DNA of 64,000 bases, from positions 1 to 64,000 of IMG/VR virus record IMGVR_UViG_3300008113_000007. The stretch is one strand, 5' to 3'. This DNA is from a virus (lineage: Duplodnaviria; Heunggongvirae; Uroviricota; Caudoviricetes). This document shows, piece by piece, positions 1 to 64,000 of the stretch (its first letter is position 1; every line of letters begins with the position of its first letter). Below the pieces are notes generated by a model, which searched no databases, had not been told where the DNA came from, and worked only from the letters and a program-made list of their open reading frames with translations. Both the position numbers and the translations under genes were made by a program.

Positions 1-43
1 GAAGGAGAAGAAGAACTTCCAGTCTAACATACTATACAAAAAA

Positions 44-69
44 CCCGTCGGAAAACGACGGGTTTTTTT
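44..69. terminator. rho-independent terminator (hairpin cccgtcg-gaaaa-cgacggg followed by a T-run), after the upstream partial gene that ends at 27
   Basis: GC-rich inverted repeat followed by TTTTTTT; A-run upstream makes it potentially bidirectional. Confidence 0.6.
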
Positions 70-73
70 ATTT

Positions 74-82
74 AATATATAA
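74..82 (+). promoter_or_regulatory. late-promoter-like AATATATAA box 4 nt upstream of the ATG at 87
   Basis: Same 9-mer with identical 4-nt spacing to the ATG also at 3292-3300 and 18640-18648; resembles the T4 late promoter TATAAATA. Confidence 0.4.
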
Positions 83-86
83 CGAT

Positions 87-1688
87 ATGAGGTACTTAAA
101 GACTTTCGAATCCGCCACGGAGTTCAACCCTGTCGACGTCATTTCTAAATATTGGGAAGTCGACTTTGATATGCTGAAGGACATGATGAGTTCACTTGCG
201 CTTACTTACGACACGCACGGTTTCGATATTTTTTTCTACCTTAGGCTAAACGATGAGGATTGTAATGTAATACAATACGACGAGAATAAGTTCAAGAAAG
301 GACCGTGGTGGGACAACCTGCTAGATATTATGGAAGGTGCTAGTAGAGGCCACAACAAGGTAGAGCCGAAGATCGAGTTCTGGATTGATATTCCGAACGA
401 CTACGACGGTTTTGTGCGTGATATGGACGATTTCATTTCCGACTCCGGCTTACCTTACCATAGTGCTGGTTTCATAGAGTTGAGTGATCACCTTTTCTTC
501 GCTTTGATGTATGAAGGTAAGACCGAGGCTTACTCATTGGACGAGTCTTCGGTTCCTGATCCTGTGGCGTTCGTCGTGGATAAGTGGAACGTTGACCCTC
601 ACGAGTTCAGGGACATAGCGGCCGCCACACTCGAGGGTTTCGACGAGTATGAGTTCGATCTAGAGTTCTCCATAATCTACCATTCCTCTCTTCTCGGAGG
701 TGATAGGCACCACCTCATAAAGTTCGAGGGTAGCAAGCTTGTTTGGAACACAAGTGGAATGTACTACGACCTGCCGATTTACCTGAATCTCATCAATGAC
801 GTGCCTGACAGGATAGAGTACTGCATATCGCTATCGCTGCCGATAGACAGGACGAAGGACAACGCAGACTTCGTGAAGCAGATATGTGCCGAGTTCAGCG
901 AAAGGCTCGGCCTGTGGGACAGCGAGTGGTCTCCGACCGAGATACTTGACGTGATGAGAGGTAACCAGTATTTGACGATGATAGGCTTCGCTCGCAAGGG
1001 TAAAAGTCAAAAGAAGAACCATCCGTACTCTTTCGAGGGTATGAGGTATCTTAAGACCTTCGAGTCTCACTCCTCGGACGACGTGCTAATCATAGTCGAC
1101 GTGCAGAAGTCTTTCAGTAAGTACTTCACCGACAAATATGTGAGTGAACTCAAGGACTACTGCCGTGGCTTCGGTCGCGTCTACCAGATATGGGACAACC
1201 ACGTTGAGGGTAAGAACGTAGACAAAGACTACCTATACGACGAAGATCCTGAGGATCCTATGAACGGAGACCTTTTCCACTTTCCGAACCAGGCGGACCT
1301 GATAGAGAAGAGGTACAACTACGACGTCGACGCGGACTTCTACAAGAAGATACTCGACAAGTCTGTCTACGGAGAAATAAAGTCAAAGGAGGACGACGGC
1401 TCTCTGGTTAGGGGTGACAGCTTTCCTACGAAGGAGGGAACTCTCATTATATTCATAGGCAACAACCACAAATGGTACCATATGCCGAAGAGCCTTTACG
1501 AGCTTTTCGAGGAGATAAGCCAGGCACAGTCGATGAACGAGAGTCTATCGGTTGACAAGGTCGTGCTTGTGGGTGGCGCGGATCGTGAGTGTCTCGACGA
1601 CGTCGAGACCGCGGCCAAAGTTATGGGCGTACGTCTTCAGAGGAATGACAAGTTCATATACTCTGCTACGCACTGTCCTATAAAATAA
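87..1688 (+). CDS. two-module protein: N-terminal module of unknown function plus C-terminal isochorismatase/nicotinamidase-like cysteine hydrolase module; carries a duplicated MRYLKTFES peptide (residue 1 and residue 319)
   Basis: Residues ~330-533 show 'VLIIVDVQKSF' (compare PncA/YcaC 'LLVVDVQNDF') and a later 'VVLVGGADRECL' with the conserved Cys. Exact 9-aa repeat MRYLKTFES at nt 87 and nt 1041, with synonymous nucleotide differences between the two copies. Confidence 0.5.
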   Translation: MRYLKTFESATEFNPVDVISKYWEVDFDMLKDMMSSLALTYDTHGFDIFFYLRLNDEDCNVIQYDENKFKKGPWWDNLLDIMEGASRGHNKVEPKIEFWIDIPNDYDGFVRDMDDFISDSGLPYHSAGFIELSDHLFFALMYEGKTEAYSLDESSVPDPVAFVVDKWNVDPHEFRDIAAATLEGFDEYEFDLEFSIIYHSSLLGGDRHHLIKFEGSKLVWNTSGMYYDLPIYLNLINDVPDRIEYCISLSLPIDRTKDNADFVKQICAEFSERLGLWDSEWSPTEILDVMRGNQYLTMIGFARKGKSQKKNHPYSFEGMRYLKTFESHSSDDVLIIVDVQKSFSKYFTDKYVSELKDYCRGFGRVYQIWDNHVEGKNVDKDYLYDEDPEDPMNGDLFHFPNQADLIEKRYNYDVDADFYKKILDKSVYGEIKSKEDDGSLVRGDSFPTKEGTLIIFIGNNHKWYHMPKSLYELFEEISQAQSMNESLSVDKVVLVGGADRECLDDVETAAKVMGVRLQRNDKFIYSATHCPIK

Positions 1689-1700
1689 AGTGATTTCGTT

Positions 1701-1904
1701 ATGCCGGCAAAGAGCAAGAACCAGTTCAAGTACATCTGGGCGATGCGCAGGAAGTACAAGTCTAAGAAGAAGGCTCCTAAGAGCATGAAGTGGGTATTCA
1801 ATGATGAGTGGACCGATGTCGAGTACAAGGATTTACCTAAGAAGGTCAAAGAGAGGTACGTACATAGCTACATAGATTTCCTGAACGAGCACTACAGGCG
1901 ATGA
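1701..1904 (+). CDS. small basic (Lys/Arg-rich) protein, hypothetical
   Basis: 67-aa ORF tightly packed after the upstream gene; composition suggests nucleic-acid binding. Confidence 0.35.
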   Translation: MPAKSKNQFKYIWAMRRKYKSKKKAPKSMKWVFNDEWTDVEYKDLPKKVKERYVHSYIDFLNEHYRR

Positions 1905-2279
1905 TTACAGAACGGCCACGTATACGTCGTAGTCCTTTAGTCTGAAGTTTATCTCCATCCATTCCTGGTACCTTTCGGGGTCGTCGTAGAACTTCACGTC
2001 GACCGTGAAGTTTATCTCTGCGATTTCCGATATGTAGGTGAATATCTGCTGTTCAATCTCACCCTCGACAAAGTCGGATGACACTTTGCTCTCGTGTAGG
2101 AGTTCCTCTAGGTTGCAACCCATGTCGGGAAATCCGAGAACGTCACCTTTGTTCGTGAAAAGAAGTACCTCGTATTTCTGTATTATCACCCTTATCACGT
2201 CGTCCTCTATTAGTTCCGTCGTGTTGTACCTCGGATGACCCGGGTAGCATATGTAGAAGTCTGTGAAGTTCAGAGCCAT
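1905..2279 (-). CDS. baseplate wedge protein, gp25/GPW-like (lysozyme-like fold)
   Basis: 'GDVLGFPDMGCNLEELLHE' aligns with the T4 gp25 core 'GSRPFDPEFGCDLSDQLFE'; size (124 aa) fits the GPW family. Confidence 0.5.
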   Translation of the reverse strand: MALNFTDFYICYPGHPRYNTTELIEDDVIRVIIQKYEVLLFTNKGDVLGFPDMGCNLEELLHESKVSSDFVEGEIEQQIFTYISEIAEINFTVDVKFYDDPERYQEWMEINFRLKDYDVYVAVL

Positions 2280-2305
2280 ATGCTATATATAAATATTGGC
2301 TACTC

Positions 2306-3268
2306 TTATTTGAGTATCTCCCTGAACTTTCCTATGGCGGACATTCCGAGTATTATCGGGTCTGCGTTGGTCTCCAACAATGGAATGTATTGTGCGATTA
2401 CGTGGTTGCACTCGAAAAGGCGTTCTACTCCTTTCCCGTTCTCTATGCACCAGTCTATGAAAGGCTTTCCTAGCGTGGCTAGCATCTCGGAAATCTTGTC
2501 CTGTCCGAAAGAGTTCATCAGGAAGTGGTAGATGTGGTCGTAGTCGTGTTCCCCGTAGACTATCTGGTAAAGCTCGTTCCTGTCCTTCAGCGAGACGTTT
2601 CCTGTGCTTGCCTCGTCGGATCCGGCGAGCAGGAAGTCGTCGACCTCTACGAGTATTTTTCGAAAGTCTGGAAACCAACGGTTTATGATTGGTACGAGTT
2701 GTTCCTTCGACATATCCTTACCTTCCACCGGAAGTATGACGTTCTGTATTCGTTTGTATATTTCCTGCTTCATGTACCTCTCTTCCTCTATGTTCTGACA
2801 GTCGAAGTCAATCATCTTTATCCTTGACTTCATTCCGCCCCTCACTTTGTCTATATGGTTGGTTGAGAGTATGAATCTGACGCCTTTGTTGTTGTACTTC
2901 TCTATGAATGCTTTCAGTGCGTCCTGGTACTGCGGCGATATTCTCTCGAACTCGTCGAGTAGCACGAACTTCTCGTCCGAGTTGGTCTCGAACATCGGCA
3001 CGGTCTTGCAGAACCTTGTCACCTCTTCCCTAAGGAAGTCTATTCCTGTCTCCTCTGAGCAGTTCACGTCGAGAAACGCAGTTTCTTTTGAGTACTCGCC
3101 TATGAGTATCCTGGCGAGGCTGGTTTTTCCCGTGCCGAAGTGGCCGTGGAATATGTAGTGCTGAGTTATACCGTTCTCGAATCTCTTACGTATTCTCGGT
3201 AGTAGAATGAGGTCTTCAATCCTTTTGGGTCTCCATTTTTCCCAGAGTAGTAGGTTTTTGCTTGACAT
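2306..3268 (-). CDS. clamp-loader AAA+ ATPase subunit (T4 gp44 / RFC small-subunit-like)
   Basis: N-terminal 'WEKWRPKRIEDLILLP' RFC box; Walker A 'GHFGTGKTSLARIL'; Walker B 'LLDEFERI'; sensor-1-like 'LSTNHIDKV'. Compare T4 gp44 'EQKYRPSTIDECILP...SPGTGKTTVAKAL'. Confidence 0.8.
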   Translation of the reverse strand: MSSKNLLLWEKWRPKRIEDLILLPRIRKRFENGITQHYIFHGHFGTGKTSLARILIGEYSKETAFLDVNCSEETGIDFLREEVTRFCKTVPMFETNSDEKFVLLDEFERISPQYQDALKAFIEKYNNKGVRFILSTNHIDKVRGGMKSRIKMIDFDCQNIEEERYMKQEIYKRIQNVILPVEGKDMSKEQLVPIINRWFPDFRKILVEVDDFLLAGSDEASTGNVSLKDRNELYQIVYGEHDYDHIYHFLMNSFGQDKISEMLATLGKPFIDWCIENGKGVERLFECNHVIAQYIPLLETNADPIILGMSAIGKFREILK

Positions 3269-3291
3269 TTTTTTAGGTGCAGAGTTTACTT

Positions 3292-3300
3292 AATATATAA
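3292..3300 (+). promoter_or_regulatory. late-promoter-like AATATATAA box 4 nt upstream of the ATG at 3305
   Basis: Identical motif and spacing as at 74-82. Confidence 0.4.
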
Positions 3301-3304
3301 TGCT

Positions 3305-4282
3305 ATGATAGGTGAAAAGTTTAACTACGAGGACGTCTTCTTCCGCGATCTCACGGTCTGTGTTCTCGACACTCTCGAGGAGCAGATAAAGTGGACCAAC
3401 AGGTTCACCTCGGGCGACTACTTCGTCAAGGTGCCGATTTACTACTCGATGACTGGCGACGAGAGGTTCCTATTAGACAGCTTCTCTGATGATATAGTTT
3501 CGGATTCGAGGTATGTTGAGCTGAACACGGACGTGATACCGCGTGGCCATCTGACTATGACCGGTTTCAATATCAAGTCTGACGAGTTTGCCAATCCGAA
3601 TGTTTGGCTTAGAATGGTCATCGAGAACGAGAGTGAGATAAGGAAGGTTCTCACGAAAGTGCGTGCGGTTCCTATATCCGTGACCTACGACCTCACTATA
3701 TTCCTGAGTAGCGAAGTTGACAGTTTCAAGTGTAGCCAGTGTATTCTTAACACACTTTGGATTTACAGGTTCATGTACTTCGAGTTCAACTTTATGAACA
3801 TCGACGCCGTTATGACTATGCCGGACAGCAACCAGGTCGAGATGTCGAGGGAGAAGAACCTCACCTCTGATAACAGCATAAAGCTCAAGGTCAGCTTCAC
3901 CGTTGACACGTACTACCCTGCTTTCAGGCCTGACCGTATGAGTGGAGACGGAACCATAAGAGACTACGGATCTGGTATGTACGACTCTGACCTGAACGAC
4001 TACGTCTTCGAGGGTGAGATAAGCGAGTTCTTCGAGAGCCAGATAAAGTTCAACTCTGGATCGACCAAAGGAATCGTCACGAACCGCACCTGGAAGAACG
4101 GTCCGTGGACCGACACGAGCGTCTTCGGCCAGACCGGAAGCTTCCTGGACACAGGAGGAGGCGTCGGTGGCTCGGATCCGTTGGGTACCAGCACCAATCC
4201 GGACAACAAAATCGTTACTCCTAAGAGGTCAAGGTGGTTCAACGAGATACTCAAGTCCAGAGAGATAAACCGTGGAAGTTAA
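3305..4282 (+). CDS. virion structural protein, possibly a baseplate tube protein (gp54/gp48-like); weak
   Basis: Late-promoter box upstream; beta-rich composition; Gly/Ser/Thr-rich C-terminus 'GSTKGIVTN...GGGVGGSDPLGTSTN' reminiscent of the gp54 C-terminus; lies near the gp25-like gene. No strong motif. Confidence 0.3.
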   Translation: MIGEKFNYEDVFFRDLTVCVLDTLEEQIKWTNRFTSGDYFVKVPIYYSMTGDERFLLDSFSDDIVSDSRYVELNTDVIPRGHLTMTGFNIKSDEFANPNVWLRMVIENESEIRKVLTKVRAVPISVTYDLTIFLSSEVDSFKCSQCILNTLWIYRFMYFEFNFMNIDAVMTMPDSNQVEMSREKNLTSDNSIKLKVSFTVDTYYPAFRPDRMSGDGTIRDYGSGMYDSDLNDYVFEGEISEFFESQIKFNSGSTKGIVTNRTWKNGPWTDTSVFGQTGSFLDTGGGVGGSDPLGTSTNPDNKIVTPKRSRWFNEILKSREINRGS

Positions 4283-4341
4283 TGGAAAAAAATGGCTTTT
4301 TCCAATGAATATATACTCTATAAAAATAAATTGCTTTAGAT

Positions 4342-5625
4342 ATGAAGAATCTTAAACTCGAACTCTTCAACTTCAAGAAAAACCTTTCGTTGGATCAAGA
4401 GGAGATTTCAGTGATAGTTGAGGGACATATGAATGCCTGCAACGAGACTTCGGAGAAGGTGGTTATCCTTTCTTTGAACGAGAGGCTCAAGCCTTACACT
4501 TACGACAAGTCTGTTAAGGGTCTGCTTGAGTCACTCAACGACGACATGAAGAGCAACGAGCTTCTATACGAGCTTAAGAACCTCTACAACGTCTTGAACA
4601 CTAAGAACGGCGGTGAGCTTTATAGACAGCCAATCAACGTTCTACTACAAACGATAAACCTTGAGGACGATCAAGACAGGATGTCTAAGGTTCTCAACGA
4701 GCTCGCGGTCTACGACTGGGTTCCTGAGATAAAACTTTTCGTCCACAACCTGACTAAGTCGCCTGAGCAGAGGACTAACCTCCTCAGCGGTGGTAAAGGA
4801 GAGTCTGTTTTCACAATAGTGGAGCAGGTGGAGGACGGTCACATCGCGCTTGTCAAGGACTCTTGGTTCATACTCACTGAGAACCTTATCGAGAAGACGC
4901 TACTCGAGAACCACATCAAGGATGAGGCGGATCTAAGATCGCTCAGAGTACTCGAGACTGCTATGAAGTACGCTAACATTGTTGATGACAGGATCAACTT
5001 CAGAATATCTGAGTACCTTACAATCGGTCTTTCTGTTGATAAAAAAGGTGGACTTTTCATAAACGACGACGAGATGAATGGCGAGACTACTCTCGAGAGC
5101 CTTTTCAACTCACCAATCGTTCCTATCGTGAACAAGAACTTCTATCCTATCCTGGTTGAGGTTTCTAAGAACCTTGATAAGTTCGTAGAGCTCGACGTGG
5201 TGAAGAGGGTGAACAACCTTATAAACCCGTACCTCGAGTGTTTCGCATTCAACTACAAGAACACGACATTCCTTTACAGGTGTGATGAGAGATACGGAAA
5301 CTCTTTCTACAAATACGAGTCAGCACTCGAGCTTGTGAACGAGGTCAGAAACGAACTCAACTACGACCTTACTTACTTCTACGAGAACAAACTCGGTAAA
5401 GAGCTTATCGTGAAGAGAAAACTCGAAGACAAAGAGAGAGAGGTAACTTTGAAACTTGAGGATGTGAACTTCAACATAGACAAACTCAAAGGTTCTATCA
5501 AAATGATTGGTGAGTCTGAGGTACTTACTACCGCACTCAACAACCTCGAGAAGAGAAAGACAGTTCTCGACGCAGAGCTTGCTGGCGTGAAGGAGCTTCA
5601 GTACAGAGAGAGAGTGAAACTATAA
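4342..5625 (+). CDS. hypothetical protein with C-terminal coiled coil
   Basis: 427-aa ORF with even coding periodicity; charged heptad-like C-terminal ~80 aa; no recognisable catalytic motif. Confidence 0.45.
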   Translation: MKNLKLELFNFKKNLSLDQEEISVIVEGHMNACNETSEKVVILSLNERLKPYTYDKSVKGLLESLNDDMKSNELLYELKNLYNVLNTKNGGELYRQPINVLLQTINLEDDQDRMSKVLNELAVYDWVPEIKLFVHNLTKSPEQRTNLLSGGKGESVFTIVEQVEDGHIALVKDSWFILTENLIEKTLLENHIKDEADLRSLRVLETAMKYANIVDDRINFRISEYLTIGLSVDKKGGLFINDDEMNGETTLESLFNSPIVPIVNKNFYPILVEVSKNLDKFVELDVVKRVNNLINPYLECFAFNYKNTTFLYRCDERYGNSFYKYESALELVNEVRNELNYDLTYFYENKLGKELIVKRKLEDKEREVTLKLEDVNFNIDKLKGSIKMIGESEVLTTALNNLEKRKTVLDAELAGVKELQYRERVKL

Positions 5626-5760
5626 TCACTACAAGACATAAATCGAAGAAATCTACCTCAGGGTAGATTTCTTCATTTATAAACTTTTGTAAATCAAAGG
5701 TATATAAAATCTCATAAAATCGCACAGGTGCATCGGCACCGAAAAAAATAGCGATTATTG

Positions 5761-6126
5761 ATGTACTTAAATAACAGAGAGCTTTATATCGAACTTGTTG
5801 TCAGCAAGGCACAGGGTAGACTAACCAGACCGGCACAGAAGATGCTGGAACTTCTTGCCAAGAAGACGATAAAAAAGATGAGGTACTGGTCCAACGACGA
5901 CAAGATGGACTGCTACCAGAGCGGGCTTCTCTACGTTTTCCAGAACTGGTACAACTTCAACGAGGAGAAGTCGGTCAACGCCTTCGCCTACTTCACCGAG
6001 ATATTCAAGCGCGGCATAGCCAAAGGTTACAACGACCTCTACAAAAAGAAAGGCGACAATGAACACCAAATCAGGCTCATCTCAATCGAAGGATCAAACG
6101 ACGGAATGGGACTCCACTCTCTTTGA
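5761..6126 (+). CDS. late sigma factor, T4 gp55-like (N-terminal/central part; reading frame appears to continue in +1 at ~6110-6126)
   Basis: 'YLNNRELYIELV' versus T4 gp55 'YVNNKELLQAII'; 'AFAYFTEIFKRGIAKGYNDLYKKKG' versus '[26 protein letters not shown]'. The first ATG is at 5761 (the track start at 5758 is a TTG). Confidence 0.7.
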   Translation: MYLNNRELYIELVVSKAQGRLTRPAQKMLELLAKKTIKKMRYWSNDDKMDCYQSGLLYVFQNWYNFNEEKSVNAFAYFTEIFKRGIAKGYNDLYKKKGDNEHQIRLISIEGSNDGMGLHSL

Positions 6127-6256
6127 CACTTACGACATAGTGGCAAGTCCTGGATTCGACGTCCGTAGTGCACTTTCCCGTTTCTGGAGACACGAGAGAC
6201 GTATCGAAAAAATCCGCGAGCTTTGGAACTTCGATGAGTCAAAGGACACCGTATAA
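6059..6256 (+). CDS. probable C-terminal continuation of the gp55-like gene in the +1 frame
   Basis: Frame-2 translation 'DSTLFDTYDIV...' resembles the gp55 C-terminal region 'DDDMVALVDETFIQDIY'; combined length ~165 aa, close to gp55 (185 aa). Confidence 0.45.
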   Translation: MNTKSGSSQSKDQTTEWDSTLFDTYDIVASPGFDVRSALSRFWRHERRIEKIRELWNFDESKDTV

Positions 6257-6258
6257 AA

Positions 6259-6284
6259 AAGACCCGTAAGGGTCTTTTTCTTTT
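6259..6284. terminator. bidirectional rho-independent terminator between the convergent gp55-like and GS genes (gaccc-gtaa-gggtc plus a T-run)
   Basis: Hairpin flanked by an A-run and a T-run. Confidence 0.6.
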
Positions 6285-7341
6285 AGTCTTCAATTAGAAC
6301 ATCGTCCGTGAGTATCGTCCTGACAATCCTCTCTACTACTAGGTAAGGATCTGCGTTCGATGCTGGCCTTCTATCCTCGATGTATCCTATCGCGTCAGCC
6401 TCGTTGATTGTCGACGGTATCCTAATCGACTTTGTCCTGTCCGCTATTCCCCAGCCGAAGTCCGTTATAGACGAAGTCTCGTTCGCACCGGTGAGCCTTG
6501 CCTCGTTGTTCTCGCCGTAGACTGCTATGTGCTCTGCGTGCCTTCTCGAAAGCTTCTCGCACATCTCTATTGCAATCTCCTTTTTGTTGACCTTGTCCTC
6601 TCTTATGGTCTTGGTCGAGAAGTTCACGTGCATTCCGGACCCGTTCCATCTCTCTCCCTCGAACGGCTTAGGATCGAGCTCTATCCTGTAGTCGTACTTC
6701 TCGCTCAGCCTGTGCAGTATGTATCTCGAAATCCACAGCTGGTCGGCTCCTTCCTCTGCCGTGACCGTTCCTACCTGGTACTCCCACTGGCCGAGTGCGA
6801 CCTCTGCGTTTATACCAGATACAGATATACCTGCCTTGATACATAGGTCGGCGTGCTCTTCTACGAATTCTCTACCTGAAACGTTGTTTCCGCCGACACC
6901 GCAGTAGTATTCGCCTTGCTCCCTAGGCTCGCCGTTCCATCCGAGTGGAAGTTCTGTCTTGTTGTCGAATATGAAGTACTCCTGCTCCCAACCGTACATT
7001 GTCTCGTCGTCGTTCTCACTGAGTATGTCTATCATCGCCGCCCTTGTGTTTGTCTCGTGTGGAGTTCCGTCCATGTTGTAGACTTCGCACAGCACGATTA
7101 TTCCGTCTTTCACGAACGGGTTGAGGAAGTAGTTCTTCGGAACCAACGCCAGCTCCGATTTGGAAGTCTCTGCCTGGTAGGTAGACGATCCGTCGAAGTT
7201 CCAGTTTGAAGCGGACTGCTTGCCCGATTTGAACTGTCTCAGTAGCTCTTCTGTGTCCCACGATGATTTTACAATCTTCGTCTTTGATCTTAGTTGCTGT
7301 GGTTTTGCACCATCAAGCCACACATACTCTAGTTTTTTCAT
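6283..7341 (-). CDS. glutamine synthetase, type II (eukaryote-like GSII) or a related gamma-glutamyl ligase
   Basis: GS signatures 'GEYYCGVGG' (GS 'G.YYC.VG'), ATP-binding 'KPFEGERWNGSGMHVNFSTK', 'VALGQWEYQVG', C-terminal 'SIRIP' arginine region; ~350 aa is typical of GSII. Confidence 0.85.
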   Translation of the reverse strand: MKKLEYVWLDGAKPQQLRSKTKIVKSSWDTEELLRQFKSGKQSASNWNFDGSSTYQAETSKSELALVPKNYFLNPFVKDGIIVLCEVYNMDGTPHETNTRAAMIDILSENDDETMYGWEQEYFIFDNKTELPLGWNGEPREQGEYYCGVGGNNVSGREFVEEHADLCIKAGISVSGINAEVALGQWEYQVGTVTAEEGADQLWISRYILHRLSEKYDYRIELDPKPFEGERWNGSGMHVNFSTKTIREDKVNKKEIAIEMCEKLSRRHAEHIAVYGENNEARLTGANETSSITDFGWGIADRTKSIRIPSTINEADAIGYIEDRRPASNADPYLVVERIVRTILTDDVLIED

Positions 7342-7512
7342 ATAAGTGCCTAATTTTTAGTTATCTATTAAAAAAAATAGGTCCTTTTTTACAAAACCGG
7401 TAAAAATATAGGGCCTATGTAACGGAATTAGTAAAAATATCTTATCGTGTCTTTTTGTGTTGCGTAAACTTTTCCTTTCTTTTGTCATAACAAAGGCATA
7501 ACAATAACGAAC

Positions 7513-7803
7513 ATGAACCGAGCCTACCTACAGGTCTGGTGTCTATCAGAGAGAGGACGTGATGTCTTGCCCGACGGCGGATCGCTGCACATCGACGTCC
7601 TTCAAAGAGACGCATACATAAAAGACATTTACTCAAAGAGACGCTCGGAAGTACCGAACGAGTACGAGTACCCCGTAGGCCTGGCCTTCGAGGTATTCCT
7701 GGACGATTCTTTGAACGACGAGCTCGTCGAGAACGGAAGCATACGCCTGAGCGAGGCCTCGTTGAGGAACCTATTCGGTATGGACGAAATAATGGTTAAG
7801 TAA
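7513..7803 (+). CDS. hypothetical protein
   Basis: ORF only. Confidence 0.35.
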   Translation: MNRAYLQVWCLSERGRDVLPDGGSLHIDVLQRDAYIKDIYSKRRSEVPNEYEYPVGLAFEVFLDDSLNDELVENGSIRLSEASLRNLFGMDEIMVK

Positions 7804-7804
7804 A

Positions 7805-8143
7805 ATGGTTGATTTATTCTACGCGGCACTGGTCGCTTTCGCGCTCAACGAGTTCTTTTTCGTTTTCAACAGGAAGCGTCTCGACACGAACTTCAAGAAC
7901 AAAGACGTCATGTCGGTCAAGAGGATAGATGTACTGCACTACATGCTGAAGGTGCTTTCCGTGTTTTGGCCGTTCATCGGTCTCATGTCCTCGATGTGGT
8001 CTATGTTTCTTGTGTTGATTTCTGTGTGGTTTCTGAAGTTTTTGCTTTACCACATCAGTGTTCGCACATACTCTGTCTGGACGATATTCTCTCCTTTTGT
8101 GAACATCGCTCTGTACCTTGTGATATTCTTCCTCAGACGTTGA
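7805..8143 (+). CDS. small hydrophobic/membrane protein, hypothetical
   Basis: Several predicted TM-like hydrophobic stretches. Confidence 0.4.
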   Translation: MVDLFYAALVAFALNEFFFVFNRKRLDTNFKNKDVMSVKRIDVLHYMLKVLSVFWPFIGLMSSMWSMFLVLISVWFLKFLLYHISVRTYSVWTIFSPFVNIALYLVIFFLRR

Positions 8144-8660
8144 ATCTCTTGAGGTTCTCCTCCGTGATTATTATGAACTCGAAGCCCTTCTTGTTGCACC
8201 ACTCGATCATCGTCTCCCACTTGCTCTTGTTCTTGTAGGCCATCTTCAGGTCGTACTCGAAGCCCTTCAGCTTCTTCGTTCCTTTCTCCGGTACCTGCAG
8301 TTTACCCTCTGTGAGTGCTATCACCATGTTGTACTCCTTCTGTGGCTTTACCTCGACGACGACCTCCCTGAGTACGCCGTCAGAGCTTCTCATCCTGTAG
8401 AAGAAGTCCGGGTAGTACCTGTGAGACTTGACCCTTGCGTCTCCGTTGTCGAAGTGTGTCATCTGGTAAGGTATCTCAAGGCATTCTGCCCCCCATTGTA
8501 TTATCTCGGGCTTGAGGTCGAGCCAGACCATTATCTTCTTCTCCCAGGAGCTCCTGAAGTAGACACCGCCTTGCGAGTTAAGTTTCAGAACCTTGTCTTT
8601 GTTCTTGGGTATGTAGTTTCCTGAGTTGTAGCTTGAGTTCGACGGTCTGGAGTTTATCAT
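8133..8660 (-). CDS. PD-(D/E)XK nuclease-fold protein (TnsA/endonuclease-like)
   Basis: '...YYPDFFYRM...GVLREVVVEVKPQKE' matches a PD...(D/E)xK arrangement; upstream 'SSWEKKIMVWLD...IPY' resembles TnsA/Vsr-type N-terminal modules. Confidence 0.45.
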   Translation of the reverse strand: MINSRPSNSSYNSGNYIPKNKDKVLKLNSQGGVYFRSSWEKKIMVWLDLKPEIIQWGAECLEIPYQMTHFDNGDARVKSHRYYPDFFYRMRSSDGVLREVVVEVKPQKEYNMVIALTEGKLQVPEKGTKKLKGFEYDLKMAYKNKSKWETMIEWCNKKGFEFIIITEENLKRFNV

Positions 8661-8679
8661 AGTCCGGCATTTTTGGTTT

Positions 8680-8688
8680 TATATATAA
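8680..8688 (+). promoter_or_regulatory. late-promoter-like TATATATAA box upstream of the 8703 gene
   Basis: Motif family recurs upstream of many genes. Confidence 0.35.
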
Positions 8689-8702
8689 AATAAAACTCTT
8701 CT

Positions 8703-9398
8703 ATGGGCCATCTAATCGAGCTCGTCAAGCTGAACCGCCTTGTATTCGGCGATTTGCCTTTGCAGTACAAAGAAAACACTATGGAGTTGCTCGAGCGGTA
8801 CAAAAGGACCGACGATGAGGTCAAGGCCATAAGGCTCGCAGAGATAAAGCCAGGACTTTTCTATTTCTTTCACTACCTCGACGATTCCAACTGGATAAAG
8901 TACTCTCCGGTCTTCGTGATAGACTTCAAGAAGTTCGGTAACATAATCGTGCTGAACTGCATCAACCTGAACTTTATACCTCTTCAGATAAGGCCGTCCA
9001 TATTCGACCCTTACATTCAGGAGAAGGACTTCGAGAACAAGAACTTCTTCCTGAAGACGAAGTTCGAGACGGTTTACAAAGAGCTCAGGAAGTACGGATT
9101 CCAGTGGTCGATAATGGAGTACAACGTCGCGCAGATACAGAAGGTGCACAGGATCTCGTTTGATCTTCTTCCGAAGTTTCTGATGTCGGGACACCCTAAG
9201 GCTAAGTACGATCCGGCGAAGCTCATCCAGATTTGGAAGAAGAAGATTGGTGAGCAGGACAAGCGCGACCAGGAGATGATGCAGGCCAACATACAGGAGT
9301 TCTACGACTTCGAGAACGAGATATCCGACAAGTACGAGGCACTGAAGGGACACATACAGCGCCTGCAGAGATCGACCAAAAAGTACGGCGGTGGATGA
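8703..9398 (+). CDS. hypothetical protein
   Basis: ORF with good coding periodicity; the antisense ORF 8712..9515 is judged spurious. Confidence 0.5.
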   Translation: MGHLIELVKLNRLVFGDLPLQYKENTMELLERYKRTDDEVKAIRLAEIKPGLFYFFHYLDDSNWIKYSPVFVIDFKKFGNIIVLNCINLNFIPLQIRPSIFDPYIQEKDFENKNFFLKTKFETVYKELRKYGFQWSIMEYNVAQIQKVHRISFDLLPKFLMSGHPKAKYDPAKLIQIWKKKIGEQDKRDQEMMQANIQEFYDFENEISDKYEALKGHIQRLQRSTKKYGGG

Positions 9399-9431
9399 TT
9401 TTTCCTTATCTTTGAATAAATAAAAACAAAG

Positions 9432-9878
9432 ATGAGATACACCACATATATTTCCGCAGCGGACAAGCTTTCCGCACTTGGCCAGAAGGAGTTGGCTAAG
9501 AAGTTTCTGACACACGCAAACGACATCGTGAACAAGAGGGTCTCAGAGTTCGACTTCGACATACTGGTGGGTCAGGTGAAGACCTTCAACGGTGCTAAGT
9601 TCGCAGAGACGCGCATTTTGAGGGAGAAGGAGGCCAACACGATAATGTTCATCTTCAAGTCTGGGACGAACACGCACCGCATAAACACAACTCTTAGACA
9701 CAACGGCGAAATCGTATGGCACGACGGAAACCACTTCAGCAACCGAAAGTCTGTGAGATCCTTCGAAAAGCTCATACAGATAATAGTCGAATATAGCATG
9801 GACGCTCAGAAGCTTTTGGCCGAGATGCAGATAAGTCCTTCCAGTCTGAAGGTCATACAGAGAACCTTCTATTTGTAG
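9432..9878 (+). CDS. hypothetical protein
   Basis: ORF followed by a terminator. Confidence 0.45.
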   Translation: MRYTTYISAADKLSALGQKELAKKFLTHANDIVNKRVSEFDFDILVGQVKTFNGAKFAETRILREKEANTIMFIFKSGTNTHRINTTLRHNGEIVWHDGNHFSNRKSVRSFEKLIQIIVEYSMDAQKLLAEMQISPSSLKVIQRTFYL

Positions 9879-9882
9879 TAAA

Positions 9883-9914
9883 GACGCGGCACACAATGCC
9901 GCGTTTCTTTTTTA
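9883..9914 (+). terminator. rho-independent terminator (gacgcggc...gccgcgt plus a T-run)
   Basis: GC hairpin then TTTCTTTTTT. Confidence 0.6.
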
Positions 9915-9929
9915 GGGGCAGCCGTTTTT

Positions 9930-9938
9930 TATATATAA
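9930..9938 (+). promoter_or_regulatory. late-promoter-like TATATATAA box upstream of the portal gene
   Basis: Motif lies 20 nt upstream of the ATG at 9959. Confidence 0.4.
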
Positions 9939-9958
9939 TTCAAATCACGGCGTAAAAG

Positions 9959-11701
9959 ATGGCCTCTTATAACTATTTCAATAACAACAATAACAACAAC
10001 CAGGCGTTCGGTATTCAGAACTCCGGTGAGAACAAAGGCTTCTTCAACCGTATACTGAGGAACCTGTCGAACCACGGTATGAACTATGACGACATGATCA
10101 TTCGCAATCAGGTCGGTGTTGGAATAAACGAGGATCCTTACGCATCTAAAGGAAATTCGATGTATGATTTCTTTAGTCAACGAGCAGTGGCGTCGGTTCT
10201 CGGCCGCAAGTCCGTTCCGTATCTTGATCGTTCGTATCCCGACAAGAGGAGAATACTGAGAGAGTACTCGATTAAGGACGAGATCAGGGACTTCGTGAGC
10301 CAGGTGGCCGACGAGTGTGTGGTTTACAACGATGACAGGGATTTCTGCTCTGCGCGCGCTCTTTCCACCGGATACAGCAAGGAGATACAGGACAAATACC
10401 TCGAGTACTTTGAAAGGATATACAACAAATACGGCTTCTCTGACAGTGTCACGGCTTTCAACCTGATAAAGGACTTCCTAATCGACGGGTACGTTGCTAT
10501 GGAGATAGTCTACGATGACAAGAAGAAGAACATAATCGCTTTCAACCGACTGAGACCTGAGACCATCGTCCCTGCATACGAGCCAAACGTGGGTCATCTA
10601 TGGATACAGTATCCTGAGGATCCTCAGCTCAGAAGGATTTTTCTCGACTCTCAGATAGTTTTCATATCTTACTCTACTCAGAACGACTTCTCAGAGACTT
10701 CCTACGTGGAAGGTCTCATCAAGCCATACAACCAGCTGAAGATACTCGAGCAGACGAAGATAATGTTCAACATCATCAACGCGACGCTCTACCAGGAGTT
10801 CAAGATTCCAATCAAGGGTCTTTCCAGGCAGAGGGCAGAGGAGCAGATTGGTCAGCTGATACACGACTACTCCGAGGAGGTCGAGTGGGACGACACTCTG
10901 GGAACGCTGACAATCAACGGTTCTAAGCACCTTCCGTTCAACAAGCAGATTTGGTTTCCTGAGGGCGACGCTGGATCGCCGTCGATGGAACTTAAGTCTC
11001 CGCAGGGTCACGACCTCAACGAGGACGGTATGCTTAAGTGGTTCCACCAGGCGCTCAAAAGGGCGTCTAAGATACCTCTGAACCGATTCGAGGGCGAGGC
11101 CGGCGGTGGTAACCTCATAACTGACGCGGCCGAGATGACGCGCGACGAGATAAAGTTCCACAACTTCATCGGAAGACTACGTGCCAACTTCAAAGAATTG
11201 ATAGTCAAGCCTTTGAAGCTACAGCTGCTTATAGAGTTTCCTGAACTTATAGATGACGATAAATTCCTAAACGAGGTAGACATCGAGTTCTACTCGAACC
11301 AGGTATTCGAGGAGTGGAAGAAACTTGGTAACCTTGAGAAGAAAGCCGGTATAGTCGGAACGCTACTTGGTGTTATGAACGGTGAGAAGCCTTACTTCCA
11401 CATCGAGTGGATTATGGACAACGTATTCAAGTTGTCTCCTGAAGAGAAGGCCGAGAACGCAAGATACTGGGCCAAGGATCCAACTGCGGCCGGTTCGGCG
11501 CCTGAAGGCGGTGGTGAGGCGGGTGCTCAAGGCGGCGGCGGCGGTGGCGAGATGGGTGCCCAAGGTGGTGGCGAAGCTCCTGCACAGGGAGGTGCTCAGG
11601 CTCCTCCTGCCGAGGGTGGTGGCGAGGCTCAGGCTCCTCCGGCACAGGGAGGTGCTCAGGCTCCTCCGGCACAAGGCGGTGGTGGCGAGTTCGAGTTCTA
11701 A
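9959..11701 (+). CDS. portal vertex protein (T4 gp20-like) with a poly-Asn N-terminal tract and a Gly/Ala/Gln/Pro-rich C-terminal low-complexity extension
   Basis: 'QVADECVVYNDDRDF' versus T4 'EIVSDAIVYEDDTEV'; 'PYNQLKILEQTKIMFNI' versus 'PANQLKLLEDAVVIYRI'; 'WFHQALKRASKIPLNRF' versus 'WFRQALYMALRVPLSRI'; C-terminal '...EFEF' like T4 '...EDF'. Confidence 0.9.
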   Translation: MASYNYFNNNNNNNQAFGIQNSGENKGFFNRILRNLSNHGMNYDDMIIRNQVGVGINEDPYASKGNSMYDFFSQRAVASVLGRKSVPYLDRSYPDKRRILREYSIKDEIRDFVSQVADECVVYNDDRDFCSARALSTGYSKEIQDKYLEYFERIYNKYGFSDSVTAFNLIKDFLIDGYVAMEIVYDDKKKNIIAFNRLRPETIVPAYEPNVGHLWIQYPEDPQLRRIFLDSQIVFISYSTQNDFSETSYVEGLIKPYNQLKILEQTKIMFNIINATLYQEFKIPIKGLSRQRAEEQIGQLIHDYSEEVEWDDTLGTLTINGSKHLPFNKQIWFPEGDAGSPSMELKSPQGHDLNEDGMLKWFHQALKRASKIPLNRFEGEAGGGNLITDAAEMTRDEIKFHNFIGRLRANFKELIVKPLKLQLLIEFPELIDDDKFLNEVDIEFYSNQVFEEWKKLGNLEKKAGIVGTLLGVMNGEKPYFHIEWIMDNVFKLSPEEKAENARYWAKDPTAAGSAPEGGGEAGAQGGGGGGEMGAQGGGEAPAQGGAQAPPAEGGGEAQAPPAQGGAQAPPAQGGGGEFEF

Positions 11702-11719
11702 GAAACCTCATCATACTGA

Positions 11720-11747
11720 AAAAGACCTCAATAGAGGTCTTTTTTTA
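11720..11747. terminator. bidirectional terminator (agacctc-aata-gaggtct plus a T-run) between the portal gene and a convergent minus-strand gene
   Basis: Perfect 7-bp hairpin flanked by A and T runs. Confidence 0.6.
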
Positions 11748-12194
11748 TGCGGCTTTGTCGCTTTTTGGGTGGTCGAAGTAAAGCGTCTTGTGACCTCGTT
11801 TGTTGTCGTAGTACCTGACCTTCACGTCCAGTCCTTCGTCGAGTATCGTCTTGATTGTTTGTCCAATTTGGCTAGGCAGGATCTCACCTGATATTTTCAC
11901 CTCGAGGATCTGCTCGTCCTTTATTATGAAGCTGATTGTGTCCGTCCTGAACGCTGCATTGTGTATGTACTGGATGGCGTCCGTGTTAGTGTATACGAGC
12001 AGGTTGGCATCTTCGATGTCGAACTGAACCTTCTTTCCCTGGTTTAGAAGCCCGGTGATCCTGACCTCTCTTTTGAACTCGGCCCACTGTTTGTACCTTC
12101 TTAGCATGCTCTCGAAGGATTCCAGGGTGATGCCTTCCTCGAGCTCTACATCGAAGGTGCTTACAACCATATCTCTTTCCTTCAGCTTTCCCAT
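11745..12194 (-). CDS. hypothetical protein, translationally coupled to the upstream RNase gene
   Basis: Start codon overlaps the stop of the 12194..14092 gene. Confidence 0.45.
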   Translation of the reverse strand: MGKLKERDMVVSTFDVELEEGITLESFESMLRRYKQWAEFKREVRITGLLNQGKKVQFDIEDANLLVYTNTDAIQYIHNAAFRTDTISFIIKDEQILEVKISGEILPSQIGQTIKTILDEGLDVKVRYYDNKRGHKTLYFDHPKSDKAA

Positions 12195-14092
12195 CAGTTG
12201 AACTTTATGAAGTCAATCTGTTTTTTCTCTAGGTCCACGGACTTGATGACGATCTTGATTGGATCGCCTAGCCTTATCTTTTCGCCGAACTCGTTCATCA
12301 CGGCGTAGCTGTCAGGATAGGCAGTCCATTTTCCGCCCATTTCCGAGATTCTTATCATTCCCTCGCACTTGCTCTCCGTGAGCTCTACGTAGATTCCTCT
12401 CTCGAGTACGCCTGATACGATTCCGTCGAACACCTGTCCGATTCTGTCCTGTAGGTACTCCGCCTGCTTGTACTTCACCGAGTCTCTCTGTGCCTTCGTC
12501 GCTACGACCTCCTGCTTGGAGATCCATTCGCACTGCTTGTCCAGCTCGCCGTGGTTTATCTCTTTGTTGTAGCCTTCTGCGTTGAGCGCCTTCGAGAGAA
12601 GTCTGTGTGCGAGTATGTCACTATACCTCCTTATTGGTGATGTGAAGTGTGAGTAGTGTTGGAACCCTAGTCCGTAGTGTCCGATGTCTTTGGTCGAGTA
12701 CTTCGCCTTCTGCTGAGCCCTTATGATTAGGGTGGTTATGATGTTCTCCTCTGGTGTTCCTTTGGAGTCTCTCATAAGCTGGTTTATGGCCAGCTTGGTC
12801 TTCTCTGCTGAGTTTCCGTAGTTTATCATATAGCCAAGCCCGGAGATGAAGGTCTTCACGTGCTCTAGCTTTTCCTCTGCTGGCTCTTCGTGTATCCTGT
12901 TCACGCACGGAAGGTGCCTAGACTTTATGAAGCGCGCGACCTCCCTGTTGGCGAGTAGCATGTACTCCTCGATGAGGTGGTTGGCGTCCTTCTGTTCCTT
13001 AAGGTAAACGCCAACCGGCTTCTTCCCGTCTCCGTCGAGTTTGAACTTGACCTCTACCCCGCCGATTTCCATCGAGCCTCCGTTCATCCTTCTCTTCCTC
13101 ATCTTCTTTGCCAGTCGGTCTAGCTCGAGTATGGCCTTCTCTGTGTCTAGCTCGGCGTTGCCTCTCTCGATTACCTCCTGTGCCATCTCGTATGAGAAGT
13201 CTTTGTCGACCCTTACCGCGGTTCTTCCGAACCAGCTGTCCTCTATCCTACCGTCGTTGTTCAACTCGACTATGACTGAGTAGCACAGCTTGTCACTTCC
13301 GGATTTCAGTGAGCATATTCCGTTTGATAGCTTGTGTGGTATCATCGGCACGCACCTGTCAACTAAGTAGACGGAGCTGGAGCGCTTGTACGCCTCTTTG
13401 TCTAGTTCGCTTCCCGGCCTTACGTAGTGTGATACGTCTGCTATGTTTATTGCGATTAGTCTTCTTCCGTTCTCGAAGTGTAGAGAGATTGTGTCGTCCG
13501 CGTCCTTCGAGTCGTGAGGGTCAATACCGATCGTGGTCCACGACCTTATGTCTCTCCTCTTCTTTATCTCCGACTCCGGTATGACCTCTGTTATGAGCTC
13601 CGCCTCGTTCAGTACTTCCTGCGGGAAGTCGATAGGTAGGTTGTATTCGTACATTATGGCGTTCATTTCCGTCTCGTTCTCGCCTTTCAATCCCAGTACT
13701 TTGGTTATCCTTCCTCTCGGAGATTTCTTTTCCTTTTCCCAGTCGATCATCTCGACGATGACTTTCTGGCCATCCTGTGCTTTGTGGTCTCCTTTGATGT
13801 AGAAGTCGACGACCATCTTCGGGCTGTCTGGGACAACGAAGGTGTGGTTCTTGCTAACCTGTGCAGTTCCTACGAAGGTCGTCTTGAACCTCTCTAGCAC
13901 GTCGACGACCTTCGCCTCCATTTTGCGTTCGCCTTTGAACAGAACTGCCCTGACCTTATCGAGGTGCAGGGCGTTGGCGGTCTTCTTCTTGTGCACGAAG
14001 AACTCTCTTTCGTCGATTTTGATTGTTGCGTTACCGGAACCGGTGAACTCTATCTGGGCCTCTATCGTGTCGCCCTCTGTGTATTTACTCAT
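12194..14092 (-). CDS. RNB-family 3'-5' exoribonuclease (RNase R / RNase II-like) with N-terminal OB/cold-shock domains and a C-terminal S1 domain
   Basis: RNB motif I 'IDPHDSKDADDTISL'; catalytic 'HYGLGFQHYSHFTSPIRRYSDILAHRLL'; C-terminal S1-like 'GQVFDGIVSGVLERGIYVEL'. Confidence 0.85.
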   Translation of the reverse strand: MSKYTEGDTIEAQIEFTGSGNATIKIDEREFFVHKKKTANALHLDKVRAVLFKGERKMEAKVVDVLERFKTTFVGTAQVSKNHTFVVPDSPKMVVDFYIKGDHKAQDGQKVIVEMIDWEKEKKSPRGRITKVLGLKGENETEMNAIMYEYNLPIDFPQEVLNEAELITEVIPESEIKKRRDIRSWTTIGIDPHDSKDADDTISLHFENGRRLIAINIADVSHYVRPGSELDKEAYKRSSSVYLVDRCVPMIPHKLSNGICSLKSGSDKLCYSVIVELNNDGRIEDSWFGRTAVRVDKDFSYEMAQEVIERGNAELDTEKAILELDRLAKKMRKRRMNGGSMEIGGVEVKFKLDGDGKKPVGVYLKEQKDANHLIEEYMLLANREVARFIKSRHLPCVNRIHEEPAEEKLEHVKTFISGLGYMINYGNSAEKTKLAINQLMRDSKGTPEENIITTLIIRAQQKAKYSTKDIGHYGLGFQHYSHFTSPIRRYSDILAHRLLSKALNAEGYNKEINHGELDKQCEWISKQEVVATKAQRDSVKYKQAEYLQDRIGQVFDGIVSGVLERGIYVELTESKCEGMIRISEMGGKWTAYPDSYAVMNEFGEKIRLGDPIKIVIKSVDLEKKQIDFIKFN

Positions 14093-14474
14093 TTTCTCTT
14101 TTCTTTTTGGAGATGTTGTCTACGCCGTACTTCTCCATTATTGTTTTCTTCATTTTACCGAGCACCATCTTGTTCTGTATCGGATAGTCGACGCCGAAGT
14201 TCTTTCTGAGCGTCTTTATTCTTTTGATCTCGGAGCACTTTCTGCAATAGTACTCTCCGAAGTTGTTACCGTATCTGAGGTAGTTCTTGTAAATGACTTG
14301 TTTCTCTATGCCGCATCCGTCGCACTGGCAGGTTATCTTGTAGTGTGATCCTTTGGGTAGTAGCTCGACCGGTATTACAATGGTCTCGCCCAGCGCGGTG
14401 TCGTAACCCAAGTCGTCGTAGTACTGGTAGTTGTGGTCTGTAATCTTTACGGGTATTTCCCTGGTTGTTATCAT
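14085..14474 (-). CDS. zinc-ribbon protein (CxC...CxxC), first gene of the RNase operon
   Basis: 'CQCDGCG ... CRKCSE' Cys pairs; overlaps the start of the RNase gene. Confidence 0.45.
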   Translation of the reverse strand: MITTREIPVKITDHNYQYYDDLGYDTALGETIVIPVELLPKGSHYKITCQCDGCGIEKQVIYKNYLRYGNNFGEYYCRKCSEIKRIKTLRKNFGVDYPIQNKMVLGKMKKTIMEKYGVDNISKKKRENE

Positions 14475-14608
14475 CGTAAAAAATCCTCTATTGTTCTATT
14501 CGTGGAAAGACATTTGTTTCATCTTTCTCTGTAAAAAAACCACCCATATACAAATGTAGCGAAAAGAAAGATATATATACACTAAACGCACAAAAAATAA
14601 CTAATTAC

Positions 14609-16786
14609 ATGAAACCAGTATTGATTGTAGAAAACTCTACTAACTCTCTTGTGAGGGAAAGTGGCGGGACTGGTAAGAAGGATTATGTATTGGGCGGTAC
14701 ATTCACCGAGTTCGACATTAAGAACAGAAACGAGAGAGTGTACACGGCCGACAGATTCCTTCCTGCGCTTACTGAGATGAACGAGAGGATGAACAACCTC
14801 GGAGTCGTCTACGGTGAGTTCGACCACCCGGATGTTTTCGATACTTCTCTTTCTAGGGCGTCTCACATAATCACGAAAGCTGATTATATCAAGGAGCAGA
14901 ACCTAGTGGCGGGTGAAATCAGGTTACTTAGTACTTATTGGGGTAAGGAAGCAAAGGCACTCGTCGACGACGGCTGCCCTCTTTTTGTTTCTTCTCGCGC
15001 CGCAGGTATTACTGAATCTGATGGTACAGTCTCATTGAAGAAGCTTTTCACTTACGACATCGTGGCGGACCCTGGGTTTGCTTCGGCTAAGATGAGTGTG
15101 AAGGTCCTTAATGAGTCACTTGGCTTTGATAACCCGAAATCTAACTTTAGGATATACGAGATGTCCGATGAGTCAAAAATCAACGATTTATTCAACATGA
15201 ACAAAAACGAGTACGTTACTAAACAGCAGTTGACTGACTACTCTCAGTATTTGGTCAAGGAGTTGGCTTCTACTAAGAAGGAGGTTAAGAGTGCCATCAC
15301 TAAGGGCAACATGAACCCTAAGAGGCTTGAGCAACTTCTCGAGTACTACGAGGAGCTCAACAAGACAAATTCACAAGTTGTGAAATACCTAGACTACCTG
15401 GCTGAGAAAGTTCAGATCATGGTAAACGAAAACAAGTCTTTGAAGGAGACTACTGACAAGCTTATCAAGCACAACGACTACCTCGCTGAGAACCTTGAGA
15501 AGGCTGTAAACTATTCTGAGTACCTTGCTGAGAACCTAGACAAGAACATCGCTTATTCTGAGTATGTTGCTGAGAACCTAGACAAGAACATCTCTTATTC
15601 TGAGTACCTTGCAGAGAACCTTGATAAGAACATCGCTTATTCTGAGTATATCGCAGAGAACCTCGACAAGAACATTTCCTACTCTGAGTACATTGCAGAG
15701 AACCTCGACAAGAACATCGCTTACAGCGAATACCTTGCTGAGAACCTAGACAAGAACATCGCTTATTCTGAGTACATTGCAGAGAACCTCGACAAGAACA
15801 TCGCTTATTCTGAGTACATCGCTGAGCACGTAGACAACTCTATTGCTTATTCTGAGTACCTCGCTGAGCACGTAGAGGGTAACATCGCTTATTCCGAGTA
15901 CCTCGCTGAGCACCTCGATGACAACATCGCTTACTCTGAGTACATCGCAGAGAACCTCGACAAATCAATCTCTTACGCAGGAATGATTACCGAGAAACTC
16001 AACGGCGGAAAAGTTTTCGAATCAGTTGAGGACAACTTCCCATCACTTACTGCTCACGGTTTTGAGGCGGTAGAGGATGACGATGATGATGCTGATGCTG
16101 ACTACGATAATATGAACAACGACGACGACGACGCAGATTGCGGCCCTGGTATCGCCGAGGTTTCACCTGAGAAGGTACACGCACACAACGCTGATGCAGA
16201 TATGGATCACGATGACGACGCAGATGCTGACGCTGACGCACACAACTGGAACCGCGAGGTATCAGGACACAACGAGTCTGAGTTGTCTTCACAAATAAAT
16301 ATGCTAATCGAAGAAGCTAAAAAACGTAAAGTTTCCGAGACATCTGACCTGAACTTCCTTAAGTTCTTGTCTAAATCACAGGTAGATAGTTTCTACGCGC
16401 TCACAAACGAAGAGCAAGAAGCAGTTAAACTTCACATAAACGAAAGAAGTTACTTCACACAGAAGGACGTGCTTACACTCATCTCTGAGGCGCTTTCTAC
16501 CAAAACTGAATCTCTTGAGGAAAGAGTGATCAGAATGATGCCTGAAAACACCAAGGCTATCTGGGCTCAACTTACCGAATCGGCTAAGAAGTCTATACTT
16601 TCACAAGCAAGACTTTACCCTGAGGAAATGTTGATGACCGAATCACAAGTAGAGCACTTCTGGGCTACCAGAGCACTCAAGAAAAACGAGTCTACTAAGA
16701 AGCTTGTATCTCACGACATCATCCAAGAGGATAGATTGTCTGACAACGAGATGAACGCTATCATGGAGAGGTTCAAAAACGTGTAA
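14609..16786 (+). CDS. prohead core protease (T4 gp21-like, residues ~1-210) fused to a scaffold-like C-terminal region with ~12 tandem 14-aa repeats and poly-acidic tracts
   Basis: 'PVLIVENS...GGTFTEFDIKNRNERVYTADRF' versus T4 gp21 'PQLLIESW...GIFMQAEVVNRNKRLYPKRIL'; 'GEFDHPDVFD' versus 'GELNHPPRAN'; 'VSSRAAGITESDG' versus 'VSSRGLGSLTDTNEG'. The repeats and the acidic C-terminus resemble the gp22 scaffold. Confidence 0.85.
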   Translation: MKPVLIVENSTNSLVRESGGTGKKDYVLGGTFTEFDIKNRNERVYTADRFLPALTEMNERMNNLGVVYGEFDHPDVFDTSLSRASHIITKADYIKEQNLVAGEIRLLSTYWGKEAKALVDDGCPLFVSSRAAGITESDGTVSLKKLFTYDIVADPGFASAKMSVKVLNESLGFDNPKSNFRIYEMSDESKINDLFNMNKNEYVTKQQLTDYSQYLVKELASTKKEVKSAITKGNMNPKRLEQLLEYYEELNKTNSQVVKYLDYLAEKVQIMVNENKSLKETTDKLIKHNDYLAENLEKAVNYSEYLAENLDKNIAYSEYVAENLDKNISYSEYLAENLDKNIAYSEYIAENLDKNISYSEYIAENLDKNIAYSEYLAENLDKNIAYSEYIAENLDKNIAYSEYIAEHVDNSIAYSEYLAEHVEGNIAYSEYLAEHLDDNIAYSEYIAENLDKSISYAGMITEKLNGGKVFESVEDNFPSLTAHGFEAVEDDDDDADADYDNMNNDDDDADCGPGIAEVSPEKVHAHNADADMDHDDDADADADAHNWNREVSGHNESELSSQINMLIEEAKKRKVSETSDLNFLKFLSKSQVDSFYALTNEEQEAVKLHINERSYFTQKDVLTLISEALSTKTESLEERVIRMMPENTKAIWAQLTESAKKSILSQARLYPEEMLMTESQVEHFWATRALKKNESTKKLVSHDIIQEDRLSDNEMNAIMERFKNV
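15476..15980 (+). repeat. in-frame tandem repeat, 42-nt unit x ~12, encoding N(I/S)(A/S)YSEY(L/I/V)AE(N/H)(L/V)DK
   Basis: Direct inspection of the translation; every unit carries an (L/I/V)-A-E tripeptide. Confidence 0.85.
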
Positions 16787-16873
16787 TCTGTAAAAAGTCC
16801 ACTAGTTCAAAAAATAGATAAAAGTAGACAAATATATAGATTACTATTCACAAAAAAAAATAAAAATTCAAAA

Positions 16874-18589
16874 ATGTCACACATTAGAATAGACAAGGCG
16901 AAAGCCACTAAAAAGTGGGCACCGGTTCTCGAGAACATGGGTGTCACAGGTGATAGAGTAGAATGGATGGCGGAGTACGCTGAGTTCCACTCAATCAACG
17001 AGAACGCGTATGTAAACGCTTCTAACGTAGGCGGTATGGGCGCTGTATTGAACCCGGTTGTTGGTGACCTCGCAGGTAACCCAAGAACAGGTAACGTACT
17101 TTCACCAGTTGCTGGTTCAGGTGACGTAGGTCAAAACCTTCTTCCAGTTGCGATGAAGATTGCAGCTCAGACTATCGGTCTTGACCTCGTAGCTGTTAAG
17201 CCGTCTCCAGGTCCGAAAATCGACCTTCTTTACATCGACTTCCAATACGACGATGTTAGGTCTACAGACGGAACTGACGAGAGACCACAGGTGTTCAAAA
17301 TCAAATTGAGCTCTGATGACATGATCAAAGTAAAAGACACTGTTACTAAATTTGTTGGTAACGCAGTTCTTACTACTGGCGGTCTTACAAGTGGTAGACT
17401 TTTCGTAGACAACATTCAAGGTAGCTCTGATCTTAAGACTACTGAGTCTGCTGCTGCTCTTGCTACTACTAAGTACAAAAAACTCGAGTTCCTCGGATAC
17501 TCAAGGGTAGACGGTTACCCAATGTTCAGAGCTTGGAGACAAGACAACACAGCTCACACTGCTACTGGTGTTGCTGCCGCATCTACTCGTGCTTTCTGGT
17601 CTTTCGATCAAACAAGAAACACGTTCAACCCAACACAGTCTATGGCTGATCAGATTTCGTACATCGGTACTGCGTCTGTAACACCACAAGAGATTCAGTT
17701 GATTTCTGCACTTGAAGACCACATCCCTGGTTTCTCTGCAAACTGGACAGCTAACATCTCTTCTGGAGACTACCCAATGAACAGGAAACAAGATGACGAT
17801 TCTTACGCTGGTGTTATCGGACCTAAGATCTCTTCTAAGACTATCCAAGTTGGTACTATCGAGGTATCTTCTGCACTCAGAAGAACTGAGATTGAGGACA
17901 TCAAAGCTAACACAGGTATGGACATCGTACAAAAGATGGAATCTATCCTCGTGAACGAGCTTTCCCAAACTATCTCTAAGCAAATCGTCGCTAAGATTTT
18001 CGAAATGGGTGACCTCAACAGAACATCTGCACCTGCATTCGGTGGAAGTGCAACTATCACTGGTCACACAATCTTCGACCTTGACACAGCATACGCTTCT
18101 GGTGGTTCCCTTGGTGGTGAGACTACTCACGCTGTACAAAGGAAGCTTATCACTAAGATAGCTCACGCTTCTAACTTCATCGCGACTGAGGGTCGTGTAG
18201 GTCCTGCTCAATACCTTATCACAAACGGAGGTCTTGCTGCTGCTCTACAAGACATCGCTGGTTACACAATCAACCCAGTGAAATCTAAACTCAACGGACA
18301 AGGTCAGCTTTATCCAGTTGGTTCAATAGGCGACATCGCTATCTACGTTGACCCATACATGAGATACAACGACAACAGAATCGTCCTTGGTAGGAAGAAC
18401 AACCCTGATCAACCAGGTATCATCTTCGTTCCTTACCTTATGGCACAATCTATCTCAGTTATTTCTGAGGCGACTTTCGCACCAAGAATGCTCTTGAGAT
18501 CTAGATATGCTGTTGCAGAAGTTGGTTGGTTCCCACAAAAACAATTCATGACTATCCAAGTAAGAGATGTAGCTCAATTGCTCAACTAA
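16874..18589 (+). CDS. major capsid protein (T4 gp23-like)
   Basis: 'KATKKWAPVLENMGV' versus T4 gp23 'KAELLNKWKPLLEGEGL'; 'LLPVAMKIAAQTIGLDLVAVKPSPGP' versus 'IGPAVMGMVRRAIPNLIAFDICGVQPMNSP'; 571 aa; lies downstream of the protease/scaffold gene as in T4. Confidence 0.9.
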   Translation: MSHIRIDKAKATKKWAPVLENMGVTGDRVEWMAEYAEFHSINENAYVNASNVGGMGAVLNPVVGDLAGNPRTGNVLSPVAGSGDVGQNLLPVAMKIAAQTIGLDLVAVKPSPGPKIDLLYIDFQYDDVRSTDGTDERPQVFKIKLSSDDMIKVKDTVTKFVGNAVLTTGGLTSGRLFVDNIQGSSDLKTTESAAALATTKYKKLEFLGYSRVDGYPMFRAWRQDNTAHTATGVAAASTRAFWSFDQTRNTFNPTQSMADQISYIGTASVTPQEIQLISALEDHIPGFSANWTANISSGDYPMNRKQDDDSYAGVIGPKISSKTIQVGTIEVSSALRRTEIEDIKANTGMDIVQKMESILVNELSQTISKQIVAKIFEMGDLNRTSAPAFGGSATITGHTIFDLDTAYASGGSLGGETTHAVQRKLITKIAHASNFIATEGRVGPAQYLITNGGLAAALQDIAGYTINPVKSKLNGQGQLYPVGSIGDIAIYVDPYMRYNDNRIVLGRKNNPDQPGIIFVPYLMAQSISVISEATFAPRMLLRSRYAVAEVGWFPQKQFMTIQVRDVAQLLN

Positions 18590-18607
18590 TACTAGAAATG
18601 AATACAG

Positions 18608-18639
18608 AAAAGCCACTCGAAGAGTGGCTTTTCTCTTTT
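18608..18639 (+). terminator. rho-independent terminator after the capsid gene (agccactc-gaa-gagtggct plus a T-run)
   Basis: 8-bp hairpin plus TTTCTCTTTT. Confidence 0.65.
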
Positions 18640-18648
18640 AATATATAA
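18640..18648 (+). promoter_or_regulatory. late-promoter-like AATATATAA box 4 nt upstream of the ATG at 18653
   Basis: Same motif and spacing as at 74-82 and 3292-3300. Confidence 0.4.
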
Positions 18649-18652
18649 ACTT

Positions 18653-19129
18653 ATGATTATAAAGAGATTTTCAAAGTATCTTGAGAACTTCGTTGATCCG
18701 GTAAAGGTCGACCTGAAGAAGTTCGACGGAAGCGTCAGGCACAAGATTTTCAACTCATCATCCGGTGAAGTGTTCAACGTCTGGATATCTAAAGACGTTG
18801 ATGCCTCGCTGAAGCTCACACGGCTCTACGTCGGTAAGCACGCGCTCGACCTCGGCGGTTACGCGCCCAGCACGAACGACGTTTGGCTCGGTAAAGAGGA
18901 ATATGTTGCTGTGGTCAAGACGAACAAAGACGACATAGTGCCTAAAGACGTACTTATCGATGTCGCATTCGAACTGAGAAGACTGGCGAATACTCACAAA
19001 GAGGACTTAGACGAAGTTGAAATGTCTAAGAGCTCATTCGTTTCAGTTCGCAACGGAGAGGTTTTGATAGACAGAAAAAACTCTGGTAGAGTGATATTCT
19101 CGCCGGGAAATGTTAGATTTGAATTATGA
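18653..19129 (+). CDS. hypothetical protein
   Basis: ORF; its stop overlaps the start of the peptidase gene (ATGA). Confidence 0.45.
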   Translation: MIIKRFSKYLENFVDPVKVDLKKFDGSVRHKIFNSSSGEVFNVWISKDVDASLKLTRLYVGKHALDLGGYAPSTNDVWLGKEEYVAVVKTNKDDIVPKDVLIDVAFELRRLANTHKEDLDEVEMSKSSFVSVRNGEVLIDRKNSGRVIFSPGNVRFEL

Positions 19130-20148
19130 GAAAAAGAATAGACGAAAAGGAGTTCGGTGGCGACTACACAGACGTGAGGTCGACCTTCCTTTCGCTTACG
19201 TCGAAGACATACCCGCACGGCCACGAGGAAGAGGTTCTCGAACTACTACCATCGCTGGACAGAGACGAGTTCGGAAACTACTACAAAGTAATCGGCGAAC
19301 GTCCAACAACGATGTTCACGTCGCACCTCGACACCGCAGATCACAGGCAGAACAAGACCGAAAGATACTCTTCAATCGAGAACGGCGAAGAGCAAATCAC
19401 AACCGATGGTAACACAATACTCGGCGCAGACGACAAAGCCGGCGTCACGGTAATGCTCTACATGATGGAAAAGAAAGTCCCGGGTCTTTACTACTTCTTC
19501 ATCGGTGAGGAAAGAGGAGGCATAGGATCCAAGAGGCTCGCAAACGATTACGACTCTGTCGAGTTAGTAAAAGACGTGGTAAGATGTGTTTCTTTCGACA
19601 GGAGAGGCACAGGATCCGTAATAACCAAGCAGCTCGGAAGACAGTGCTGCTCTGATACCTTTGCCAACGCGCTCGCCGAGCAATACAACGGCCTGGGTAT
19701 GCAGATGGCACCTGACCCGACCGGAATCTTCACCGACTCTGCGATGCTGATGGGTCTGATACCGGAGTGTACCAACATCTCCGTTGGGTATATGAACGAG
19801 CACACTGGCAAAGAGGTGCAGAACATCACACACCTCGAGAAACTTTGTGTGGCCAGCTGCAAGGTCGACTGGGAATCACTGCCGACCGAGAGAAGTCTCG
19901 AAGACGCCAAAAAGTCTGAAAACGACTATCCCAGTGAGTACAAAGGCATAGTCAAGGACGCCAAGAAACTGGATTCATTCGGTGGTGTAGCAGAAGAGCA
20001 ATATGGTTGGGCACTTTACTTCGACATAGAGGGCCTCAAGCCTTCGGCCGCGGCGTCCGAGCTTAACGGCATCTCTCAACTAATCGATAAGCACGAGTTG
20101 GACAGCCAGTGCTATACCGACAACGGATATCTAATAATAGCACTATGA
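19126..20148 (+). CDS. MH-clan zinc metallopeptidase (M20/M28/M42-like)
   Basis: Metal-ligand motifs in canonical order: 'SHLDTAD' (HxD), 'GADDKAGV' (bridging Asp), 'IGEERGGIGS' (catalytic and metal-binding Glu-Glu). Confidence 0.6.
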   Translation: MRKRIDEKEFGGDYTDVRSTFLSLTSKTYPHGHEEEVLELLPSLDRDEFGNYYKVIGERPTTMFTSHLDTADHRQNKTERYSSIENGEEQITTDGNTILGADDKAGVTVMLYMMEKKVPGLYYFFIGEERGGIGSKRLANDYDSVELVKDVVRCVSFDRRGTGSVITKQLGRQCCSDTFANALAEQYNGLGMQMAPDPTGIFTDSAMLMGLIPECTNISVGYMNEHTGKEVQNITHLEKLCVASCKVDWESLPTERSLEDAKKSENDYPSEYKGIVKDAKKLDSFGGVAEEQYGWALYFDIEGLKPSAAASELNGISQLIDKHELDSQCYTDNGYLIIAL

Positions 20149-20402
20149 GACTGAACAGATACAGAAAATTCGTCGAGTCCAACGGATCCGAATTGAGACG
20201 GTTGATAGACGAAATACACGGACACGAGATGAAGGTCGTCGAGCACGACGACATGATCGAGGTAACTTTCCACCTTGGTAACAGCTTCGAAATATCTAAT
20301 CTTCAGGATCTCTTCGAGCAGGTCGCAAAGGTCGAGAAGAGGTTTCCGGACATAACATGGAAGGACGACGGAGCAGATTTCGTTTTCGAGTTCTACTTTT
20401 AA
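20145..20402 (+). CDS. hypothetical protein; probable true start is MRLNRYRKFVES (CTS-like N-terminus) within track ORF 20109..20402
   Basis: In-frame ATG at 20145 gives an N-terminus matching the recurring MR(L/Y)xK..FxE motif. Confidence 0.4.
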   Translation: MRLNRYRKFVESNGSELRRLIDEIHGHEMKVVEHDDMIEVTFHLGNSFEISNLQDLFEQVAKVEKRFPDITWKDDGADFVFEFYF

Positions 20403-20418
20403 TTGTTATATTTGTGGA

Positions 20419-20856
20419 ATGGTCACAGAGACGACATTCCAGAACATGATCAGGTTCGCCTTCCACTTCAACCGCCATATGGGTAACAAAGTCGAGGATA
20501 TGGATGCTACGTACATACTCGAGAAGTGGAACGCCTACTTCGGCGACTCCGTTCCGCCGGTTCCGACTACGGATTTCCTCGAACAATATGTTGCCTCGCT
20601 TTGGTGCCAGAGGTGGTCCAACTTCGAACGCGTCGCCGGACACATCCAGCTTATACAGAGAATGAACACGAAATTGACGCCGCAGAGGATCCTCGAGGTT
20701 TTCGAGGGCACTCAGTGGGACGATAACAGAAATTCCGTCTACGAGAACCTACATCCCAATGTACGCCAGGTCATGGACGGGTGGTTGTCCGCACACAATA
20801 AGGAGATGAAGCAGGTGCTCCGAGAAATTCGCCTGGACGCGTTAACTTCCAAATAA
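20419..20856 (+). CDS. hypothetical protein
   Basis: ORF only. Confidence 0.4.
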   Translation: MVTETTFQNMIRFAFHFNRHMGNKVEDMDATYILEKWNAYFGDSVPPVPTTDFLEQYVASLWCQRWSNFERVAGHIQLIQRMNTKLTPQRILEVFEGTQWDDNRNSVYENLHPNVRQVMDGWLSAHNKEMKQVLREIRLDALTSK

Positions 20857-20874
20857 AAGCCCTATATTCGCTAT

Positions 20875-21069
20875 ATGAAACCGTTACAGAGAGTGATAAG
20901 CACATTCGACGTCGACGCCGCGCTTTACGAGGCCAGACAGCGATGCCATTGGTACATAGACGGCTACTTCCTGCACGGTCTAACCCCTGAGCTTTTCTCC
21001 TCTCTTTCCACGGAAAGGATCTGTGAGATTTACAACGTAGAAATCGATTACTTTAAAATAAGAAAATGA
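20875..21069 (+). CDS. small hypothetical protein
   Basis: ORF only. Confidence 0.3.
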   Translation: MKPLQRVISTFDVDAALYEARQRCHWYIDGYFLHGLTPELFSSLSTERICEIYNVEIDYFKIRK

Positions 21070-21263
21070 AAAAAATAGCAAGCATCGCACTGCACTTGAT
21101 AGGCTTCGTGGCCTGGGTGTCACTTACGTCTTTTCTTTTGGACCATTTCATAAGCCGTCCAACAAATCCAATCATACAGACAGGAATATTTATTTTTATA
21201 ATGCTGTACACAATGGGATTTATTCACTATATTTACACTCGTATAACCAATAAAAACAAATAA
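21066..21263 (+). CDS. small membrane protein (two hydrophobic helices), possibly an NfeD-like partner of the SPFH protein
   Basis: Hydrophobic 65-aa ORF immediately upstream of the SPFH gene with overlapping start/stop. Confidence 0.35.
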   Translation: MKKIASIALHLIGFVAWVSLTSFLLDHFISRPTNPIIQTGIFIFIMLYTMGFIHYIYTRITNKNK

Positions 21264-22208
21264 ATGATAACTACAATTCTGGTCATAGTGGCCTTGGCCT
21301 TTGCTGCCTACAAAATCATCACTGGTATCCAGACGATACAGGGTGCAGGTTACAACAACAAAACACAGGAGGCGGAAGGTCGAAAGTCCGTCACGATCGG
21401 TATTGTAGGTGGGGTAGGTATTATTATCTTCGCCTTCATACAGCCTTTCTCGATTGAGAGGGTAGACGCGGGACACGTCGGGATCAAGGTGAACCTTACA
21501 GGGGACAACAGGGGCGTCTCGAAGTACCAGTATAAGACAGGATGGGTCGTTTACAACACCTGGACGGAGAACCTGTACGAGTTCCCGACGTTCCAGCAGC
21601 ACATCGAGTTCGACCAGCAGCAGGTCATCACAAAAGGTGGCTTCCCGGCTGACATCAAGCCTTCTTTCAACTACTCGTTGAAGCCTACCGCGGTCGGCGA
21701 CATGTTCGTGAACCTTCGACTCCCTATCAAGGACGTAGAGCAGGGTTGGCTTAAGAACGCGATTGTCGGTGCAGTGAACGACGTCGCTAACACCTGGGAG
21801 GTCGACTCCATCTTCGGTCACCGCCAGGCATTCGAGACTGCCATCGTGAACGAGTGCAACATACGTCTTTCTAAATGGTTCGCCGTTTCTCAGATGAGAT
21901 CTAACATCGTCCCGCCTGAGGCATTACAGGAGGCAATCGTTGCCAAAACGAGATCTGTTCAGCAGGCAGAGGCGTCGAAGCAGCAGGCTTTGGCTGCACA
22001 GGCAGACGGACAGCGCAAGATTGCCGTTGCGAAGGCTGACTCCGCAGAGACCGTAATCAACGCGTCGGCGAAGGCGAAGGCGATGGAGCTTACGCAGCAA
22101 AAGCTTACTCCTCTTTACGTAGAGTACAAGAAGGTTGAGAAATGGGACGGCCACAACTCAAGCACCGTACTTGGCAACGGCAGCAACACGTTGGTAAACG
22201 TAAAATAA
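21264..22208 (+). CDS. SPFH/Band-7 (stomatin/prohibitin/HflK-like) membrane protein
   Basis: N-terminal TM helix followed by a Band-7-type core ('GHVGIKVNLTGD...') and an Ala/Gln-rich coiled-coil C-terminus 'QQAEASKQQALAAQADGQRKIAVAKADSAE'. Confidence 0.7.
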   Translation: MITTILVIVALAFAAYKIITGIQTIQGAGYNNKTQEAEGRKSVTIGIVGGVGIIIFAFIQPFSIERVDAGHVGIKVNLTGDNRGVSKYQYKTGWVVYNTWTENLYEFPTFQQHIEFDQQQVITKGGFPADIKPSFNYSLKPTAVGDMFVNLRLPIKDVEQGWLKNAIVGAVNDVANTWEVDSIFGHRQAFETAIVNECNIRLSKWFAVSQMRSNIVPPEALQEAIVAKTRSVQQAEASKQQALAAQADGQRKIAVAKADSAETVINASAKAKAMELTQQKLTPLYVEYKKVEKWDGHNSSTVLGNGSNTLVNVK

Positions 22209-22216
22209 CACATATT

Positions 22217-22253
22217 CAATCGGGCGGGTTGCCCTGCCCGATTGAACTTTTTT
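22217..22253 (+). terminator. rho-independent terminator (caatcgggc...gcccgattg plus a T-run)
   Basis: 9-bp inverted repeat followed by TTTTTTCG. Confidence 0.6.
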
Positions 22254-22269
22254 CGTTCTTTGATTATAA

Positions 22270-22278
22270 TATATAACA
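22270..22278 (+). promoter_or_regulatory. AATATATAA box immediately upstream of the tmRNA-like gene
   Basis: Same motif as upstream of the structural genes; about 10 nt before the GGGG 5' end. Confidence 0.35.
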
Positions 22279-22288
22279 AACACACAAC

Positions 22289-22660
22289 GGGGATGTCATG
22301 GATTCGCCTAGCGGAATACAGGTAGTTGTGCAGGTATCGGGTTGTCGAATGTCCGATTAACAAATTAGACGGCGAACTGTCGTAAATGGCAAAACAAATG
22401 AAGTAGGAACCCGTGAAGACTTAGTAGCGGCCCTCGCAAAGATCGGCTCTAAAGAGCTCGAGTTGGCGTAGAAATATACCGACGAACAAAAATTCTCCAA
22501 GCTGTCCCGCGCAGTCCACAAATGCGGAACCAGATTGTTAGAGTGATGGGTCAGTTCAACTAACTATTTTGTGAGCTTCGAAAAACTCTCTAAGCCTGTG
22601 AACGAGCACCTATTGGTAGCCGATTAGTACATCGGGGTCAGTGCCCGATCATCTCCACTA
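22289..22660 (+). ncRNA. ssrA: tmRNA (ssrA)-like gene, one-piece
   Basis: 5' 'GGGGAUGUCAUGGAUUCGCC' versus the E. coli tmRNA 5' 'GGGGCUGAUUCUGGAUUCGAC'. 3' T-arm-like 'UCGGG-GUCAGUG-CCCGA' followed by 'UCAUCUCC', which pairs with the 5' 'GGGGAUG' to give a 7-bp acceptor stem with one G-U pair. ~372 nt with no protein ORF; own terminator downstream. The 3' end reads ACUA rather than ACCA. Confidence 0.55.
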
Positions 22661-22696
22661 AAAAAAACAAGCCCTCGTAAGAGGGCTTTGTTGTTT
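22661..22696 (+). terminator. rho-independent terminator after the tmRNA-like gene (aagccctc-gtaa-gagggctt plus a T-run)
   Basis: Perfect 8-bp hairpin plus TGTTGTTT. Confidence 0.65.
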
Positions 22697-22715
22697 AATC
22701 CTTATCTTCGCCACT

Positions 22716-23003
22716 ATGAAGCACGGCAACAAGCACTGGGAAAGAGAGAAGCGATACAGGGCGCTCCGAATGGAGTACCTCGGTCGCGACGTGTCCGAGT
22801 CGCGCGAGGCCTGGCTCGAGTCCTACCTGGACCGAAACTTCTACGACTGGAACGTCTACTACAACTCCGCGCCTAAGCACTTCCGCAAGATGCTCAACCG
22901 CGGCCGACGCGCGCACAACAAACAAATACTCTTCAACATCCTAAAAGGAATAGACGCCGAGTTCGACGACAACTACAAGGACGCGGCTTGGCACTACTGG
23001 TGA
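22716..23003 (+). CDS. hypothetical protein (Trp/Tyr-rich)
   Basis: ORF only. Confidence 0.4.
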   Translation: MKHGNKHWEREKRYRALRMEYLGRDVSESREAWLESYLDRNFYDWNVYYNSAPKHFRKMLNRGRRAHNKQILFNILKGIDAEFDDNYKDAAWHYW

Positions 23004-23006
23004 TTT

Positions 23007-23495
23007 ATGATAAACAGCTTCAGCGGAAGATACAGCTTCCTTTCCAACTTCTACCCGTGCAAGATTTTGCACCAGGGCATAACGTACCCCTCGGTCGAGC
23101 ACTTCTACGTCGCGATGAAGTGCAACGGCCCGCAGCAGATGAACGGCGTGCAGTACACCCCTATTGACTTCCGTGAGATGCTCGCGCGAATACCGGAGCC
23201 CGGTGTCGTCAAGAAAATAGGCAACAAGATAGTTCTCAGAAAGGACTGGGACGACAAGAAGCTGGAGTTCATGAACTGGGCGGTTCGTGAGAAGTTTTCG
23301 GACAACAAGCTGGCTGAGTTACTTCTCATGACCGGCGACGAGCCACTCGTCGAGGGGAACAACTGGCGAGACACGTTCTGGGGAGTGTGCGACGGCAAGG
23401 GCCAGAACCACCTAGGTAAGATACTGATGCAGGTCAGGGACGAGCTTCGCGGAACGCAGAGGACCGGCCTGGAGGCTGTGCTAGGTCTTAGGTAA
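23007..23495 (+). CDS. NADAR (YbiA-like, DUF1768) family protein
   Basis: 'FLSNFYPCKI...YPSVEHFYVAMK...WGVCDGKGQNHLGKILMQVRDEL' matches NADAR signature blocks. Confidence 0.75.
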   Translation: MINSFSGRYSFLSNFYPCKILHQGITYPSVEHFYVAMKCNGPQQMNGVQYTPIDFREMLARIPEPGVVKKIGNKIVLRKDWDDKKLEFMNWAVREKFSDNKLAELLLMTGDEPLVEGNNWRDTFWGVCDGKGQNHLGKILMQVRDELRGTQRTGLEAVLGLR

Positions 23496-23549
23496 ACTTC
23501 ACGGTCACTAACCCATATAACAAAGACAAAAACTAATAAAATCAAATAA

Positions 23550-24482
23550 ATGAGCGTTATCAGTTATTTCGGTGGCAAGGCCGCCTTCCAATCATTCATA
23601 ACCCCAAATATTCCATTTGAGGAGTGCACAACCTACCTAGAGCCGTTCTCCGGGTCGTTCGCGATCTACCTCGATTCCAAGATGGAGTTCAACACCGTGG
23701 TCTTCAACGACCGTAACAGGCACCAGGCGAACCTGATGAAGTGTTGCTCGGAGCCAGAGAAGTTTCTTCCTGTTTTGAAGGCTCTTCTCGCACCAGGTAA
23801 CAGGCTGCACTGCACCGCGACGTCTGTGGACGACAAATGGGACTTCTATAAGGCAATCTATAGGGAGTACGTACAAAACGACTTCCTGGACGATATGAAC
23901 TTCGAGATTGGTGATATGGACAAGGCCGCGATGTACGCGTTCCTGATTACATCGTCTTTCTCTAGCGTCTACCCTCGCGGCGGTGGCTTCACAGGCTATA
24001 AGAAGAAGAAGGACAAGCTGAACCTCAGCATACTCATCAACAAGCTCGAGAAGAACAAATACACCGAGCGTCTGAAGAAAATCACAGAGTTCCACAACAT
24101 GGACTTCGAGGAGGTCATCCGCAAGTACGACTCTGAGGACACATACATCTACCTTGACCCGCCATACGCTCGTTTCAACGAGGTGAAGCAGGACGACGAC
24201 GGCAGGAGGCTTTTCTGGTACGGATGCGACGACGAGAACGCGTTCGGGGTTGCGTCTCACAGGAGGCTTCTCGAGCTTCTGAAGACTACTAAGTCGAGAT
24301 GGTCGTTGTCCTACTACTACTTCCCTTTGCTCGAGGAGATTCTTCCGAAGGACAAGTACATCTGGACGTCTAAGGAGTTCCACAGACCTTCTGCGGTCAT
24401 CAAGACTGAGGGCGTCGAGAAGGAGAAGGGCATCGAGCTGCTGATTATGAACTACGATCCTGAAACAGGAAAAAGAGTTTAG
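23550..24482 (+). CDS. dam: DNA N6-adenine methyltransferase (Dam/D12 class)
   Basis: N-terminal SAM-binding motif 'SYFGGKA' (Dam motif X/I region) and catalytic 'YLDPPYA' (DPPY). Confidence 0.8.
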   Translation: MSVISYFGGKAAFQSFITPNIPFEECTTYLEPFSGSFAIYLDSKMEFNTVVFNDRNRHQANLMKCCSEPEKFLPVLKALLAPGNRLHCTATSVDDKWDFYKAIYREYVQNDFLDDMNFEIGDMDKAAMYAFLITSSFSSVYPRGGGFTGYKKKKDKLNLSILINKLEKNKYTERLKKITEFHNMDFEEVIRKYDSEDTYIYLDPPYARFNEVKQDDDGRRLFWYGCDDENAFGVASHRRLLELLKTTKSRWSLSYYYFPLLEEILPKDKYIWTSKEFHRPSAVIKTEGVEKEKGIELLIMNYDPETGKRV

Positions 24483-24484
24483 TT

Positions 24485-24769
24485 ATGTTCGAGGGTAGGT
24501 TCGAGGAGTTGCACGAGTTGGGTTTCGAGGTACAGTTGCATTGGAACGACTGGTTCGGAATCTACGACATGAGAGTTCACGAAAAGGTTCTCAGCTGCAA
24601 CTACGAGGACATAGGAATACCCTACACGAAGATGGTCGAGGAGTGCCTCGAGATGTTCGACGACTGGTACGAGCAGTCGACCAATCTGCCCGACGACGTT
24701 TCGTGGGAGTTCATCGGCGACATAACAAAGCGTGTCCGCCGGAATATGGGCATAGACAAAATCTTGTGA
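24485..24769 (+). CDS. hypothetical protein
   Basis: ORF followed by a strong terminator. Confidence 0.4.
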   Translation: MFEGRFEELHELGFEVQLHWNDWFGIYDMRVHEKVLSCNYEDIGIPYTKMVEECLEMFDDWYEQSTNLPDDVSWEFIGDITKRVRRNMGIDKIL

Positions 24770-24800
24770 AAAGGCCGCGAATTTCGCGGCCTTTTTTTGT
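24770..24800 (+). terminator. rho-independent terminator (ggccgcgaa-t-ttcgcggcc plus a T-run)
   Basis: 9-bp GC-rich hairpin plus TTTTTTTG. Confidence 0.7.
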
Positions 24801-24824
24801 TTATATTTGTAGAAAATTGTTTTT

Positions 24825-25562
24825 ATGATTTTCGCATTTTTCTTATTGTTTGTATTGATCCTGATACTTCTTTACAAACTTATTTATGCCGTTGGTGAAA
24901 TTCACTTCTCAGGTAATGGTAAGAAGACTGAGAAGATTGCCAAGATACTCGATTTGGTCGAGCGCGACTGGCTTTCCAGCAAGAACGTCTACATAAACAA
25001 GAATATGAAGCTCGATCCTTTCTACTGGTATATGAAGGCCAGGAAGGAGTCATTTTTCTTCGACAGTGAGTACGGCTTCGGAGACGAGTATTCCTATACG
25101 TTCGAGAACGACTACGTGCTGCGTTTCTATGTCGGTGACGACAGGTCCAGGATCGTCCTTCGTGACCGAACGGGTAGTAAGATTTCCGAGATTGACGTGA
25201 AGAAGACAAACGCCGCGTGTTCGGAGTTGCTCGATAAGATAAAGAGCATAAGGTATGTATGCCAGGACCTCAAGGATAGCATCGGTAGGGCTCAGAGAAA
25301 GTACAATGAATACCAGTATGATCAGGAGTACAACAGAAACCAACGTGCGTATTCAGGTTTTACGCAGTCTGGCTCGCAGCCTAAGAATGACGAGTATTCG
25401 GGATTGGATCTGAATAAGGCGGACAAGTTGAGGAAGTTGGACGAGAAGATAAAGCTTCGTCAGGAGCAGATAAACAAGATGCCGAAAGGCAGCGATCGCG
25501 ATGGTTTGGTCAACGAGTTGGACAACTACAAGCGCGCTCGCGAGAGGATGCTGAAGGTTTAA
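24825..25562 (+). CDS. membrane-anchored hypothetical protein (N-terminal TM helix, C-terminal coiled coil)
   Basis: Hydrophobic N-terminal 20 aa; charged heptad-like C-terminus. Confidence 0.45.
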   Translation: MIFAFFLLFVLILILLYKLIYAVGEIHFSGNGKKTEKIAKILDLVERDWLSSKNVYINKNMKLDPFYWYMKARKESFFFDSEYGFGDEYSYTFENDYVLRFYVGDDRSRIVLRDRTGSKISEIDVKKTNAACSELLDKIKSIRYVCQDLKDSIGRAQRKYNEYQYDQEYNRNQRAYSGFTQSGSQPKNDEYSGLDLNKADKLRKLDEKIKLRQEQINKMPKGSDRDGLVNELDNYKRARERMLKV

Positions 25563-25579
25563 TCACGGTATATAAACAA

Positions 25580-25608
25580 AAAGAGAGTCATTTAGACTCT
25601 CTTCTTTA
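25580..25608. terminator. bidirectional terminator between convergent genes (agagagtc-attta-gactctct)
   Basis: 8-bp hairpin flanked by A and T runs. Confidence 0.55.
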
Positions 25609-25620
25609 TATTATATTATA

Positions 25621-26166
25621 TTATCCCCTGAAAGGAGCATTTTGCGCAACTACCCTGAAAAAACTATAAGCATTTTCTATTAACTCCATTATACGGGTAT
25701 ATTTTTCTACAATACCTTTATTGGTATTCCAGAAAGCATCGGCGATTGGGTTTCCTTGACTGTCATTACCTAGCACTTCGAACTCTTCAGCCATATCCGC
25801 GAATTTTTCCTTTATATCCTGTGGACTTGCGTCAAGTTCTTTCTTAAGATGATATGAGAGCTTATCATAGTACTTATTGATTGTGGAAATATTCCTGCCT
25901 TTGTCATCTCTTGTGTTCTCGACAATCTTGTCTTGCTCTATTGTGTCAAGCTTGTCCTCCACCTCTGGTAGTGTGACCTGCGTCACCTTCCTGGTAATCG
26001 GATCGAACTCGTTCCTGTCGTTCTGTGGGAAGTTCTGCCTGTCGGAGTTAGGCTGGAAGCTTCTCCTTACCTTTCCTAGCTTATCCTTCTCGACGTCGGC
26101 GCTGAAGTCCTTGAAGTTGGCGACCTTTCTGTTCGCGTTGAATACTGGTTGGTTGTCCCTGTTCAT
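25621..26166 (-). CDS. hypothetical protein, distal gene of the minus-strand 'internal protein' operon
   Basis: ORF only. Confidence 0.4.
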   Translation of the reverse strand: MNRDNQPVFNANRKVANFKDFSADVEKDKLGKVRRSFQPNSDRQNFPQNDRNEFDPITRKVTQVTLPEVEDKLDTIEQDKIVENTRDDKGRNISTINKYYDKLSYHLKKELDASPQDIKEKFADMAEEFEVLGNDSQGNPIADAFWNTNKGIVEKYTRIMELIENAYSFFRVVAQNAPFRG

Positions 26167-26170
26167 ATCT

Positions 26171-26425
26171 CTATTGTATTTTGTTTTTCTTCCATCCGAA
26201 GATTCTTCTCTCCAGAAGCGCGAAGGTGAAGTTGAACTCCTTCATTATCTGCTCGGCCATCGCGTCTATGTCCGCAGCGGTCTCCCCTGTGTCGTGCCCG
26301 TCCTCCGCGAGGAGCCTCTCAATCTCAGCACGGCATCTCTCGAATGTGATTGGCTCCAGTCCTGGCTGCTCGAGCGACTCGACTATCTTGCTGAACTTTG
26401 GCATTCCTTTGTCGTTTCCTTGCAT
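26171..26425 (-). CDS. small acidic hypothetical protein
   Basis: ORF only. Confidence 0.35.
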   Translation of the reverse strand: MQGNDKGMPKFSKIVESLEQPGLEPITFERCRAEIERLLAEDGHDTGETAADIDAMAEQIMKEFNFTFALLERRIFGWKKNKIQ

Positions 26426-26429
26426 AATC

Positions 26430-27122
26430 TTATTCTTTTGTTGATATGGTAACGATTACGACGTCCTGGTCGTCCTCGTCGTGCCTGAAGCTAACGTTGG
26501 CTTTCGACATGTCTATCCCCTTTGTGAAGGCCGCCCATTTCCTATTCGTGAATACGCCTAGGTTGCCGCCGCACCTTATGGAGAAGCTGTCATTGACTTT
26601 TTCCACTTCGCGCGGCTCCCAGAGCATGTGCCTGGCGAAGTCCGTGCTGGTCTTGTAGAATTTGCCCCTGAGTGCGGTGAAGAGTTCCTTGAGAGCGATC
26701 TCTTTGTCCGAGGAATTCGTCTCGTCCACGACGTGCAGTATGGTGAACTTTATTTGGCTGTCATACCACGTCATGCTCAGTGCCGAGCCGTCTTCGCTGA
26801 GCCTGCTGCACAGGTTTCCGACCTCTGCAATGAGCTCGAAAATCCTCTGGTCGCTGGTGTAGGCACGATCGAACGTTCCTTCTTTGAAATTGAAGACGTC
26901 CACTTCCGCGTTTAGTTCGTCGACGTATTTGTTCTTCACCCAGATGACTATGGAACGGACCATCTTTTTGTACAGGTGCGACGATGTGTCTGTCACCGGC
27001 TGCGGTTCAGAGATACGCACCTCGAAGCCGAGGTCCTTTATCGGTAGCAGCATCTCCTCTACCGCGCTATCGTCCCACTCGGCGGCCTCCTTTATGTACT
27101 CGTAGAATTTCTGTAGTCTCAT
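26430..27122 (-). CDS. hypothetical protein with a CTS-like N-terminus (MRLQKFYEYIKE)
   Basis: N-terminus matches the recurring MR(L/Y)xK(x)(F/Y)xE motif. Confidence 0.45.
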   Translation of the reverse strand: MRLQKFYEYIKEAAEWDDSAVEEMLLPIKDLGFEVRISEPQPVTDTSSHLYKKMVRSIVIWVKNKYVDELNAEVDVFNFKEGTFDRAYTSDQRIFELIAEVGNLCSRLSEDGSALSMTWYDSQIKFTILHVVDETNSSDKEIALKELFTALRGKFYKTSTDFARHMLWEPREVEKVNDSFSIRCGGNLGVFTNRKWAAFTKGIDMSKANVSFRHDEDDQDVVIVTISTKE

Positions 27123-27132
27123 ATTGTATATA

Positions 27133-27615
27133 TCACTTCACCTTGAAGGTCTTTTCTATCTTGTCCGCCACCGGGTTGAACAGCAGCAGGTTTCTCGTTC
27201 CTCCCTCGTAGACCCAGACGCCGTCGTAGTTGCCCTCGATCCAGGACATCAGCTGCTCGTCCGCCTCTATCGGCGACCAGCTGTCGCTGTGGTGGTATAG
27301 TTGGTCGGCGGTGCTCACCAGGAACTCCGGCTCGTCGGACGAGTAGTACGGATCCTCGAGAGGCCCGAACTCGTCTATTATTTTCTGGCAGTCCTCGATC
27401 TTGTTTGTGTCGAGAAGCCTCAGGTCCTTCTTCAGGTCGACCTTGTAGACGTGGTTTCCGTACATCTTCGCCTCGTTCGGGCTTGTCGAGAAGAACGTCC
27501 CGTTGGCCAGGTCTCCCCTTTTTCCGAACTCGTGCTCGTCGGGCGTGCCGTGGTATACGACCGCCGCGCCGTGCTCGTTGTACGTGAACTCGTCGAATAC
27601 CTTTACGTACCTCAT
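27133..27615 (-). CDS. putative ADP-ribosyltransferase of the H-Y-E (diphtheria-toxin/PARP-like) type, with a CTS-like N-terminus (MRYVKVFDEF)
   Basis: 'VVYHGTPDEH...GTFFSTSPNEAKMYG' parallels diphtheria toxin 'SYHGTKPGYV...GFYSTDNKYDAAGY' (His, then Y-rich STS-like segment); downstream acidic candidates 'VWVYEGG'/'IEADEQ'. Alternative: Tpt1/KptA-like 2'-phosphotransferase. Confidence 0.35.
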   Translation of the reverse strand: MRYVKVFDEFTYNEHGAAVVYHGTPDEHEFGKRGDLANGTFFSTSPNEAKMYGNHVYKVDLKKDLRLLDTNKIEDCQKIIDEFGPLEDPYYSSDEPEFLVSTADQLYHHSDSWSPIEADEQLMSWIEGNYDGVWVYEGGTRNLLLFNPVADKIEKTFKVK

Positions 27616-28319
27616 CTCACGCCGGTCTTCAGTTTTTTGTCGAGCATCTTGGCGAGGTTAGAGCCGATGAAGTAGTGTATGTTCTTCAGGTCCTCGGTCT
27701 CGTGCGTCTCTATCTCGTCCATGAACCTGAACTGGAACTTGTAGTGGTCTACGTCCTCGTCCGACTCGCGGTCGACCTTGTAGATCGAGAGCTCTACGTT
27801 GTAGTTGTTGTTTATGTTTATCTTGAAGTCGAACGTCGTGTCAGCGCACGGCGTGGTCTTGAACTTCGGCTCGTACTCCACGTCGAATATCGAGTAGTCC
27901 TCGATCTTGGCCCTCTTCATGTAGTAGTTGAGGAACATCGCCGGTGCCTCGATGAAGTCTGAGAGGATGATTAGGTCCTCGCCGAAGTTGTTTGTCTCGA
28001 TTACGTTCTCTATCTTCTCCTTGAGGTCGATGATGTTGTCGAACTCGACCTTGTGGTACACGCAGTTTATGTCGTAGAGGTAGATGAATTCCCTCTCTAC
28101 TATCTCTCTCTTCTCGAGGTCTGTCTTGAACAGGAACTTCGTGTGTATGATGTTCGAGTCATCTGTGCTTAGCCCGTGTATGGATATCACGAGTTTCAGG
28201 AAGTCGGCGTCCTCCTTCTTCGGCCTTTCGTAGATTGTCTCTACCGTCTTCACCACGCCATCCTCCTCCTGGAAGACCTCTTTGAAAATGTCCTCTATCT
28301 CGGCAATCTTGATCTTCAT
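27612..28319 (-). CDS. hypothetical acidic protein within the operon (overlapping start/stop with neighbours)
   Basis: ORF with 4-nt overlaps on both sides. Confidence 0.45.
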   Translation of the reverse strand: MKIKIAEIEDIFKEVFQEEDGVVKTVETIYERPKKEDADFLKLVISIHGLSTDDSNIIHTKFLFKTDLEKREIVEREFIYLYDINCVYHKVEFDNIIDLKEKIENVIETNNFGEDLIILSDFIEAPAMFLNYYMKRAKIEDYSIFDVEYEPKFKTTPCADTTFDFKININNNYNVELSIYKVDRESDEDVDHYKFQFRFMDEIETHETEDLKNIHYFIGSNLAKMLDKKLKTGVR

Positions 28320-29098
28320 ATGGAGTTGTCTTTTTTCTCGAACTGTCTGTCGTAGGCCAACCTCTTCATCTTCATCACTTTGTCAGTGTATCCGTTTCTT
28401 CTGAGAAGCTTGAAAACGAGGTTTCCTATCGAGAACTCGCCGCTCTCACTCTCGAGACCGGACTTACGGAAGTCTTTGATTCTCTTCCAGACCCCGTCTA
28501 GTTTTTTTACGAACTCTTCGTATTTATCCTCGTTTAGTTCTTCTTCAAGTTCGTCTATCTGAGACATAACGGTCTCCGCTTTCGACCTGATAAGTTTCTC
28601 ATCTGGTACGAAGTCCTTTCTTTCTGGCTTTCTGATCCATTTGTCTTTCATCAGTGAGTAGACTCCACCCATTCTGCCACCTTTTATGGCATCGTTCATA
28701 TCGTCCTCGTCCTGTATCATCACCTCGACTTCGTATCCTGCGATTTTGATGTCGTGCTTGAGGTTCCATATCTTCTTGCTTAGGTCACATACCTTCTCGG
28801 CTAGCTCGAAATCGTCGTCTATATCTTTGTAGTGTATTATTACGTGTAAATCGTAGTCCGAATATCTCTCTGACCAGTTGTAGTTACAGAGTGATCCACA
28901 GAGAACCACGTCAACCACGTCGGCCTTCAGGTCGGACTCCGCATAGAAGTCCTGTCCTATCATAAGCAGGTTTCTTCTGACCTCATCATCGAGGTCACCG
29001 TTTTCCCAAAGCTTTTGGTTAAGCTCGTCCTTCATATGAAATGAGCTTATGGCCTCGAAGTCGGCCTGCACGAATTCGTAGTATTTGTCCAGTCTCAT
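28316..29098 (-). CDS. nucleotidyltransferase-fold protein (Pol-beta superfamily) with a CTS-like N-terminus (MRLDKYYEFVQ)
   Basis: NTase signature 'LCGSLCNYNWSERYSDYDLHV' (hG[GS]...DhD); first gene behind a minus-strand TATATATA box near 29105. Confidence 0.5.
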   Translation of the reverse strand: MRLDKYYEFVQADFEAISSFHMKDELNQKLWENGDLDDEVRRNLLMIGQDFYAESDLKADVVDVVLCGSLCNYNWSERYSDYDLHVIIHYKDIDDDFELAEKVCDLSKKIWNLKHDIKIAGYEVEVMIQDEDDMNDAIKGGRMGGVYSLMKDKWIRKPERKDFVPDEKLIRSKAETVMSQIDELEEELNEDKYEEFVKKLDGVWKRIKDFRKSGLESESGEFSIGNLVFKLLRRNGYTDKVMKMKRLAYDRQFEKKDNSI

Positions 29099-29102
29099 AG
29101 AC

Positions 29103-29113
29103 TATATATAAAA
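29103..29113 (-). promoter_or_regulatory. late-promoter-like box (minus strand reads TTTTTATATATAG) upstream of the internal-protein operon
   Basis: Motif family; positioned 5-15 nt upstream of the start at 29098. Confidence 0.35.
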
Positions 29114-29124
29114 ACAGGAAACCG

Positions 29125-29337
29125 TTATATCACTATCTCAACTATATCGAAAAGGTAGTCCAGTCCGTTTACAAAGAAGTACGGGTACAACTCTTTCTCA
29201 GTCGTCTCTGTATTGAATGTGACGAGTAACTGACCAGCCATACTTATTATTTCACCCACGCCCAAATATTCGAGCTTCAGTTCGAGTCTATGTGTTAGTT
29301 GATCGAAAGTGGGTACGTTACTAAAACCTCCTACCAT
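29125..29337 (-). CDS. small hypothetical protein (possible fiber chaperone), uncertain
   Basis: Short ORF at the promoter-proximal end of the fiber locus. Confidence 0.25.
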   Translation of the reverse strand: MVGGFSNVPTFDQLTHRLELKLEYLGVGEIISMAGQLLVTFNTETTEKELYPYFFVNGLDYLFDIVEIVI

Positions 29338-30220
29338 AATACCATCTGTAAAAATTTTCCAACCTGATTTGTTCCGAGGGGTTCAACCAGTAGTCGAACG
29401 TCATCGCACTGGCTATCTGTGATCCACCGTTTGTTGCGGATGAGTTGTTACCGAAATAGTAGGTGTTACCGAAAAAGGTTCCAGTCGACGCACCGAAAGT
29501 TGTGGTGATTGGTGCCATATTTAGTTTTCCGTTCAGGTACATCTCAACTTCGGATCCTGGACCGTTCGGTTGGTAAAGTCTGAACTTCACGGTGAGTACG
29601 TGCCAATGGTACAGCCCCTCTACAAGTTTGTCGTATGTCTCGTATACAGCACTGGTCGTCGTTGGATTTCCGATGAAGGATACCCTGACCCTGTTTCCAC
29701 CCTCCGTGGTTATCTGTATATCGCCAGTAGTTGCAGAGAATGTGGAGTCGACGTTGTAGAAAAGAAGACGTGTGTTTGATGTACTGGATATCCTGAACAC
29801 CATCATTACTGTTAACTCTGTCTTTCCTGAACCCATCAGTGTCTGTGTCGTAGATACGGAGTCGGCACCGGAGTTGAAGTCGATGTAGGCACGGTTGTTG
29901 TAGACACCCCCGTTTCCTCTGTATGGTGGTTGGTAGGCTGGTGAAGATCCGATGACATATGTCGTCTTTCCTGGTGATAGTTGAGTAAGCCCTGCGATTG
30001 TTCCTCCTACGGTCCTCGTCGTGTTGTAGTCCGCTATGAAGAAAGACGACGGTTGTTTATTTCCTTGTAGTAGTGTAGGGTCCTGCACCTTTGTGTGCAT
30101 TCCGGGTTCACTAACGAGTCCTTTTTTCAGACCACTCTCCATTCGGGAGAATCCGAATCCTGATTTATACCCCTGTAACCATCCCTGACTTAGACCACCG
30201 TTTATTCCGTTCCTACTCAT
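29321..30220 (-). CDS. fiber/adhesin-associated protein with a concanavalin-A/LamG-like jelly-roll signature
   Basis: 'LYHWHVLTVKF...EMYLNGKL' resembles the LamG/ConA-like lectin core; Gly/Thr/Ser/Asn-rich composition. Confidence 0.45.
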   Translation of the reverse strand: MSRNGINGGLSQGWLQGYKSGFGFSRMESGLKKGLVSEPGMHTKVQDPTLLQGNKQPSSFFIADYNTTRTVGGTIAGLTQLSPGKTTYVIGSSPAYQPPYRGNGGVYNNRAYIDFNSGADSVSTTQTLMGSGKTELTVMMVFRISSTSNTRLLFYNVDSTFSATTGDIQITTEGGNRVRVSFIGNPTTTSAVYETYDKLVEGLYHWHVLTVKFRLYQPNGPGSEVEMYLNGKLNMAPITTTFGASTGTFFGNTYYFGNNSSATNGGSQIASAMTFDYWLNPSEQIRLENFYRWYYGRRF

Positions 30221-31157
30221 ACGTTTCTCCTATGGTTTTTATGTTTATCTGTGCAGCAGGTGCCACCGAGAACACGCCGTTTAAGCTCCATCCTGCAGGA
30301 AGGTTGAAGTAGTAGGATATACCCTCTGGATCCGCAGTACGGACGAATAGACCCTGTATAAACGCGTCGTAGAATAGATCCTGTGCGGATATAGCCGTGT
30401 TGTTGCCGGAGTTCGCCAGTACCGAAATTGTGTATATTAGGTAGTTCGTGGTTCCGTCGTTGAGACTTATTGCTAGTGTTCTTGCGGTTGAGTCTGTACT
30501 CGTTGCCTCTATACCGTAGATTCTCCTGTCGTGTGCCGCACTGGTGACGAGATCACGTCTGGTCGTACCTCCTGCGGTTGAGAACGTCGCTGTCTGTTGG
30601 AAATGTGTAGACGTGAATCTGTGTGTCACCCCGTCGTATTTCTCTCCAAAGGTGGTGAACGTCATCGCGTTACCTGCTGAGAGTGTGTTGGTGTACGTGA
30701 ACTTCATAGACCATGTTTTTGGTAGGTTGAAGTACCAAACACCCATATTATCCGCCATTGCGTAGGTCAGAAGACCTGAGAAGTCGGAACTGGTGAAAAT
30801 GTCGTTCGATCCGACCGAGATACTGTTTCCAGCATTCGCACTTATATCGTCTTTACCCATCTGATAATCGGTTGTTCCGTCACTGAGCCACAGTGTGCAT
30901 GCGTTGTGGTTCACTGCTGATGTGTTGGTGATAATCATTCCATAGATTCTTCTGTCGTGTGTGTTGTCTGCCGGTACGATTGTGTATGCGGTGTTTGCCA
31001 CACTCGACGATGTGAGCGACATACAATAGAGGTATGGTGTGTTTGTGAGTGTCAGTTGGTTCGCCATTTCGTCTAATAGTTTTCTCCAAACACGAAGGTG
31101 TAAAGCCTCTCCGCAGGTATGGTGTGCGTTGTGAGGTAAGACATCCTGATTGACCAA
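30213..31157 (-). CDS. structural protein made of two tandem copies of the ~140-aa 'DRR(I/V)YG...LNDGTT' domain
   Basis: Two internal copies ('HDRRIYGMIITNTSA...LWLSDGTTDYQM' and 'HDRRIYGIEATSTDS...ISLNDGTTNYLI') homologous to the 144-aa proteins downstream. Confidence 0.5.
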   Translation of the reverse strand: MVNQDVLPHNAHHTCGEALHLRVWRKLLDEMANQLTLTNTPYLYCMSLTSSSVANTAYTIVPADNTHDRRIYGMIITNTSAVNHNACTLWLSDGTTDYQMGKDDISANAGNSISVGSNDIFTSSDFSGLLTYAMADNMGVWYFNLPKTWSMKFTYTNTLSAGNAMTFTTFGEKYDGVTHRFTSTHFQQTATFSTAGGTTRRDLVTSAAHDRRIYGIEATSTDSTARTLAISLNDGTTNYLIYTISVLANSGNNTAISAQDLFYDAFIQGLFVRTADPEGISYYFNLPAGWSLNGVFSVAPAAQINIKTIGETYE

Positions 31158-31507
31158 CCCTTCGGTAGGTTGAAGTAGGTCACACCGTTCGCGTCTCTGG
31201 TCTTAGCAAGAACGGACTCAGCCAACGTACTTGAGAACACATCAGTCAACGGAGTACCCACGGCGTTTCCTGAGTTCGCAACGACGTTCACGTTGCAGAC
31301 CTGTATGTCTGTCGTGCCGTCGTTTAGGAATATCCTCACCGGGTTAGCGTTGTTGTCGTTGCTAACTATCGAAAGGCCGTATACCCTCCTGTCCACCGAA
31401 GACGTCGCTGTAAGTATGTCGAAAATGGTTCCGCCCGTTCTGGTCGCTTGTGATGAGACCGTGCACTGCATGAACGATCCTGATGTGAAAGTCAGTGCTC
31501 CTGCCAT
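31073..31507 (-). CDS. small beta-rich structural protein, member of the five-copy paralog family
   Basis: 'VDRRVYGLSIVSNDNNANPVRIFLNDGTTDIQV'. Confidence 0.5.
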   Translation of the reverse strand: MAGALTFTSGSFMQCTVSSQATRTGGTIFDILTATSSVDRRVYGLSIVSNDNNANPVRIFLNDGTTDIQVCNVNVVANSGNAVGTPLTDVFSSTLAESVLAKTRDANGVTYFNLPKGWSIRMSYLTTHTIPAERLYTFVFGENY

Positions 31508-31510
31508 ATT

Positions 31511-31945
31511 TTATGCGTAGGTTTCTCCGAAGACGAGTACATACAATGCTGATGTGGAAAGTGCGGTGTTATACTGGTATTGTATAGACCATGTCTTAGG
31601 TAGGTTGAAGTACGGAACTCCGTTGGCGTCCCTCTGTTTTTGTAGCACAGCTGCGCCGACGACCGAGCCCATTATGTCCACTGCAGCAACTGAAGTTGTG
31701 TTACCCGAACTCAACGGTACACTTACTACGAATGCCTGGTAGTGAACGGTTCCGTCGTTCAGCCATATTGTTACGGTCTGTGCCGACGCAGCTGATGTGT
31801 TGACGATTGATATTCCGTATACCCTACGGTCGTATGTCGCGTCTGCGGTAAGTATTGTGTATCTCGTGTTGGTCGTCGAGTTCGCTGCGGATGCGGTCAA
31901 TCCTTGTAGAAACGGCGCACTTGTAAACGTTAGGTTGCTTGCCAT
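31511..31945 (-). CDS. small beta-rich structural protein, paralog of 31073..31507
   Basis: 'YDRRVYGISIVNTSAASAQTVTIWLNDGTVHYQAF'; same length (144 aa). Confidence 0.5.
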   Translation of the reverse strand: MASNLTFTSAPFLQGLTASAANSTTNTRYTILTADATYDRRVYGISIVNTSAASAQTVTIWLNDGTVHYQAFVVSVPLSSGNTTSVAAVDIMGSVVGAAVLQKQRDANGVPYFNLPKTWSIQYQYNTALSTSALYVLVFGETYA

Positions 31946-31988
31946 CTTCGTTTTTTCTTTTATATATTACGAAAGTGGCCTTCTTCCT

Positions 31989-34900
31989 CTAAGTGTTGTT
32001 CGACATATATAGAAGTACCGTCTGTGTTATGAGGTTAGCTTCTACGAAGTTCGAGTTGTTTCCTGAGAACGTTCCGGTGAGTTCCATCGAGCCCTGTACG
32101 TGTAGTGTAGTTGCTGGTGATGCGGTTCCGATACCTACGTTTCCTGTCGAGTGTACTATGAAAGGTGTCGCGTCTGGATTGGCACTGTCTTCTACGACGA
32201 GTGCGTTTCCTGTTCCTGTCTGCGTTATCCTTACGAGATCTGTAGAGGACGCGCTTGAGACTACAAGGCCTGTCAGTGTGAGTGCACTTTGCCAGTTCGC
32301 GCTACCTATGTTGTCCTGTGAGACCAGGACTTTGTTCGTTCCTTCTGTTCCGTCTATTAGCCTGACGCTGTACTTCGTCTGGAATGAAGTGGTCTGCACG
32401 TTGAATATGCCGCCTATGTAGGTACCGATACCGAACAAGTCGTCCGACGAGTTCGCTACTATTCCCGCAACCGTTCCGCCGCCTGCGTCGGAAAACGCGT
32501 TGGTCACTATTCCGTAAGTGTCACCGTCCGAAGACGCAAACGCCTGTATCGCGGACGTAGCCCCGAGTGCGTACAATCCAGCGAGCGGCCCGTATGTCTC
32601 AATTCCGTAACTCGTCGATACAGAGTATATCCTGGCAGAGAGGCCGTCGTTTGTAGTTCCGGTCTTTAATCTTCCGTCGGCCGTTATGATGAAAGGCGTC
32701 GTATCTGGATTCGATGAGTCTTCCACGACGAGCGAGCTTCCTGTTCCGGTCTGAGTTATCCTGAGCAAGTCTTGCGAAGAAGAGCCTGATGCTATAATCA
32801 GTGGTACGGTCGTTGTGTTCGCTGTTGCTCGAAGTGTGTTTCCGTCGAAAGTGAGGTTTGCCTCGCCGTTGAGTCCGGTCGTCGTTCCGGTGGATGTTAC
32901 TACCCGGTTGTCACCAAAGTTCGTCACTGTGGTACCACCTCCTGAACTGGCTTGCCATGTCGCAACCCCGTTCGCGTCCGAAGTTAGAACATATCCTGCC
33001 TGCTGTGTTCCGTCGACTATCCTTACTGCACCACTCGTCGTTGAGAAGACATGAAGTCCGGTCGAAGGCGATGCCGTTCCCACACCGACGTTTCCTGCCG
33101 CAGTTATTATGAAAGGCGTTACATCAGGGTTCGCACTATCCTCAACAACAAGCGCGTTGCCCGTTCCTGTCTGCGTTATCCTAACTACGTCGCCAGTACT
33201 TGATGCCGAAGCTATTATTGATGTAACATATATGTTGCTGCTCCAGTTAGTGTCCCCACTCGCGTTGACAGATGTGAGAATTTTGTTTGTGTCCTGCGAT
33301 CCGTCTTGTAGTCTTAGAGCATACGCATTCTCTCCGAATCCGTCGGCGTAGAAGCTTCCTGCGATGTATGTGTTTCCGTTACTAGGCGTGTCTGACGGGT
33401 AGGCACTGGCTTTAATTCCGAAGTATGTGCCTACTGAGTCTCCGTACGCCAATGCCTCTACACCTGCAGCTTGTGAGCCTGGTGTGTTTGTCCTTCCGTA
33501 CAGACCGACTTTGGTTGCCGAGTCTCCGAAGATTCCACCATTAGTGGCGAGAACGTACGCTTTGTAACCAAATGCAGATGGTGTTGATAAACCTATACCA
33601 ACATTTCCGGCGTTGTCTATCACGAACGGAGAAGAGTCTGGATTTGTTGCATCCTCGACGACGAAGGCGTTTCCGGTACCGGTCTGTGTTATCCTGAGTA
33701 AGTCCTGTGTCGACGAACCTGATGCAAGTATCAATGGTACAGTCGTGGTGTTTGCTGTCAAACGTAGCGTGTTTCCGTCGAATGTTAAGTTACTTTCTAC
33801 CGTTGCGTTTGGTGCTGAGCCGTTCAAAGTTATGACACCATTGTCGGTTGTCCCTGTAAGGCTTAGTAATCCCGATGTTCCGGACGAACCTGATGTTCCT
33901 GAACTTCCACTACTTCCCCTGGTACCTGAGGAACCGGAAGAACCTGATGTGCCCGAAGATCCGGAGTTACCAGACGAACCGGAAGATCCTGTGCTACCTG
34001 AAGTTCCTGATGACCCAGAAGAACCAGTGTTGCCAGATGATCCTGAAGATCCGGTTGAACCACTTGATCCAGAAGTTCCGGAAGACCCTGAGCTTCCACT
34101 ACTACCGGTAGAGCCCGACGAGCCACTTGTTCCCGAGCTACCAGATGAACCACTTTGTCCGGATACATTGAAACTGACAAAGCACAAATCATTGTTTGTG
34201 AAGTTGGCGTCTGCTATAACGTTACTTATAGTTATTGTCCACCATCCGGTGTTATCGGTCGTTGCACTAAATTCATATGTGTGAAACCAAGTTAAGTCAC
34301 TTTGCTTAGTTATCTTTATGAAGCCTCTTCTACTTGCAGATCCGTAGTTTGCAAGTGAACTGAAGAAGTTTTGTAAGTCGTTATTACCATTTCTATCAAA
34401 TCTATCTATGTAAAGTGCAGTGGCACTACCCATAGTTAGGTTGTTTAGTCTGAAGAAACCTGATCCCGGATCCGACGCGGTTATTGTTGTACTGTAAGTA
34501 TACTCAAAACTCGCAGAGTCTATACCGTTCACACCTGATGTTCCTGTAGAACCACTACTTCCTGTGGATCCAGAAGTTCCGGAAGAACCTCTCGTTCCAG
34601 AAGAACCTGATGATCCAGAAGTTCCTGAAGACCCTGAACTTCCTGTAGAACCGCTCGAACCTGAACTTCCGGTTGAGCCCGATGTGCCACTTGAACCACT
34701 GCTTCCTGTAGAACCGCTTGAACCGGTGCTACCTGATGTTCCTGATGTTCCAGAAGACCCAGAAGACCCTGAACTTCCAGTTGAACCAGATGACCCAGAA
34801 GACCCTGATGTTCCCGAAGACCCCGAACTTCCGGTTGAACCGCTTGAACCGGAACTTCCGGTTGAACCCGATGTACCACTCGAACCACTACTTCCTGTAG

Positions 34901-37900
34901 AACCGCTTGAACCTGTGCTACCCGATGTTCCTGATGACCCAGATGACCCAGAACTTCCCGTTGAACCGGAACTACCCGATGTTCCGGAAGAACCTCTCGT
35001 TCCCGAAGACCCCGATGAACCAGAGCTACCGGACGAACCTGTAGATCCTGCACTACCCGATGTTCCTGAAGATCCACTACTTCCTGTAGAGCCACTTGAC
35101 CCAGACGAACCTGATGTTCCGCTACTGCCGGACGAACCAGTAGATCCACTTGAACCAGACGAACCTGATGTTCCGCTACTGCCGGATGTACCAGTGGATC
35201 CACTTGAACCAGAAGACCCCGATGTTCCACTACTACCGGATGTACCAGTAGAACCACTGCTCCCTGAAGATCCAGAAGACCCCGATGATCCTCTTGTACC
35301 AGAAGATCCAGAAGACCCTGATGTTCCACTTGAACCAGACGAACCCGATGAACCAGAAGTTCCAGAACTTCCGGATGAACCGGAAGACCCTGATGTTCCG
35401 GAAGAACCGCTCGAGCCCGAAGAACCATTTCCACCGGAAGCACCATCTAAGTTCGTTGTCCAGGATGAAAATGTGCCTGCACCATTTATTTCTGTTACAC
35501 TCAGTACCAAATTACCGGTTGAATCTGAGTAAGAAATCACATCACCGTGAAAGTGATTTGCGTTGGTGTTGGCAACAATCAAATGTTGTGCTATCGAATA
35601 CTCCAATCCAATACTTGTCGTCAGAGAATAGGTGTTTCCTATTATGAGACTGGATAAATTGATAGTATCTGTCGAACTCCCTATGTATTGTGCTGATATT
35701 CCAGATGTACCCGAAGAACCAGATGTTCCGGCACTACCTGAAGAACCAGCAGAGCCACTTGAACCGCGAGTTCCTGATGATCCACTTGAACCCGAAGTTC
35801 CAGACGATCCTGTTGAACCTGAAGTTCCTGCTGAACCTGAAGAACCAGACGATCCTGTAGAACCAGATGTTCCTGCTGAACCTGATGACCCAGACGAACC
35901 TCTTGTTCCGGATGAACCTGAACTTCCTGACGTTCCCGAAGACCCGGAAGAACCAGAAGTTCCTGATGAACCTGATGACCCAGACGAACCAGAAGTTCCT
36001 GCTGAGCCTGAAGAACCAGACGACCCGGTTGAACCAGAAGAACCAGATGTTCCTGTTGACCCTGTTGACCCAGACGACCCTGTTGATCCAGACGATCCAG
36101 AAGTTCCTGCTGAGCCTGTTGACCCAGACGACCCGGTTGAACCAGAAGAACCAGATGTTCCTGTTGACCCTGTTGACCCAGACGACCCTGTTGAACCTGA
36201 TGACCCAGATGTTCCTGATGAACCTGAAGAACCAGACGACCCGGTTGAACCTGATGACCCAGACGACCCTGTTGAACCAGAAGAACCTGAAGTTCCTGAT
36301 GACCCTGTTGAACCTGATGACCCAGACGACCCTGTTGAACCAGAAGAACCAGATGTTCCTGATGACCCTGTTGAACCAGAAGAACCTGAAGTTCCTGATG
36401 ACCCTGTTGAACCAGAAGAACCTGAAGTTCCTGATGACCCAGATGACCCAGACGACCCAGATGACCCAGATGTTCCTGTTGAACCTGATGACCCAGACGA
36501 CCCTGAAGAACCGGACGTTCCGGACGAACCCGCAGACCCGGAAGTTCCAGTTGAACCGGAAGAACCAGATGTACCTGAAGACCCTGAAGAACCAGAAGTT
36601 CCGGATGAACCGGAAGACCCAGATGTTCCTGACGATCCTGTTGATCCTGAAGTTCCAGATGAACCGGACGATCCAGATGTTCCTGACGATCCGGAAGAAC
36701 CAGAAGTTCCTGTAGACCCGGAAGATCCTGTTGAACCTGATGACCCGGAAGACCCGGTTGAACCTGAAGAACCAGAAGTTCCTGCTGACCCAGAAGAACC
36801 AGACGACCCAGAAGTTCCTGACGACCCCGATAAGCTTAAATCACTTCTATATGCAATATAACCGCTACCATCTCTAACTAATATATCCGTCTCGGTTGTA
36901 CCGGATGGTATATTTGGTGCAAATAATGAATTTGCTGCCACCTCAAACATCACAGAACCACCGTCTAAGTTAATTGGTTGTATTCCCAACCCACTTTTGA
37001 ATTGAAAAACGGTATTTGATGTTTCTGAACCTATTACAAATTTATTGGAAGTTGAACTACCATCTGTACCAAACACCGTCGTATATTCTCCGGTTTTTGC
37101 TAAAGTAAATACTATATTTTTGGTATTTGAACCAGATGTGAAATGATATGCCGTTTGTGATGGGCTATTGCTAGCGTCAAAGTTTTCATTTACTGAAAAT
37201 CCATTATCACCTTGAGGAAAAAATTGTTGAGTCCCTATAGAAAAACTATCATTGGCAATTACACTACCATATAGATTTTGCGTTCCTGAAGATGTTCCAA
37301 AATTGGAAGAACCAATCATTGTTAACAAACTACCATCAAATGTTAGATTACCTTCAGCAACCGCGGCGTTTGTAGTTCCATCCGATGTCAATAATCTGTT
37401 ATCAGACGGATTTGAAATTGTGTCAAATCCTGTTCCACTAGTTCCTGAAGAACCTGCTGACCCAGACGATCCGGACGAACCAGAACTTCCTTCGGTCCCT
37501 GATGTTCCGGATGAGCCTGAACTACCAGAAGAGCCAGAGCTTCCTTCGGTTCCTGATGTCCCTGATGAACCTGAGCTACCGGCGGAGCCTGAAGTACCAG
37601 AAGAACCGGATGAACCTGTAGAACCGGAAGTTCCTGATGAACCTGTGCTACCAGAAGATCCTGATGTTCCTGCAGAACCAGAACTTCCTTCGGTCCCTGA
37701 TGTTCCTGCAGAACCAGAGCTTCCTGACGTACCCGATGAGCCAGAAGATCCTGATGTTCCTGATGAACCGTCGCCCCCTGTTGTACCGTCAAGATTTATT
37801 GTGAAATCCGGTCCGTTTGGACTACCGTAGACGTACTTCACTATCACGTACATATCACCGGTCGCGGGATTGTAACTCTGTATTATTCCTTCCAAATAGT

Positions 37901-38528
37901 TGTAGGCGTCCTCCGCCGCCACTATTGACTGCCCGACTGTGTACGCAAGGCCAGTGTCGAGTGACTCAAATAGTATTACGTCGTCAATGTTTGGAACCGA
38001 CATCGTGTGGACGGTTTCGGTCTTATATTTCTCCGATGTGCCGGACGTGCCTGAAGAACCGGATGTACCTGAAGATCCTGACGAACCACTCGAACCTCCT
38101 GTACCTGAAGATCCTGACGAACCACTCGAACCGCTTGAACCTCTTGTACCTGACGATCCGGAAGAACCAGAGCTTCCAGACGAACCTGATGTTCCGGAAG
38201 AACCGCCTTCCCCTGAAGAACCAGATGAACCAGTGGTTCCTGAAGAACCTGATGTTCCTATGCCTGATGTTCCTGAAGAGCCGATGCCTGATGTTCCTGA
38301 GGATCCAGCGACGCCTGTTCCTGATGTGCCTGAGCTGCCGGGAAGACCGGATGTGCCTGTTTGTCCTGAAGTTCCGGAAGAGCCTGGAACGTTACCGAGG
38401 CCTCCTGCGCTGCCTATGTTTAATACGTTTCCGAAACCGTCGTAATAGACGCCATTTATTATCTGTACTAGTCGGCCAAAGCCGTCGGTTGCCAGGTTTC
38501 GTATCTGGTATTTGGGGTTCCTCGACAA
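31989..38528 (-). CDS. giant fiber protein (2179 aa): N-terminal anchor motif, four long collagen-like (G-S/T-S/T)n segments alternating with globular knobs, and four C-terminal ~170-aa fiber-repeat modules
   Basis: Continuous minus-strand ORF with TTG start at 38528 and a late-like box at ~38551-38560; hundreds of Gly-X-Y triplets with X,Y = Ser/Thr/Ala; repeated 'TANTTTVPLI(I/L)ASGSSTQDLLRITQTGTGNA(F/L)VVED..NPD..PF(V/I)I...GNVGIG' modules. Confidence 0.8.
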   Translation of the reverse strand: MSRNPKYQIRNLATDGFGRLVQIINGVYYDGFGNVLNIGSAGGLGNVPGSSGTSGQTGTSGLPGSSGTSGTGVAGSSGTSGIGSSGTSGIGTSGSSGTTGSSGSSGEGGSSGTSGSSGSSGSSGSSGTRGSSGSSGSSGSSGTGGSSGSSGSSGTSGSSGTSGTSEKYKTETVHTMSVPNIDDVILFESLDTGLAYTVGQSIVAAEDAYNYLEGIIQSYNPATGDMYVIVKYVYGSPNGPDFTINLDGTTGGDGSSGTSGSSGSSGTSGSSGSAGTSGTEGSSGSAGTSGSSGSTGSSGTSGSTGSSGSSGTSGSAGSSGSSGTSGTEGSSGSSGSSGSSGTSGTEGSSGSSGSSGSAGSSGTSGTGFDTISNPSDNRLLTSDGTTNAAVAEGNLTFDGSLLTMIGSSNFGTSSGTQNLYGSVIANDSFSIGTQQFFPQGDNGFSVNENFDASNSPSQTAYHFTSGSNTKNIVFTLAKTGEYTTVFGTDGSSTSNKFVIGSETSNTVFQFKSGLGIQPINLDGGSVMFEVAANSLFAPNIPSGTTETDILVRDGSGYIAYRSDLSLSGSSGTSGSSGSSGSAGTSGSSGSTGSSGSSGSTGSSGSTGTSGSSGSSGTSGSSGSSGTSGSTGSSGTSGSSGSSGTSGSSGSSGTSGSSGSTGTSGSAGSSGTSGSSGSSGSSGSTGTSGSSGSSGSSGSSGTSGSSGSTGSSGTSGSSGSTGSSGTSGSSGSTGSSGSSGSTGSSGTSGSSGSTGSSGSSGSTGSSGSSGSSGTSGSSGSTGSSGSTGSTGTSGSSGSTGSSGSTGSAGTSGSSGSTGSSGSTGSTGTSGSSGSTGSSGSSGSAGTSGSSGSSGSSGTSGSSGSSGTSGSSGSSGTRGSSGSSGSAGTSGSTGSSGSSGSAGTSGSTGSSGTSGSSGSSGTRGSSGSAGSSGSAGTSGSSGTSGISAQYIGSSTDTINLSSLIIGNTYSLTTSIGLEYSIAQHLIVANTNANHFHGDVISYSDSTGNLVLSVTEINGAGTFSSWTTNLDGASGGNGSSGSSGSSGTSGSSGSSGSSGTSGSSGSSGSSGTSGSSGSSGTRGSSGSSGSSGSSGSTGTSGSSGTSGSSGSSGSTGTSGSSGTSGSSGSSGSTGSSGSSGTSGSSGSSGSTGSSGSSGTSGSAGSTGSSGSSGSSGSSGTRGSSGTSGSSGSTGSSGSSGSSGTSGSTGSSGSTGSSGSSGTSGSTGSSGSSGSTGSSGSSGTSGSSGSSGSTGSSGSSGSSGTSGTSGSTGSSGSTGSSGSSGTSGSTGSSGSSGSTGSSGSSGTSGSSGSSGTRGSSGTSGSTGSSGSTGTSGVNGIDSASFEYTYSTTITASDPGSGFFRLNNLTMGSATALYIDRFDRNGNNDLQNFFSSLANYGSASRRGFIKITKQSDLTWFHTYEFSATTDNTGWWTITISNVIADANFTNNDLCFVSFNVSGQSGSSGSSGTSGSSGSTGSSGSSGSSGTSGSSGSTGSSGSSGNTGSSGSSGTSGSTGSSGSSGNSGSSGTSGSSGSSGTRGSSGSSGTSGSSGTSGLLSLTGTTDNGVITLNGSAPNATVESNLTFDGNTLRLTANTTTVPLILASGSSTQDLLRITQTGTGNAFVVEDATNPDSSPFVIDNAGNVGIGLSTPSAFGYKAYVLATNGGIFGDSATKVGLYGRTNTPGSQAAGVEALAYGDSVGTYFGIKASAYPSDTPSNGNTYIAGSFYADGFGENAYALRLQDGSQDTNKILTSVNASGDTNWSSNIYVTSIIASASSTGDVVRITQTGTGNALVVEDSANPDVTPFIITAAGNVGVGTASPSTGLHVFSTTSGAVRIVDGTQQAGYVLTSDANGVATWQASSGGGTTVTNFGDNRVVTSTGTTTGLNGEANLTFDGNTLRATANTTTVPLIIASGSSSQDLLRITQTGTGSSLVVEDSSNPDTTPFIITADGRLKTGTTNDGLSARIYSVSTSYGIETYGPLAGLYALGATSAIQAFASSDGDTYGIVTNAFSDAGGGTVAGIVANSSDDLFGIGTYIGGIFNVQTTSFQTKYSVRLIDGTEGTNKVLVSQDNIGSANWQSALTLTGLVVSSASSTDLVRITQTGTGNALVVEDSANPDATPFIVHSTGNVGIGTASPATTLHVQGSMELTGTFSGNNSNFVEANLITQTVLLYMSNNT

Positions 38529-38550
38529 AAGATATACTCTTTTTTGAGGT

Positions 38551-38560
38551 TATATATTAA
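38551..38560 (-). promoter_or_regulatory. late-promoter-like box (minus strand reads TTAATATATA) upstream of the giant fiber gene
   Basis: Motif family; ~23 nt upstream of the start. Confidence 0.35.
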
Positions 38561-38585
38561 ATCCTGGATACTGCCAATGGATTAA

Positions 38586-39563
38586 CTAAAAGGATGTTAT
38601 TATAACGAGACCGTCTCCGCCTCTTCCACCTGCCCCCGATATCGTCGTAGTACCTGTTGTTTGATTGGCACCGCCACCACCGCCACCACCGCATCCGATG
38701 GCACCGTCTCCACCTTTCCCCGCTATTACGGTTCCTGATGCTCCAACTACTCCGCCGGTGGCCGCGCCTCCTGTGAAGACCAGTGGATTTCTGTTCGTGT
38801 AAGACTTGCCCGGCATCCGGAGAATGAATCCGTCGGGTGCGTTGCTTCCGGTGAAACTTCCCGCCGGGGCGTTGCCTGCTATGCCCGAGAGCGTCGGCAC
38901 AATGCCGCTTCCGGTTATCGAACCGCCGCTCGAAACTCCGGTACCCGCCGAGGTCCCGCCGCCTCCGGCGCCACCGCTGACTATCTTAGTAACGGACACG
39001 GAATCGCCTGCGGTCACGTTCGTGTTTCCGGAGCCGCCTGCCTGGCCCGCCACAGCGGAGATTTGTCCGAGGTTTACGAACGCGCCGGTTCCTGTCCAGA
39101 TTGTCTCACCGGATCCGACGTTACCATCCCCGGTTGTTCCTCCACCGCCCCCAGTGGCGGCGACGTTACCGCTCTGCATCACTATGTATGATGTCGAAGT
39201 TGTCGCGCCCAATGAAACGTAGCTGATCTCGCCACTTCCTCCGTTACCACCGTTTGCCTGTATCGATTGTGCTGACCCGCCAACACCGCCAGTTCCTACC
39301 TGCACATAAAGTACATCCGGTAGAAGGTCTGCCTGAAAGAAGCCGACCGAGACGGCACCGGAGCCACCTCCACCACCACCTGCTGTGGTGTTAGATGTAG
39401 ACCTCCTGCCACCTCCGCCACCGCCACCGGAGCCTATAACCACCATGTAGACGAACTTGCAGTTGTTCGGCTTTTTCCATATCTGCCAATTGACTACGTC
39501 TGCCGAGCCAAAGAAAACCTGGTTGTTCATCGAGTCGTCGGGAAGGTTGTTTATGTCAATCAT
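38586..39563 (-). CDS. Gly-rich fiber/spike-like protein, paralog 1 of 3
   Basis: Conserved N-terminus 'MIDINNLP...NWQIWKKPNNC', poly-Gly tracts, C-terminal 'GGRGGDGLVIITSF' (RTX-like GGxGxDxUx nonapeptide). Confidence 0.55.
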   Translation of the reverse strand: MIDINNLPDDSMNNQVFFGSADVVNWQIWKKPNNCKFVYMVVIGSGGGGGGGRRSTSNTTAGGGGGGSGAVSVGFFQADLLPDVLYVQVGTGGVGGSAQSIQANGGNGGSGEISYVSLGATTSTSYIVMQSGNVAATGGGGGTTGDGNVGSGETIWTGTGAFVNLGQISAVAGQAGGSGNTNVTAGDSVSVTKIVSGGAGGGGTSAGTGVSSGGSITGSGIVPTLSGIAGNAPAGSFTGSNAPDGFILRMPGKSYTNRNPLVFTGGAATGGVVGASGTVIAGKGGDGAIGCGGGGGGGANQTTGTTTISGAGGRGGDGLVIITSF

Positions 39564-39564
39564 A

Positions 39565-40509
39565 TCAAGTGCATGTTATTATTATCAGTCCGTCGCCACC
39601 CTTGCCACCAGGACCGCTACCGTTTGTTATTCCGGCGCCGCCACCACCGCCACCACCTCCGTAGATCGCGTTGCCTCCCGCGCCGCCTGAGCCGCCGTCA
39701 GAGGATCCGCCTCCGGAACCGCCCGCGAGGAAGAAATTCTCTACGGAGTAAGTCGTGGCGGCTGATGGATAGCAGGTCAAGAACGTGCTGCCCGCGCCGC
39801 CTGCCACAGTGCTTCCGGCAGAGCCGCCTGCAGGTCCGCCAACAATTGTCGGTACGCTGCCGGTTCCTGTTATGTTCGCACCTTTTATCGATGTTGCACC
39901 GTTTGTTCCCGCTCCGGCGCCGCCGCCTGTCAATATTCCCGATATTGTTATGTCAGTTGGAGCACCCGGTGCCGTTCCCGTGCCGCCTGCCTGGCCTGCC
40001 ACAGGAACTATCAGTCCGAATATCAGTATGTTTGTCGACGCCTCGACCCATATTGTTCCTGCCGCGCCTCCCGTCGATGGGTTCGTGGCACCCGCTATGC
40101 CACCTCTTGCGGCAACGCTTCCGCTTTGTATCAATATGTTTGCGGGTGTTGTGTTCGGTTGTATCGACACGTACGATATCGAGCCTGTCGCGCCGTTCGT
40201 GACCGATGTCCCTCCTGATCCTCCTGCGCCACCTGGCCCTACCTGAAGGTAAAGTGTGTCCGGTAGATAGGTCGCCGGAAAGAGTGCGTTCGTATACGCC
40301 GCTGATCCCCCGCCACCTCCGCCTCTCCTGGCAGTTCCAGTTCCTGCACCCTGGCCGCCGCCTCCACCGCCACCGCCACCGAGGCAGAATATGTGTACGA
40401 ACCTGCAGTTGTGTGGCTTGTTCCACACCTGCCAGTCAGAGGTCGAACCTCCTGAGGTGAATACCTGCCTGTTCGTGACGTTAGTTGGTAAATGGTTGTC
40501 GTATATCAT
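39565..40509 (-). CDS. Gly-rich fiber/spike-like protein, paralog 2 of 3
   Basis: 'MIYDNHLP...DWQVWNKPHNC', poly-Gly, C-terminal 'GGKGGDGLIIITCT'. Confidence 0.55.
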   Translation of the reverse strand: MIYDNHLPTNVTNRQVFTSGGSTSDWQVWNKPHNCRFVHIFCLGGGGGGGGGQGAGTGTARRGGGGGGSAAYTNALFPATYLPDTLYLQVGPGGAGGSGGTSVTNGATGSISYVSIQPNTTPANILIQSGSVAARGGIAGATNPSTGGAAGTIWVEASTNILIFGLIVPVAGQAGGTGTAPGAPTDITISGILTGGGAGAGTNGATSIKGANITGTGSVPTIVGGPAGGSAGSTVAGGAGSTFLTCYPSAATTYSVENFFLAGGSGGGSSDGGSGGAGGNAIYGGGGGGGGAGITNGSGPGGKGGDGLIIITCT

Positions 40510-40513
40510 GTCT

Positions 40514-41461
40514 CTAATGCCAGGTTATTATGACGAGCCCGTCGCCTCCTTTTCCGCCACCGCCAGCACCGCCGACGGAGTTACTCCCGTTACCTCCTCC
40601 GCCTCCGCCACAACCGTATCCGCCGTTTCCACCTCTTCCGCCCTGATTGGCGTTCGCCGCTCCACCGCCAGAACCTCCCGTGAAAAAGAGCGGTTTGTCC
40701 GGGTTTAGTAGCCAGACTACACCGTTTTGACCGTCACTTCCGACCGCACTGGAAGAGCCCGCCCTAGCACCGGCGGTGACGCTCGGTGCTGGTCCGTACG
40801 CAGCGACCGAACCGCCGTCGAAAAGCGTGGCCGTCGTGTTCTTTCCGCCTCCGCCCGCACCTGGTGATAGTATCAGAGTTGGTGTTATTGATGTACCTGC
40901 GGCACCTGCGTTACCGGCGCCACCAATCGCTCCCGCCGCACCGCTGACCATTGCCATCTGTGAGATTGTTGATGTGGCAAGAGTGAAAACAGTTCCGGCC
41001 GATCCTCCAGCACCTGACGCGGCACCGCCACCGGGTGCGGCGTTTCCACTTGCAAGTATAAGATCGGATATGAATGTCGAACCCGGTGTTGAACTTACAT
41101 AGGAAAGAGAACCGGCAGAGCCTGCCGCAGTAGAAAGCCCAGATGGTGCTCCGGCACCACCGTATCCTACCTGTATGTAGAGTGTGTCTGGAAGGTACAT
41201 CGCCGGGAACACAGCGTATGCGTAGGCAGAGCTACCGCCTCCTCCTCCACCTGCCACGTTGGCACCGCCTCCTCCGTTTAGCTGTGTCGGTCCTGAGCCA
41301 CCTCCGCCACCTCCACCGATTGCCATTATGGCGACGATACTTGCACTTTGTGGTTTTTGCCAGGTCTGCCATGCAGTACCACTGGCGTAGAATGCCTGAG
41401 TGAATTTCTCAGTCGGAAGGTTCTGTAGATCAATCATTGTTTCGCAGCCATTCTGGTACAA
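40514..41461 (-). CDS. Gly-rich fiber/spike-like protein, paralog 3 of 3
   Basis: 'MIDLQNLP...WQTWQKPQS', poly-Gly, C-terminal 'GGKGGDGLVIITWH'. Confidence 0.55.
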   Translation of the reverse strand: MYQNGCETMIDLQNLPTEKFTQAFYASGTAWQTWQKPQSASIVAIMAIGGGGGGGSGPTQLNGGGGANVAGGGGGGSSAYAYAVFPAMYLPDTLYIQVGYGGAGAPSGLSTAAGSAGSLSYVSSTPGSTFISDLILASGNAAPGGGAASGAGGSAGTVFTLATSTISQMAMVSGAAGAIGGAGNAGAAGTSITPTLILSPGAGGGGKNTTATLFDGGSVAAYGPAPSVTAGARAGSSSAVGSDGQNGVVWLLNPDKPLFFTGGSGGGAANANQGGRGGNGGYGCGGGGGGNGSNSVGGAGGGGKGGDGLVIITWH

Positions 41462-41654
41462 GTGCCTCCGATGCGTCTACCAGAATTGAGTTCGATACGT
41501 CAGTTTCTGAGATATCGATTGTGTCTCCGTTCGAATTGGCAAACCTCGTAAGCTCCTCATTTATATACTCTTTGTAAAATAGAGTTTCGACTTCCGCTGA
41601 CGTAAATGACCATAGTTCGTACCTAAGATAGTATTGCCTTATGTCATTTATCAT
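41430..41654 (-). CDS. small hypothetical protein
   Basis: ORF overlapping the end of the upstream paralog. Confidence 0.3.
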   Translation of the reverse strand: MINDIRQYYLRYELWSFTSAEVETLFYKEYINEELTRFANSNGDTIDISETDVSNSILVDASEALVPEWLRNND

Positions 41655-41660
41655 ACGTCC

Positions 41661-42077
41661 TTAGTATTTTCCTCCTATGACACTCACTGCATATCCAGCG
41701 GATGCGGTCACACCCAAAGTGACGAATAAGCGGTAACTCGGTGGTAGAGCAAAGTTAAGCGGTAACTCGGTCGTACTGAGCGCACTGGTCTCGGAGACTG
41801 TTGTCGCCGCCAGCGATACCTCGTCAAAAAGCACGTTGTTTGCGGCCGTGCCAGTACTCGAGCCGTTGTTTATCCATAGCCTCGCCACGGTGGCCTGATT
41901 TGTGCCGAGTGGCCTGAATCTGATCCTCTGAACGTATCCGCCGTTCGTAGAGTCTGCAACAAATACAGAATAGGTGATACCCGTCGTCAGGTCCTTTGTC
42001 GTGTTGGCGGCGGAAGCCGAAGCACCCGACCACTGAATGTCTCCTATTCTCGAAAAGATTGGTTGGTTGTTTGGCAT
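41661..42077 (-). CDS. small beta-rich structural protein, fifth member of the 'W(L/I)N(D/N)G' paralog family
   Basis: 'YVQRIRFRPLGTNQATVARLWINNGSSTG' aligns with 'DRRVYGISIVNTSAASAQTVTIWLNDGT'. Confidence 0.45.
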   Translation of the reverse strand: MPNNQPIFSRIGDIQWSGASASAANTTKDLTTGITYSVFVADSTNGGYVQRIRFRPLGTNQATVARLWINNGSSTGTAANNVLFDEVSLAATTVSETSALSTTELPLNFALPPSYRLFVTLGVTASAGYAVSVIGGKY

Positions 42078-42113
42078 TGTTGACGTTTTATTTTATATAT
42101 CTTTTACTTCTCT

Positions 42114-45100
42114 TTATGTCAGGTAATTGAAGTTGGTCATTACGTAAGTCATTCCGTAGTTGAAAAGAGCAGGCGATGTCGAGTCGCTGTAGTTCACGTA
42201 CCCCGAAGTGTCTCTGGTTAGTATCTGAGTGTTTGTTGTCGAGTAAGTTGGCGTGTTGCTTATCCTCAGCGAAGTTACGCTTATGTCGCTCTTCCAGTTT
42301 GCCTTCCCGTCTGATGAAACGGATGTCAGTAGCTTGTCCACACCTTCCGTACCATCGACGAGTCTAATTGAGTAGTTAGTTCCGTTCGCCGAGCCAGCAA
42401 CAAAGTATGCACCGATATATGTTCCACTACCAGTATCGTTCTCAATCGCGAAACCTTGTACACCAATCTGTGTTCCTGTATCCGATTGTGCTATACCGTA
42501 TACACCTATATCTCCTTGTCCTTTAACTCCAGCGTTGGCACCGGTACCCACACCTACGATTCCGGTCCCGTTGGTTGAGTAACCGTATATCGCCGGGTTT
42601 GTCGAGTCTTGTACGTATAGACGACCTGCAGCGGGATTTGCACCTATACCCACGCTTCCAATCGAGTTGATTACGAACATTGTTCCGTCTGGATTTGCAC
42701 TATCTTCGACTACGAAGGCGTTTCCGGTTCCGGTCTGCGTTATTCTTACCAGGTCCTGCGTAGAGGATCCGGAAGCTATGATGAGGGGTACGGTAGTTGT
42801 GTTCGCGTTCAATTTCAACGTGTTCTGGAAAATCTCCATCACATTGCTCGGCGTTGTGCCGCTTGGTGCTATGTATCCAAACTCTATTTTGTTGTCGTTT
42901 GTTGAAGTGCCGACGCTTTGTGAGACCAGCCAGCTACCCATTCCGACTTCATCTTTTATGAACGTTGATCCGTTGTACTGTATGTTTGACGTCCATGCGT
43001 GGTTGTTGTTCTTCCACGAGAAGAAGCTAGTGTCTGTGTCGCCGGAGTTTATGCTGGATATGAGTAGCCTAGCCGCTCTACTGGAATTCAATGCGACGTA
43101 AAGGTCACCGTAAATATTTGTTGTGTATGGTAAGGTTATGCTCGATCCTGTGTCAATAATCGAAGAAGTTCCGATTGTCGTGGTCGATGTGAACTTTACA
43201 AGTTTGTTAGTTTCACCGGTTATAGATAGTGAGGTTCCAGAAGTTCCTGAACTACCACTTGATCCAGAGGTCCCGGATGAACCACTTTCACCAGAGGAAC
43301 CGCTGGAACCAGAAGAACCTGAGCTACCAGACGTACCGGAAGATCCAGAGCCGGCACCTCCTGTTTGGTCTACCCATTGCGTGTTGTAGTCGGTTGCATC
43401 TATTTTTGCTAATACTTGACCACTTGTTCCGCCGGCAGGTACTCCAAATCCAGATGTTCCTGAAGAACCTGTGCTTCCTGAAGATCCAGATGTACCGGCT
43501 GAACCAGAGGATCCCGTCGAACCTGAACTACCGGAACTTCCGGCTGAACCGCTAGTACCTGAACTACCGGATGAACCTGATGTTCCAGACGAGCCAGTCT
43601 CACCGGAACTACCGGATGAACCAGCACTACCACTGCTACCACTAAAACCTGAGGATCCTGAAGTTCCGGATGAACCTGAGAATCCAGAGGATCCGGTCTC
43701 GCCGGAACTACCGGATGATCCTGTAGAGCCAGAAGTTCCGGATGAACCAGTTGAACCTGAGGATCCTGATGTTCCTGACGATCCGGTCTCACCAGAGCTT
43801 CCTGAACTACCGGACGATCCGGTGGACCCTGAACTACCTGAAGATCCTGAGCTGCCTGACGTACCAGACGAGCCAGACTCACCAGAGCTTCCAGAACTAC
43901 CGGACGATCCGGTCTCACCAGAGCTTCCGGAACTACCGGACGATCCGGTAGAACCCGAAGTTCCAGATGATCCGGTTTCACCTGAACTACCTGACGAGCC
44001 GGTGGATCCTGAACTACCTGAAGATCCTGAGCTGCCTGACGTACCAGACGAGCCTGTCGATCCAGAGGTTCCCGAGGAACCGGAGAGACCTGTTTCGCCG
44101 GAGCTTCCAGAGGATCCAGTGGACCCCGAGGTTCCCGAAGAACCTGAGCTACCTGACGTACCAGACGAGCCTGTTTCGCCGGAGCTTCCGGAACTACCCG
44201 AAGAACCTGTCGATCCAGAAGTTCCTGTTGAGCCAGAACTACCAGAAGATCCGGTCGAACCAGAACTACCGGAAGAACCTGACGTACCGGAAGAACCGCT
44301 TTCACCAGAGCTTCCAGAGCTACCGGAAGAACCTGTACTACCGGAAGAACCTGTACTACCGGAAGAACCTGTACTACCGGAAGAACCACTTGTACCAGAT
44401 GAACCATTTTCACCAGAACTACCTGAAGATCCTGACGTACCGGAAGAGCCGCTTTCGCCCGATGAACCGCTCGAACCTGTAGAGCCTGAACTACCAGATG
44501 TTCCTGCCGAACCGGAAGAGCCGGTCGAGCCTGAACTACCAGAGGAACCAGAAGTTCCTGAGGATCCATCTTGGCCCGAGCTTCCCGAAGTTCCTGTAGA
44601 GCCTGAGCTTCCGGATGAACCGGTGCTTCCGGATGAGCCTGTGCTACCACTCGTACCGGACGAACCATTCTCTCCGCTGCTACCGGATGAACCTGTGCTA
44701 CCGGATGAACCGGAAGTTCCTGTTGAACCTGAACTTCCTGAAGATCCAGTCGAGCCAGATGAACCCGAGCTTCCGCTTGTACCAGAAGAACCATTCTCTC
44801 CACTACTACCTGATGAACCCGAGCTTCCGGTGCTACCTGATGAACCCGAGCTTCCGGTGCTACCTGAAGACCCTGTGCTACCGGATGAGCCTGTGCTACC
44901 GCTAGTGCCAGACGAACCATTCTCTCCGCTGCTACCAGATGAACCTGTGCTTCCGGATGAACCAGAAGTTCCTGTTGAACCTGAACTTCCTGAAGAGCCA
45001 GTCGAGCCAGAAGAGCCAGAGGATCCACTGGTACCCGAAGAGCCGTCCTGCCCGCTGCTTCCTGAGGAGCCTGTGCTACCGGCCGTACCTGAGCTTCCTG

Positions 45101-47015
45101 TTAAGCCAGAGCTACCAGAGCTTCCAGAAGATCCAGTGCTACCAGATGAACCGGTGCTTCCTGATGTGCCCGAAGAGCCGTCCTGCCCGCTGCTACCAGA
45201 AGAGCCTGTGCTTCCGCTTGTGCCCGAGCTACCTGTGATACCCGAGCTACCGGAACTACCAGTAGAGCCGCTAGTTCCAGTAGAACCAGAAGAGCCGGAG
45301 GATCCTCTCGTTCCCGAAGATCCACTAGAACCGCTAGAACCATTTGTTCCGTTCTTCGCAAACGAGAGGACTACGGTGTCTGCCAAATCTAAGTTGAAGC
45401 TTCCTGTAGTCAACAATATGTTTACGTCCAACCTGACAAATCCTATTTCGTCAGTGGCGTTGGTTATCACGAAGTTCGCGAAGTTCGTTCCGCCGTTTGC
45501 CGCACTCTTTATCATTAAAGTTCCACTGTCCCAAGAGTTGAGCAGCACCTCGTTGTCGACAGAGTTCGCGTCAATGTCGTTTATGAGTACCTCGTAGACT
45601 GTGAGTACCGTCGAACTCCTTCTGAACTTTATGTTTCCGGTGCCAGGATCGACGTTTGTTCCTGATATTATGTAGTTGTAGAGAAGACCGCTTGCCTCTC
45701 CCTGTGCACCAGACGTGCCGGAAGTGCCGGAACTACCAGTGGATCCCGAAGAACCAGAGGAACCTCTCGTACCGGAAGAGCCTGACGAGCCGGAACTTCC
45801 TGATGTTCCGGTCGAACCTGAAGAGCCGGATGAACCTGTTGAACCCGATGAACCTGTTGAACCCGAAGATCCTGTCGATCCTGAGCTACCTGTTGAACCA
45901 GAGCTGCCCGAGGTTCCTGACGAACCGTTTTGGCCGCTTGATCCGGATGAGCCAGTAGAACCTGAGGATCCAGAACTGCCGGACGTTCCGGAAGAGCCAG
46001 TCGAACCCGAGCTACCGGTCGAACCCGAGCTACCGGTCGAACCGGAAGTTCCTGAAGAACCATCCTGACCACTCGACCCTGAGCTGCCGCTCGAACCCGT
46101 GCTACCTGAAGTTCCGCTGCTACCTGAAGAACCACTGGAACCCGAAATTCCACTGGAACCTGATGTGCCCGAAGTTCCTGATAGATTTGCCGCCAATGTA
46201 GTAACTATGTTCGAAAGCGTGGAGTCTCTCATCTCTATCGAGAACGCCGTGTTGAATCCGGTTGTCCTGACGTAGACGGATACTCTGATCCTTGAAGAAA
46301 CCGATGAAAGGACGTACGAAGGAACGTATTTCGTGTAGATGTAGTTCGATTGGACGTTCGTTATGTTCGTCGCGGACGATGAGTTTCCAGATGCTATCGT
46401 GCCGATTAACGTAGTACCATCGGATGCGACCTCGTCTATTATTATCCAGTAGCCCAAAGTGCCCGTGCCCGAAGTCCTTTGTGCGAACAAATTGTTCACC
46501 CAAAGACCCGGAATTATGGTTGTTGTGAGTAAGTCCACTGCCGGTGTCACAAAGCTGGCTATCAGCACGTTGTCGTCTGTCGGTGATAAGTTGCTTATCG
46601 TTATCTTTGACTGGGTCGACGTGTTCGGTGTCAACGAAAGATTGTCGTTTATCGGTGTAAGCGGAAGTGACTGAGTGTTGTTTTCGCCGTCGTAGTAATA
46701 AACCAAACCACCCGAGATACCGTTTATACCGTCGATGCCAGAAGTCCCTGATGATCCTGAAGAGCCAGATGTGCCCGAGGAGCCGCTAGTTCCTGAAGTT
46801 CCTGATGAACCTGAAGAGCCGGAACTTCCGGTAGAGCCCGAAGAGCCTGTAGTCCCTGAAGTGCCGGAAGAGCCGCTAGTTCCGGAAGACCCTGCCGGTC
46901 CAATTTCGCTTAGGCCGATTGTCATCCAGGCATAGCCGTCCCATTTCCAGGACTCGCCTGTTGAGAGTGTGTATACTTGGCCTATCGACGGCGACGTTGG
47001 AAAGCTAATCGGCAT
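42114..47015 (-). CDS. giant fiber protein (1633 aa) with collagen-like (G-S/T-S/T)n segments, globular inserts, and one C-terminal fiber-repeat module
   Basis: Continuous ORF; long 'GSSGTSGSTGSSG...' tracts; C-terminal 'NANTTTVPLIIASGSSTQDLVRITQTGTGNAFVVEDSANPDGTMFVINSIGSVGIG' homologous to the modules in the 2179-aa protein. Confidence 0.8.
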   Translation of the reverse strand: MPISFPTSPSIGQVYTLSTGESWKWDGYAWMTIGLSEIGPAGSSGTSGSSGTSGTTGSSGSTGSSGSSGSSGTSGTSGSSGTSGSSGSSGTSGIDGINGISGGLVYYYDGENNTQSLPLTPINDNLSLTPNTSTQSKITISNLSPTDDNVLIASFVTPAVDLLTTTIIPGLWVNNLFAQRTSGTGTLGYWIIIDEVASDGTTLIGTIASGNSSSATNITNVQSNYIYTKYVPSYVLSSVSSRIRVSVYVRTTGFNTAFSIEMRDSTLSNIVTTLAANLSGTSGTSGSSGISGSSGSSGSSGTSGSTGSSGSSGSSGQDGSSGTSGSTGSSGSTGSSGSTGSSGTSGSSGSSGSTGSSGSSGQNGSSGTSGSSGSTGSSGSTGSSGSTGSSGSTGSSGSSGSTGTSGSSGSSGSSGTRGSSGSSGSTGSSGTSGTSGAQGEASGLLYNYIISGTNVDPGTGNIKFRRSSTVLTVYEVLINDIDANSVDNEVLLNSWDSGTLMIKSAANGGTNFANFVITNATDEIGFVRLDVNILLTTGSFNLDLADTVVLSFAKNGTNGSSGSSGSSGTRGSSGSSGSTGTSGSTGSSGSSGITGSSGTSGSTGSSGSSGQDGSSGTSGSTGSSGSTGSSGSSGSSGLTGSSGTAGSTGSSGSSGQDGSSGTSGSSGSSGSTGSSGSSGSTGTSGSSGSTGSSGSSGENGSSGTSGSTGSSGSTGSSGSTGSSGSSGSTGSSGSSGSSGENGSSGTSGSSGSSGSTGSSGSSGSTGTSGSSGSTGSSGSSGENGSSGTSGSTGSSGSTGSSGSSGSTGTSGSSGQDGSSGTSGSSGSSGSTGSSGSAGTSGSSGSTGSSGSSGESGSSGTSGSSGSSGENGSSGTSGSSGSTGSSGSTGSSGSTGSSGSSGSSGESGSSGTSGSSGSSGSTGSSGSSGSTGTSGSTGSSGSSGSSGETGSSGTSGSSGSSGTSGSTGSSGSSGETGLSGSSGTSGSTGSSGTSGSSGSSGSSGSTGSSGSSGETGSSGTSGSTGSSGSSGSSGETGSSGSSGSSGESGSSGTSGSSGSSGSSGSTGSSGSSGSSGETGSSGTSGSSGSTGSSGTSGSTGSSGSSGETGSSGFSGSSGTSGSSGFSGSSGSAGSSGSSGETGSSGTSGSSGSSGTSGSAGSSGSSGSTGSSGSAGTSGSSGSTGSSGTSGFGVPAGGTSGQVLAKIDATDYNTQWVDQTGGAGSGSSGTSGSSGSSGSSGSSGESGSSGTSGSSGSSGTSGTSLSITGETNKLVKFTSTTTIGTSSIIDTGSSITLPYTTNIYGDLYVALNSSRAARLLISSINSGDTDTSFFSWKNNNHAWTSNIQYNGSTFIKDEVGMGSWLVSQSVGTSTNDNKIEFGYIAPSGTTPSNVMEIFQNTLKLNANTTTVPLIIASGSSTQDLVRITQTGTGNAFVVEDSANPDGTMFVINSIGSVGIGANPAAGRLYVQDSTNPAIYGYSTNGTGIVGVGTGANAGVKGQGDIGVYGIAQSDTGTQIGVQGFAIENDTGSGTYIGAYFVAGSANGTNYSIRLVDGTEGVDKLLTSVSSDGKANWKSDISVTSLRISNTPTYSTTNTQILTRDTSGYVNYSDSTSPALFNYGMTYVMTNFNYLT

Positions 47016-47018
47016 CTT

Positions 47019-48233
47019 TTATCTGTAGTATTTTATGTTCACACCTGTCCTGAACTTGGCGGTGTTGCTTGTCGCCTTTATGCAGACCCACCATTCCTCA
47101 GAGGTCTGGTCGATCCTGTATCCTAGTGAGAACGCGCTGTCATCCATGTTCGCCTTCTCTTGCGAAAGAGCGCCCGCCTTGCCCATGAAGCTGCCGATCA
47201 CGAAGCCCTCCTGTGCGACGGTGAGTGTGCCCGTTCCGAAAGAATACTCTATTGGCGAGTTCGCTATCTGCGTCCAGTTCGAAGTGTCGGACAGTGTCGG
47301 TGCTTTCTGCAAGGTCACCAGGTAGTTGTCGTTTGACGTCTGCAGAACGTCTATCGCAGATAGCATCGCCGAGACGCCGAGCTGCCTCTGGCTGGTCGAC
47401 AGCCTGATGCCAAGTACCGCGTAGTCGACGCCTCCGGTCAACAAAGTCCTCTCCGTGAAGTCGGTAATCGAGACCGTCCTGTAGAGTGAGTTTATGGAAC
47501 CCTCCATCGAGACGCCAGAGCATATCATGCCGAACGTGCCGCTTCCTGTGCCGTTCTGCCTAATCTCGTATCTTATAGGCTTGTTCGGGTTGTCCATGTA
47601 CACCGTCGAAAGGTTGTTCATGCCGGTGTGCTCGTAGAATAGTCTCGGTGTCCCATCGATGACCATGTAGAACCTTAGTCTGCCGACGCCTAGCCACTGG
47701 AAGTCCACGAACATCAGCTGTGTCTTCGTCCAGTCTATCTGCGAAACGTCGTAGTCGGTGTCTAACCAGGTGGAAGATGTTGCCGTCAGCACGTTGGTTC
47801 CGCCCTTCCATATCTGGAAGCTTATCGAATTGTTTGTTCCGTTCGACTCGAGGAAGAATCCGTCGAAGCCGTTACCGTAGTTGCTGGCGGTGCCCGATGT
47901 GTAGTAGCCGACCCTCTTGATTACGTTCGACTGCGTCGCGAAGTTGGTGAAGGACGCCTCTACCAGCTGGCTTTTTCCGGACTGGTAAGGCGCGGCCTTA
48001 ATGGATTGCCTCACCACGTAGTCGCTGTTGGTAGAGGTCGACATCGTCACGCAAGCATCCGCCCACGAGGCCGTTCCGTTTCCGCCGTTCTTCTCGTCTA
48101 TGAAAAGTGGTAGTTTGTCGTACAAATGCTTCAGGTCCAGCAACGTCGTCGTCTGCGATACCCTTAGCCTGCTGAAGGCGTCGAGGTTCGCTGAGTCGCT
48201 GTACTTTATTTCGTTGCTGTAGACGTAAGACAT
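47019..48233 (-). CDS. virion structural protein (beta-rich), function unknown
   Basis: 404-aa ORF in the fiber operon; Ser/Thr/Gly/Asn-rich. Confidence 0.45.
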   Translation of the reverse strand: MSYVYSNEIKYSDSANLDAFSRLRVSQTTTLLDLKHLYDKLPLFIDEKNGGNGTASWADACVTMSTSTNSDYVVRQSIKAAPYQSGKSQLVEASFTNFATQSNVIKRVGYYTSGTASNYGNGFDGFFLESNGTNNSISFQIWKGGTNVLTATSSTWLDTDYDVSQIDWTKTQLMFVDFQWLGVGRLRFYMVIDGTPRLFYEHTGMNNLSTVYMDNPNKPIRYEIRQNGTGSGTFGMICSGVSMEGSINSLYRTVSITDFTERTLLTGGVDYAVLGIRLSTSQRQLGVSAMLSAIDVLQTSNDNYLVTLQKAPTLSDTSNWTQIANSPIEYSFGTGTLTVAQEGFVIGSFMGKAGALSQEKANMDDSAFSLGYRIDQTSEEWWVCIKATSNTAKFRTGVNIKYYR

Positions 48234-48236
48234 ATT

Positions 48237-49028
48237 CTATATTGTTTTCCAGGATGAGTTTCTGTACATGAACGTCAGCGACATCCTGTCCATCTTCATC
48301 AGCACGCTCTGCTCGCCGTTTATGAGTTGTGACGCCGTACCCTGCACCTTTATACCCCTACCGTATTTATTTATACCGCCTACTTCGTCCGCTATGGTTA
48401 TGAACTTTCCGTCGTTTTCCGGAGAGGTTCCGTAAGGTAGTGTCACCGTACATTGGCCGCCCATGTATACTACGCCCAGGTAGTCGTAAAGGAACGACGC
48501 CGAGTACGCAGGGCCCGTTATCTCGCCGGTGCTGTTCTTCATCGAGGTCAGCTGGGTAGGCTGCATCCAGTTGTAGCTCGATCCGTCGTAGACCCAGACG
48601 TACTCCTTTCCTGTGTCGCTGTCTATCCACCTCGAGCCGAGAACCGTCGGGTCCACTACCGGCCTGCCTGGCTGGAAGTAGAAAGGCGCGTACTGGCCTT
48701 CAACGAACAGATCCCAGCTGGCAGTCGCCACGTCGGGCGAAAGATAAGGCGGCGATCCGACAATCGGTCCGACGCACACGTACGCGCTTCCGTTGTACTG
48801 AACGACGTCTTTGTCGAAGTACAGCATCATGTCGTCCCAGTCGCCCATCCAGTTGAACGATGAGCCTGCCGGGCCGGTCGGCCCTTGTGGACCAATAGAA
48901 GCGGTACCCGCGCCGAGGTCGAGTAGGTTTCCGAACCCGTCGTAGTAGGTGTCCGGGCTTCCGTGGATTACCTGGACTATACGTCCGTAGGAACCTGAGA
49001 CGGTGACGCCGGTCAAATCATAACTCAT
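48237..49028 (-). CDS. fiber-like protein sharing the N-terminal anchor motif with the 2179-aa protein; contains a short collagen-like 'GPQGPTGPAG' stretch
   Basis: 'GRIVQVIHGSPDTYYDGFGNLLDLGAG' versus the giant N-terminus 'GRLVQIINGVYYDGFGNVLNIGSAG'. Confidence 0.5.
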   Translation of the reverse strand: MSYDLTGVTVSGSYGRIVQVIHGSPDTYYDGFGNLLDLGAGTASIGPQGPTGPAGSSFNWMGDWDDMMLYFDKDVVQYNGSAYVCVGPIVGSPPYLSPDVATASWDLFVEGQYAPFYFQPGRPVVDPTVLGSRWIDSDTGKEYVWVYDGSSYNWMQPTQLTSMKNSTGEITGPAYSASFLYDYLGVVYMGGQCTVTLPYGTSPENDGKFITIADEVGGINKYGRGIKVQGTASQLINGEQSVLMKMDRMSLTFMYRNSSWKTI

Positions 49029-49069
49029 TCCTTATATATTAACTATCATGAGTCTAGCCCTGCATTTAT

Positions 49070-49081
49070 TAATATATAAAC
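49070..49081 (+). promoter_or_regulatory. TAATATATAAAC late-promoter-like box upstream of the 49098 gene; a mirror-orientation box at ~49031-49044 serves the minus-strand fiber operon
   Basis: Divergent arrangement of the motif family. Confidence 0.35.
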
Positions 49082-49097
49082 GAAAAAATAGGGCCAT

Positions 49098-49487
49098 ATG
49101 CCAATAGTTCACTCGAACCTTCTCAACGCGGATCTGAACTGGACCGACCAGGAGTACGCGGCTAAGAAGAAGTACCTAAAGTGGGAAGAGGTCACACTGA
49201 ATTGGGAGGACGTAGAACTCACGTGGGACGAAGTATTCATAGTGCTGGAGCTTGTCCGCAGAGGAGGAGGAGGCGGCTCCTACCGCGACGAGTACGAGAA
49301 AGGCAATCCATGGAGGAAGATGGCCAAAGACCTCGGCGAGGAGAACACGAAAAAGGTCATAAAGCTTTACTGCAGGGTTCGCGGCGTCGAGTACGAGGAC
49401 ATAAAGGAGCCGATGGAAGACGTGAAGGTCACAGTCGGCGAGTTCACCAGGTTCATCAACGAGGTCAGGGTAAAAGTTGGCATTTAA
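49098..49487 (+). CDS. hypothetical protein
   Basis: ORF only. Confidence 0.4.
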   Translation: MPIVHSNLLNADLNWTDQEYAAKKKYLKWEEVTLNWEDVELTWDEVFIVLELVRRGGGGGSYRDEYEKGNPWRKMAKDLGEENTKKVIKLYCRVRGVEYEDIKEPMEDVKVTVGEFTRFINEVRVKVGI

Positions 49488-49504
49488 AATTGAATATATA
49501 AGTC

Positions 49505-50287
49505 ATGGAAAACGATAAAGATGTATTTAGATTCGAGGATTTCGTCGATGTTGACAAGCTACAGAAGATGAAGTCAAACCTGTTGAGAGAAGGCATTCTC
49601 AGCGAGGACGAAAGAGATGACTTCGAGGACGAAGAGATTGACCCGTCTTTGAATCCGTATAACGTAGGTCGCGGAGACAGCGTCGACTACGATGCCGTCG
49701 CGGATGCTATGAGGCAGTCTTACGGCGACGCCGTTATGAACAACATCGAGGACTTCGAGAAGTCCAAGTCGTACACCGGAACCACAGACACCGCCGAGTA
49801 CGTCGACCAGTTCTCGACATACATGAACTTCTTCGGATCCGGGGAGACCGAGGATGACTACGAGGACGAGGAGCACTTCGACTTCCACAACGAGAGCAAC
49901 GAAGTCGAAGACTATTACAAGCTCTACAAGGACAAGGCTGAGGAGTTCACCTGCGACATCGCCATCGAAGGAGTTAAGCAAGAGGACACCGAGGTCAGGC
50001 TCATAGTCGAGAGCGATGAGTGGACGCTTATGTTCACAGGAGAGGTGAGGAAAGGCCAGTGCGTCATACCTATGAAGAAACTCAGCATACTGAACGAGGG
50101 AGCTACGGGTACCATCCGACTCGAGGTGAACGCTGACGGAACTCTTTTCACGCCGTGGGAAGACACTTTCATCGTGAAGGCTTCGAAGAAGGTCACTGTA
50201 CAGGTGAACGAGAGCAAGTCATCCAAAAACAAGAAACCCGCCACCAAAAAGGCGCCGGGTGTCAGTGTGAAGGTGAGAAGATCATAG
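49505..50287 (+). CDS. highly acidic hypothetical protein
   Basis: Asp/Glu-rich 260-aa ORF. Confidence 0.45.
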   Translation: MENDKDVFRFEDFVDVDKLQKMKSNLLREGILSEDERDDFEDEEIDPSLNPYNVGRGDSVDYDAVADAMRQSYGDAVMNNIEDFEKSKSYTGTTDTAEYVDQFSTYMNFFGSGETEDDYEDEEHFDFHNESNEVEDYYKLYKDKAEEFTCDIAIEGVKQEDTEVRLIVESDEWTLMFTGEVRKGQCVIPMKKLSILNEGATGTIRLEVNADGTLFTPWEDTFIVKASKKVTVQVNESKSSKNKKPATKKAPGVSVKVRRS

Positions 50288-52399
50288 GAAACTTACCCAA
50301 CCTTTCTCTACTATCTTAGAAATAACGTCGTTCGCGCGAATTGACTTCGTGCATTCGAACTGCCTGTCGGTTCCTTGGTGGTCCGGGCACCAGTTCCAAT
50401 CTCCAGGGTTGAACCTGTGCCTGTTGTAGCATCCGTTGCAAACGTCACCGTTGAAGATCCTTATGACGTCGTCGCCCTCGAACTCCGACTGCGGCGTGCT
50501 GAAGCCCGATATGAGTACGGTCCTTATTCCCAGTGTCCATGCAAGCCAGCTCAGACCCGATCCCAGTCCTATGAACATCTGGCACGAAAGTATCTCCGAC
50601 TTCAAGGTCTCGAAGTCACCCGGTGGCAGGACACTTGCGCCAGTAGGGTAGCTGTTGCCCATATACCCATCGCCTTCGTTAGACAGTACTATCACCTCGT
50701 ATCCTATCGATGTTAGGAAGTTTGTGACCTCCTGCCACCCGGTCGGGTTGTTCCAGTATTTTGGCTGCGCTGTAGAGTGCACTCCAATTCCTACCCTTTT
50801 CCTTTTCGCGAAGTCGACCGGCTTCAGCTTGGCACGCGTCTGTACGTAGTCCAGACCGAGAATGTCCGCCGCGGTCTGCGAGAGTGGCAGCTTTTTGAAC
50901 TCTCTCGGGTGGTATTGTGGGTGGTGAGAATCTCCTTCGAAGTACCAGCCTATATTGAACATAGCGTATATCCCGTGAACCACGGTACCCGGTGGTACGA
51001 ACTGTATCTCGGGATAGGATTCGACGAACTGCTCGTTCATGAAGGTTGAGCATACGACTTCGCAATTCCACTTCTTTCGAAAATTGTCTACCTGTGGGAA
51101 CCAGGCCATAGTGTCGCCCAGAGACTTAGAGTCTAAGCTGATTAGTACTCTTTTACCCGTAGGGTTGAATTCTTCCTCGAAAACTCGACCGTCGGATTCG
51201 CGGACGAACCTTATGTGCCAGTCTGCCGCGAACTTGAGAGTCGCCTTGGCCCAGCAGTCGTTGCCCACAATCGAGCTATAGTGCACGATACCGGTGCTTC
51301 TGTCTGTGAACGTGACGTGGAAGGTGTCGCCCGGTGCGTCGTGTATGTGCGCGTAAGGCCCGTCAACGAAGTTCACCGTGAAAGATGGGTCGATTTTCCT
51401 TATTTCCGAGTTTCTTTGAACGCCGTAGTAGAGGTTGCTCACGCCAAGCTCCGAGTGTGCGGTCAGTATCGCCTTAGCCGCCTGCTCTACGTCGTCCTCG
51501 AAGTAGGTGGCCACCCCGTCGTACTCGTTCTCGTATGTATCCAGGTTGCGTATCGCCAGAGGCAATCCGAAGCTTCTCGCCTCCTTCAGTGAAAGCGGGT
51601 TCAGCTCGAACAAAGAAGGAAATACGAAAACGTCTGCGGCCTTGTAGAACTCATCGACGTCGCTCCTCTCGCCGTGCCAGGTGCAGTTGTCGGGAAGGTT
51701 TTCCATTATCGGCCTCCAGTAGTCACTGAAGTTGTCTGCTTGGTTTCCAACGAAGTGGAACTCGACGTTCGGGTTGTAGTTCTTCATGAACTTGGCCACC
51801 TCGACGATGAACGACTGGTTCTTTCCCGGAGTGAAAAGACCTACGTGTAGGACGTGTATCGTTCCGTACTGGTCGTCGAAGCCGAGCCGGTTCTTGGCAG
51901 CGCCTTTGTCGTAGGTTATAGTCTCGACCGGGTATTCCCAGACGCTGCACATCTCGTTGCCGAACTCTGCAGCGAACCTGCGGTGGCTCCAGTTTGAAAC
52001 CAGCACGTACCTGTCTGGAATGTAACGTATCTTCGCCGGGTTCGTGTATGAAGAGTGCGTCGTTACGACAATGTCGTACGTCCTGTCGTCGTACCATACA
52101 GCGTTCAGTATGTCCAAGGGTACGAAAGTCTCCGGTATCTCCTGGAAGTGTATTATGTCCGGCTCGACGGAATCGATAAGCCTGAGGAACTCGTACTTTT
52201 CCTCGCCCAGCGTGACCAGTCGGTCACCGATCAAATTCTGTATCCTGTTTCTTTGCACGACGAGGACACCGCCGGTGATGTTGTCCCATTCCACGCACCA
52301 CACCTCGTACTCGCCCATCATCGACTCTATCTGCCTCACCGTGTACTGTGGCAGGCCGCCAGTCGAAAGGTGCGGCACGACGATTATTAACTTTTTCAT
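50282..52399 (-). CDS. bifunctional glycosyltransferase: N-terminal GT4 (GT-B) domain plus C-terminal GT9 heptosyltransferase-like domain. The probable true start is MKKLIIVV (approx. nt 52398); track ORF 50282..52609 has a ~70-aa upstream extension
   Basis: GT4 EX7E-type motif 'FPSLFELNPLSLKEARSFGLPL'; GT9-like N-terminal 'SLGDTMAW' and 'KYWNNPTGWQEVTNFLTSIGYEVIVLS' (compare RfaF/RfaC); Cys-rich 'CNGCYNRHRFNPGDWNWCPDH' reminiscent of adhesin heptosyltransferases. The upstream 70 aa are low-complexity and precede an in-frame ATG with a TATATATA box. Confidence 0.65.
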   Translation of the reverse strand: MKKLIIVVPHLSTGGLPQYTVRQIESMMGEYEVWCVEWDNITGGVLVVQRNRIQNLIGDRLVTLGEEKYEFLRLIDSVEPDIIHFQEIPETFVPLDILNAVWYDDRTYDIVVTTHSSYTNPAKIRYIPDRYVLVSNWSHRRFAAEFGNEMCSVWEYPVETITYDKGAAKNRLGFDDQYGTIHVLHVGLFTPGKNQSFIVEVAKFMKNYNPNVEFHFVGNQADNFSDYWRPIMENLPDNCTWHGERSDVDEFYKAADVFVFPSLFELNPLSLKEARSFGLPLAIRNLDTYENEYDGVATYFEDDVEQAAKAILTAHSELGVSNLYYGVQRNSEIRKIDPSFTVNFVDGPYAHIHDAPGDTFHVTFTDRSTGIVHYSSIVGNDCWAKATLKFAADWHIRFVRESDGRVFEEEFNPTGKRVLISLDSKSLGDTMAWFPQVDNFRKKWNCEVVCSTFMNEQFVESYPEIQFVPPGTVVHGIYAMFNIGWYFEGDSHHPQYHPREFKKLPLSQTAADILGLDYVQTRAKLKPVDFAKRKRVGIGVHSTAQPKYWNNPTGWQEVTNFLTSIGYEVIVLSNEGDGYMGNSYPTGASVLPPGDFETLKSEILSCQMFIGLGSGLSWLAWTLGIRTVLISGFSTPQSEFEGDDVIRIFNGDVCNGCYNRHRFNPGDWNWCPDHQGTDRQFECTKSIRANDVISKIVEKGWVSFL

Positions 52400-52426
52400 A
52401 ACGATTATACTAAACCAAATGCCACT

Positions 52427-52440
52427 GGTTTTTATATATA
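52427..52440. promoter_or_regulatory. divergent TTTTATATATAATG box between the GT gene (minus) and the 52470 gene (plus)
   Basis: Palindromic TATATATA core can serve both strands. Confidence 0.35.
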
Positions 52441-52469
52441 ATGACGATTGATAAAAAACGAGAATCAAC

Positions 52470-53798
52470 ATGGCGAAACTAATAACACTTAACGACAACG
52501 AGGGATCCGAATTCCTGAACTCACTGCTCAGGGATGAGCTCATAGTAATAGAGGACGTGCAGGGTAGCAAGATCTGGATCAACTGGGACGGGAAAGACTT
52601 CGTCATCAAACCGAAGTCGATAAGCAGCGAGCCTATAAACCTGGTCGACCTGGCGATGCAGAACTTCTACAACGCCGCGTTCGACTATATGAGGTCTCTC
52701 GACAACAGGGTCAAGTCCCTGCTGAACAAAAAGTGGTGGTTTTGCTTCGAGTACTTCCCCGACAGCCAGCCGGCCAACATCGAGTACGACCGTATGCCGA
52801 AGAACGGCCTGGTGCTTACTTCGATATACAAGGGTGGCAAGTACGAGTTCAACGTAGAGGAGCTCGACGAGTACAGCAGGCTGCTCGATGTCGAGATGAT
52901 ACCCGTGATATTCCAGGGTAAGCTGACTGAACGCATGATAGAGGCGATAAAGTACTTCCTGAACACAAGCGAGGACGACCTCGAATACGTCTTCGGCGAG
53001 AAGAACTTCTCGTTCTTCTTCTACAAGATACTCAACCCGACGATAGACTCGTCTTTCCTTATGGACGACTCTTTCCAGGCCAACCTCGAGAAGCTCATAT
53101 TCAGGCTAGGCGACGGCGACAAGTCGTTCGAGCTTCTTAACCCGCTCTACAAAAGAGTGAGCGACGGCAACTCCACAGACTTCGTGGAGATATACACACT
53201 CATACTTATAAACTTTATGAACTTCTGCCAGTCAGTCGTTGTCGAGGATATAAAGCTTCGCGGTAAAACGCGTGAAGAGGCTTACATCTACCTCATATCA
53301 AAGCTTTACAACCTTTATCTATCTGAGGTCAAGGAAGATTTGCTGGATTTCGAGTTCACAATCCCTGAGTTTTTCGACAAGGACAAGTTCAAGATAAACT
53401 CTGAGCTGATAGAAAACAAGACTACGAGATCGTACATCGCCGAGAGCGACAAGCTGGAGTACATATTCAAGGTCATACTCGGATCGTTCAACAAGCGTAA
53501 GAAGAAGCCAATCGGCATATTCACTGACAGCACAGTCAACCTTTTCAACCTTTTCGTTTCACGTATATCCGACCACGTCGAGACTTACCTCAACAGGACT
53601 AACGAGGTCGAGCTCACGCGTGCCGGCCTTCTCGACTTCGGCGACTTCTTCGACATCAAGTACGACACCGACGCCGAGGGCGAGGTCTATCCGGACGTAT
53701 ACTCAGAGATTGAGAAGGGTGCGGACGAGAAGTCGAAGAAGAAAGGCATGAAGGGAAAGGTTCCTACGACAACTGACCAAGAAAAACCAGCGATATAG
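52470..53798 (+). CDS. hypothetical protein (442 aa)
   Basis: ORF; weak, unconvincing resemblance of 'EDVQGSKIWI' to the RNA-ligase motif-I region, but the lysine is not conserved. Confidence 0.45.
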   Translation: MAKLITLNDNEGSEFLNSLLRDELIVIEDVQGSKIWINWDGKDFVIKPKSISSEPINLVDLAMQNFYNAAFDYMRSLDNRVKSLLNKKWWFCFEYFPDSQPANIEYDRMPKNGLVLTSIYKGGKYEFNVEELDEYSRLLDVEMIPVIFQGKLTERMIEAIKYFLNTSEDDLEYVFGEKNFSFFFYKILNPTIDSSFLMDDSFQANLEKLIFRLGDGDKSFELLNPLYKRVSDGNSTDFVEIYTLILINFMNFCQSVVVEDIKLRGKTREEAYIYLISKLYNLYLSEVKEDLLDFEFTIPEFFDKDKFKINSELIENKTTRSYIAESDKLEYIFKVILGSFNKRKKKPIGIFTDSTVNLFNLFVSRISDHVETYLNRTNEVELTRAGLLDFGDFFDIKYDTDAEGEVYPDVYSEIEKGADEKSKKKGMKGKVPTTTDQEKPAI

Positions 53799-53800
53799 AT

Positions 53801-53995
53801 ATGAACGACTACGAGAGATACGACTTCTGGCACAGAGAGATGGAATCTGTCGTGCCGGAGAAGAAAAGAACAATGAAGCAGCTGATTGATTCGAACCGAA
53901 GGTTCGACGATAAGGTCGCAGCAGAAGAACGAAGGTCCGAGGACATAGACGGATACGCCGTATCCATTATAAACAATGTATTATATTACAACTGA
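53801..53995 (+). CDS. small hypothetical protein
   Basis: ORF only. Confidence 0.3.
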   Translation: MNDYERYDFWHREMESVVPEKKRTMKQLIDSNRRFDDKVAAEERRSEDIDGYAVSIINNVLYYN

Positions 53996-54058
53996 TTTTA
54001 TTGCCCGATACGTTCGGGCATTTTCGGCAACAAACGAGAGCAAACGAGTATAAAAGTT

Positions 54059-54247
54059 ATGGAGAGAACAGACATAAATATGACTGGGGTTGAAGTTCAG
54101 GCGGAGACAAGGCCGCTGCGCGCCTCGTGGACCAGGGAGACGTTCGGGGACCTCAAGATAGACTTCAAGAGCTACTCGATACAGAGCGTTTTCAGGGCAT
54201 CAAACAGAGTCAAAATTATAAAGGAGCTGTATGGTATCGGAGACTAG
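54059..54247 (+). CDS. small hypothetical protein
   Basis: ORF only. Confidence 0.25.
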   Translation: MERTDINMTGVEVQAETRPLRASWTRETFGDLKIDFKSYSIQSVFRASNRVKIIKELYGIGD

Positions 54248-55466
54248 CATAAGGAAGAAGCTCGAGAAGAAGAAGAGCAGCCTTCAGTTCCTGCCGTCTA
54301 AGATGGTCGCGGCTTCCGTAAGTAAGAGATTTGAGTACAAAGGTAAGACGCTCAAGACTTCTTATGCGGTGGACATCATACACAATATGATCCTGAAATA
54401 CTACTTCAGGAAGGAAAACAGCTTCAACCTACACTCTTCCATTCTCAAAGAGAAGTACGGTCACCTTTACAATCACTACATGGACTATCTCGTCGAAACC
54501 GGTGTCATCGAGATGACAAAAAACTACCTCTCGGGCCGGAACGCCAGGATTTACAGAATAAAGCCTGACGTACTGAAGTCCGATATAAAGAGGTACGTCA
54601 ACACCGACGCAACGCTGATAAAGAAGTACAGGAACAAAGTCTCTCAGGTCGAGGAGGCCGGCATACACGACTCACTCATCGATCCGGACATAAAGGCCCG
54701 TTTGGTTGACGATCTTTTCTACGTAGAGGTCGACCACGCCAAGTCAATCTTCTTTCTCGACCACCTCAAAGACAAAGGTGGCGAGATTTACAACAGGAAC
54801 GTCTACTCGGTCGAGTGCATCGGCGGAAAGCACATTTTCTATCACTTCGACGACTACGGCAGGATGCACACGAACTTTACCATCCTAAAGTCTTTCATCA
54901 GGAAGAATTGTCTTATGATAGATGGTGAGGCCACGCACGAAATAGACATAAAGAATAGTCAGCCTCTATTTCTGACAAAGATAATAGAGGAATCTGGCAG
55001 CAAATGGGTTAGGTCCGACGAGTTCGAGTTGTTCAAATACCTTACGCAGAAAGGTATGTACTACCAATACTTCATGGACTGCACCGGTGTGAAGGACAAG
55101 AAGACGATAAAGGAATGGACCTACAAAGTTCTTTTCGGCAGGAACGCCTCGAATAGCAAGGCGGACCGTGCATTTTTGTCGATATTCCCGACCATACACA
55201 ACTTCATAAAGCTGTATAAAAAGGACGCCGGTGACTACAGGATTCTTTCACACAGGCTGCAAAGGGCAGAGTCGAGACTTATCTTCAACAAACTCGTCAG
55301 AAGGATAATGGATAACTTACCAGACGTTCGTATGGTCACCGTTCACGACAGCATAATAGTCCAACAGCGACACCGCACCGAGGTTCAGGCCATATTCGAC
55401 GATGTCATGTCCGAGGAGTTCGGATTTCCAAAAACGTATGAGGAAGAATTAATATATACGGTATGA
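54231..55466 (+). CDS. hypothetical protein (411 aa)
   Basis: ORF only. Confidence 0.45.
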   Translation: MVSETSIRKKLEKKKSSLQFLPSKMVAASVSKRFEYKGKTLKTSYAVDIIHNMILKYYFRKENSFNLHSSILKEKYGHLYNHYMDYLVETGVIEMTKNYLSGRNARIYRIKPDVLKSDIKRYVNTDATLIKKYRNKVSQVEEAGIHDSLIDPDIKARLVDDLFYVEVDHAKSIFFLDHLKDKGGEIYNRNVYSVECIGGKHIFYHFDDYGRMHTNFTILKSFIRKNCLMIDGEATHEIDIKNSQPLFLTKIIEESGSKWVRSDEFELFKYLTQKGMYYQYFMDCTGVKDKKTIKEWTYKVLFGRNASNSKADRAFLSIFPTIHNFIKLYKKDAGDYRILSHRLQRAESRLIFNKLVRRIMDNLPDVRMVTVHDSIIVQQRHRTEVQAIFDDVMSEEFGFPKTYEEELIYTV

Positions 55467-56002
55467 GTGGACTAGAACAGCCTAACGCATCGTACCTTAT
55501 AGTATCGGCGGACAATATGGACGCGCTGACGTCGATACTATGGTCTAAGGAGTACAACATACTGCCGATACAAGGCTACTACGAGGGCAGTTTTGAAGAC
55601 TCCGTGCTTGCATACAAATCAGTCGACAACGACGAGCTGAGGAGAGACGCGATAAAGATACTCGACCTACACGGCCAGGAGTCTGCGATAATAAAGTATC
55701 TCGGTGAGTCCGAGCCGAGGAAGATCTTCTACAACGGAGAGGAGAGGCCGATGGGTGTGGTCATGTACAACACCGACGCCAAAAACAAGTCTTATCTCCA
55801 CAACGGTGTCTCGTTCTCGTTCGTAGAGAAGACTATGTACTGGTTTCCTAAGTCGAAGTCGGATCTTGCACAGGGCATGGTAGTCGAGTTTCTGAATAAC
55901 AACAAGTGGCTAGAGAAAAGAATACACGACCTTGACGAGGAGTGGGACAAAATGCTGTCTTTGTTGGTTAAGTACGAAAAGCTCCGAGTGGAGCGAGTCT
56001 AA
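55463..56002 (+). CDS. hypothetical protein
   Basis: ORF only. Confidence 0.4.
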   Translation: MSGLEQPNASYLIVSADNMDALTSILWSKEYNILPIQGYYEGSFEDSVLAYKSVDNDELRRDAIKILDLHGQESAIIKYLGESEPRKIFYNGEERPMGVVMYNTDAKNKSYLHNGVSFSFVEKTMYWFPKSKSDLAQGMVVEFLNNNKWLEKRIHDLDEEWDKMLSLLVKYEKLRVERV

Positions 56003-56625
56003 ATCTTCCTGTAGACGACGATGTCGTCGACCTCAATCTCCTCTAAGCCCGAAATCTTCGACAATGTTTCTTTGAGGCCTTTACCGCAGTTTCTCGATTC
56101 GATTATTACGGCACCTGGCCTAATCTCACCAACTACTTTTTCGTAGAATGCGGTCAGCTTCTCTTCGGTCTTGAACGGCGAGTATGTGTAGACCAGGTCG
56201 TATTTAGAGTATTCGTGGTCCATTATGTCGCCTATCAACAACTCGAGGTTCCCATCCCAGTAGTGCATCAGTTTCTCAATAAGAAAGTCCGAATACCTGG
56301 CGTGCTTCTCAATCCCGGAGAATTTGAATTTTTTGCCAGCAATATCTTCGGACTGTAGGTACAGATCGAACATTGTCGATGCCAAACCTATTCCGCAGTC
56401 GAAGATCCAGTTGCTTTCGCCGAGTAGCCCTCTTTCGTCAAGCCTTCTCAGTAAGAATATGTTCTGCTCCAGCTCTGAGGGTATGTAGTGCCACTCGTCG
56501 TGGTTTATGAATTCTCCTCGCGTTCCGTCGAAGTCTGTGAAAAGGCCCTGTGCGTCTGCTAGGTACTCCATCAGTTTCGGATGTGGGTCTACGAATTCGG
56601 TAGCGTACTCTCTGTTTTCTTCCAT
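55999..56625 (-). CDS. class I SAM-dependent methyltransferase
   Basis: Motif I 'IFDCGIGLAS' (hhDhGxGxG-type). Confidence 0.55.
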   Translation of the reverse strand: MEENREYATEFVDPHPKLMEYLADAQGLFTDFDGTRGEFINHDEWHYIPSELEQNIFLLRRLDERGLLGESNWIFDCGIGLASTMFDLYLQSEDIAGKKFKFSGIEKHARYSDFLIEKLMHYWDGNLELLIGDIMDHEYSKYDLVYTYSPFKTEEKLTAFYEKVVGEIRPGAVIIESRNCGKGLKETLSKISGLEEIEVDDIVVYRKI

Positions 56626-56627
56626 GG

Positions 56628-57410
56628 TCAGAAGTTGTCGTATTTGTTCTTCATTCCAATCTTAGGAAGTGTGCCTACTATGTGTCTTTGTAGTTCATCC
56701 TTGTTCAGCGCTCCGAGTTTCTGTAGTAGTTGTAGGTTTCTCTGGTACCACTTCGTTTCCGGTGCCTCTCTCTCGTGGAATAGGTGGTAGCATTTGCCCG
56801 GCATTTCGTGCCAGGAAAGGAAGTTTTTCACCTTTACCGCCATGAAGTCGTCCTCGCCTCCCCAACCGACGAAGTCCTCGTTGTAGCCGCCGATTCTCAG
56901 AAAGGCATCCTTTCTGAATATTGTCATTCCTCCGCAGATGTTTATTTTCTGGTTGTCTGTCTCTCCTCTTCCCGGCCTTTGTATCTTTACCATTTCTTCC
57001 AGTTTCCCGAGAGACTCAGTCACGTTTAGGTCGACGACTGAGCTATAAGGACTTACGCACTCGTAGTTGGTCATAAGCCTCAGGCCTTCGATGAAGTTGA
57101 ACGGATCCATTATGAGATCGCAGTCCGTCAGAACTACGACGTCCGCCTTGGCGTGTTTTACCCCGACGTTGAAGCCCCACGATCTGTTGAACGGCATCTC
57201 TGTCTTAGTGAAGATGTGCTTCACCGGAAGGTTGAAGTGTCCTATCTTTGAGTGCTTGTCCTGTTCGACGAGTATTATCTCCGATTCCGAGAAAGATGTT
57301 GCCCACTCAAGAACTCTCTTGAGGTTCTGTAGCCTGACGAGGTCTTTGTGTCTGTAGAGTATGACGAAGGAAAACGAGAGGTTCTCTTTTATCTCATGAG
57401 TCTGAATCAT
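56628..57410 (-). CDS. GT2-family (GT-A fold) glycosyltransferase, beta-1,4-galactosyltransferase-like
   Basis: DXD 'LTDCDLI'; C-terminal 'GGYNEDFVGWGGEDDD' hallmark of GalT-like (Glyco_transf_7C-type) enzymes. Confidence 0.7.
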   Translation of the reverse strand: MIQTHEIKENLSFSFVILYRHKDLVRLQNLKRVLEWATSFSESEIILVEQDKHSKIGHFNLPVKHIFTKTEMPFNRSWGFNVGVKHAKADVVVLTDCDLIMDPFNFIEGLRLMTNYECVSPYSSVVDLNVTESLGKLEEMVKIQRPGRGETDNQKINICGGMTIFRKDAFLRIGGYNEDFVGWGGEDDFMAVKVKNFLSWHEMPGKCYHLFHEREAPETKWYQRNLQLLQKLGALNKDELQRHIVGTLPKIGMKNKYDNF

Positions 57411-57479
57411 TCTTTTTCTTTGTTTTTTGTTTTATAAACTAAAATGATAACTTTGTTTTCATCCTGAACTACAATCGTT

Positions 57480-58025
57480 ATGATAGATCTAAAGAAGTTC
57501 AACTACTTCTCGGGTGAGGAGAGTGCCGTCGGTAAGGCGGTTCACCAGATATGCCAGATGCACGAGCTCGCTGGGAATATGTCGATACTGTTTCATTCGC
57601 GTACCGGCGGTGAAATCGGGCTTCACCACTCCATGCAGCCAGCCCACTCCTACCGAACGGATGCCGATCTACTGGCCATGCTCGAAGACAAAGGCTTAAT
57701 GTTCAGGGCCGACATAGTGGTCATCGACGCGTGGAAGATGAAGTCGGACCGTCTTGACAGAGTAGTCTCTCGAATGAAGGAGTTAGGACATCTCTTCATC
57801 ATAATGTCGCAGTCCTACCACGTCGTCGCGAACAACGACGAGGTTGCAGAGTACACTGCGCAGTCGAATATAGTAGAGGGAAAGCAGAGGAACGTCGTCG
57901 GCTTTTCAGTGCCGTTGAGAGAGACACGTATAAAGAGCAAGACCGAGAACTGGTCGGCGACCACCGACGAGCTAAAGTCCGCCTTCGTCAGAGACAAGAG
58001 GATTGACGATCTTTTAGGCGAATAA
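57480..58025 (+). CDS. hypothetical protein
   Basis: ORF followed by a bidirectional terminator. Confidence 0.4.
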   Translation: MIDLKKFNYFSGEESAVGKAVHQICQMHELAGNMSILFHSRTGGEIGLHHSMQPAHSYRTDADLLAMLEDKGLMFRADIVVIDAWKMKSDRLDRVVSRMKELGHLFIIMSQSYHVVANNDEVAEYTAQSNIVEGKQRNVVGFSVPLRETRIKSKTENWSATTDELKSAFVRDKRIDDLLGE

Positions 58026-58028
58026 AAA

Positions 58029-58053
58029 AAGAGGCAAATCGCCTCTTTTTTTA
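58029..58053. terminator. bidirectional terminator (agaggc-aaat-cgcctct plus a T-run, A-run upstream)
   Basis: Hairpin between convergent genes. Confidence 0.6.
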
Positions 58054-58710
58054 TTTCAGTTGAATCATATATGGTTCATCGAGCCATCCGTCGATTTGAT
58101 CTTTCTGTATCAGGTTGAGATGGGAAATTCTGTCTGCGTCGAATTTTGAAAACTCGAAGAACGGGTTGGTCATCTCGATGGCATCTCTCTTCATTGGTCT
58201 CATAACACCACAACCGAAGTCGGTATCGACGACACACATCATCATTTCTGTGTTTTGGCAAACATTTTTGTAAACGGCTTTCCATACGGTTCCAGTCCAT
58301 TCGTTCCTTGCTACAGTGTGGTGGTCTGCCTGTGCTGCGCGTGTGTGGTACTCTGTTGGTGGGTTGCAGTCGTGTAGTACGATTGTGCCGTTTTCCGAAA
58401 GATGTCTCATTGAGTTTATTATATCTTTCTCGACCTGTTCACACGTGTGCAGCCCGTCGATGAAAATTATGTCCCATTTGTAGTCCGCTTGTAGATCCAA
58501 CTCATTGCTCTCGAGAAGTTCGAAGAACTTGTCGGATTCGAATTTGTAAGTTGCCATATTCCACGGGTTCTCATAACCTGGATCTACAGAATGCTTAGTT
58601 GAACACTTTATGTGATCAAAACAATAAGTTGGATGAAACAGTCCTATCTCGAGGTATTTGCTGTAACCGTATTTCTCAACCGCCTTGTTAATAATGTCCT
58701 TTCTCTCCAT
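58051..58710 (-). CDS. class I SAM-dependent methyltransferase (Methyltransf_24 / CmcI-like O-methyltransferase)
   Basis: 'YLEIGLFHPT' motif I; 'WDIIFIDGLH' typical of the DxxFIDadH block of this family. Confidence 0.55.
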   Translation of the reverse strand: MERKDIINKAVEKYGYSKYLEIGLFHPTYCFDHIKCSTKHSVDPGYENPWNMATYKFESDKFFELLESNELDLQADYKWDIIFIDGLHTCEQVEKDIINSMRHLSENGTIVLHDCNPPTEYHTRAAQADHHTVARNEWTGTVWKAVYKNVCQNTEMMMCVVDTDFGCGVMRPMKRDAIEMTNPFFEFSKFDADRISHLNLIQKDQIDGWLDEPYMIQLK

Positions 58711-58756
58711 AAATTTTTTTTTATTTTTTATAGATAGAAAAAAACATTTGGTTCTA

Positions 58757-58942
58757 TTAGCCTAATATGATTCCTGGCGATTTGTACTCTTTCTGTGATA
58801 CAATCTCGAGCATTTGTGTCGTGCTTAGTTCTTTCGCGTTCCAACCCTTTTTCTTGGAGTACTCATTGATGAACCTCTCTCTCATCAGTATCATCTCGTC
58901 TTGAGTGATAGGCTCGTTCTTGATCATTTTGTTCTTGTCCAT
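58757..58942 (-). CDS. small hypothetical protein
   Basis: ORF only. Confidence 0.3.
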   Translation of the reverse strand: MDKNKMIKNEPITQDEMILMRERFINEYSKKKGWNAKELSTTQMLEIVSQKEYKSPGIILG

Positions 58943-58975
58943 GACGTAATTTTTATTTTATATATTATTTTGCAA

Positions 58976-59509
58976 TTACATCCTGTGTTCGTAAATATCA
59001 AAAACCTTTCTGAAGTCCTCCGAGCAGAGTAGCGGTACTATCTCGTTTATCTGTGCGTCCTCTAAATCCCACCACTTTAGTCTCAGTAAGGCATCTATCG
59101 TCTCATCGTCGAACCGCTTCTTTATGACTCTCGCCGGGTTTCCACCTACGATTGTGTATGGTTCTACGTCTTTCACGACGTGTGCTCCGTTGGCTAGTAC
59201 AGCGCCGTCGCCAACCGTTACTCCCGACATAATCGTGACGTCGTTACCTATCCAGACGTCGTTTCCGATCACGACGTCGCCCTTTGTGGCAGGATGGCCC
59301 TTCCCATCGAATTTGTTGAAAGTGTCAGTAAATATGTGTCCGAATGGATAAGTGGTTCCCCAGTGTGTGTTGTGGTTCCCACCAAGCATTATAGTTATGT
59401 TGTTGGCGATCGAGCAAAACGATCCTATTTCGAGCTTGACACCTTCCTGCCAGAACAGCGCCCTTATGTTTTCCACACCGTACGTGTGCCTTCCTATTCT
59501 GTAAGCCAT
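58976..59509 (-). CDS. hexapeptide-repeat (LbH) acetyltransferase, xenobiotic acetyltransferase (XAT/Vat/CatB-like) family
   Basis: Hexapeptide repeats '[34 protein letters not shown]', '[14 protein letters not shown]', C-terminal 'WWDL'. Confidence 0.75.
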
Positions 59510-59558
59510 AATATTTTATTTTAAAAATTTTATAACTATATTTGATTAAAATTGATTT

Positions 59559-60026
59559 ATGTTTTCACTTTTTACGCTAATAATTTCGATATTGAGCTTC
59601 GTCGGGCTGGTATACTTCGTGTACAAGTTCGTCAAGTCATCACAGAGTCGGACATCTATCGAGTACAGGCTAGGTATCGGCCACCTCTGCTACTCGTGCA
59701 AGGCCGTCACAAGTAAGGCCGACTTCGACTGGGACATCAAGGCGAAGATGGACAAGCACTGCCTCTGCAAGATCTGCAAGAGGAACGAGGACATAGACAC
59801 ACTCACCGGCAAGTACTGGACGATGCTAGTGAACCGCTTAAAGTTCATACTCATAAAGCACTACCTGGGGTTCAGCATAGTACACTTCTCGATAATGGTC
59901 GCGCTCTGTGCGATTGGTATTACCATGAGCATAGGGTTTCTTTCGACGATCGTGAACGTGGCCAACTGCGGCTACTCTTATGTTAACTACAGGAGACTGT
60001 TATTATTGACTGAAAAGAATGGATGA
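59559..60026 (+). CDS. membrane protein with Cys-rich loop, hypothetical
   Basis: Two hydrophobic helices flanking 'CYSCKAV...CLCKICKRNE'. Confidence 0.4.
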   Translation: MFSLFTLIISILSFVGLVYFVYKFVKSSQSRTSIEYRLGIGHLCYSCKAVTSKADFDWDIKAKMDKHCLCKICKRNEDIDTLTGKYWTMLVNRLKFILIKHYLGFSIVHFSIMVALCAIGITMSIGFLSTIVNVANCGYSYVNYRRLLLLTEKNG

Positions 60027-60372
60027 TTTTTTCGACAGCTTCAAGAGGCCGGAGAAGAAGCACGACCACAAGGTAAGAGTGGTGCACTTCAAGAAGGAGC
60101 CATACGACATCTACATCGGCAGGCTTCCTGGTGGTCAGCACAACAAATGGGCCTACCCTAAGGAGCTGAGGAACAGCTTTCCTGAAGGAACGCCGAGAAA
60201 GGAGATAATAGCGGCCTACGAGGAGTACCTGCTGTCGAACGAGGAGCTTATGGCCTCGCTATGCGAGCTGAAGGACAAGGTTCTCGGTTGCTGGTGCAAG
60301 AACGAGGGAGGCGGCGGAAAGTCCTGCCACGGAGACATACTTGTAAAATGGGTAAAGAAGAAATGCAACTGA
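60019..60372 (+). CDS. DUF4326-family protein
   Basis: 'VVHFKKEPYDIYIGR' N-terminus and 'CHGDILVKW' C-terminal block characteristic of DUF4326. Confidence 0.55.
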   Translation: MDDFFDSFKRPEKKHDHKVRVVHFKKEPYDIYIGRLPGGQHNKWAYPKELRNSFPEGTPRKEIIAAYEEYLLSNEELMASLCELKDKVLGCWCKNEGGGGKSCHGDILVKWVKKKCN

Positions 60373-60394
60373 CTTATACCGAACTCGTTGCTTT

Positions 60395-61123
60395 TTATTT
60401 ATTGAAGCTTTTGAATTTTCTTAGATGATTGAAAGACTCGTTCGCATCTCCTTCTCCCGGTATCTTGTCATAGAAATCTTTGCTGGCCTTGAAGTAGAAA
60501 CCGTTATTTTCGAATTCGTTTCTGTTCATCGGTATTTCTTTTCCGTCTATCTTCCCGTCTTTGAAGTCGGGATAAGTCGTCCATAGAGAAATAAGCCCTT
60601 TTCCGTTCACTTCTCCTATCTTGGATCCTACGATAGTAATGAAGTTGGTCTTTTCGGCTTCCTCTTCCTTGACCGCGATCGTTTCCGGAACCATCTGGCC
60701 TCTTACCGGCCTATCGTATGTATATGACTTCTTGTCGCTATCCTTCAGATTTCCGTCAAACCCTATTGTCACGCATCCTACGTGAGCGCCTGCGTCTACT
60801 CCGGTCCACGCGGTCCTGAAAGGAGGATTTTCGCCAACTTTTGGCTCGTATTTAGAAATAGCATACTCTATTCCTTTTCTCCAGCTGTCTGTGTAGTAGG
60901 ATCCAGGCGCGTCTCCTATTTCGGTGCTAGGTCCCATATGCGATTTGATGTGGTCAATAGTCTGCTGCGAAATATAGACCAACCATTTTTCGGAAGAAAT
61001 CAACTTTTCTTCTGTGACGTTTTTGTCGGAAATGTATTGGTTTTCTCCGACTATCTTTTTGACCTGTTCTATTTCGCTCGATTCGATGCTTTCGAACAAT
61101 CTAAATCTTTTGATCTTCTTCAT
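60395..61123 (-). CDS. hypothetical protein; the probable start 'MKKIKRFRLFESIE' (CTS-like) is internal to track ORF 60395..61237
   Basis: In-frame ATG at ~61123 yields 'KRFRLFES', similar to 'MRYLKTFES'; the upstream 38 aa overlap a promoter region. Confidence 0.4.
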   Translation of the reverse strand: MKKIKRFRLFESIESSEIEQVKKIVGENQYISDKNVTEEKLISSEKWLVYISQQTIDHIKSHMGPSTEIGDAPGSYYTDSWRKGIEYAISKYEPKVGENPPFRTAWTGVDAGAHVGCVTIGFDGNLKDSDKKSYTYDRPVRGQMVPETIAVKEEEAEKTNFITIVGSKIGEVNGKGLISLWTTYPDFKDGKIDGKEIPMNRNEFENNGFYFKASKDFYDKIPGEGDANESFNHLRKFKSFNK

Positions 61124-61197
61124 ATCATGATAGTTTTTTTGATAGGGTGTCGATGTGTTCTTTGAACATACTTTTAACAATAATAGATCTTTTATTT

Positions 61198-61212
61198 TCT
61201 TGTATATATAAA
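61198..61212. promoter_or_regulatory. divergent TATATATAAATG box between the 60395 (minus) and Fpg/Nei (plus) genes
   Basis: Motif family. Confidence 0.3.
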
Positions 61213-61236
61213 TGTATATTACCAATATTTGAGACA

Positions 61237-62022
61237 ATGCCTGAGTTAGCGGAACTAAAAATAATGGCCGACTTCGTCAATGCGAAGTCAAAAGGAAGAA
61301 CCTACAACGCGGCGTACGACGTCGCTAAGGGAAACATACCGTCCAAATCGGGCGTTCCAGATGGCGACTTCAACGTGAAGGCAGAATCCTTCGGTAAAGA
61401 GCTGGTTATCAGTCTATATCATGATGTTGCACAAACAGACGTGCACGTGTTCATGGGTATGTCTGGCAACTGGAAGTTCGTTCCGACCGAGAGCTGGAAC
61501 GACACCAGGTTCGTCCGTCTTCGTCTCGACACTACCGACGGACACTCATTGCTGCTCTATGGATCGTATATGGGTCCTAAGTACAAGATTGGACCTTTTG
61601 CGACCAAGCGCGGTCCCGATCCGACCAAGTACTTCGACAGGTTCAAAGAGAACGTTCTGGCCAATCTTGCCAAGAAGGCATTCGACAGACCGATATGTGA
61701 GGCGTTGCTCGAGCAGAAGTACTTCAACGGCATCGGAAACTACCTCAGATCGACCATCCTTTACTACCTCGGTGAGAATCCTTTCGAGAAGGCAAGGGAC
61801 GTCATACAGAGACGCCCTGACATACTCGAAATGTGCCGCGACGTTCCTCTTCAGGCCTACAGGTACAACGGCGGCCAGCTCAGGGACTGGCACAACCCGA
61901 ACGGCGGTGACGCGAAGGACTTCACCGACTGGGTCTTCTACCAGAAGGGCCTAGGTGTCAGGGACAACACAGGTAGGACATTCTGGTTCGATGAAAGGTG
62001 GATCGAACACTGCCCGTACTGA
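61237..62022 (+). CDS. Fpg/Nei-family DNA glycosylase (endonuclease VIII-like, H2TH). True start MPELAEL at 61237; track ORF 61147..62022 is extended upstream
   Basis: N-terminal 'MPELAEL' (catalytic Pro2-Glu3 as in Fpg 'MPELPEV'); H2TH motif 'QKYFNGIGNYLRSTILYYLGENP'; no C-terminal zinc finger recognised (NEIL-like). Confidence 0.65.
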   Translation: MPELAELKIMADFVNAKSKGRTYNAAYDVAKGNIPSKSGVPDGDFNVKAESFGKELVISLYHDVAQTDVHVFMGMSGNWKFVPTESWNDTRFVRLRLDTTDGHSLLLYGSYMGPKYKIGPFATKRGPDPTKYFDRFKENVLANLAKKAFDRPICEALLEQKYFNGIGNYLRSTILYYLGENPFEKARDVIQRRPDILEMCRDVPLQAYRYNGGQLRDWHNPNGGDAKDFTDWVFYQKGLGVRDNTGRTFWFDERWIEHCPY

Positions 62023-62054
62023 AAACTTAGTAGTGAGATCCTTTTATAATAGTC

Positions 62055-62609
62055 ATGCCAAACACACTTATAAGGCTTGACAGCAACAACTGGACGCGTT
62101 TCTACGCTGATTTCACAACGAGGCTAGAGTCCTCTGGATATCAATCCATTCTTCTTACGCACAAGGAGTTTTTGACCAGCCTCTATTTGTGCAGCTCGAA
62201 GTTTACGTTCCGTTTCACGCTTACCGCGGACATCGTAGAGGACTCGAAAAGGCTTGATCTCGTTCGTGAGCTCGTCGAGAAGGAGCCTAACACTATCGTC
62301 TTCGTCGATGGTATCACGGTACACCACCTCATACCAGACTACCCATTGGTGCATTACTTGGGTCTCATCAAAAGGATAAAGTGCGACGTCTTTGTCGATG
62401 ATGAAACCAATTTCGAACCGACCACCAAAGGATACTGCATCAACTACGACAAGCACATAAGGCACTACGAGGCAAGGTACGCCACGCTCCTGCCACGCTC
62501 CCCTTTGCGCAGCGAGCACAACGTGGAGGATCCAGATTTTGGTGTTATGAGTCTGGATGAGTGGTGCAAGGCATATGTAAGGAACAAGAAAATAAACGAG
62601 ATAATATGA
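62055..62609 (+). CDS. hypothetical protein
   Basis: ORF only. Confidence 0.4.
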   Translation: MPNTLIRLDSNNWTRFYADFTTRLESSGYQSILLTHKEFLTSLYLCSSKFTFRFTLTADIVEDSKRLDLVRELVEKEPNTIVFVDGITVHHLIPDYPLVHYLGLIKRIKCDVFVDDETNFEPTTKGYCINYDKHIRHYEARYATLLPRSPLRSEHNVEDPDFGVMSLDEWCKAYVRNKKINEII

Positions 62610-62890
62610 GCAAACTTAATGAGGGCCTCGACCCTAACAACCCAGCACACAAAGTCATCATCGACATCAACAACAGGAACGAGAAACTTTACGGTCCTTA
62701 CAATGAGAAGCACAAGTTGTTTCAGGCTTTCGTACCGAAGCCCAAACCTTACACAATACCATCCGAACACGTGGAGTGGGTAAGTAAGATGGTCGAGTTC
62801 GGTATTTACGAGATGGAGAAAGGTGGTAGAAAGGCACCCGACACTGTATACGAGGTACTGAACGGATTAAAAGAAGCGGCGTGGGTATGA
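62561..62890 (+). CDS. hypothetical protein
   Basis: ORF overlapping its neighbours at both ends. Confidence 0.35.
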   Translation: MVQGICKEQENKRDNMSKLNEGLDPNNPAHKVIIDINNRNEKLYGPYNEKHKLFQAFVPKPKPYTIPSEHVEWVSKMVEFGIYEMEKGGRKAPDTVYEVLNGLKEAAWV

Positions 62891-63717
62891 ACAAGGCGGA
62901 CGAATACTACCTCATAAATCTTCATAAGATACTTGAGGAAGGGTCCTGGGACGAGAACCCACGACCACGATGGAAGGACGGAAAGCCGGCACACACTAAG
63001 TTCATAACCGGCGTCTTCGAGGAGTACGACCTCGAGGCAGGAGAGTTTCCGCTTACGACGCTCAGGAACACCGCGATAAAAATCGGTATAAAGGAGATAC
63101 TCTGGATCTACCAGAGGCAGTCGAACTCGTTGGCCGAGGCCAGAGAGATGGGCATAAACTGGTGGGACGAGTGGGACATCGGCGACGGAACCATCGGTCA
63201 GAGGTACGGCGCCACCATAAGGAGGTACGGACTTATGAACAAGCTGCTCGACGGTCTGATCAAGGATCCTTTCGGACGCAGGCACATCATAGACATGTAC
63301 CAGTACGCGGACCTTGAGGAGACGTCTGGGCTTCACCCGTGTGCGTTTATGACGAAGTACTCCGTACGCAGGAAGAACGGCGATCTTTACCTCGACATGA
63401 CACTGGACCAGAGGTCGAACGACTACGTTATGGCCGGTTACATAAACAAGATACAGTACGTCGCGCTTCAGATGATGGTCGCGTCGCACTGTGGGTTCAA
63501 GGTCGGTAAGTTCTGCCATATGGTCCAGAACCTGCACGTCTACGACCGCCACTTCGACGCGGTGAAGGAGATAATAGACAGAGAGCCGCTGGAGCAGAGC
63601 CCACGCATTGCTTTGGAAACAAGTAAGAGCTTCTGGGATATAAACATCGACGACTTCAAAATCTACGACACCAACGGAATTCAAAAGCTTTCTGAAAAGC
63701 TTGAGATTGCAGTATAA
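62881..63717 (+). CDS. deoxynucleotide (dCMP/dUMP) hydroxymethylase of the thymidylate-synthase superfamily (T4 gp42-like)
   Basis: Catalytic Cys in 'LHPCAFMTKY' (T4 gp42 'DFMCTNTVQY'); 'DQRSNDYVMAGYIN' versus gp42 'MRSNDVVFGFRND' (thymidylate synthase instead has DMGLGVPFN); 'NLHVYDRHF' versus gp42 'SLHVYSRHF'. Confidence 0.7.
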   Translation: MGMNKADEYYLINLHKILEEGSWDENPRPRWKDGKPAHTKFITGVFEEYDLEAGEFPLTTLRNTAIKIGIKEILWIYQRQSNSLAEAREMGINWWDEWDIGDGTIGQRYGATIRRYGLMNKLLDGLIKDPFGRRHIIDMYQYADLEETSGLHPCAFMTKYSVRRKNGDLYLDMTLDQRSNDYVMAGYINKIQYVALQMMVASHCGFKVGKFCHMVQNLHVYDRHFDAVKEIIDREPLEQSPRIALETSKSFWDINIDDFKIYDTNGIQKLSEKLEIAV

Positions 63718-63735
63718 AAAAACAAATATAGCAAA

Positions 63736-64000
63736 ATGGATAACGAATACATCTACGGATCTGGCGATCCTTCATCACTCTACGACTTCGTCAGGGAACA
63801 ACTACAGGACGTGGACACTGCCGAGCTCAGCGACGACGTTAGCGACGACGTTCTAATCGACATCACGCCGGAGAAGGTCTATTTCTGGTCCAGGCTGTAC
63901 CTGACAGCAGAGGATCCTAGTCTGAACATCGGTGACACGATCTGGATCGAGTACACGCCGAGTGGCGAGAGGATCGAGACGAAGTTCATCACCTACGGAA
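63736..64000 (+). CDS. partial hypothetical protein (5' part; runs off the window end)
   Basis: ATG at ~63736, open to the window end. Confidence 0.3.
   Translation, partial: MDNEYIYGSGDPSSLYDFVREQLQDVDTAELSDDVSDDVLIDITPEKVYFWSRLYLTAEDPSLNIGDTIWIEYTPSGERIETKFITYG

Follow-up and report, generated by a model that had tools for sequence, protein, structure and literature searches.

A phage fusion of GT4 and adhesin-type heptosyltransferase modules as a probable O-glycosyltransferase of giant collagen-like fibres

The 64,000-nucleotide stretch of phage DNA analysed here (the window) encodes a 705-aa fusion of a GT4 glycosyltransferase (GT) module with a TibC/Aah-type (BAHT) protein O-heptosyltransferase module, which probably serves as a cytoplasmic two-module O-glycosyltransferase decorating the phage's own fibre proteins. 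As a prediction from comparative genomics, fibre O-glycosylation by this fusion is well supported by its family membership, by the cassette in which it lies, by its linkage to G-[ST]-[ST] repeat genes across phages and by an equivalent pairing in bacteria. If the prediction is correct, the phage would coat its own giant fibres with glycans by means of an adhesin-type enzyme; we found no description in the literature of fibre glycosylation by a GT4+BAHT-type phage enzyme. A preliminary description of this DNA had proposed that a cluster of five modification enzymes in a T4-like phage produces the fibre glycans. All five are real, uninterrupted minus-strand open reading frames, and the fibre O-glycosylation part of the proposal holds for the fusion only, not for a coherent pathway of five enzymes. 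Nor is the phage an ordinary T4-like one: its kin are metagenomic huge phages of 630-735 kb. The features discussed below are as follows.

26430..29098, minus strand: backbone genes of 230, 160, 235 and 260 aa flanking the other side of the cassette (neighbour clustering)
29099..52469, unstranded: hypervariable fibre cassette of ~23.4 kb, with the fusion as its terminal gene (comparison with LR756502 and LR745206)
31989..38528, minus strand: fibre protein of 2179 aa, 1005 residues in proline-free G-[ST]-[ST] triplets, proposed acceptor (Pfam Collagen, E = 6.6e-127)
42114..47015, minus strand: fibre protein of 1633 aa, 903 residues in G-[ST]-[ST] triplets, proposed acceptor (Pfam Collagen, E = 5.2e-125)
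47019..49028, minus strand: 404-aa virion structural protein and 263-aa fibre-like protein (phrog_1645, E = 1e-46; phrog_5073)
50282..52399, minus strand: fusion of 705 aa, GT4 module followed by BAHT module (Pfam, NCBIfam, PDB)
51395..52399, minus strand: GT4 module, residues 1-335, retaining GT-B fold, EX7E motif E265...E273 (PF13692, PF00534)
50282..51382, minus strand: BAHT module, residues 340-705, with beta-barrel, GT9-like catalytic domain and 4-Cys iron finger (TIGR04414, 4RAP)
52432..52441, unstranded: palindromic promoter-like motif TTATATATAA within the 70 bp that separate the fusion from a divergently oriented 442-aa gene
55999..56625, minus strand: 208-aa protein with a predicted class I SAM-methyltransferase fold (AlphaFold, Foldseek)
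56628..57410, minus strand: GT2/Glyco_transf_7C glycosyltransferase with a DCD motif (Pfam)
58051..58710, minus strand: Methyltransf_24 methyltransferase, strain-specific insertion (Pfam, E = 8.4e-9)
58976..59509, minus strand: XAT-class hexapeptide acetyltransferase, Vat/CatB-like, strain-specific (NCBIfam, solved structures)
62881..63717, plus strand: ThyA-type thymidylate synthase (NF002495)

The fusion had been described as a joined GT4 and GT9 protein that resembles adhesin heptosyltransferases by its Cys-rich motif, and our searches bear this out. Residues 356-697 match the NCBIfam model TIGR04414 ("autotransporter strand-loop-strand O-heptosyltransferase") with a score of 267.7 bits (the curated cutoff being 200), Pfam places Glyco_transf_9 on residues 514-637, and the crystal structure of TibC (4RAP) aligns to the BAHT region with E = 1.8e-54 and with all four cysteines of the Cys-rich motif aligned. 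Both the curated model and the structure match thus place the fusion in the same family as the enzymes of the TibC/TibA and Aah/AIDA-I systems (PMC4358343). With TibC it shares an N-terminal beta-barrel, the catalytic Asp, three of four sugar-binding residues and the iron finger: D429 corresponds to the catalytic base D110, T543, K547 and W618 to the sugar-binding residues T226, K230 and W305 (PMC4358343), and C654, C657, C671 and C683 to the four iron-finger cysteines, all of these being invariant in 138 domains. Unlike in TibC, where Arg286 binds sugar and is essential (PMC4358343), this position is Leu599 in the fusion and T, V, L or I throughout the phage and bacterial G-T-S clades, so that the donor may differ from TibC's heptose. 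In the GT4 module, residues 182-314 match Glyco_trans_1_4 and Glycos_transf_1 (PF13692, 56 bits; PF00534, 52 bits), 20 homologues all retain the EX7E glutamates E265 and E273, and there are weak matches to TarM and to SdgA/SdgB-type GT4 enzymes.

The fibres are indeed Ser/Thr-rich and collagen-like, as noted previously: Ser and Thr make up 42% of the 2179-aa protein and 44.5% of the 1633-aa protein, which also matches PHROG tail-fibre families, and in both about 90% of the X and Y positions of the G-X-Y runs are Ser or Thr. The 263-aa fibre-like protein and the 2179-aa fibre have a common N-terminal motif (YGR-VQ-I-G...YYDGFGN-L), and the 404-aa/263-aa gene pair is kept beside the fusion in L004 and L345-type relatives. 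Relative to LR756502, in which homologues of 27612-28319 and 28316-29098 directly adjoin the homologue of 52470-53798, the fibre genes and the fusion are a single indel cassette; in LR745206 the site is occupied by another cassette, which has neither collagen-like genes nor the fusion. Among relatives whose sequence extends 8 kb or more upstream of the 442-aa gene, six have both the fusion and a Ser/Thr-rich G-X-Y gene, four the fusion alone and 63 neither, and none has the G-X-Y gene alone. Two plus-strand genes lie between the fusion and the fibre genes, so the fusion is not co-transcribed with the fibres. Neighbour clustering also placed homologues of 26430-29098 immediately upstream of the fusion in another phage lineage. 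The four backbone proteins encoded there have no Pfam match except a weak one to ART-PolyVal in the 160-aa protein; a GS...DxD nucleotidyltransferase-like motif was recognised by eye in the 260-aa protein.

Full-length homologues of the fusion comprise 3464 proteins at E <= 1e-10, and the viral contigs that carry its relatives number at least 578. The phage analysed here is uncultured, but Microcystis phage Mel-JY01 is a cultured carrier. A search of 185,579 species genomes yielded the full-length fusion in only 3 MAG contigs, and the GT4+BAHT architecture is essentially phage-only. Within the available flanks of up to 10 kb, a G-X-Y ORF was found near the fusion in 36 of 52 dereplicated phage groups, at a median distance of ~1.8 kb and often directly abutting it, and this linkage persists across many phage lineages whose other neighbours differ. 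Fusion-anchored loci have such an ORF in 57 of 80 cases versus none of 80 portal-anchored loci, counts that ignore phylogeny and use a portal-anchored control consisting of one clade. The linked repeats are proline-free, with X being T (58%) or S (27%) and Y being S (65%) or N (16%).

A sister clade of stand-alone BAHTs occurs in Methylococcales, Polaromonas and Burkholderiaceae. In 17 of its 22 loci, a small protein with a signal peptide or lipobox and (G-T-S/A)n repeats is encoded within 221 bp of the BAHT. This two-gene unit is surrounded by unrelated housekeeping genes and has no LPS genes near it. Such a repeat gene was found in none of 22 classical BAHT loci, including the Citrobacter and Escherichia TibC-type genes, most of which have an ORF of 900 aa or more as a neighbour. 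The sister-clade unit mirrors the enzyme-substrate pairing of tibC and tibA, and the phage arrangement follows the logic of TibC and Aah too, in that the enzyme gene lies beside a highly repetitive, Ser-rich substrate gene. The substrates of TibC and Aah are hyperglycosylated in the cytoplasm (PMC4358343). In contrast to these systems, the phage BAHT is fused to a GT4 module, and its putative substrate is a collagen-like G-[ST]-[ST] fibre rather than a beta-helical autotransporter, so that by homology the proposed acceptor would belong to the virion instead of being a secreted adhesin. Since the TibC acceptor is a beta-helix of strand-loop-strand repeats and is not collagen-like, acceptor recognition by the fusion would have to differ.

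The fusion might instead be a protein glycosyltransferase of another acceptor, either a host protein or a different virion protein (Gly_rich_2 proteins, 144-aa paralogues and capsid decoration are candidates), in which case its proximity to G-[ST]-[ST] genes would simply follow from residence in the hypervariable fibre island. The pairing is in fact enriched, not obligatory: in the four close relatives with the fusion alone, the surrounding 10 kb lack a G-X-Y gene, as do the 12 kb around the stand-alone BAHT of LR756504, and of 120 viral chunks containing G-[ST]-[ST] repeats just 8 also carry a BAHT. TibC, moreover, recognises beta-helix repeats, and the C-terminal regions of the fibres hold repeated beta-rich modules. 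We nevertheless consider a different acceptor improbable, given the short distance between fusion and repeat gene across many phage lineages and given that the G-T-S repeat protein is the only conserved neighbour of the sister-clade BAHT, in two bacterial orders.

We infer that the fusion glycosylates the fibres as follows. It would act before or during fibre assembly, its BAHT module moving a sugar, most likely from ADP-heptose or a close variant, onto the Ser/Thr hydroxyls of a highly repetitive acceptor, and its GT4 module would add a second sugar that either extends the first or modifies other sites. The acceptors would be the ~1900 proline-free G-[ST]-[ST] residues of the two giant fibres, and dense O-glycosylation may stiffen, stabilise and shield these tracts. 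The 64-kb window contains no ADP-heptose genes. In other phages, a cupin isomerase, a PfkB kinase and an adenylyltransferase-type enzyme flank the fusion, and the best solved match of the kinase is the heptose 7-phosphate kinase HldA (E = 5e-12).

Glycosylation of repetitive surface proteins has parallels elsewhere. Freeman and colleagues reportedly showed experimentally in Cell Host Microbe in 2023 that mycobacteriophage GTs O-glycosylate Ser/Thr-rich parts of the phages' own virion proteins. The acceptors there are C-terminal extensions of capsid and tail-tube subunits rather than giant collagen-like fibres, the host group differs, as presumably do the enzyme families, and the evidence is experimental, whereas here we infer the modification. 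In BclA of Bacillus anthracis and in the collagen-like or fibril proteins of giant viruses, Thr-rich G-X-Y tracts are heavily O-glycosylated and form surface filaments; the sugars are rhamnose and anthrose in BclA and Lys-linked glucose in Mimivirus, added by glycosyltransferases other than the phage fusion. BclA repeats contain proline (GPT), whereas the phage fibre repeats do not. GtfA/GtfB and SdgA/SdgB are GT4-fold enzymes acting on adhesins with long Ser-rich or Ser-Asp repeats; the matches of the phage GT4 module to the SdgA/SdgB models, at 18 bits, fall far below the curated cutoffs (800). Finally, in marine T4-like phages, GTs and rfaE-like genes likewise lie inside the hypervariable tail-fibre region (PMC7029224).

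The GTs of those islands are read as modifiers of host O-antigen, and such genes generally as LPS-related auxiliary genes (PMC7029224; PMC12801897). By the same reading, the GTs, methyltransferases and acetyltransferase described here would alter host LPS, capsule or surface proteins during infection and thereby block superinfection or change serotype. GT9, GT4 and GT2 are families commonly associated with LPS core and O-antigen, the neighbours of fusion homologues include a separate GT9, HtrL/YibB and heptose-pathway-like genes, and the GT2/7C gene is independent of the fibres, so that this enzyme, at least, may have another target. For the fusion, however, envelope remodelling appears unlikely: its GT9 half exceeds the cutoff of a protein-specific family and has an iron finger and a beta-barrel, both absent in LPS heptosyltransferases; it co-varies with the fibre cassette; and, unlike the marine islands, its clade is paired with G-T-S repeat-protein genes in bacteria too, away from LPS genes.

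The remaining four enzymes are not demonstrably members of a fibre-glycosylation pathway. All were assigned to essentially the classes proposed earlier, and it is their differing conservation that fails to support a pathway of five. The GalT-like GT2 matches Glyco_transf_7C, Glyco_tranf_2_2 and GT2 in Pfam and the C-terminal region of beta4GalT1 (E = 9e-5); it is present in ~66 of 80 relatives, with or without fusion or fibres, and its homologues in the fusion-less LR745206 and LR756502 are 56% identical. It is thus a conserved backbone gene whose presence does not depend on the fibre cassette. The 208-aa protein, encoded directly downstream on the same strand after a 2-bp gap, had no sequence-family match at all, and its assignment as a class I SAM methyltransferase comes from the fold of its AlphaFold model (pLDDT of 90.2; 731 PDB matches at E <= 1e-3 in Foldseek); its occurrence is sporadic, in only 5 of 80 relatives. 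The second SAM methyltransferase was identified by its Pfam domain, Methyltransf_24, and its gene is absent from L002-L004, LR745206, LR756502 and all 80 relatives. The XAT gene, too, was found in none of the 80. Its product scores 164 bits against the NCBIfam Vat model, below the cutoff of 300, and matches VatA, VatD and CatB (E ~1e-38) far better than sugar O-acetyltransferases (~1e-15); it thus groups with antibiotic acetyltransferases and not with enzymes that acetylate sugars. Taken together, these results do not support a coat bearing heptose, galactose, methyl and acetyl groups. The five genes do not form one cluster or operon either, as they fall into three minus-strand blocks with plus-strand genes in between.

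Alternating strands, intervening genes of unknown function, uneven conservation and the affinity of the XAT protein all agree with a plastic region in which the five enzymes are accidental neighbours, unrelated accessory genes with no common function. For the whole cluster this reading holds, and we adopt it for four of the five genes; extended to the fusion it becomes very unlikely, as it leaves the repeated fusion-G-[ST]-[ST] pairing unexplained.

DNA hypermodification, in which the GTs would glycosylate hydroxymethylated phage bases and the thymidylate synthase homologue at 62881 would supply hmdC or hmdU, had been raised on account of a "gp42-like" gene. The latter lies 3.4 kb from the XAT gene, sequence separates dUMP hydroxymethylases from ThyA poorly, and Pyle reportedly described in 2024 phage GTs able to hypermodify DNA. 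The gene scores 323 bits against NF002495 (cutoff of 327), and among solved structures its product matches B. subtilis ThyA best (E = 1.6e-39). The Asn that specifies uracil is retained, and no T4 dCMP hydroxymethylase is among the best 60 of its 119 matches. We therefore reject the gp42-like label, which leaves the DNA-glycosylation alternative without support, and we consider it hardly credible, since no ORF scanned matched a T4-type alpha- or beta-glucosyltransferase or a 5-hmU kinase family, and the TibC literature consulted gives only protein acceptors for the BAHT family (PMC4358343).

A shared promoter-like motif also favours a role of the fusion in fibre glycosylation. The motif between the fusion and the 442-aa gene recurs, among other places, upstream of the portal, the gp15-like gene and the fibre genes, lying 22 nt upstream of the 2179-aa fibre gene. 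TATATAA occurs 23 times, compared with ~10 in shuffled sequences, and 21 of the 23 occurrences are intergenic.

The five modification enzymes named in the preliminary description are all intact minus-strand ORFs, arranged in three minus-strand blocks with plus-strand genes between them:

50282-52399, minus strand: 705-aa fusion of an N-terminal GT4 module and a C-terminal module of the TibC/Aah-type bacterial autotransporter heptosyltransferase (BAHT) family
55999-56625, minus strand: 208-aa protein, predicted methyltransferase
56628-57410, minus strand: GT2/Glyco_transf_7C enzyme with a DCD motif (GT2/7C)
58051-58710, minus strand: Methyltransf_24 protein (Pfam)
58976-59509, minus strand: XAT-class hexapeptide acetyltransferase (XAT)

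Pfam places a GT4 domain at residues 182-314 of the fusion and a GT9-like domain at residues 514-637. The C-terminal half scores 267.7 bits against the NCBIfam model TIGR04414 (curated equivalog cutoff 200; E = 1.4e-79), with residues 356-697 matching model positions 25-372 of 374, and aligns with the TibC crystal structure over 340 residues (E = 1.8e-54). The model bears the name 'autotransporter strand-loop-strand O-heptosyltransferase'. By both comparisons this half is a full BAHT domain and not a generic heptosyltransferase, which bears out the likeness of the GT9 half to adhesin heptosyltransferases proposed earlier, and the fusion is very probably a BAHT-family protein glycosyltransferase.

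Functional residues of TibC, namely the catalytic base Asp110, the heptose-binding residues and the cysteines of the iron finger, have been defined previously (PMC4358343). In the alignment, D110 corresponds to D429 of the fusion and the sugar-binding T226, K230 and W305 to T543, K547 and W618, and all of these are invariant in the 138 BAHT domains collected. The predicted iron-finger cysteines C654, C657, C671 and C683 (C339, C342, C358 and C370 of TibC) are likewise invariant (138/138). Both the family membership and these catalytic residues are direct observations. Arg286, which is required for TibC activity (PMC4358343), is replaced by Leu599; 21 of 22 'classical' BAHTs have R at this position, which is I or V in a bacterial clade found beside G-T-S repeat proteins (see below), and T, V or L in phages. 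The GT4 module matches Glycos_transf_1 (52.5 bits, gathering threshold 26.4) and Glyco_trans_1_4 (56.3 bits, gathering threshold 27), and its EX7E motif (E265-x7-E273) is invariant in 20 homologues.

The classes assigned earlier to the remaining four enzymes, a GT2, two methyltransferases and an XAT acetyltransferase, were confirmed using Pfam, AlphaFold/Foldseek and the Vat/CatB structures. Nearest to the XAT protein are VatA, VatD and CatB at E ~1e-38 (VatA 2e-38), whereas sugar O-acetyltransferases reach E ~1e-15; its scores fall short of the NCBIfam equivalog cutoffs (Vat, 164 versus 300 bits; CatB, 150 versus 350 bits) and it lacks about 35 N-terminal residues, so that similarity suggests a class member, not a Vat/CatB equivalog. 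Sequence searches of Pfam, PHROGs, NCBIfam and PDB with the 208-aa protein returned no match. Its AlphaFold model (pLDDT 90.2) gave 731 Foldseek matches in PDB at E <= 1e-3, and the matches listed are all SAM-dependent methyltransferases or relatives with a SAM-binding fold, for example nicotianamine synthase. The glycine-rich motif I 'DCGIGL' is invariant in 26 homologues, and the protein is predicted to adopt a class I SAM-dependent methyltransferase fold. A PDB search with the Methyltransf_24 protein gave no match.

Comparison with related genomes did not bear out the proposal that these enzymes constitute one glycan pathway. Synteny in loci L002-L004, where the fusions are 61-67% identical, extends over the fusion, the intervening plus-strand genes, the 208-aa gene and GT2/7C, but these loci have neither Methyltransf_24 nor XAT. 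Among complete genomes the nearest two are metagenomic huge phages, LR745206 and LR756502, and they keep the backbone on both sides of the site. In LR756502, homologues of 27612-28319 and 28316-29098 directly adjoin the homologue of 52470-53798, the plus-strand 442-aa gene divergent from the fusion, and hence ~29.1 to 52.4 kb of the window is a single indel cassette, which holds all fibre genes and the fusion. At the same site LR745206 carries a different cassette, in which the ORFs (1910 and 1128 aa) are non-collagen and the fusion is missing. GT2/7C is kept in both genomes at 56% identity. With the 442-aa backbone gene as anchor, we then scored gene presence in 80 relatives.

Presence of the enzyme genes in 80 relatives anchored on the 442-aa gene
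GT2/7C: about 66/80
GT4-BAHT fusion: 11/80
208-aa methyltransferase: 5/80
Methyltransf_24: 0/80
XAT: 0/80

In the 73 loci that extend 8 kb or more upstream of the anchor, the fusion and a Ser/Thr-rich G-X-Y (collagen-like repeat) gene occur together in 6, the fusion without such a gene in 4, the gene without the fusion in 0, and neither in 63; since the six loci share one cassette type, these counts represent approximately one evolutionary event. Synteny and the two sets of counts assign the fusion to the fibre cassette, whose structure is read directly from the genomes, and GT2/7C to the backbone, and the 208-aa methyltransferase, Methyltransf_24 and XAT are sporadic or unique genes. The five genes do not co-occur in L002-L004, LR745206, LR756502 or the 80 relatives, and we reject the five-gene pathway as highly improbable. 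Of the proposed fibre O-glycosylation, the part that stands concerns one enzyme, the fusion, through its place in the cassette and its pairing with G-[ST]-[ST] repeats across lineages.

Modification of host LPS or capsule is the standard reading for glycosyltransferase genes of this kind (PMC7029224); it is still a plausible role for GT2/7C but a poor fit to the BAHT module. The earlier alternative, glycosylation of DNA by the window's enzymes, has no support, because the supposedly gp42-like gene at 62881-63717 proved to be ThyA-like (NF002495, 323 against a cutoff of 327; best structure, B. subtilis ThyA) and keeps the uracil-specifying Asn, not the Asp of the gp42 cytosine-specifying position, and no gp42-type dCMP hydroxymethylase is among the matches listed. 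Among the ORFs scanned at 47-64 kb, no members of the alpha- or beta-glucosyltransferase families of Pfam, PHROG and NCBIfam were found.

Several backbone genes surround the cassette. Between the fusion and GT2/7C, three conserved plus-strand genes (52470-56002; 442, 411 and 179 aa) encode proteins with no match in Pfam, PHROG or NCBIfam, the first of which is conserved in all six deposited huge-phage relatives at 29-72% identity. The other flank has four genes at 26430-29098 (230, 160, 235 and 260 aa), three of which have homologues that directly precede the fusion in a different phage lineage (L005, L008-L011, L033 and others). The 260-aa protein shows a GS...DxD minimal-nucleotidyltransferase-like motif, and Pfam gave no match for this block beyond a weak ART-PolyVal hit for the 160-aa protein. 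Paralogues within the cassette (30213-31945, 38586-41461) include two tandem 144-aa proteins, a 314-aa protein that apparently comprises two copies of the 144-aa module, and three tandem Gly_rich_2 proteins of ~315 aa. In four loci (L377, L378, L423, L375) the interval of about 2.9-4.7 kb that separates the partner genes from the 442-aa gene holds the fusion alone and no fibre genes; evidently, the fusion can persist without adjoining collagen-like genes. LR756504 has a stand-alone BAHT without a nearby G-X-Y gene.

The fibres are Ser/Thr-rich and collagen-like, as the preliminary description had it. Pfam Collagen matches the 2179-aa and 1633-aa fibres with E = 6.6e-127 and 5.2e-125, and their uninterrupted G-X-Y runs extend over 1005 and 903 residues, respectively. 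The X and Y positions of both are ~90% Ser/Thr with proline ~0; Pro/Hyp-rich X and Y positions, as in a collagen helix, were not found in the two fibres of the window. The window has no AIDA-type autotransporter gene with beta-helix repeats, and the repeat proteins adjoining the fusion are these G-[ST]-[ST] fibres. Whereas the acceptor of TibC is a beta-helix, that proposed for the fusion is a G-X-Y tract, and on balance we favour the G-[ST]-[ST] fibres as its acceptor.

Full-length GT4-BAHT architecture was found in 3464 proteins at E <= 1e-10. In IMG/VR, at least 578 contigs, up to 476 kb long, encode a relative of the fusion. When 185,579 species-representative genomes of bacteria and archaea were scanned, 54 loci emerged, with the full fusion in three MAG contigs only, which look like binned phage fragments. 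Four contigs in bacterial MAG bins are evidently phage fragments (L171, L186, L198 and L172, the last being JAIOYD010000068.1 from a 'Rickettsiaceae MAG'). L172 encodes a fibre with the N-terminal motif of window 48237-49028 and a BAHT 56% identical to that of the window; contigs of this type are likely bin contamination in GTDB representatives.

Collagen-like ORFs are present within the available flanks (<=10 kb) in 36 of 52 phage groups dereplicated at 80% identity, a raw count that ignores kinship. Their median distance from the fusion is ~1.8 kb, and the two are often directly abutting and convergent. A stop-to-stop scan found G-X-Y ORFs in 57/80 fusion-anchored and 0/80 portal-anchored loci, also raw counts ignoring kinship, and with a weak control, since the portal-anchored set is one clade. 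In the fusion-linked repeat ORFs, X is T (58%) or S (27%) and Y is S (65%), N (16%) or T (7%), with proline ~0; they are a distinctive class, and their pairing with the enzyme across lineages is plainly observed. In the reverse direction, from repeat to enzyme, a BAHT was found in only 8 of 120 viral chunks with G-[ST]-[ST] repeats, a weak result because the chunks were cut arbitrarily.

The most telling result for the pairing with G-T-S repeats is a split among bacteria in the neighbour-joining tree of phage and bacterial BAHT domains. A basal group comprises 22 'classical' loci (Citrobacter, Escherichia of the TibC type, Anaerovibrio, Selenomonadaceae, Desulfovibrio and others); most adjoin an ORF of 900 aa or more, and a Ser/Thr-rich G-X-Y gene occurs beside none of them. 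Every phage fusion clusters with one bacterial subclade, whose members come from Methylobacter, Methylomicrobium, other Methylococcales, Polaromonas and Burkholderiaceae. In 17 of the 22 loci of this subclade, a repeat protein of 100-340 aa is encoded within 221 bp of the BAHT gene (e.g. L173:8920-11122, L178:9911-11677, L182, L191, L197, L200 and about 12 more loci), with a signal peptide or lipobox and (G-T-S/G-T-A)n repeats. For a Methylobacter pair and a beta-proteobacterium pair, the flanks contain QueA, Mfd and CsiV in one and a GntR-aminotransferase and a D-serine-dehydratase-like gene in the other. These are unrelated housekeeping genes, and therefore the conserved unit is the BAHT and the repeat protein alone. 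Such units mirror the enzyme-substrate gene pairs tibC-tibA and aah-aidA and look like an undescribed bacterial glycoprotein system. No separate GT4 partner gene was found in the bacterial G-T-S loci, so that no 'Rosetta stone' gene-fusion argument joins the two modules.

BAHTs of the TibC/Aah type are characterised by transfer of heptose from ADP-heptose to Ser and by a dodecameric ring; for the fusion, neighbouring genes bear indirectly on the sugar donor. Immediately downstream of it, several phage lineages encode a cupin-type isomerase, a CTP_transf_like nucleotidyltransferase and a PfkB kinase (L005:12183-13677, L011:12162-13297, L038:13339-13737). The best solved relative of the kinase is the D-beta-D-heptose 7-phosphate kinase HldA (E = 5e-12), and the nucleotidyltransferase is closest to adenylyltransferases; judging from these similarities, the set could make up a pathway of the ADP-heptose type that is carried by the phage and uses a non-SIS isomerase. 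A heptose donor is favoured because of these genes and the conservation of the T226, K230 and W305 positions, although a variant donor sugar is conceivable given that Arg286 is lost throughout the clade. No ADP-heptose genes were found among the window ORFs scanned, and the donor must therefore be supplied by the host or from elsewhere in the phage genome.

Genes for further modification recur near the fusion in other phages: a second GT9 (24 loci), APS kinase (18 loci), sulfotransferase (17 loci) and a PF11397 glycosyltransferase resembling the Skp1-type (hydroxyproline) GlcNAc-transferase (15 loci). Two 2OG-Fe(II) P4H-like oxygenases occur in L006 alone. Such genes adjoin collagen-like or Peptidase_S74 fibres (L006:2647-9367; also L064, L069, L031 and others), which hints at sulfated and hydroxylated fibre modifications in other large phages. 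FkbM methyltransferases are recurrent neighbours, and in longer homologues FkbM or Methyltransf_23 and DXD-GT domains are fused to the GT4-BAHT core. Because methylated or otherwise elaborated glycans recur family-wide, the elaborated fibre coat proposed earlier is reasonable in general; the methyltransferase and acetyltransferase genes of the window are not linked to the fusion.

A promoter-like motif, TATATAA, occurs at 23 sites in the window compared with about 10 in shuffled sequences (k-mer scan), with extended forms TTAATATATAA and TTTTATATATAA. All but two sites (21/23) fall between genes, mostly 4-33 nt ahead of gene starts (e.g. 76, 3294, 9932, 18642, 38550, 49032, 49073, 49495 and 52432), including those of the portal, gp15-like and fibre genes. 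Between the fusion and the divergent 442-aa gene, the palindrome faces both. It was not found upstream of GT2/7C, the 208-aa gene or XAT. As a set of motif matches, this distribution is consistent with co-expression of the fusion with virion genes. The T4 late promoter TATAAATA, also considered, is not enriched (2 occurrences, 0.9 expected).

In the mechanism we propose, the BAHT module would act in the cytoplasm and O-glycosylate Ser/Thr within the G-[ST]-[ST] tracts, in the way that TibC modifies the TibA passenger, and the GT4 module would then attach a second sugar. The repetitive passenger of TibA is hyperglycosylated by TibC, for which processive handling was proposed by the authors (PMC4358343). 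Dense glycan may stiffen, stabilise and shield the proline-free fibres. In Riftia cuticle collagen the triple helix is stabilised by glycosylated Thr, and the collagen-like region of BclA is O-glycosylated.

A broader joint reading is possible, and we put it forward tentatively, as falling somewhat short of probable. GT4-BAHT fusions would be a widespread, phage-specific and undescribed virion glycosylation system that performs processive hyper-heptosylation and adds a second sugar on Ser/Thr of proline-free (G-T/S-S)n fibres. The glycans would replace the helix-stabilising and protease-shielding role of hydroxyproline in animal collagen and would in other phages gain methyl groups (fused FkbM) and perhaps sulfate (APS kinase and sulfotransferase genes nearby), with a sister two-gene system in methanotrophs and Burkholderiales acting on small secreted G-T-S lipoproteins. 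The BAHT family would then extend from pathogen adhesins to a general 'glyco-collagen' machinery.

If the fibres are glycosylated as proposed, many large phages from the environment cover the fibres that recognise their hosts with sugar, by means of an enzyme family described until now only for adhesins of pathogenic E. coli, which bears on fibre building, protease resistance and host recognition. The default annotation of fibre-island glycosyltransferases, now LPS-modifying auxiliary genes, would change, and the fibres would represent natural proline-free collagen-like tracts, possibly glycan-dependent for stability. Small test systems are available in the BAHT and G-T-S units of cultured Methylobacter (M. 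luteus IMV-B-3098) and Methylomicrobium (M. lacus) and in Mel-JY01, a Microcystis phage in culture. Mel-JY01 encodes a 1226-aa protein with GT4 and BAHT modules, which GenBank lists as 'methyltransferase FkbM', and a G-X-Y gene lies about 1.7 kb upstream of it. An enzyme that works processively on a simple (GTS)n repeat would also serve glyco-engineering.

Our literature search found nothing on phage TibC-like enzymes or phage Mel-JY01, nor on heptosyltransferases together with collagen-like proteins. Mycobacteriophage virions are reportedly glycosylated by phage-encoded glycosyltransferases (Freeman 2023). BAHTs are already known for autotransporters (PMC4358343). The fusion family thus extends known kinds; new here are a family of GT4-BAHT fusions specific to phages and a clade of BAHTs devoted to G-T-S repeat proteins that lack proline.

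In its portal protein (9959-11701) the window shares 77-78% identity with LR745206 (635 kb) and LR756502 (642 kb), 47-52% with LR756501, LR756503 and LR756504 (636-735 kb), and 32% with Lak phages. PHROG and Pfam identify T4-like core modules in the window (clamp loader, gp15-like sheath stabiliser, portal, prohead protease and major head protein). These identities and modules indicate that the window derives from a huge-phage relative with a T4-like core. A nucleotide search of a 10-kb region against deposited phages gave no match. Other genes in the window include a glutamine synthetase-like gene (6283-7341; Gln-synt_C and Gln-synt_N) amid structural and replication genes, a protein with a TnsA-like endonuclease N-terminal domain (8133-8660) that is kept in LR756502 at 70% identity, an SPFH/Band 7 family protein (21264-22208) absent from LR745206, and a D12-class N6-adenine DNA methyltransferase (23550-24482) encoded by a backbone gene.
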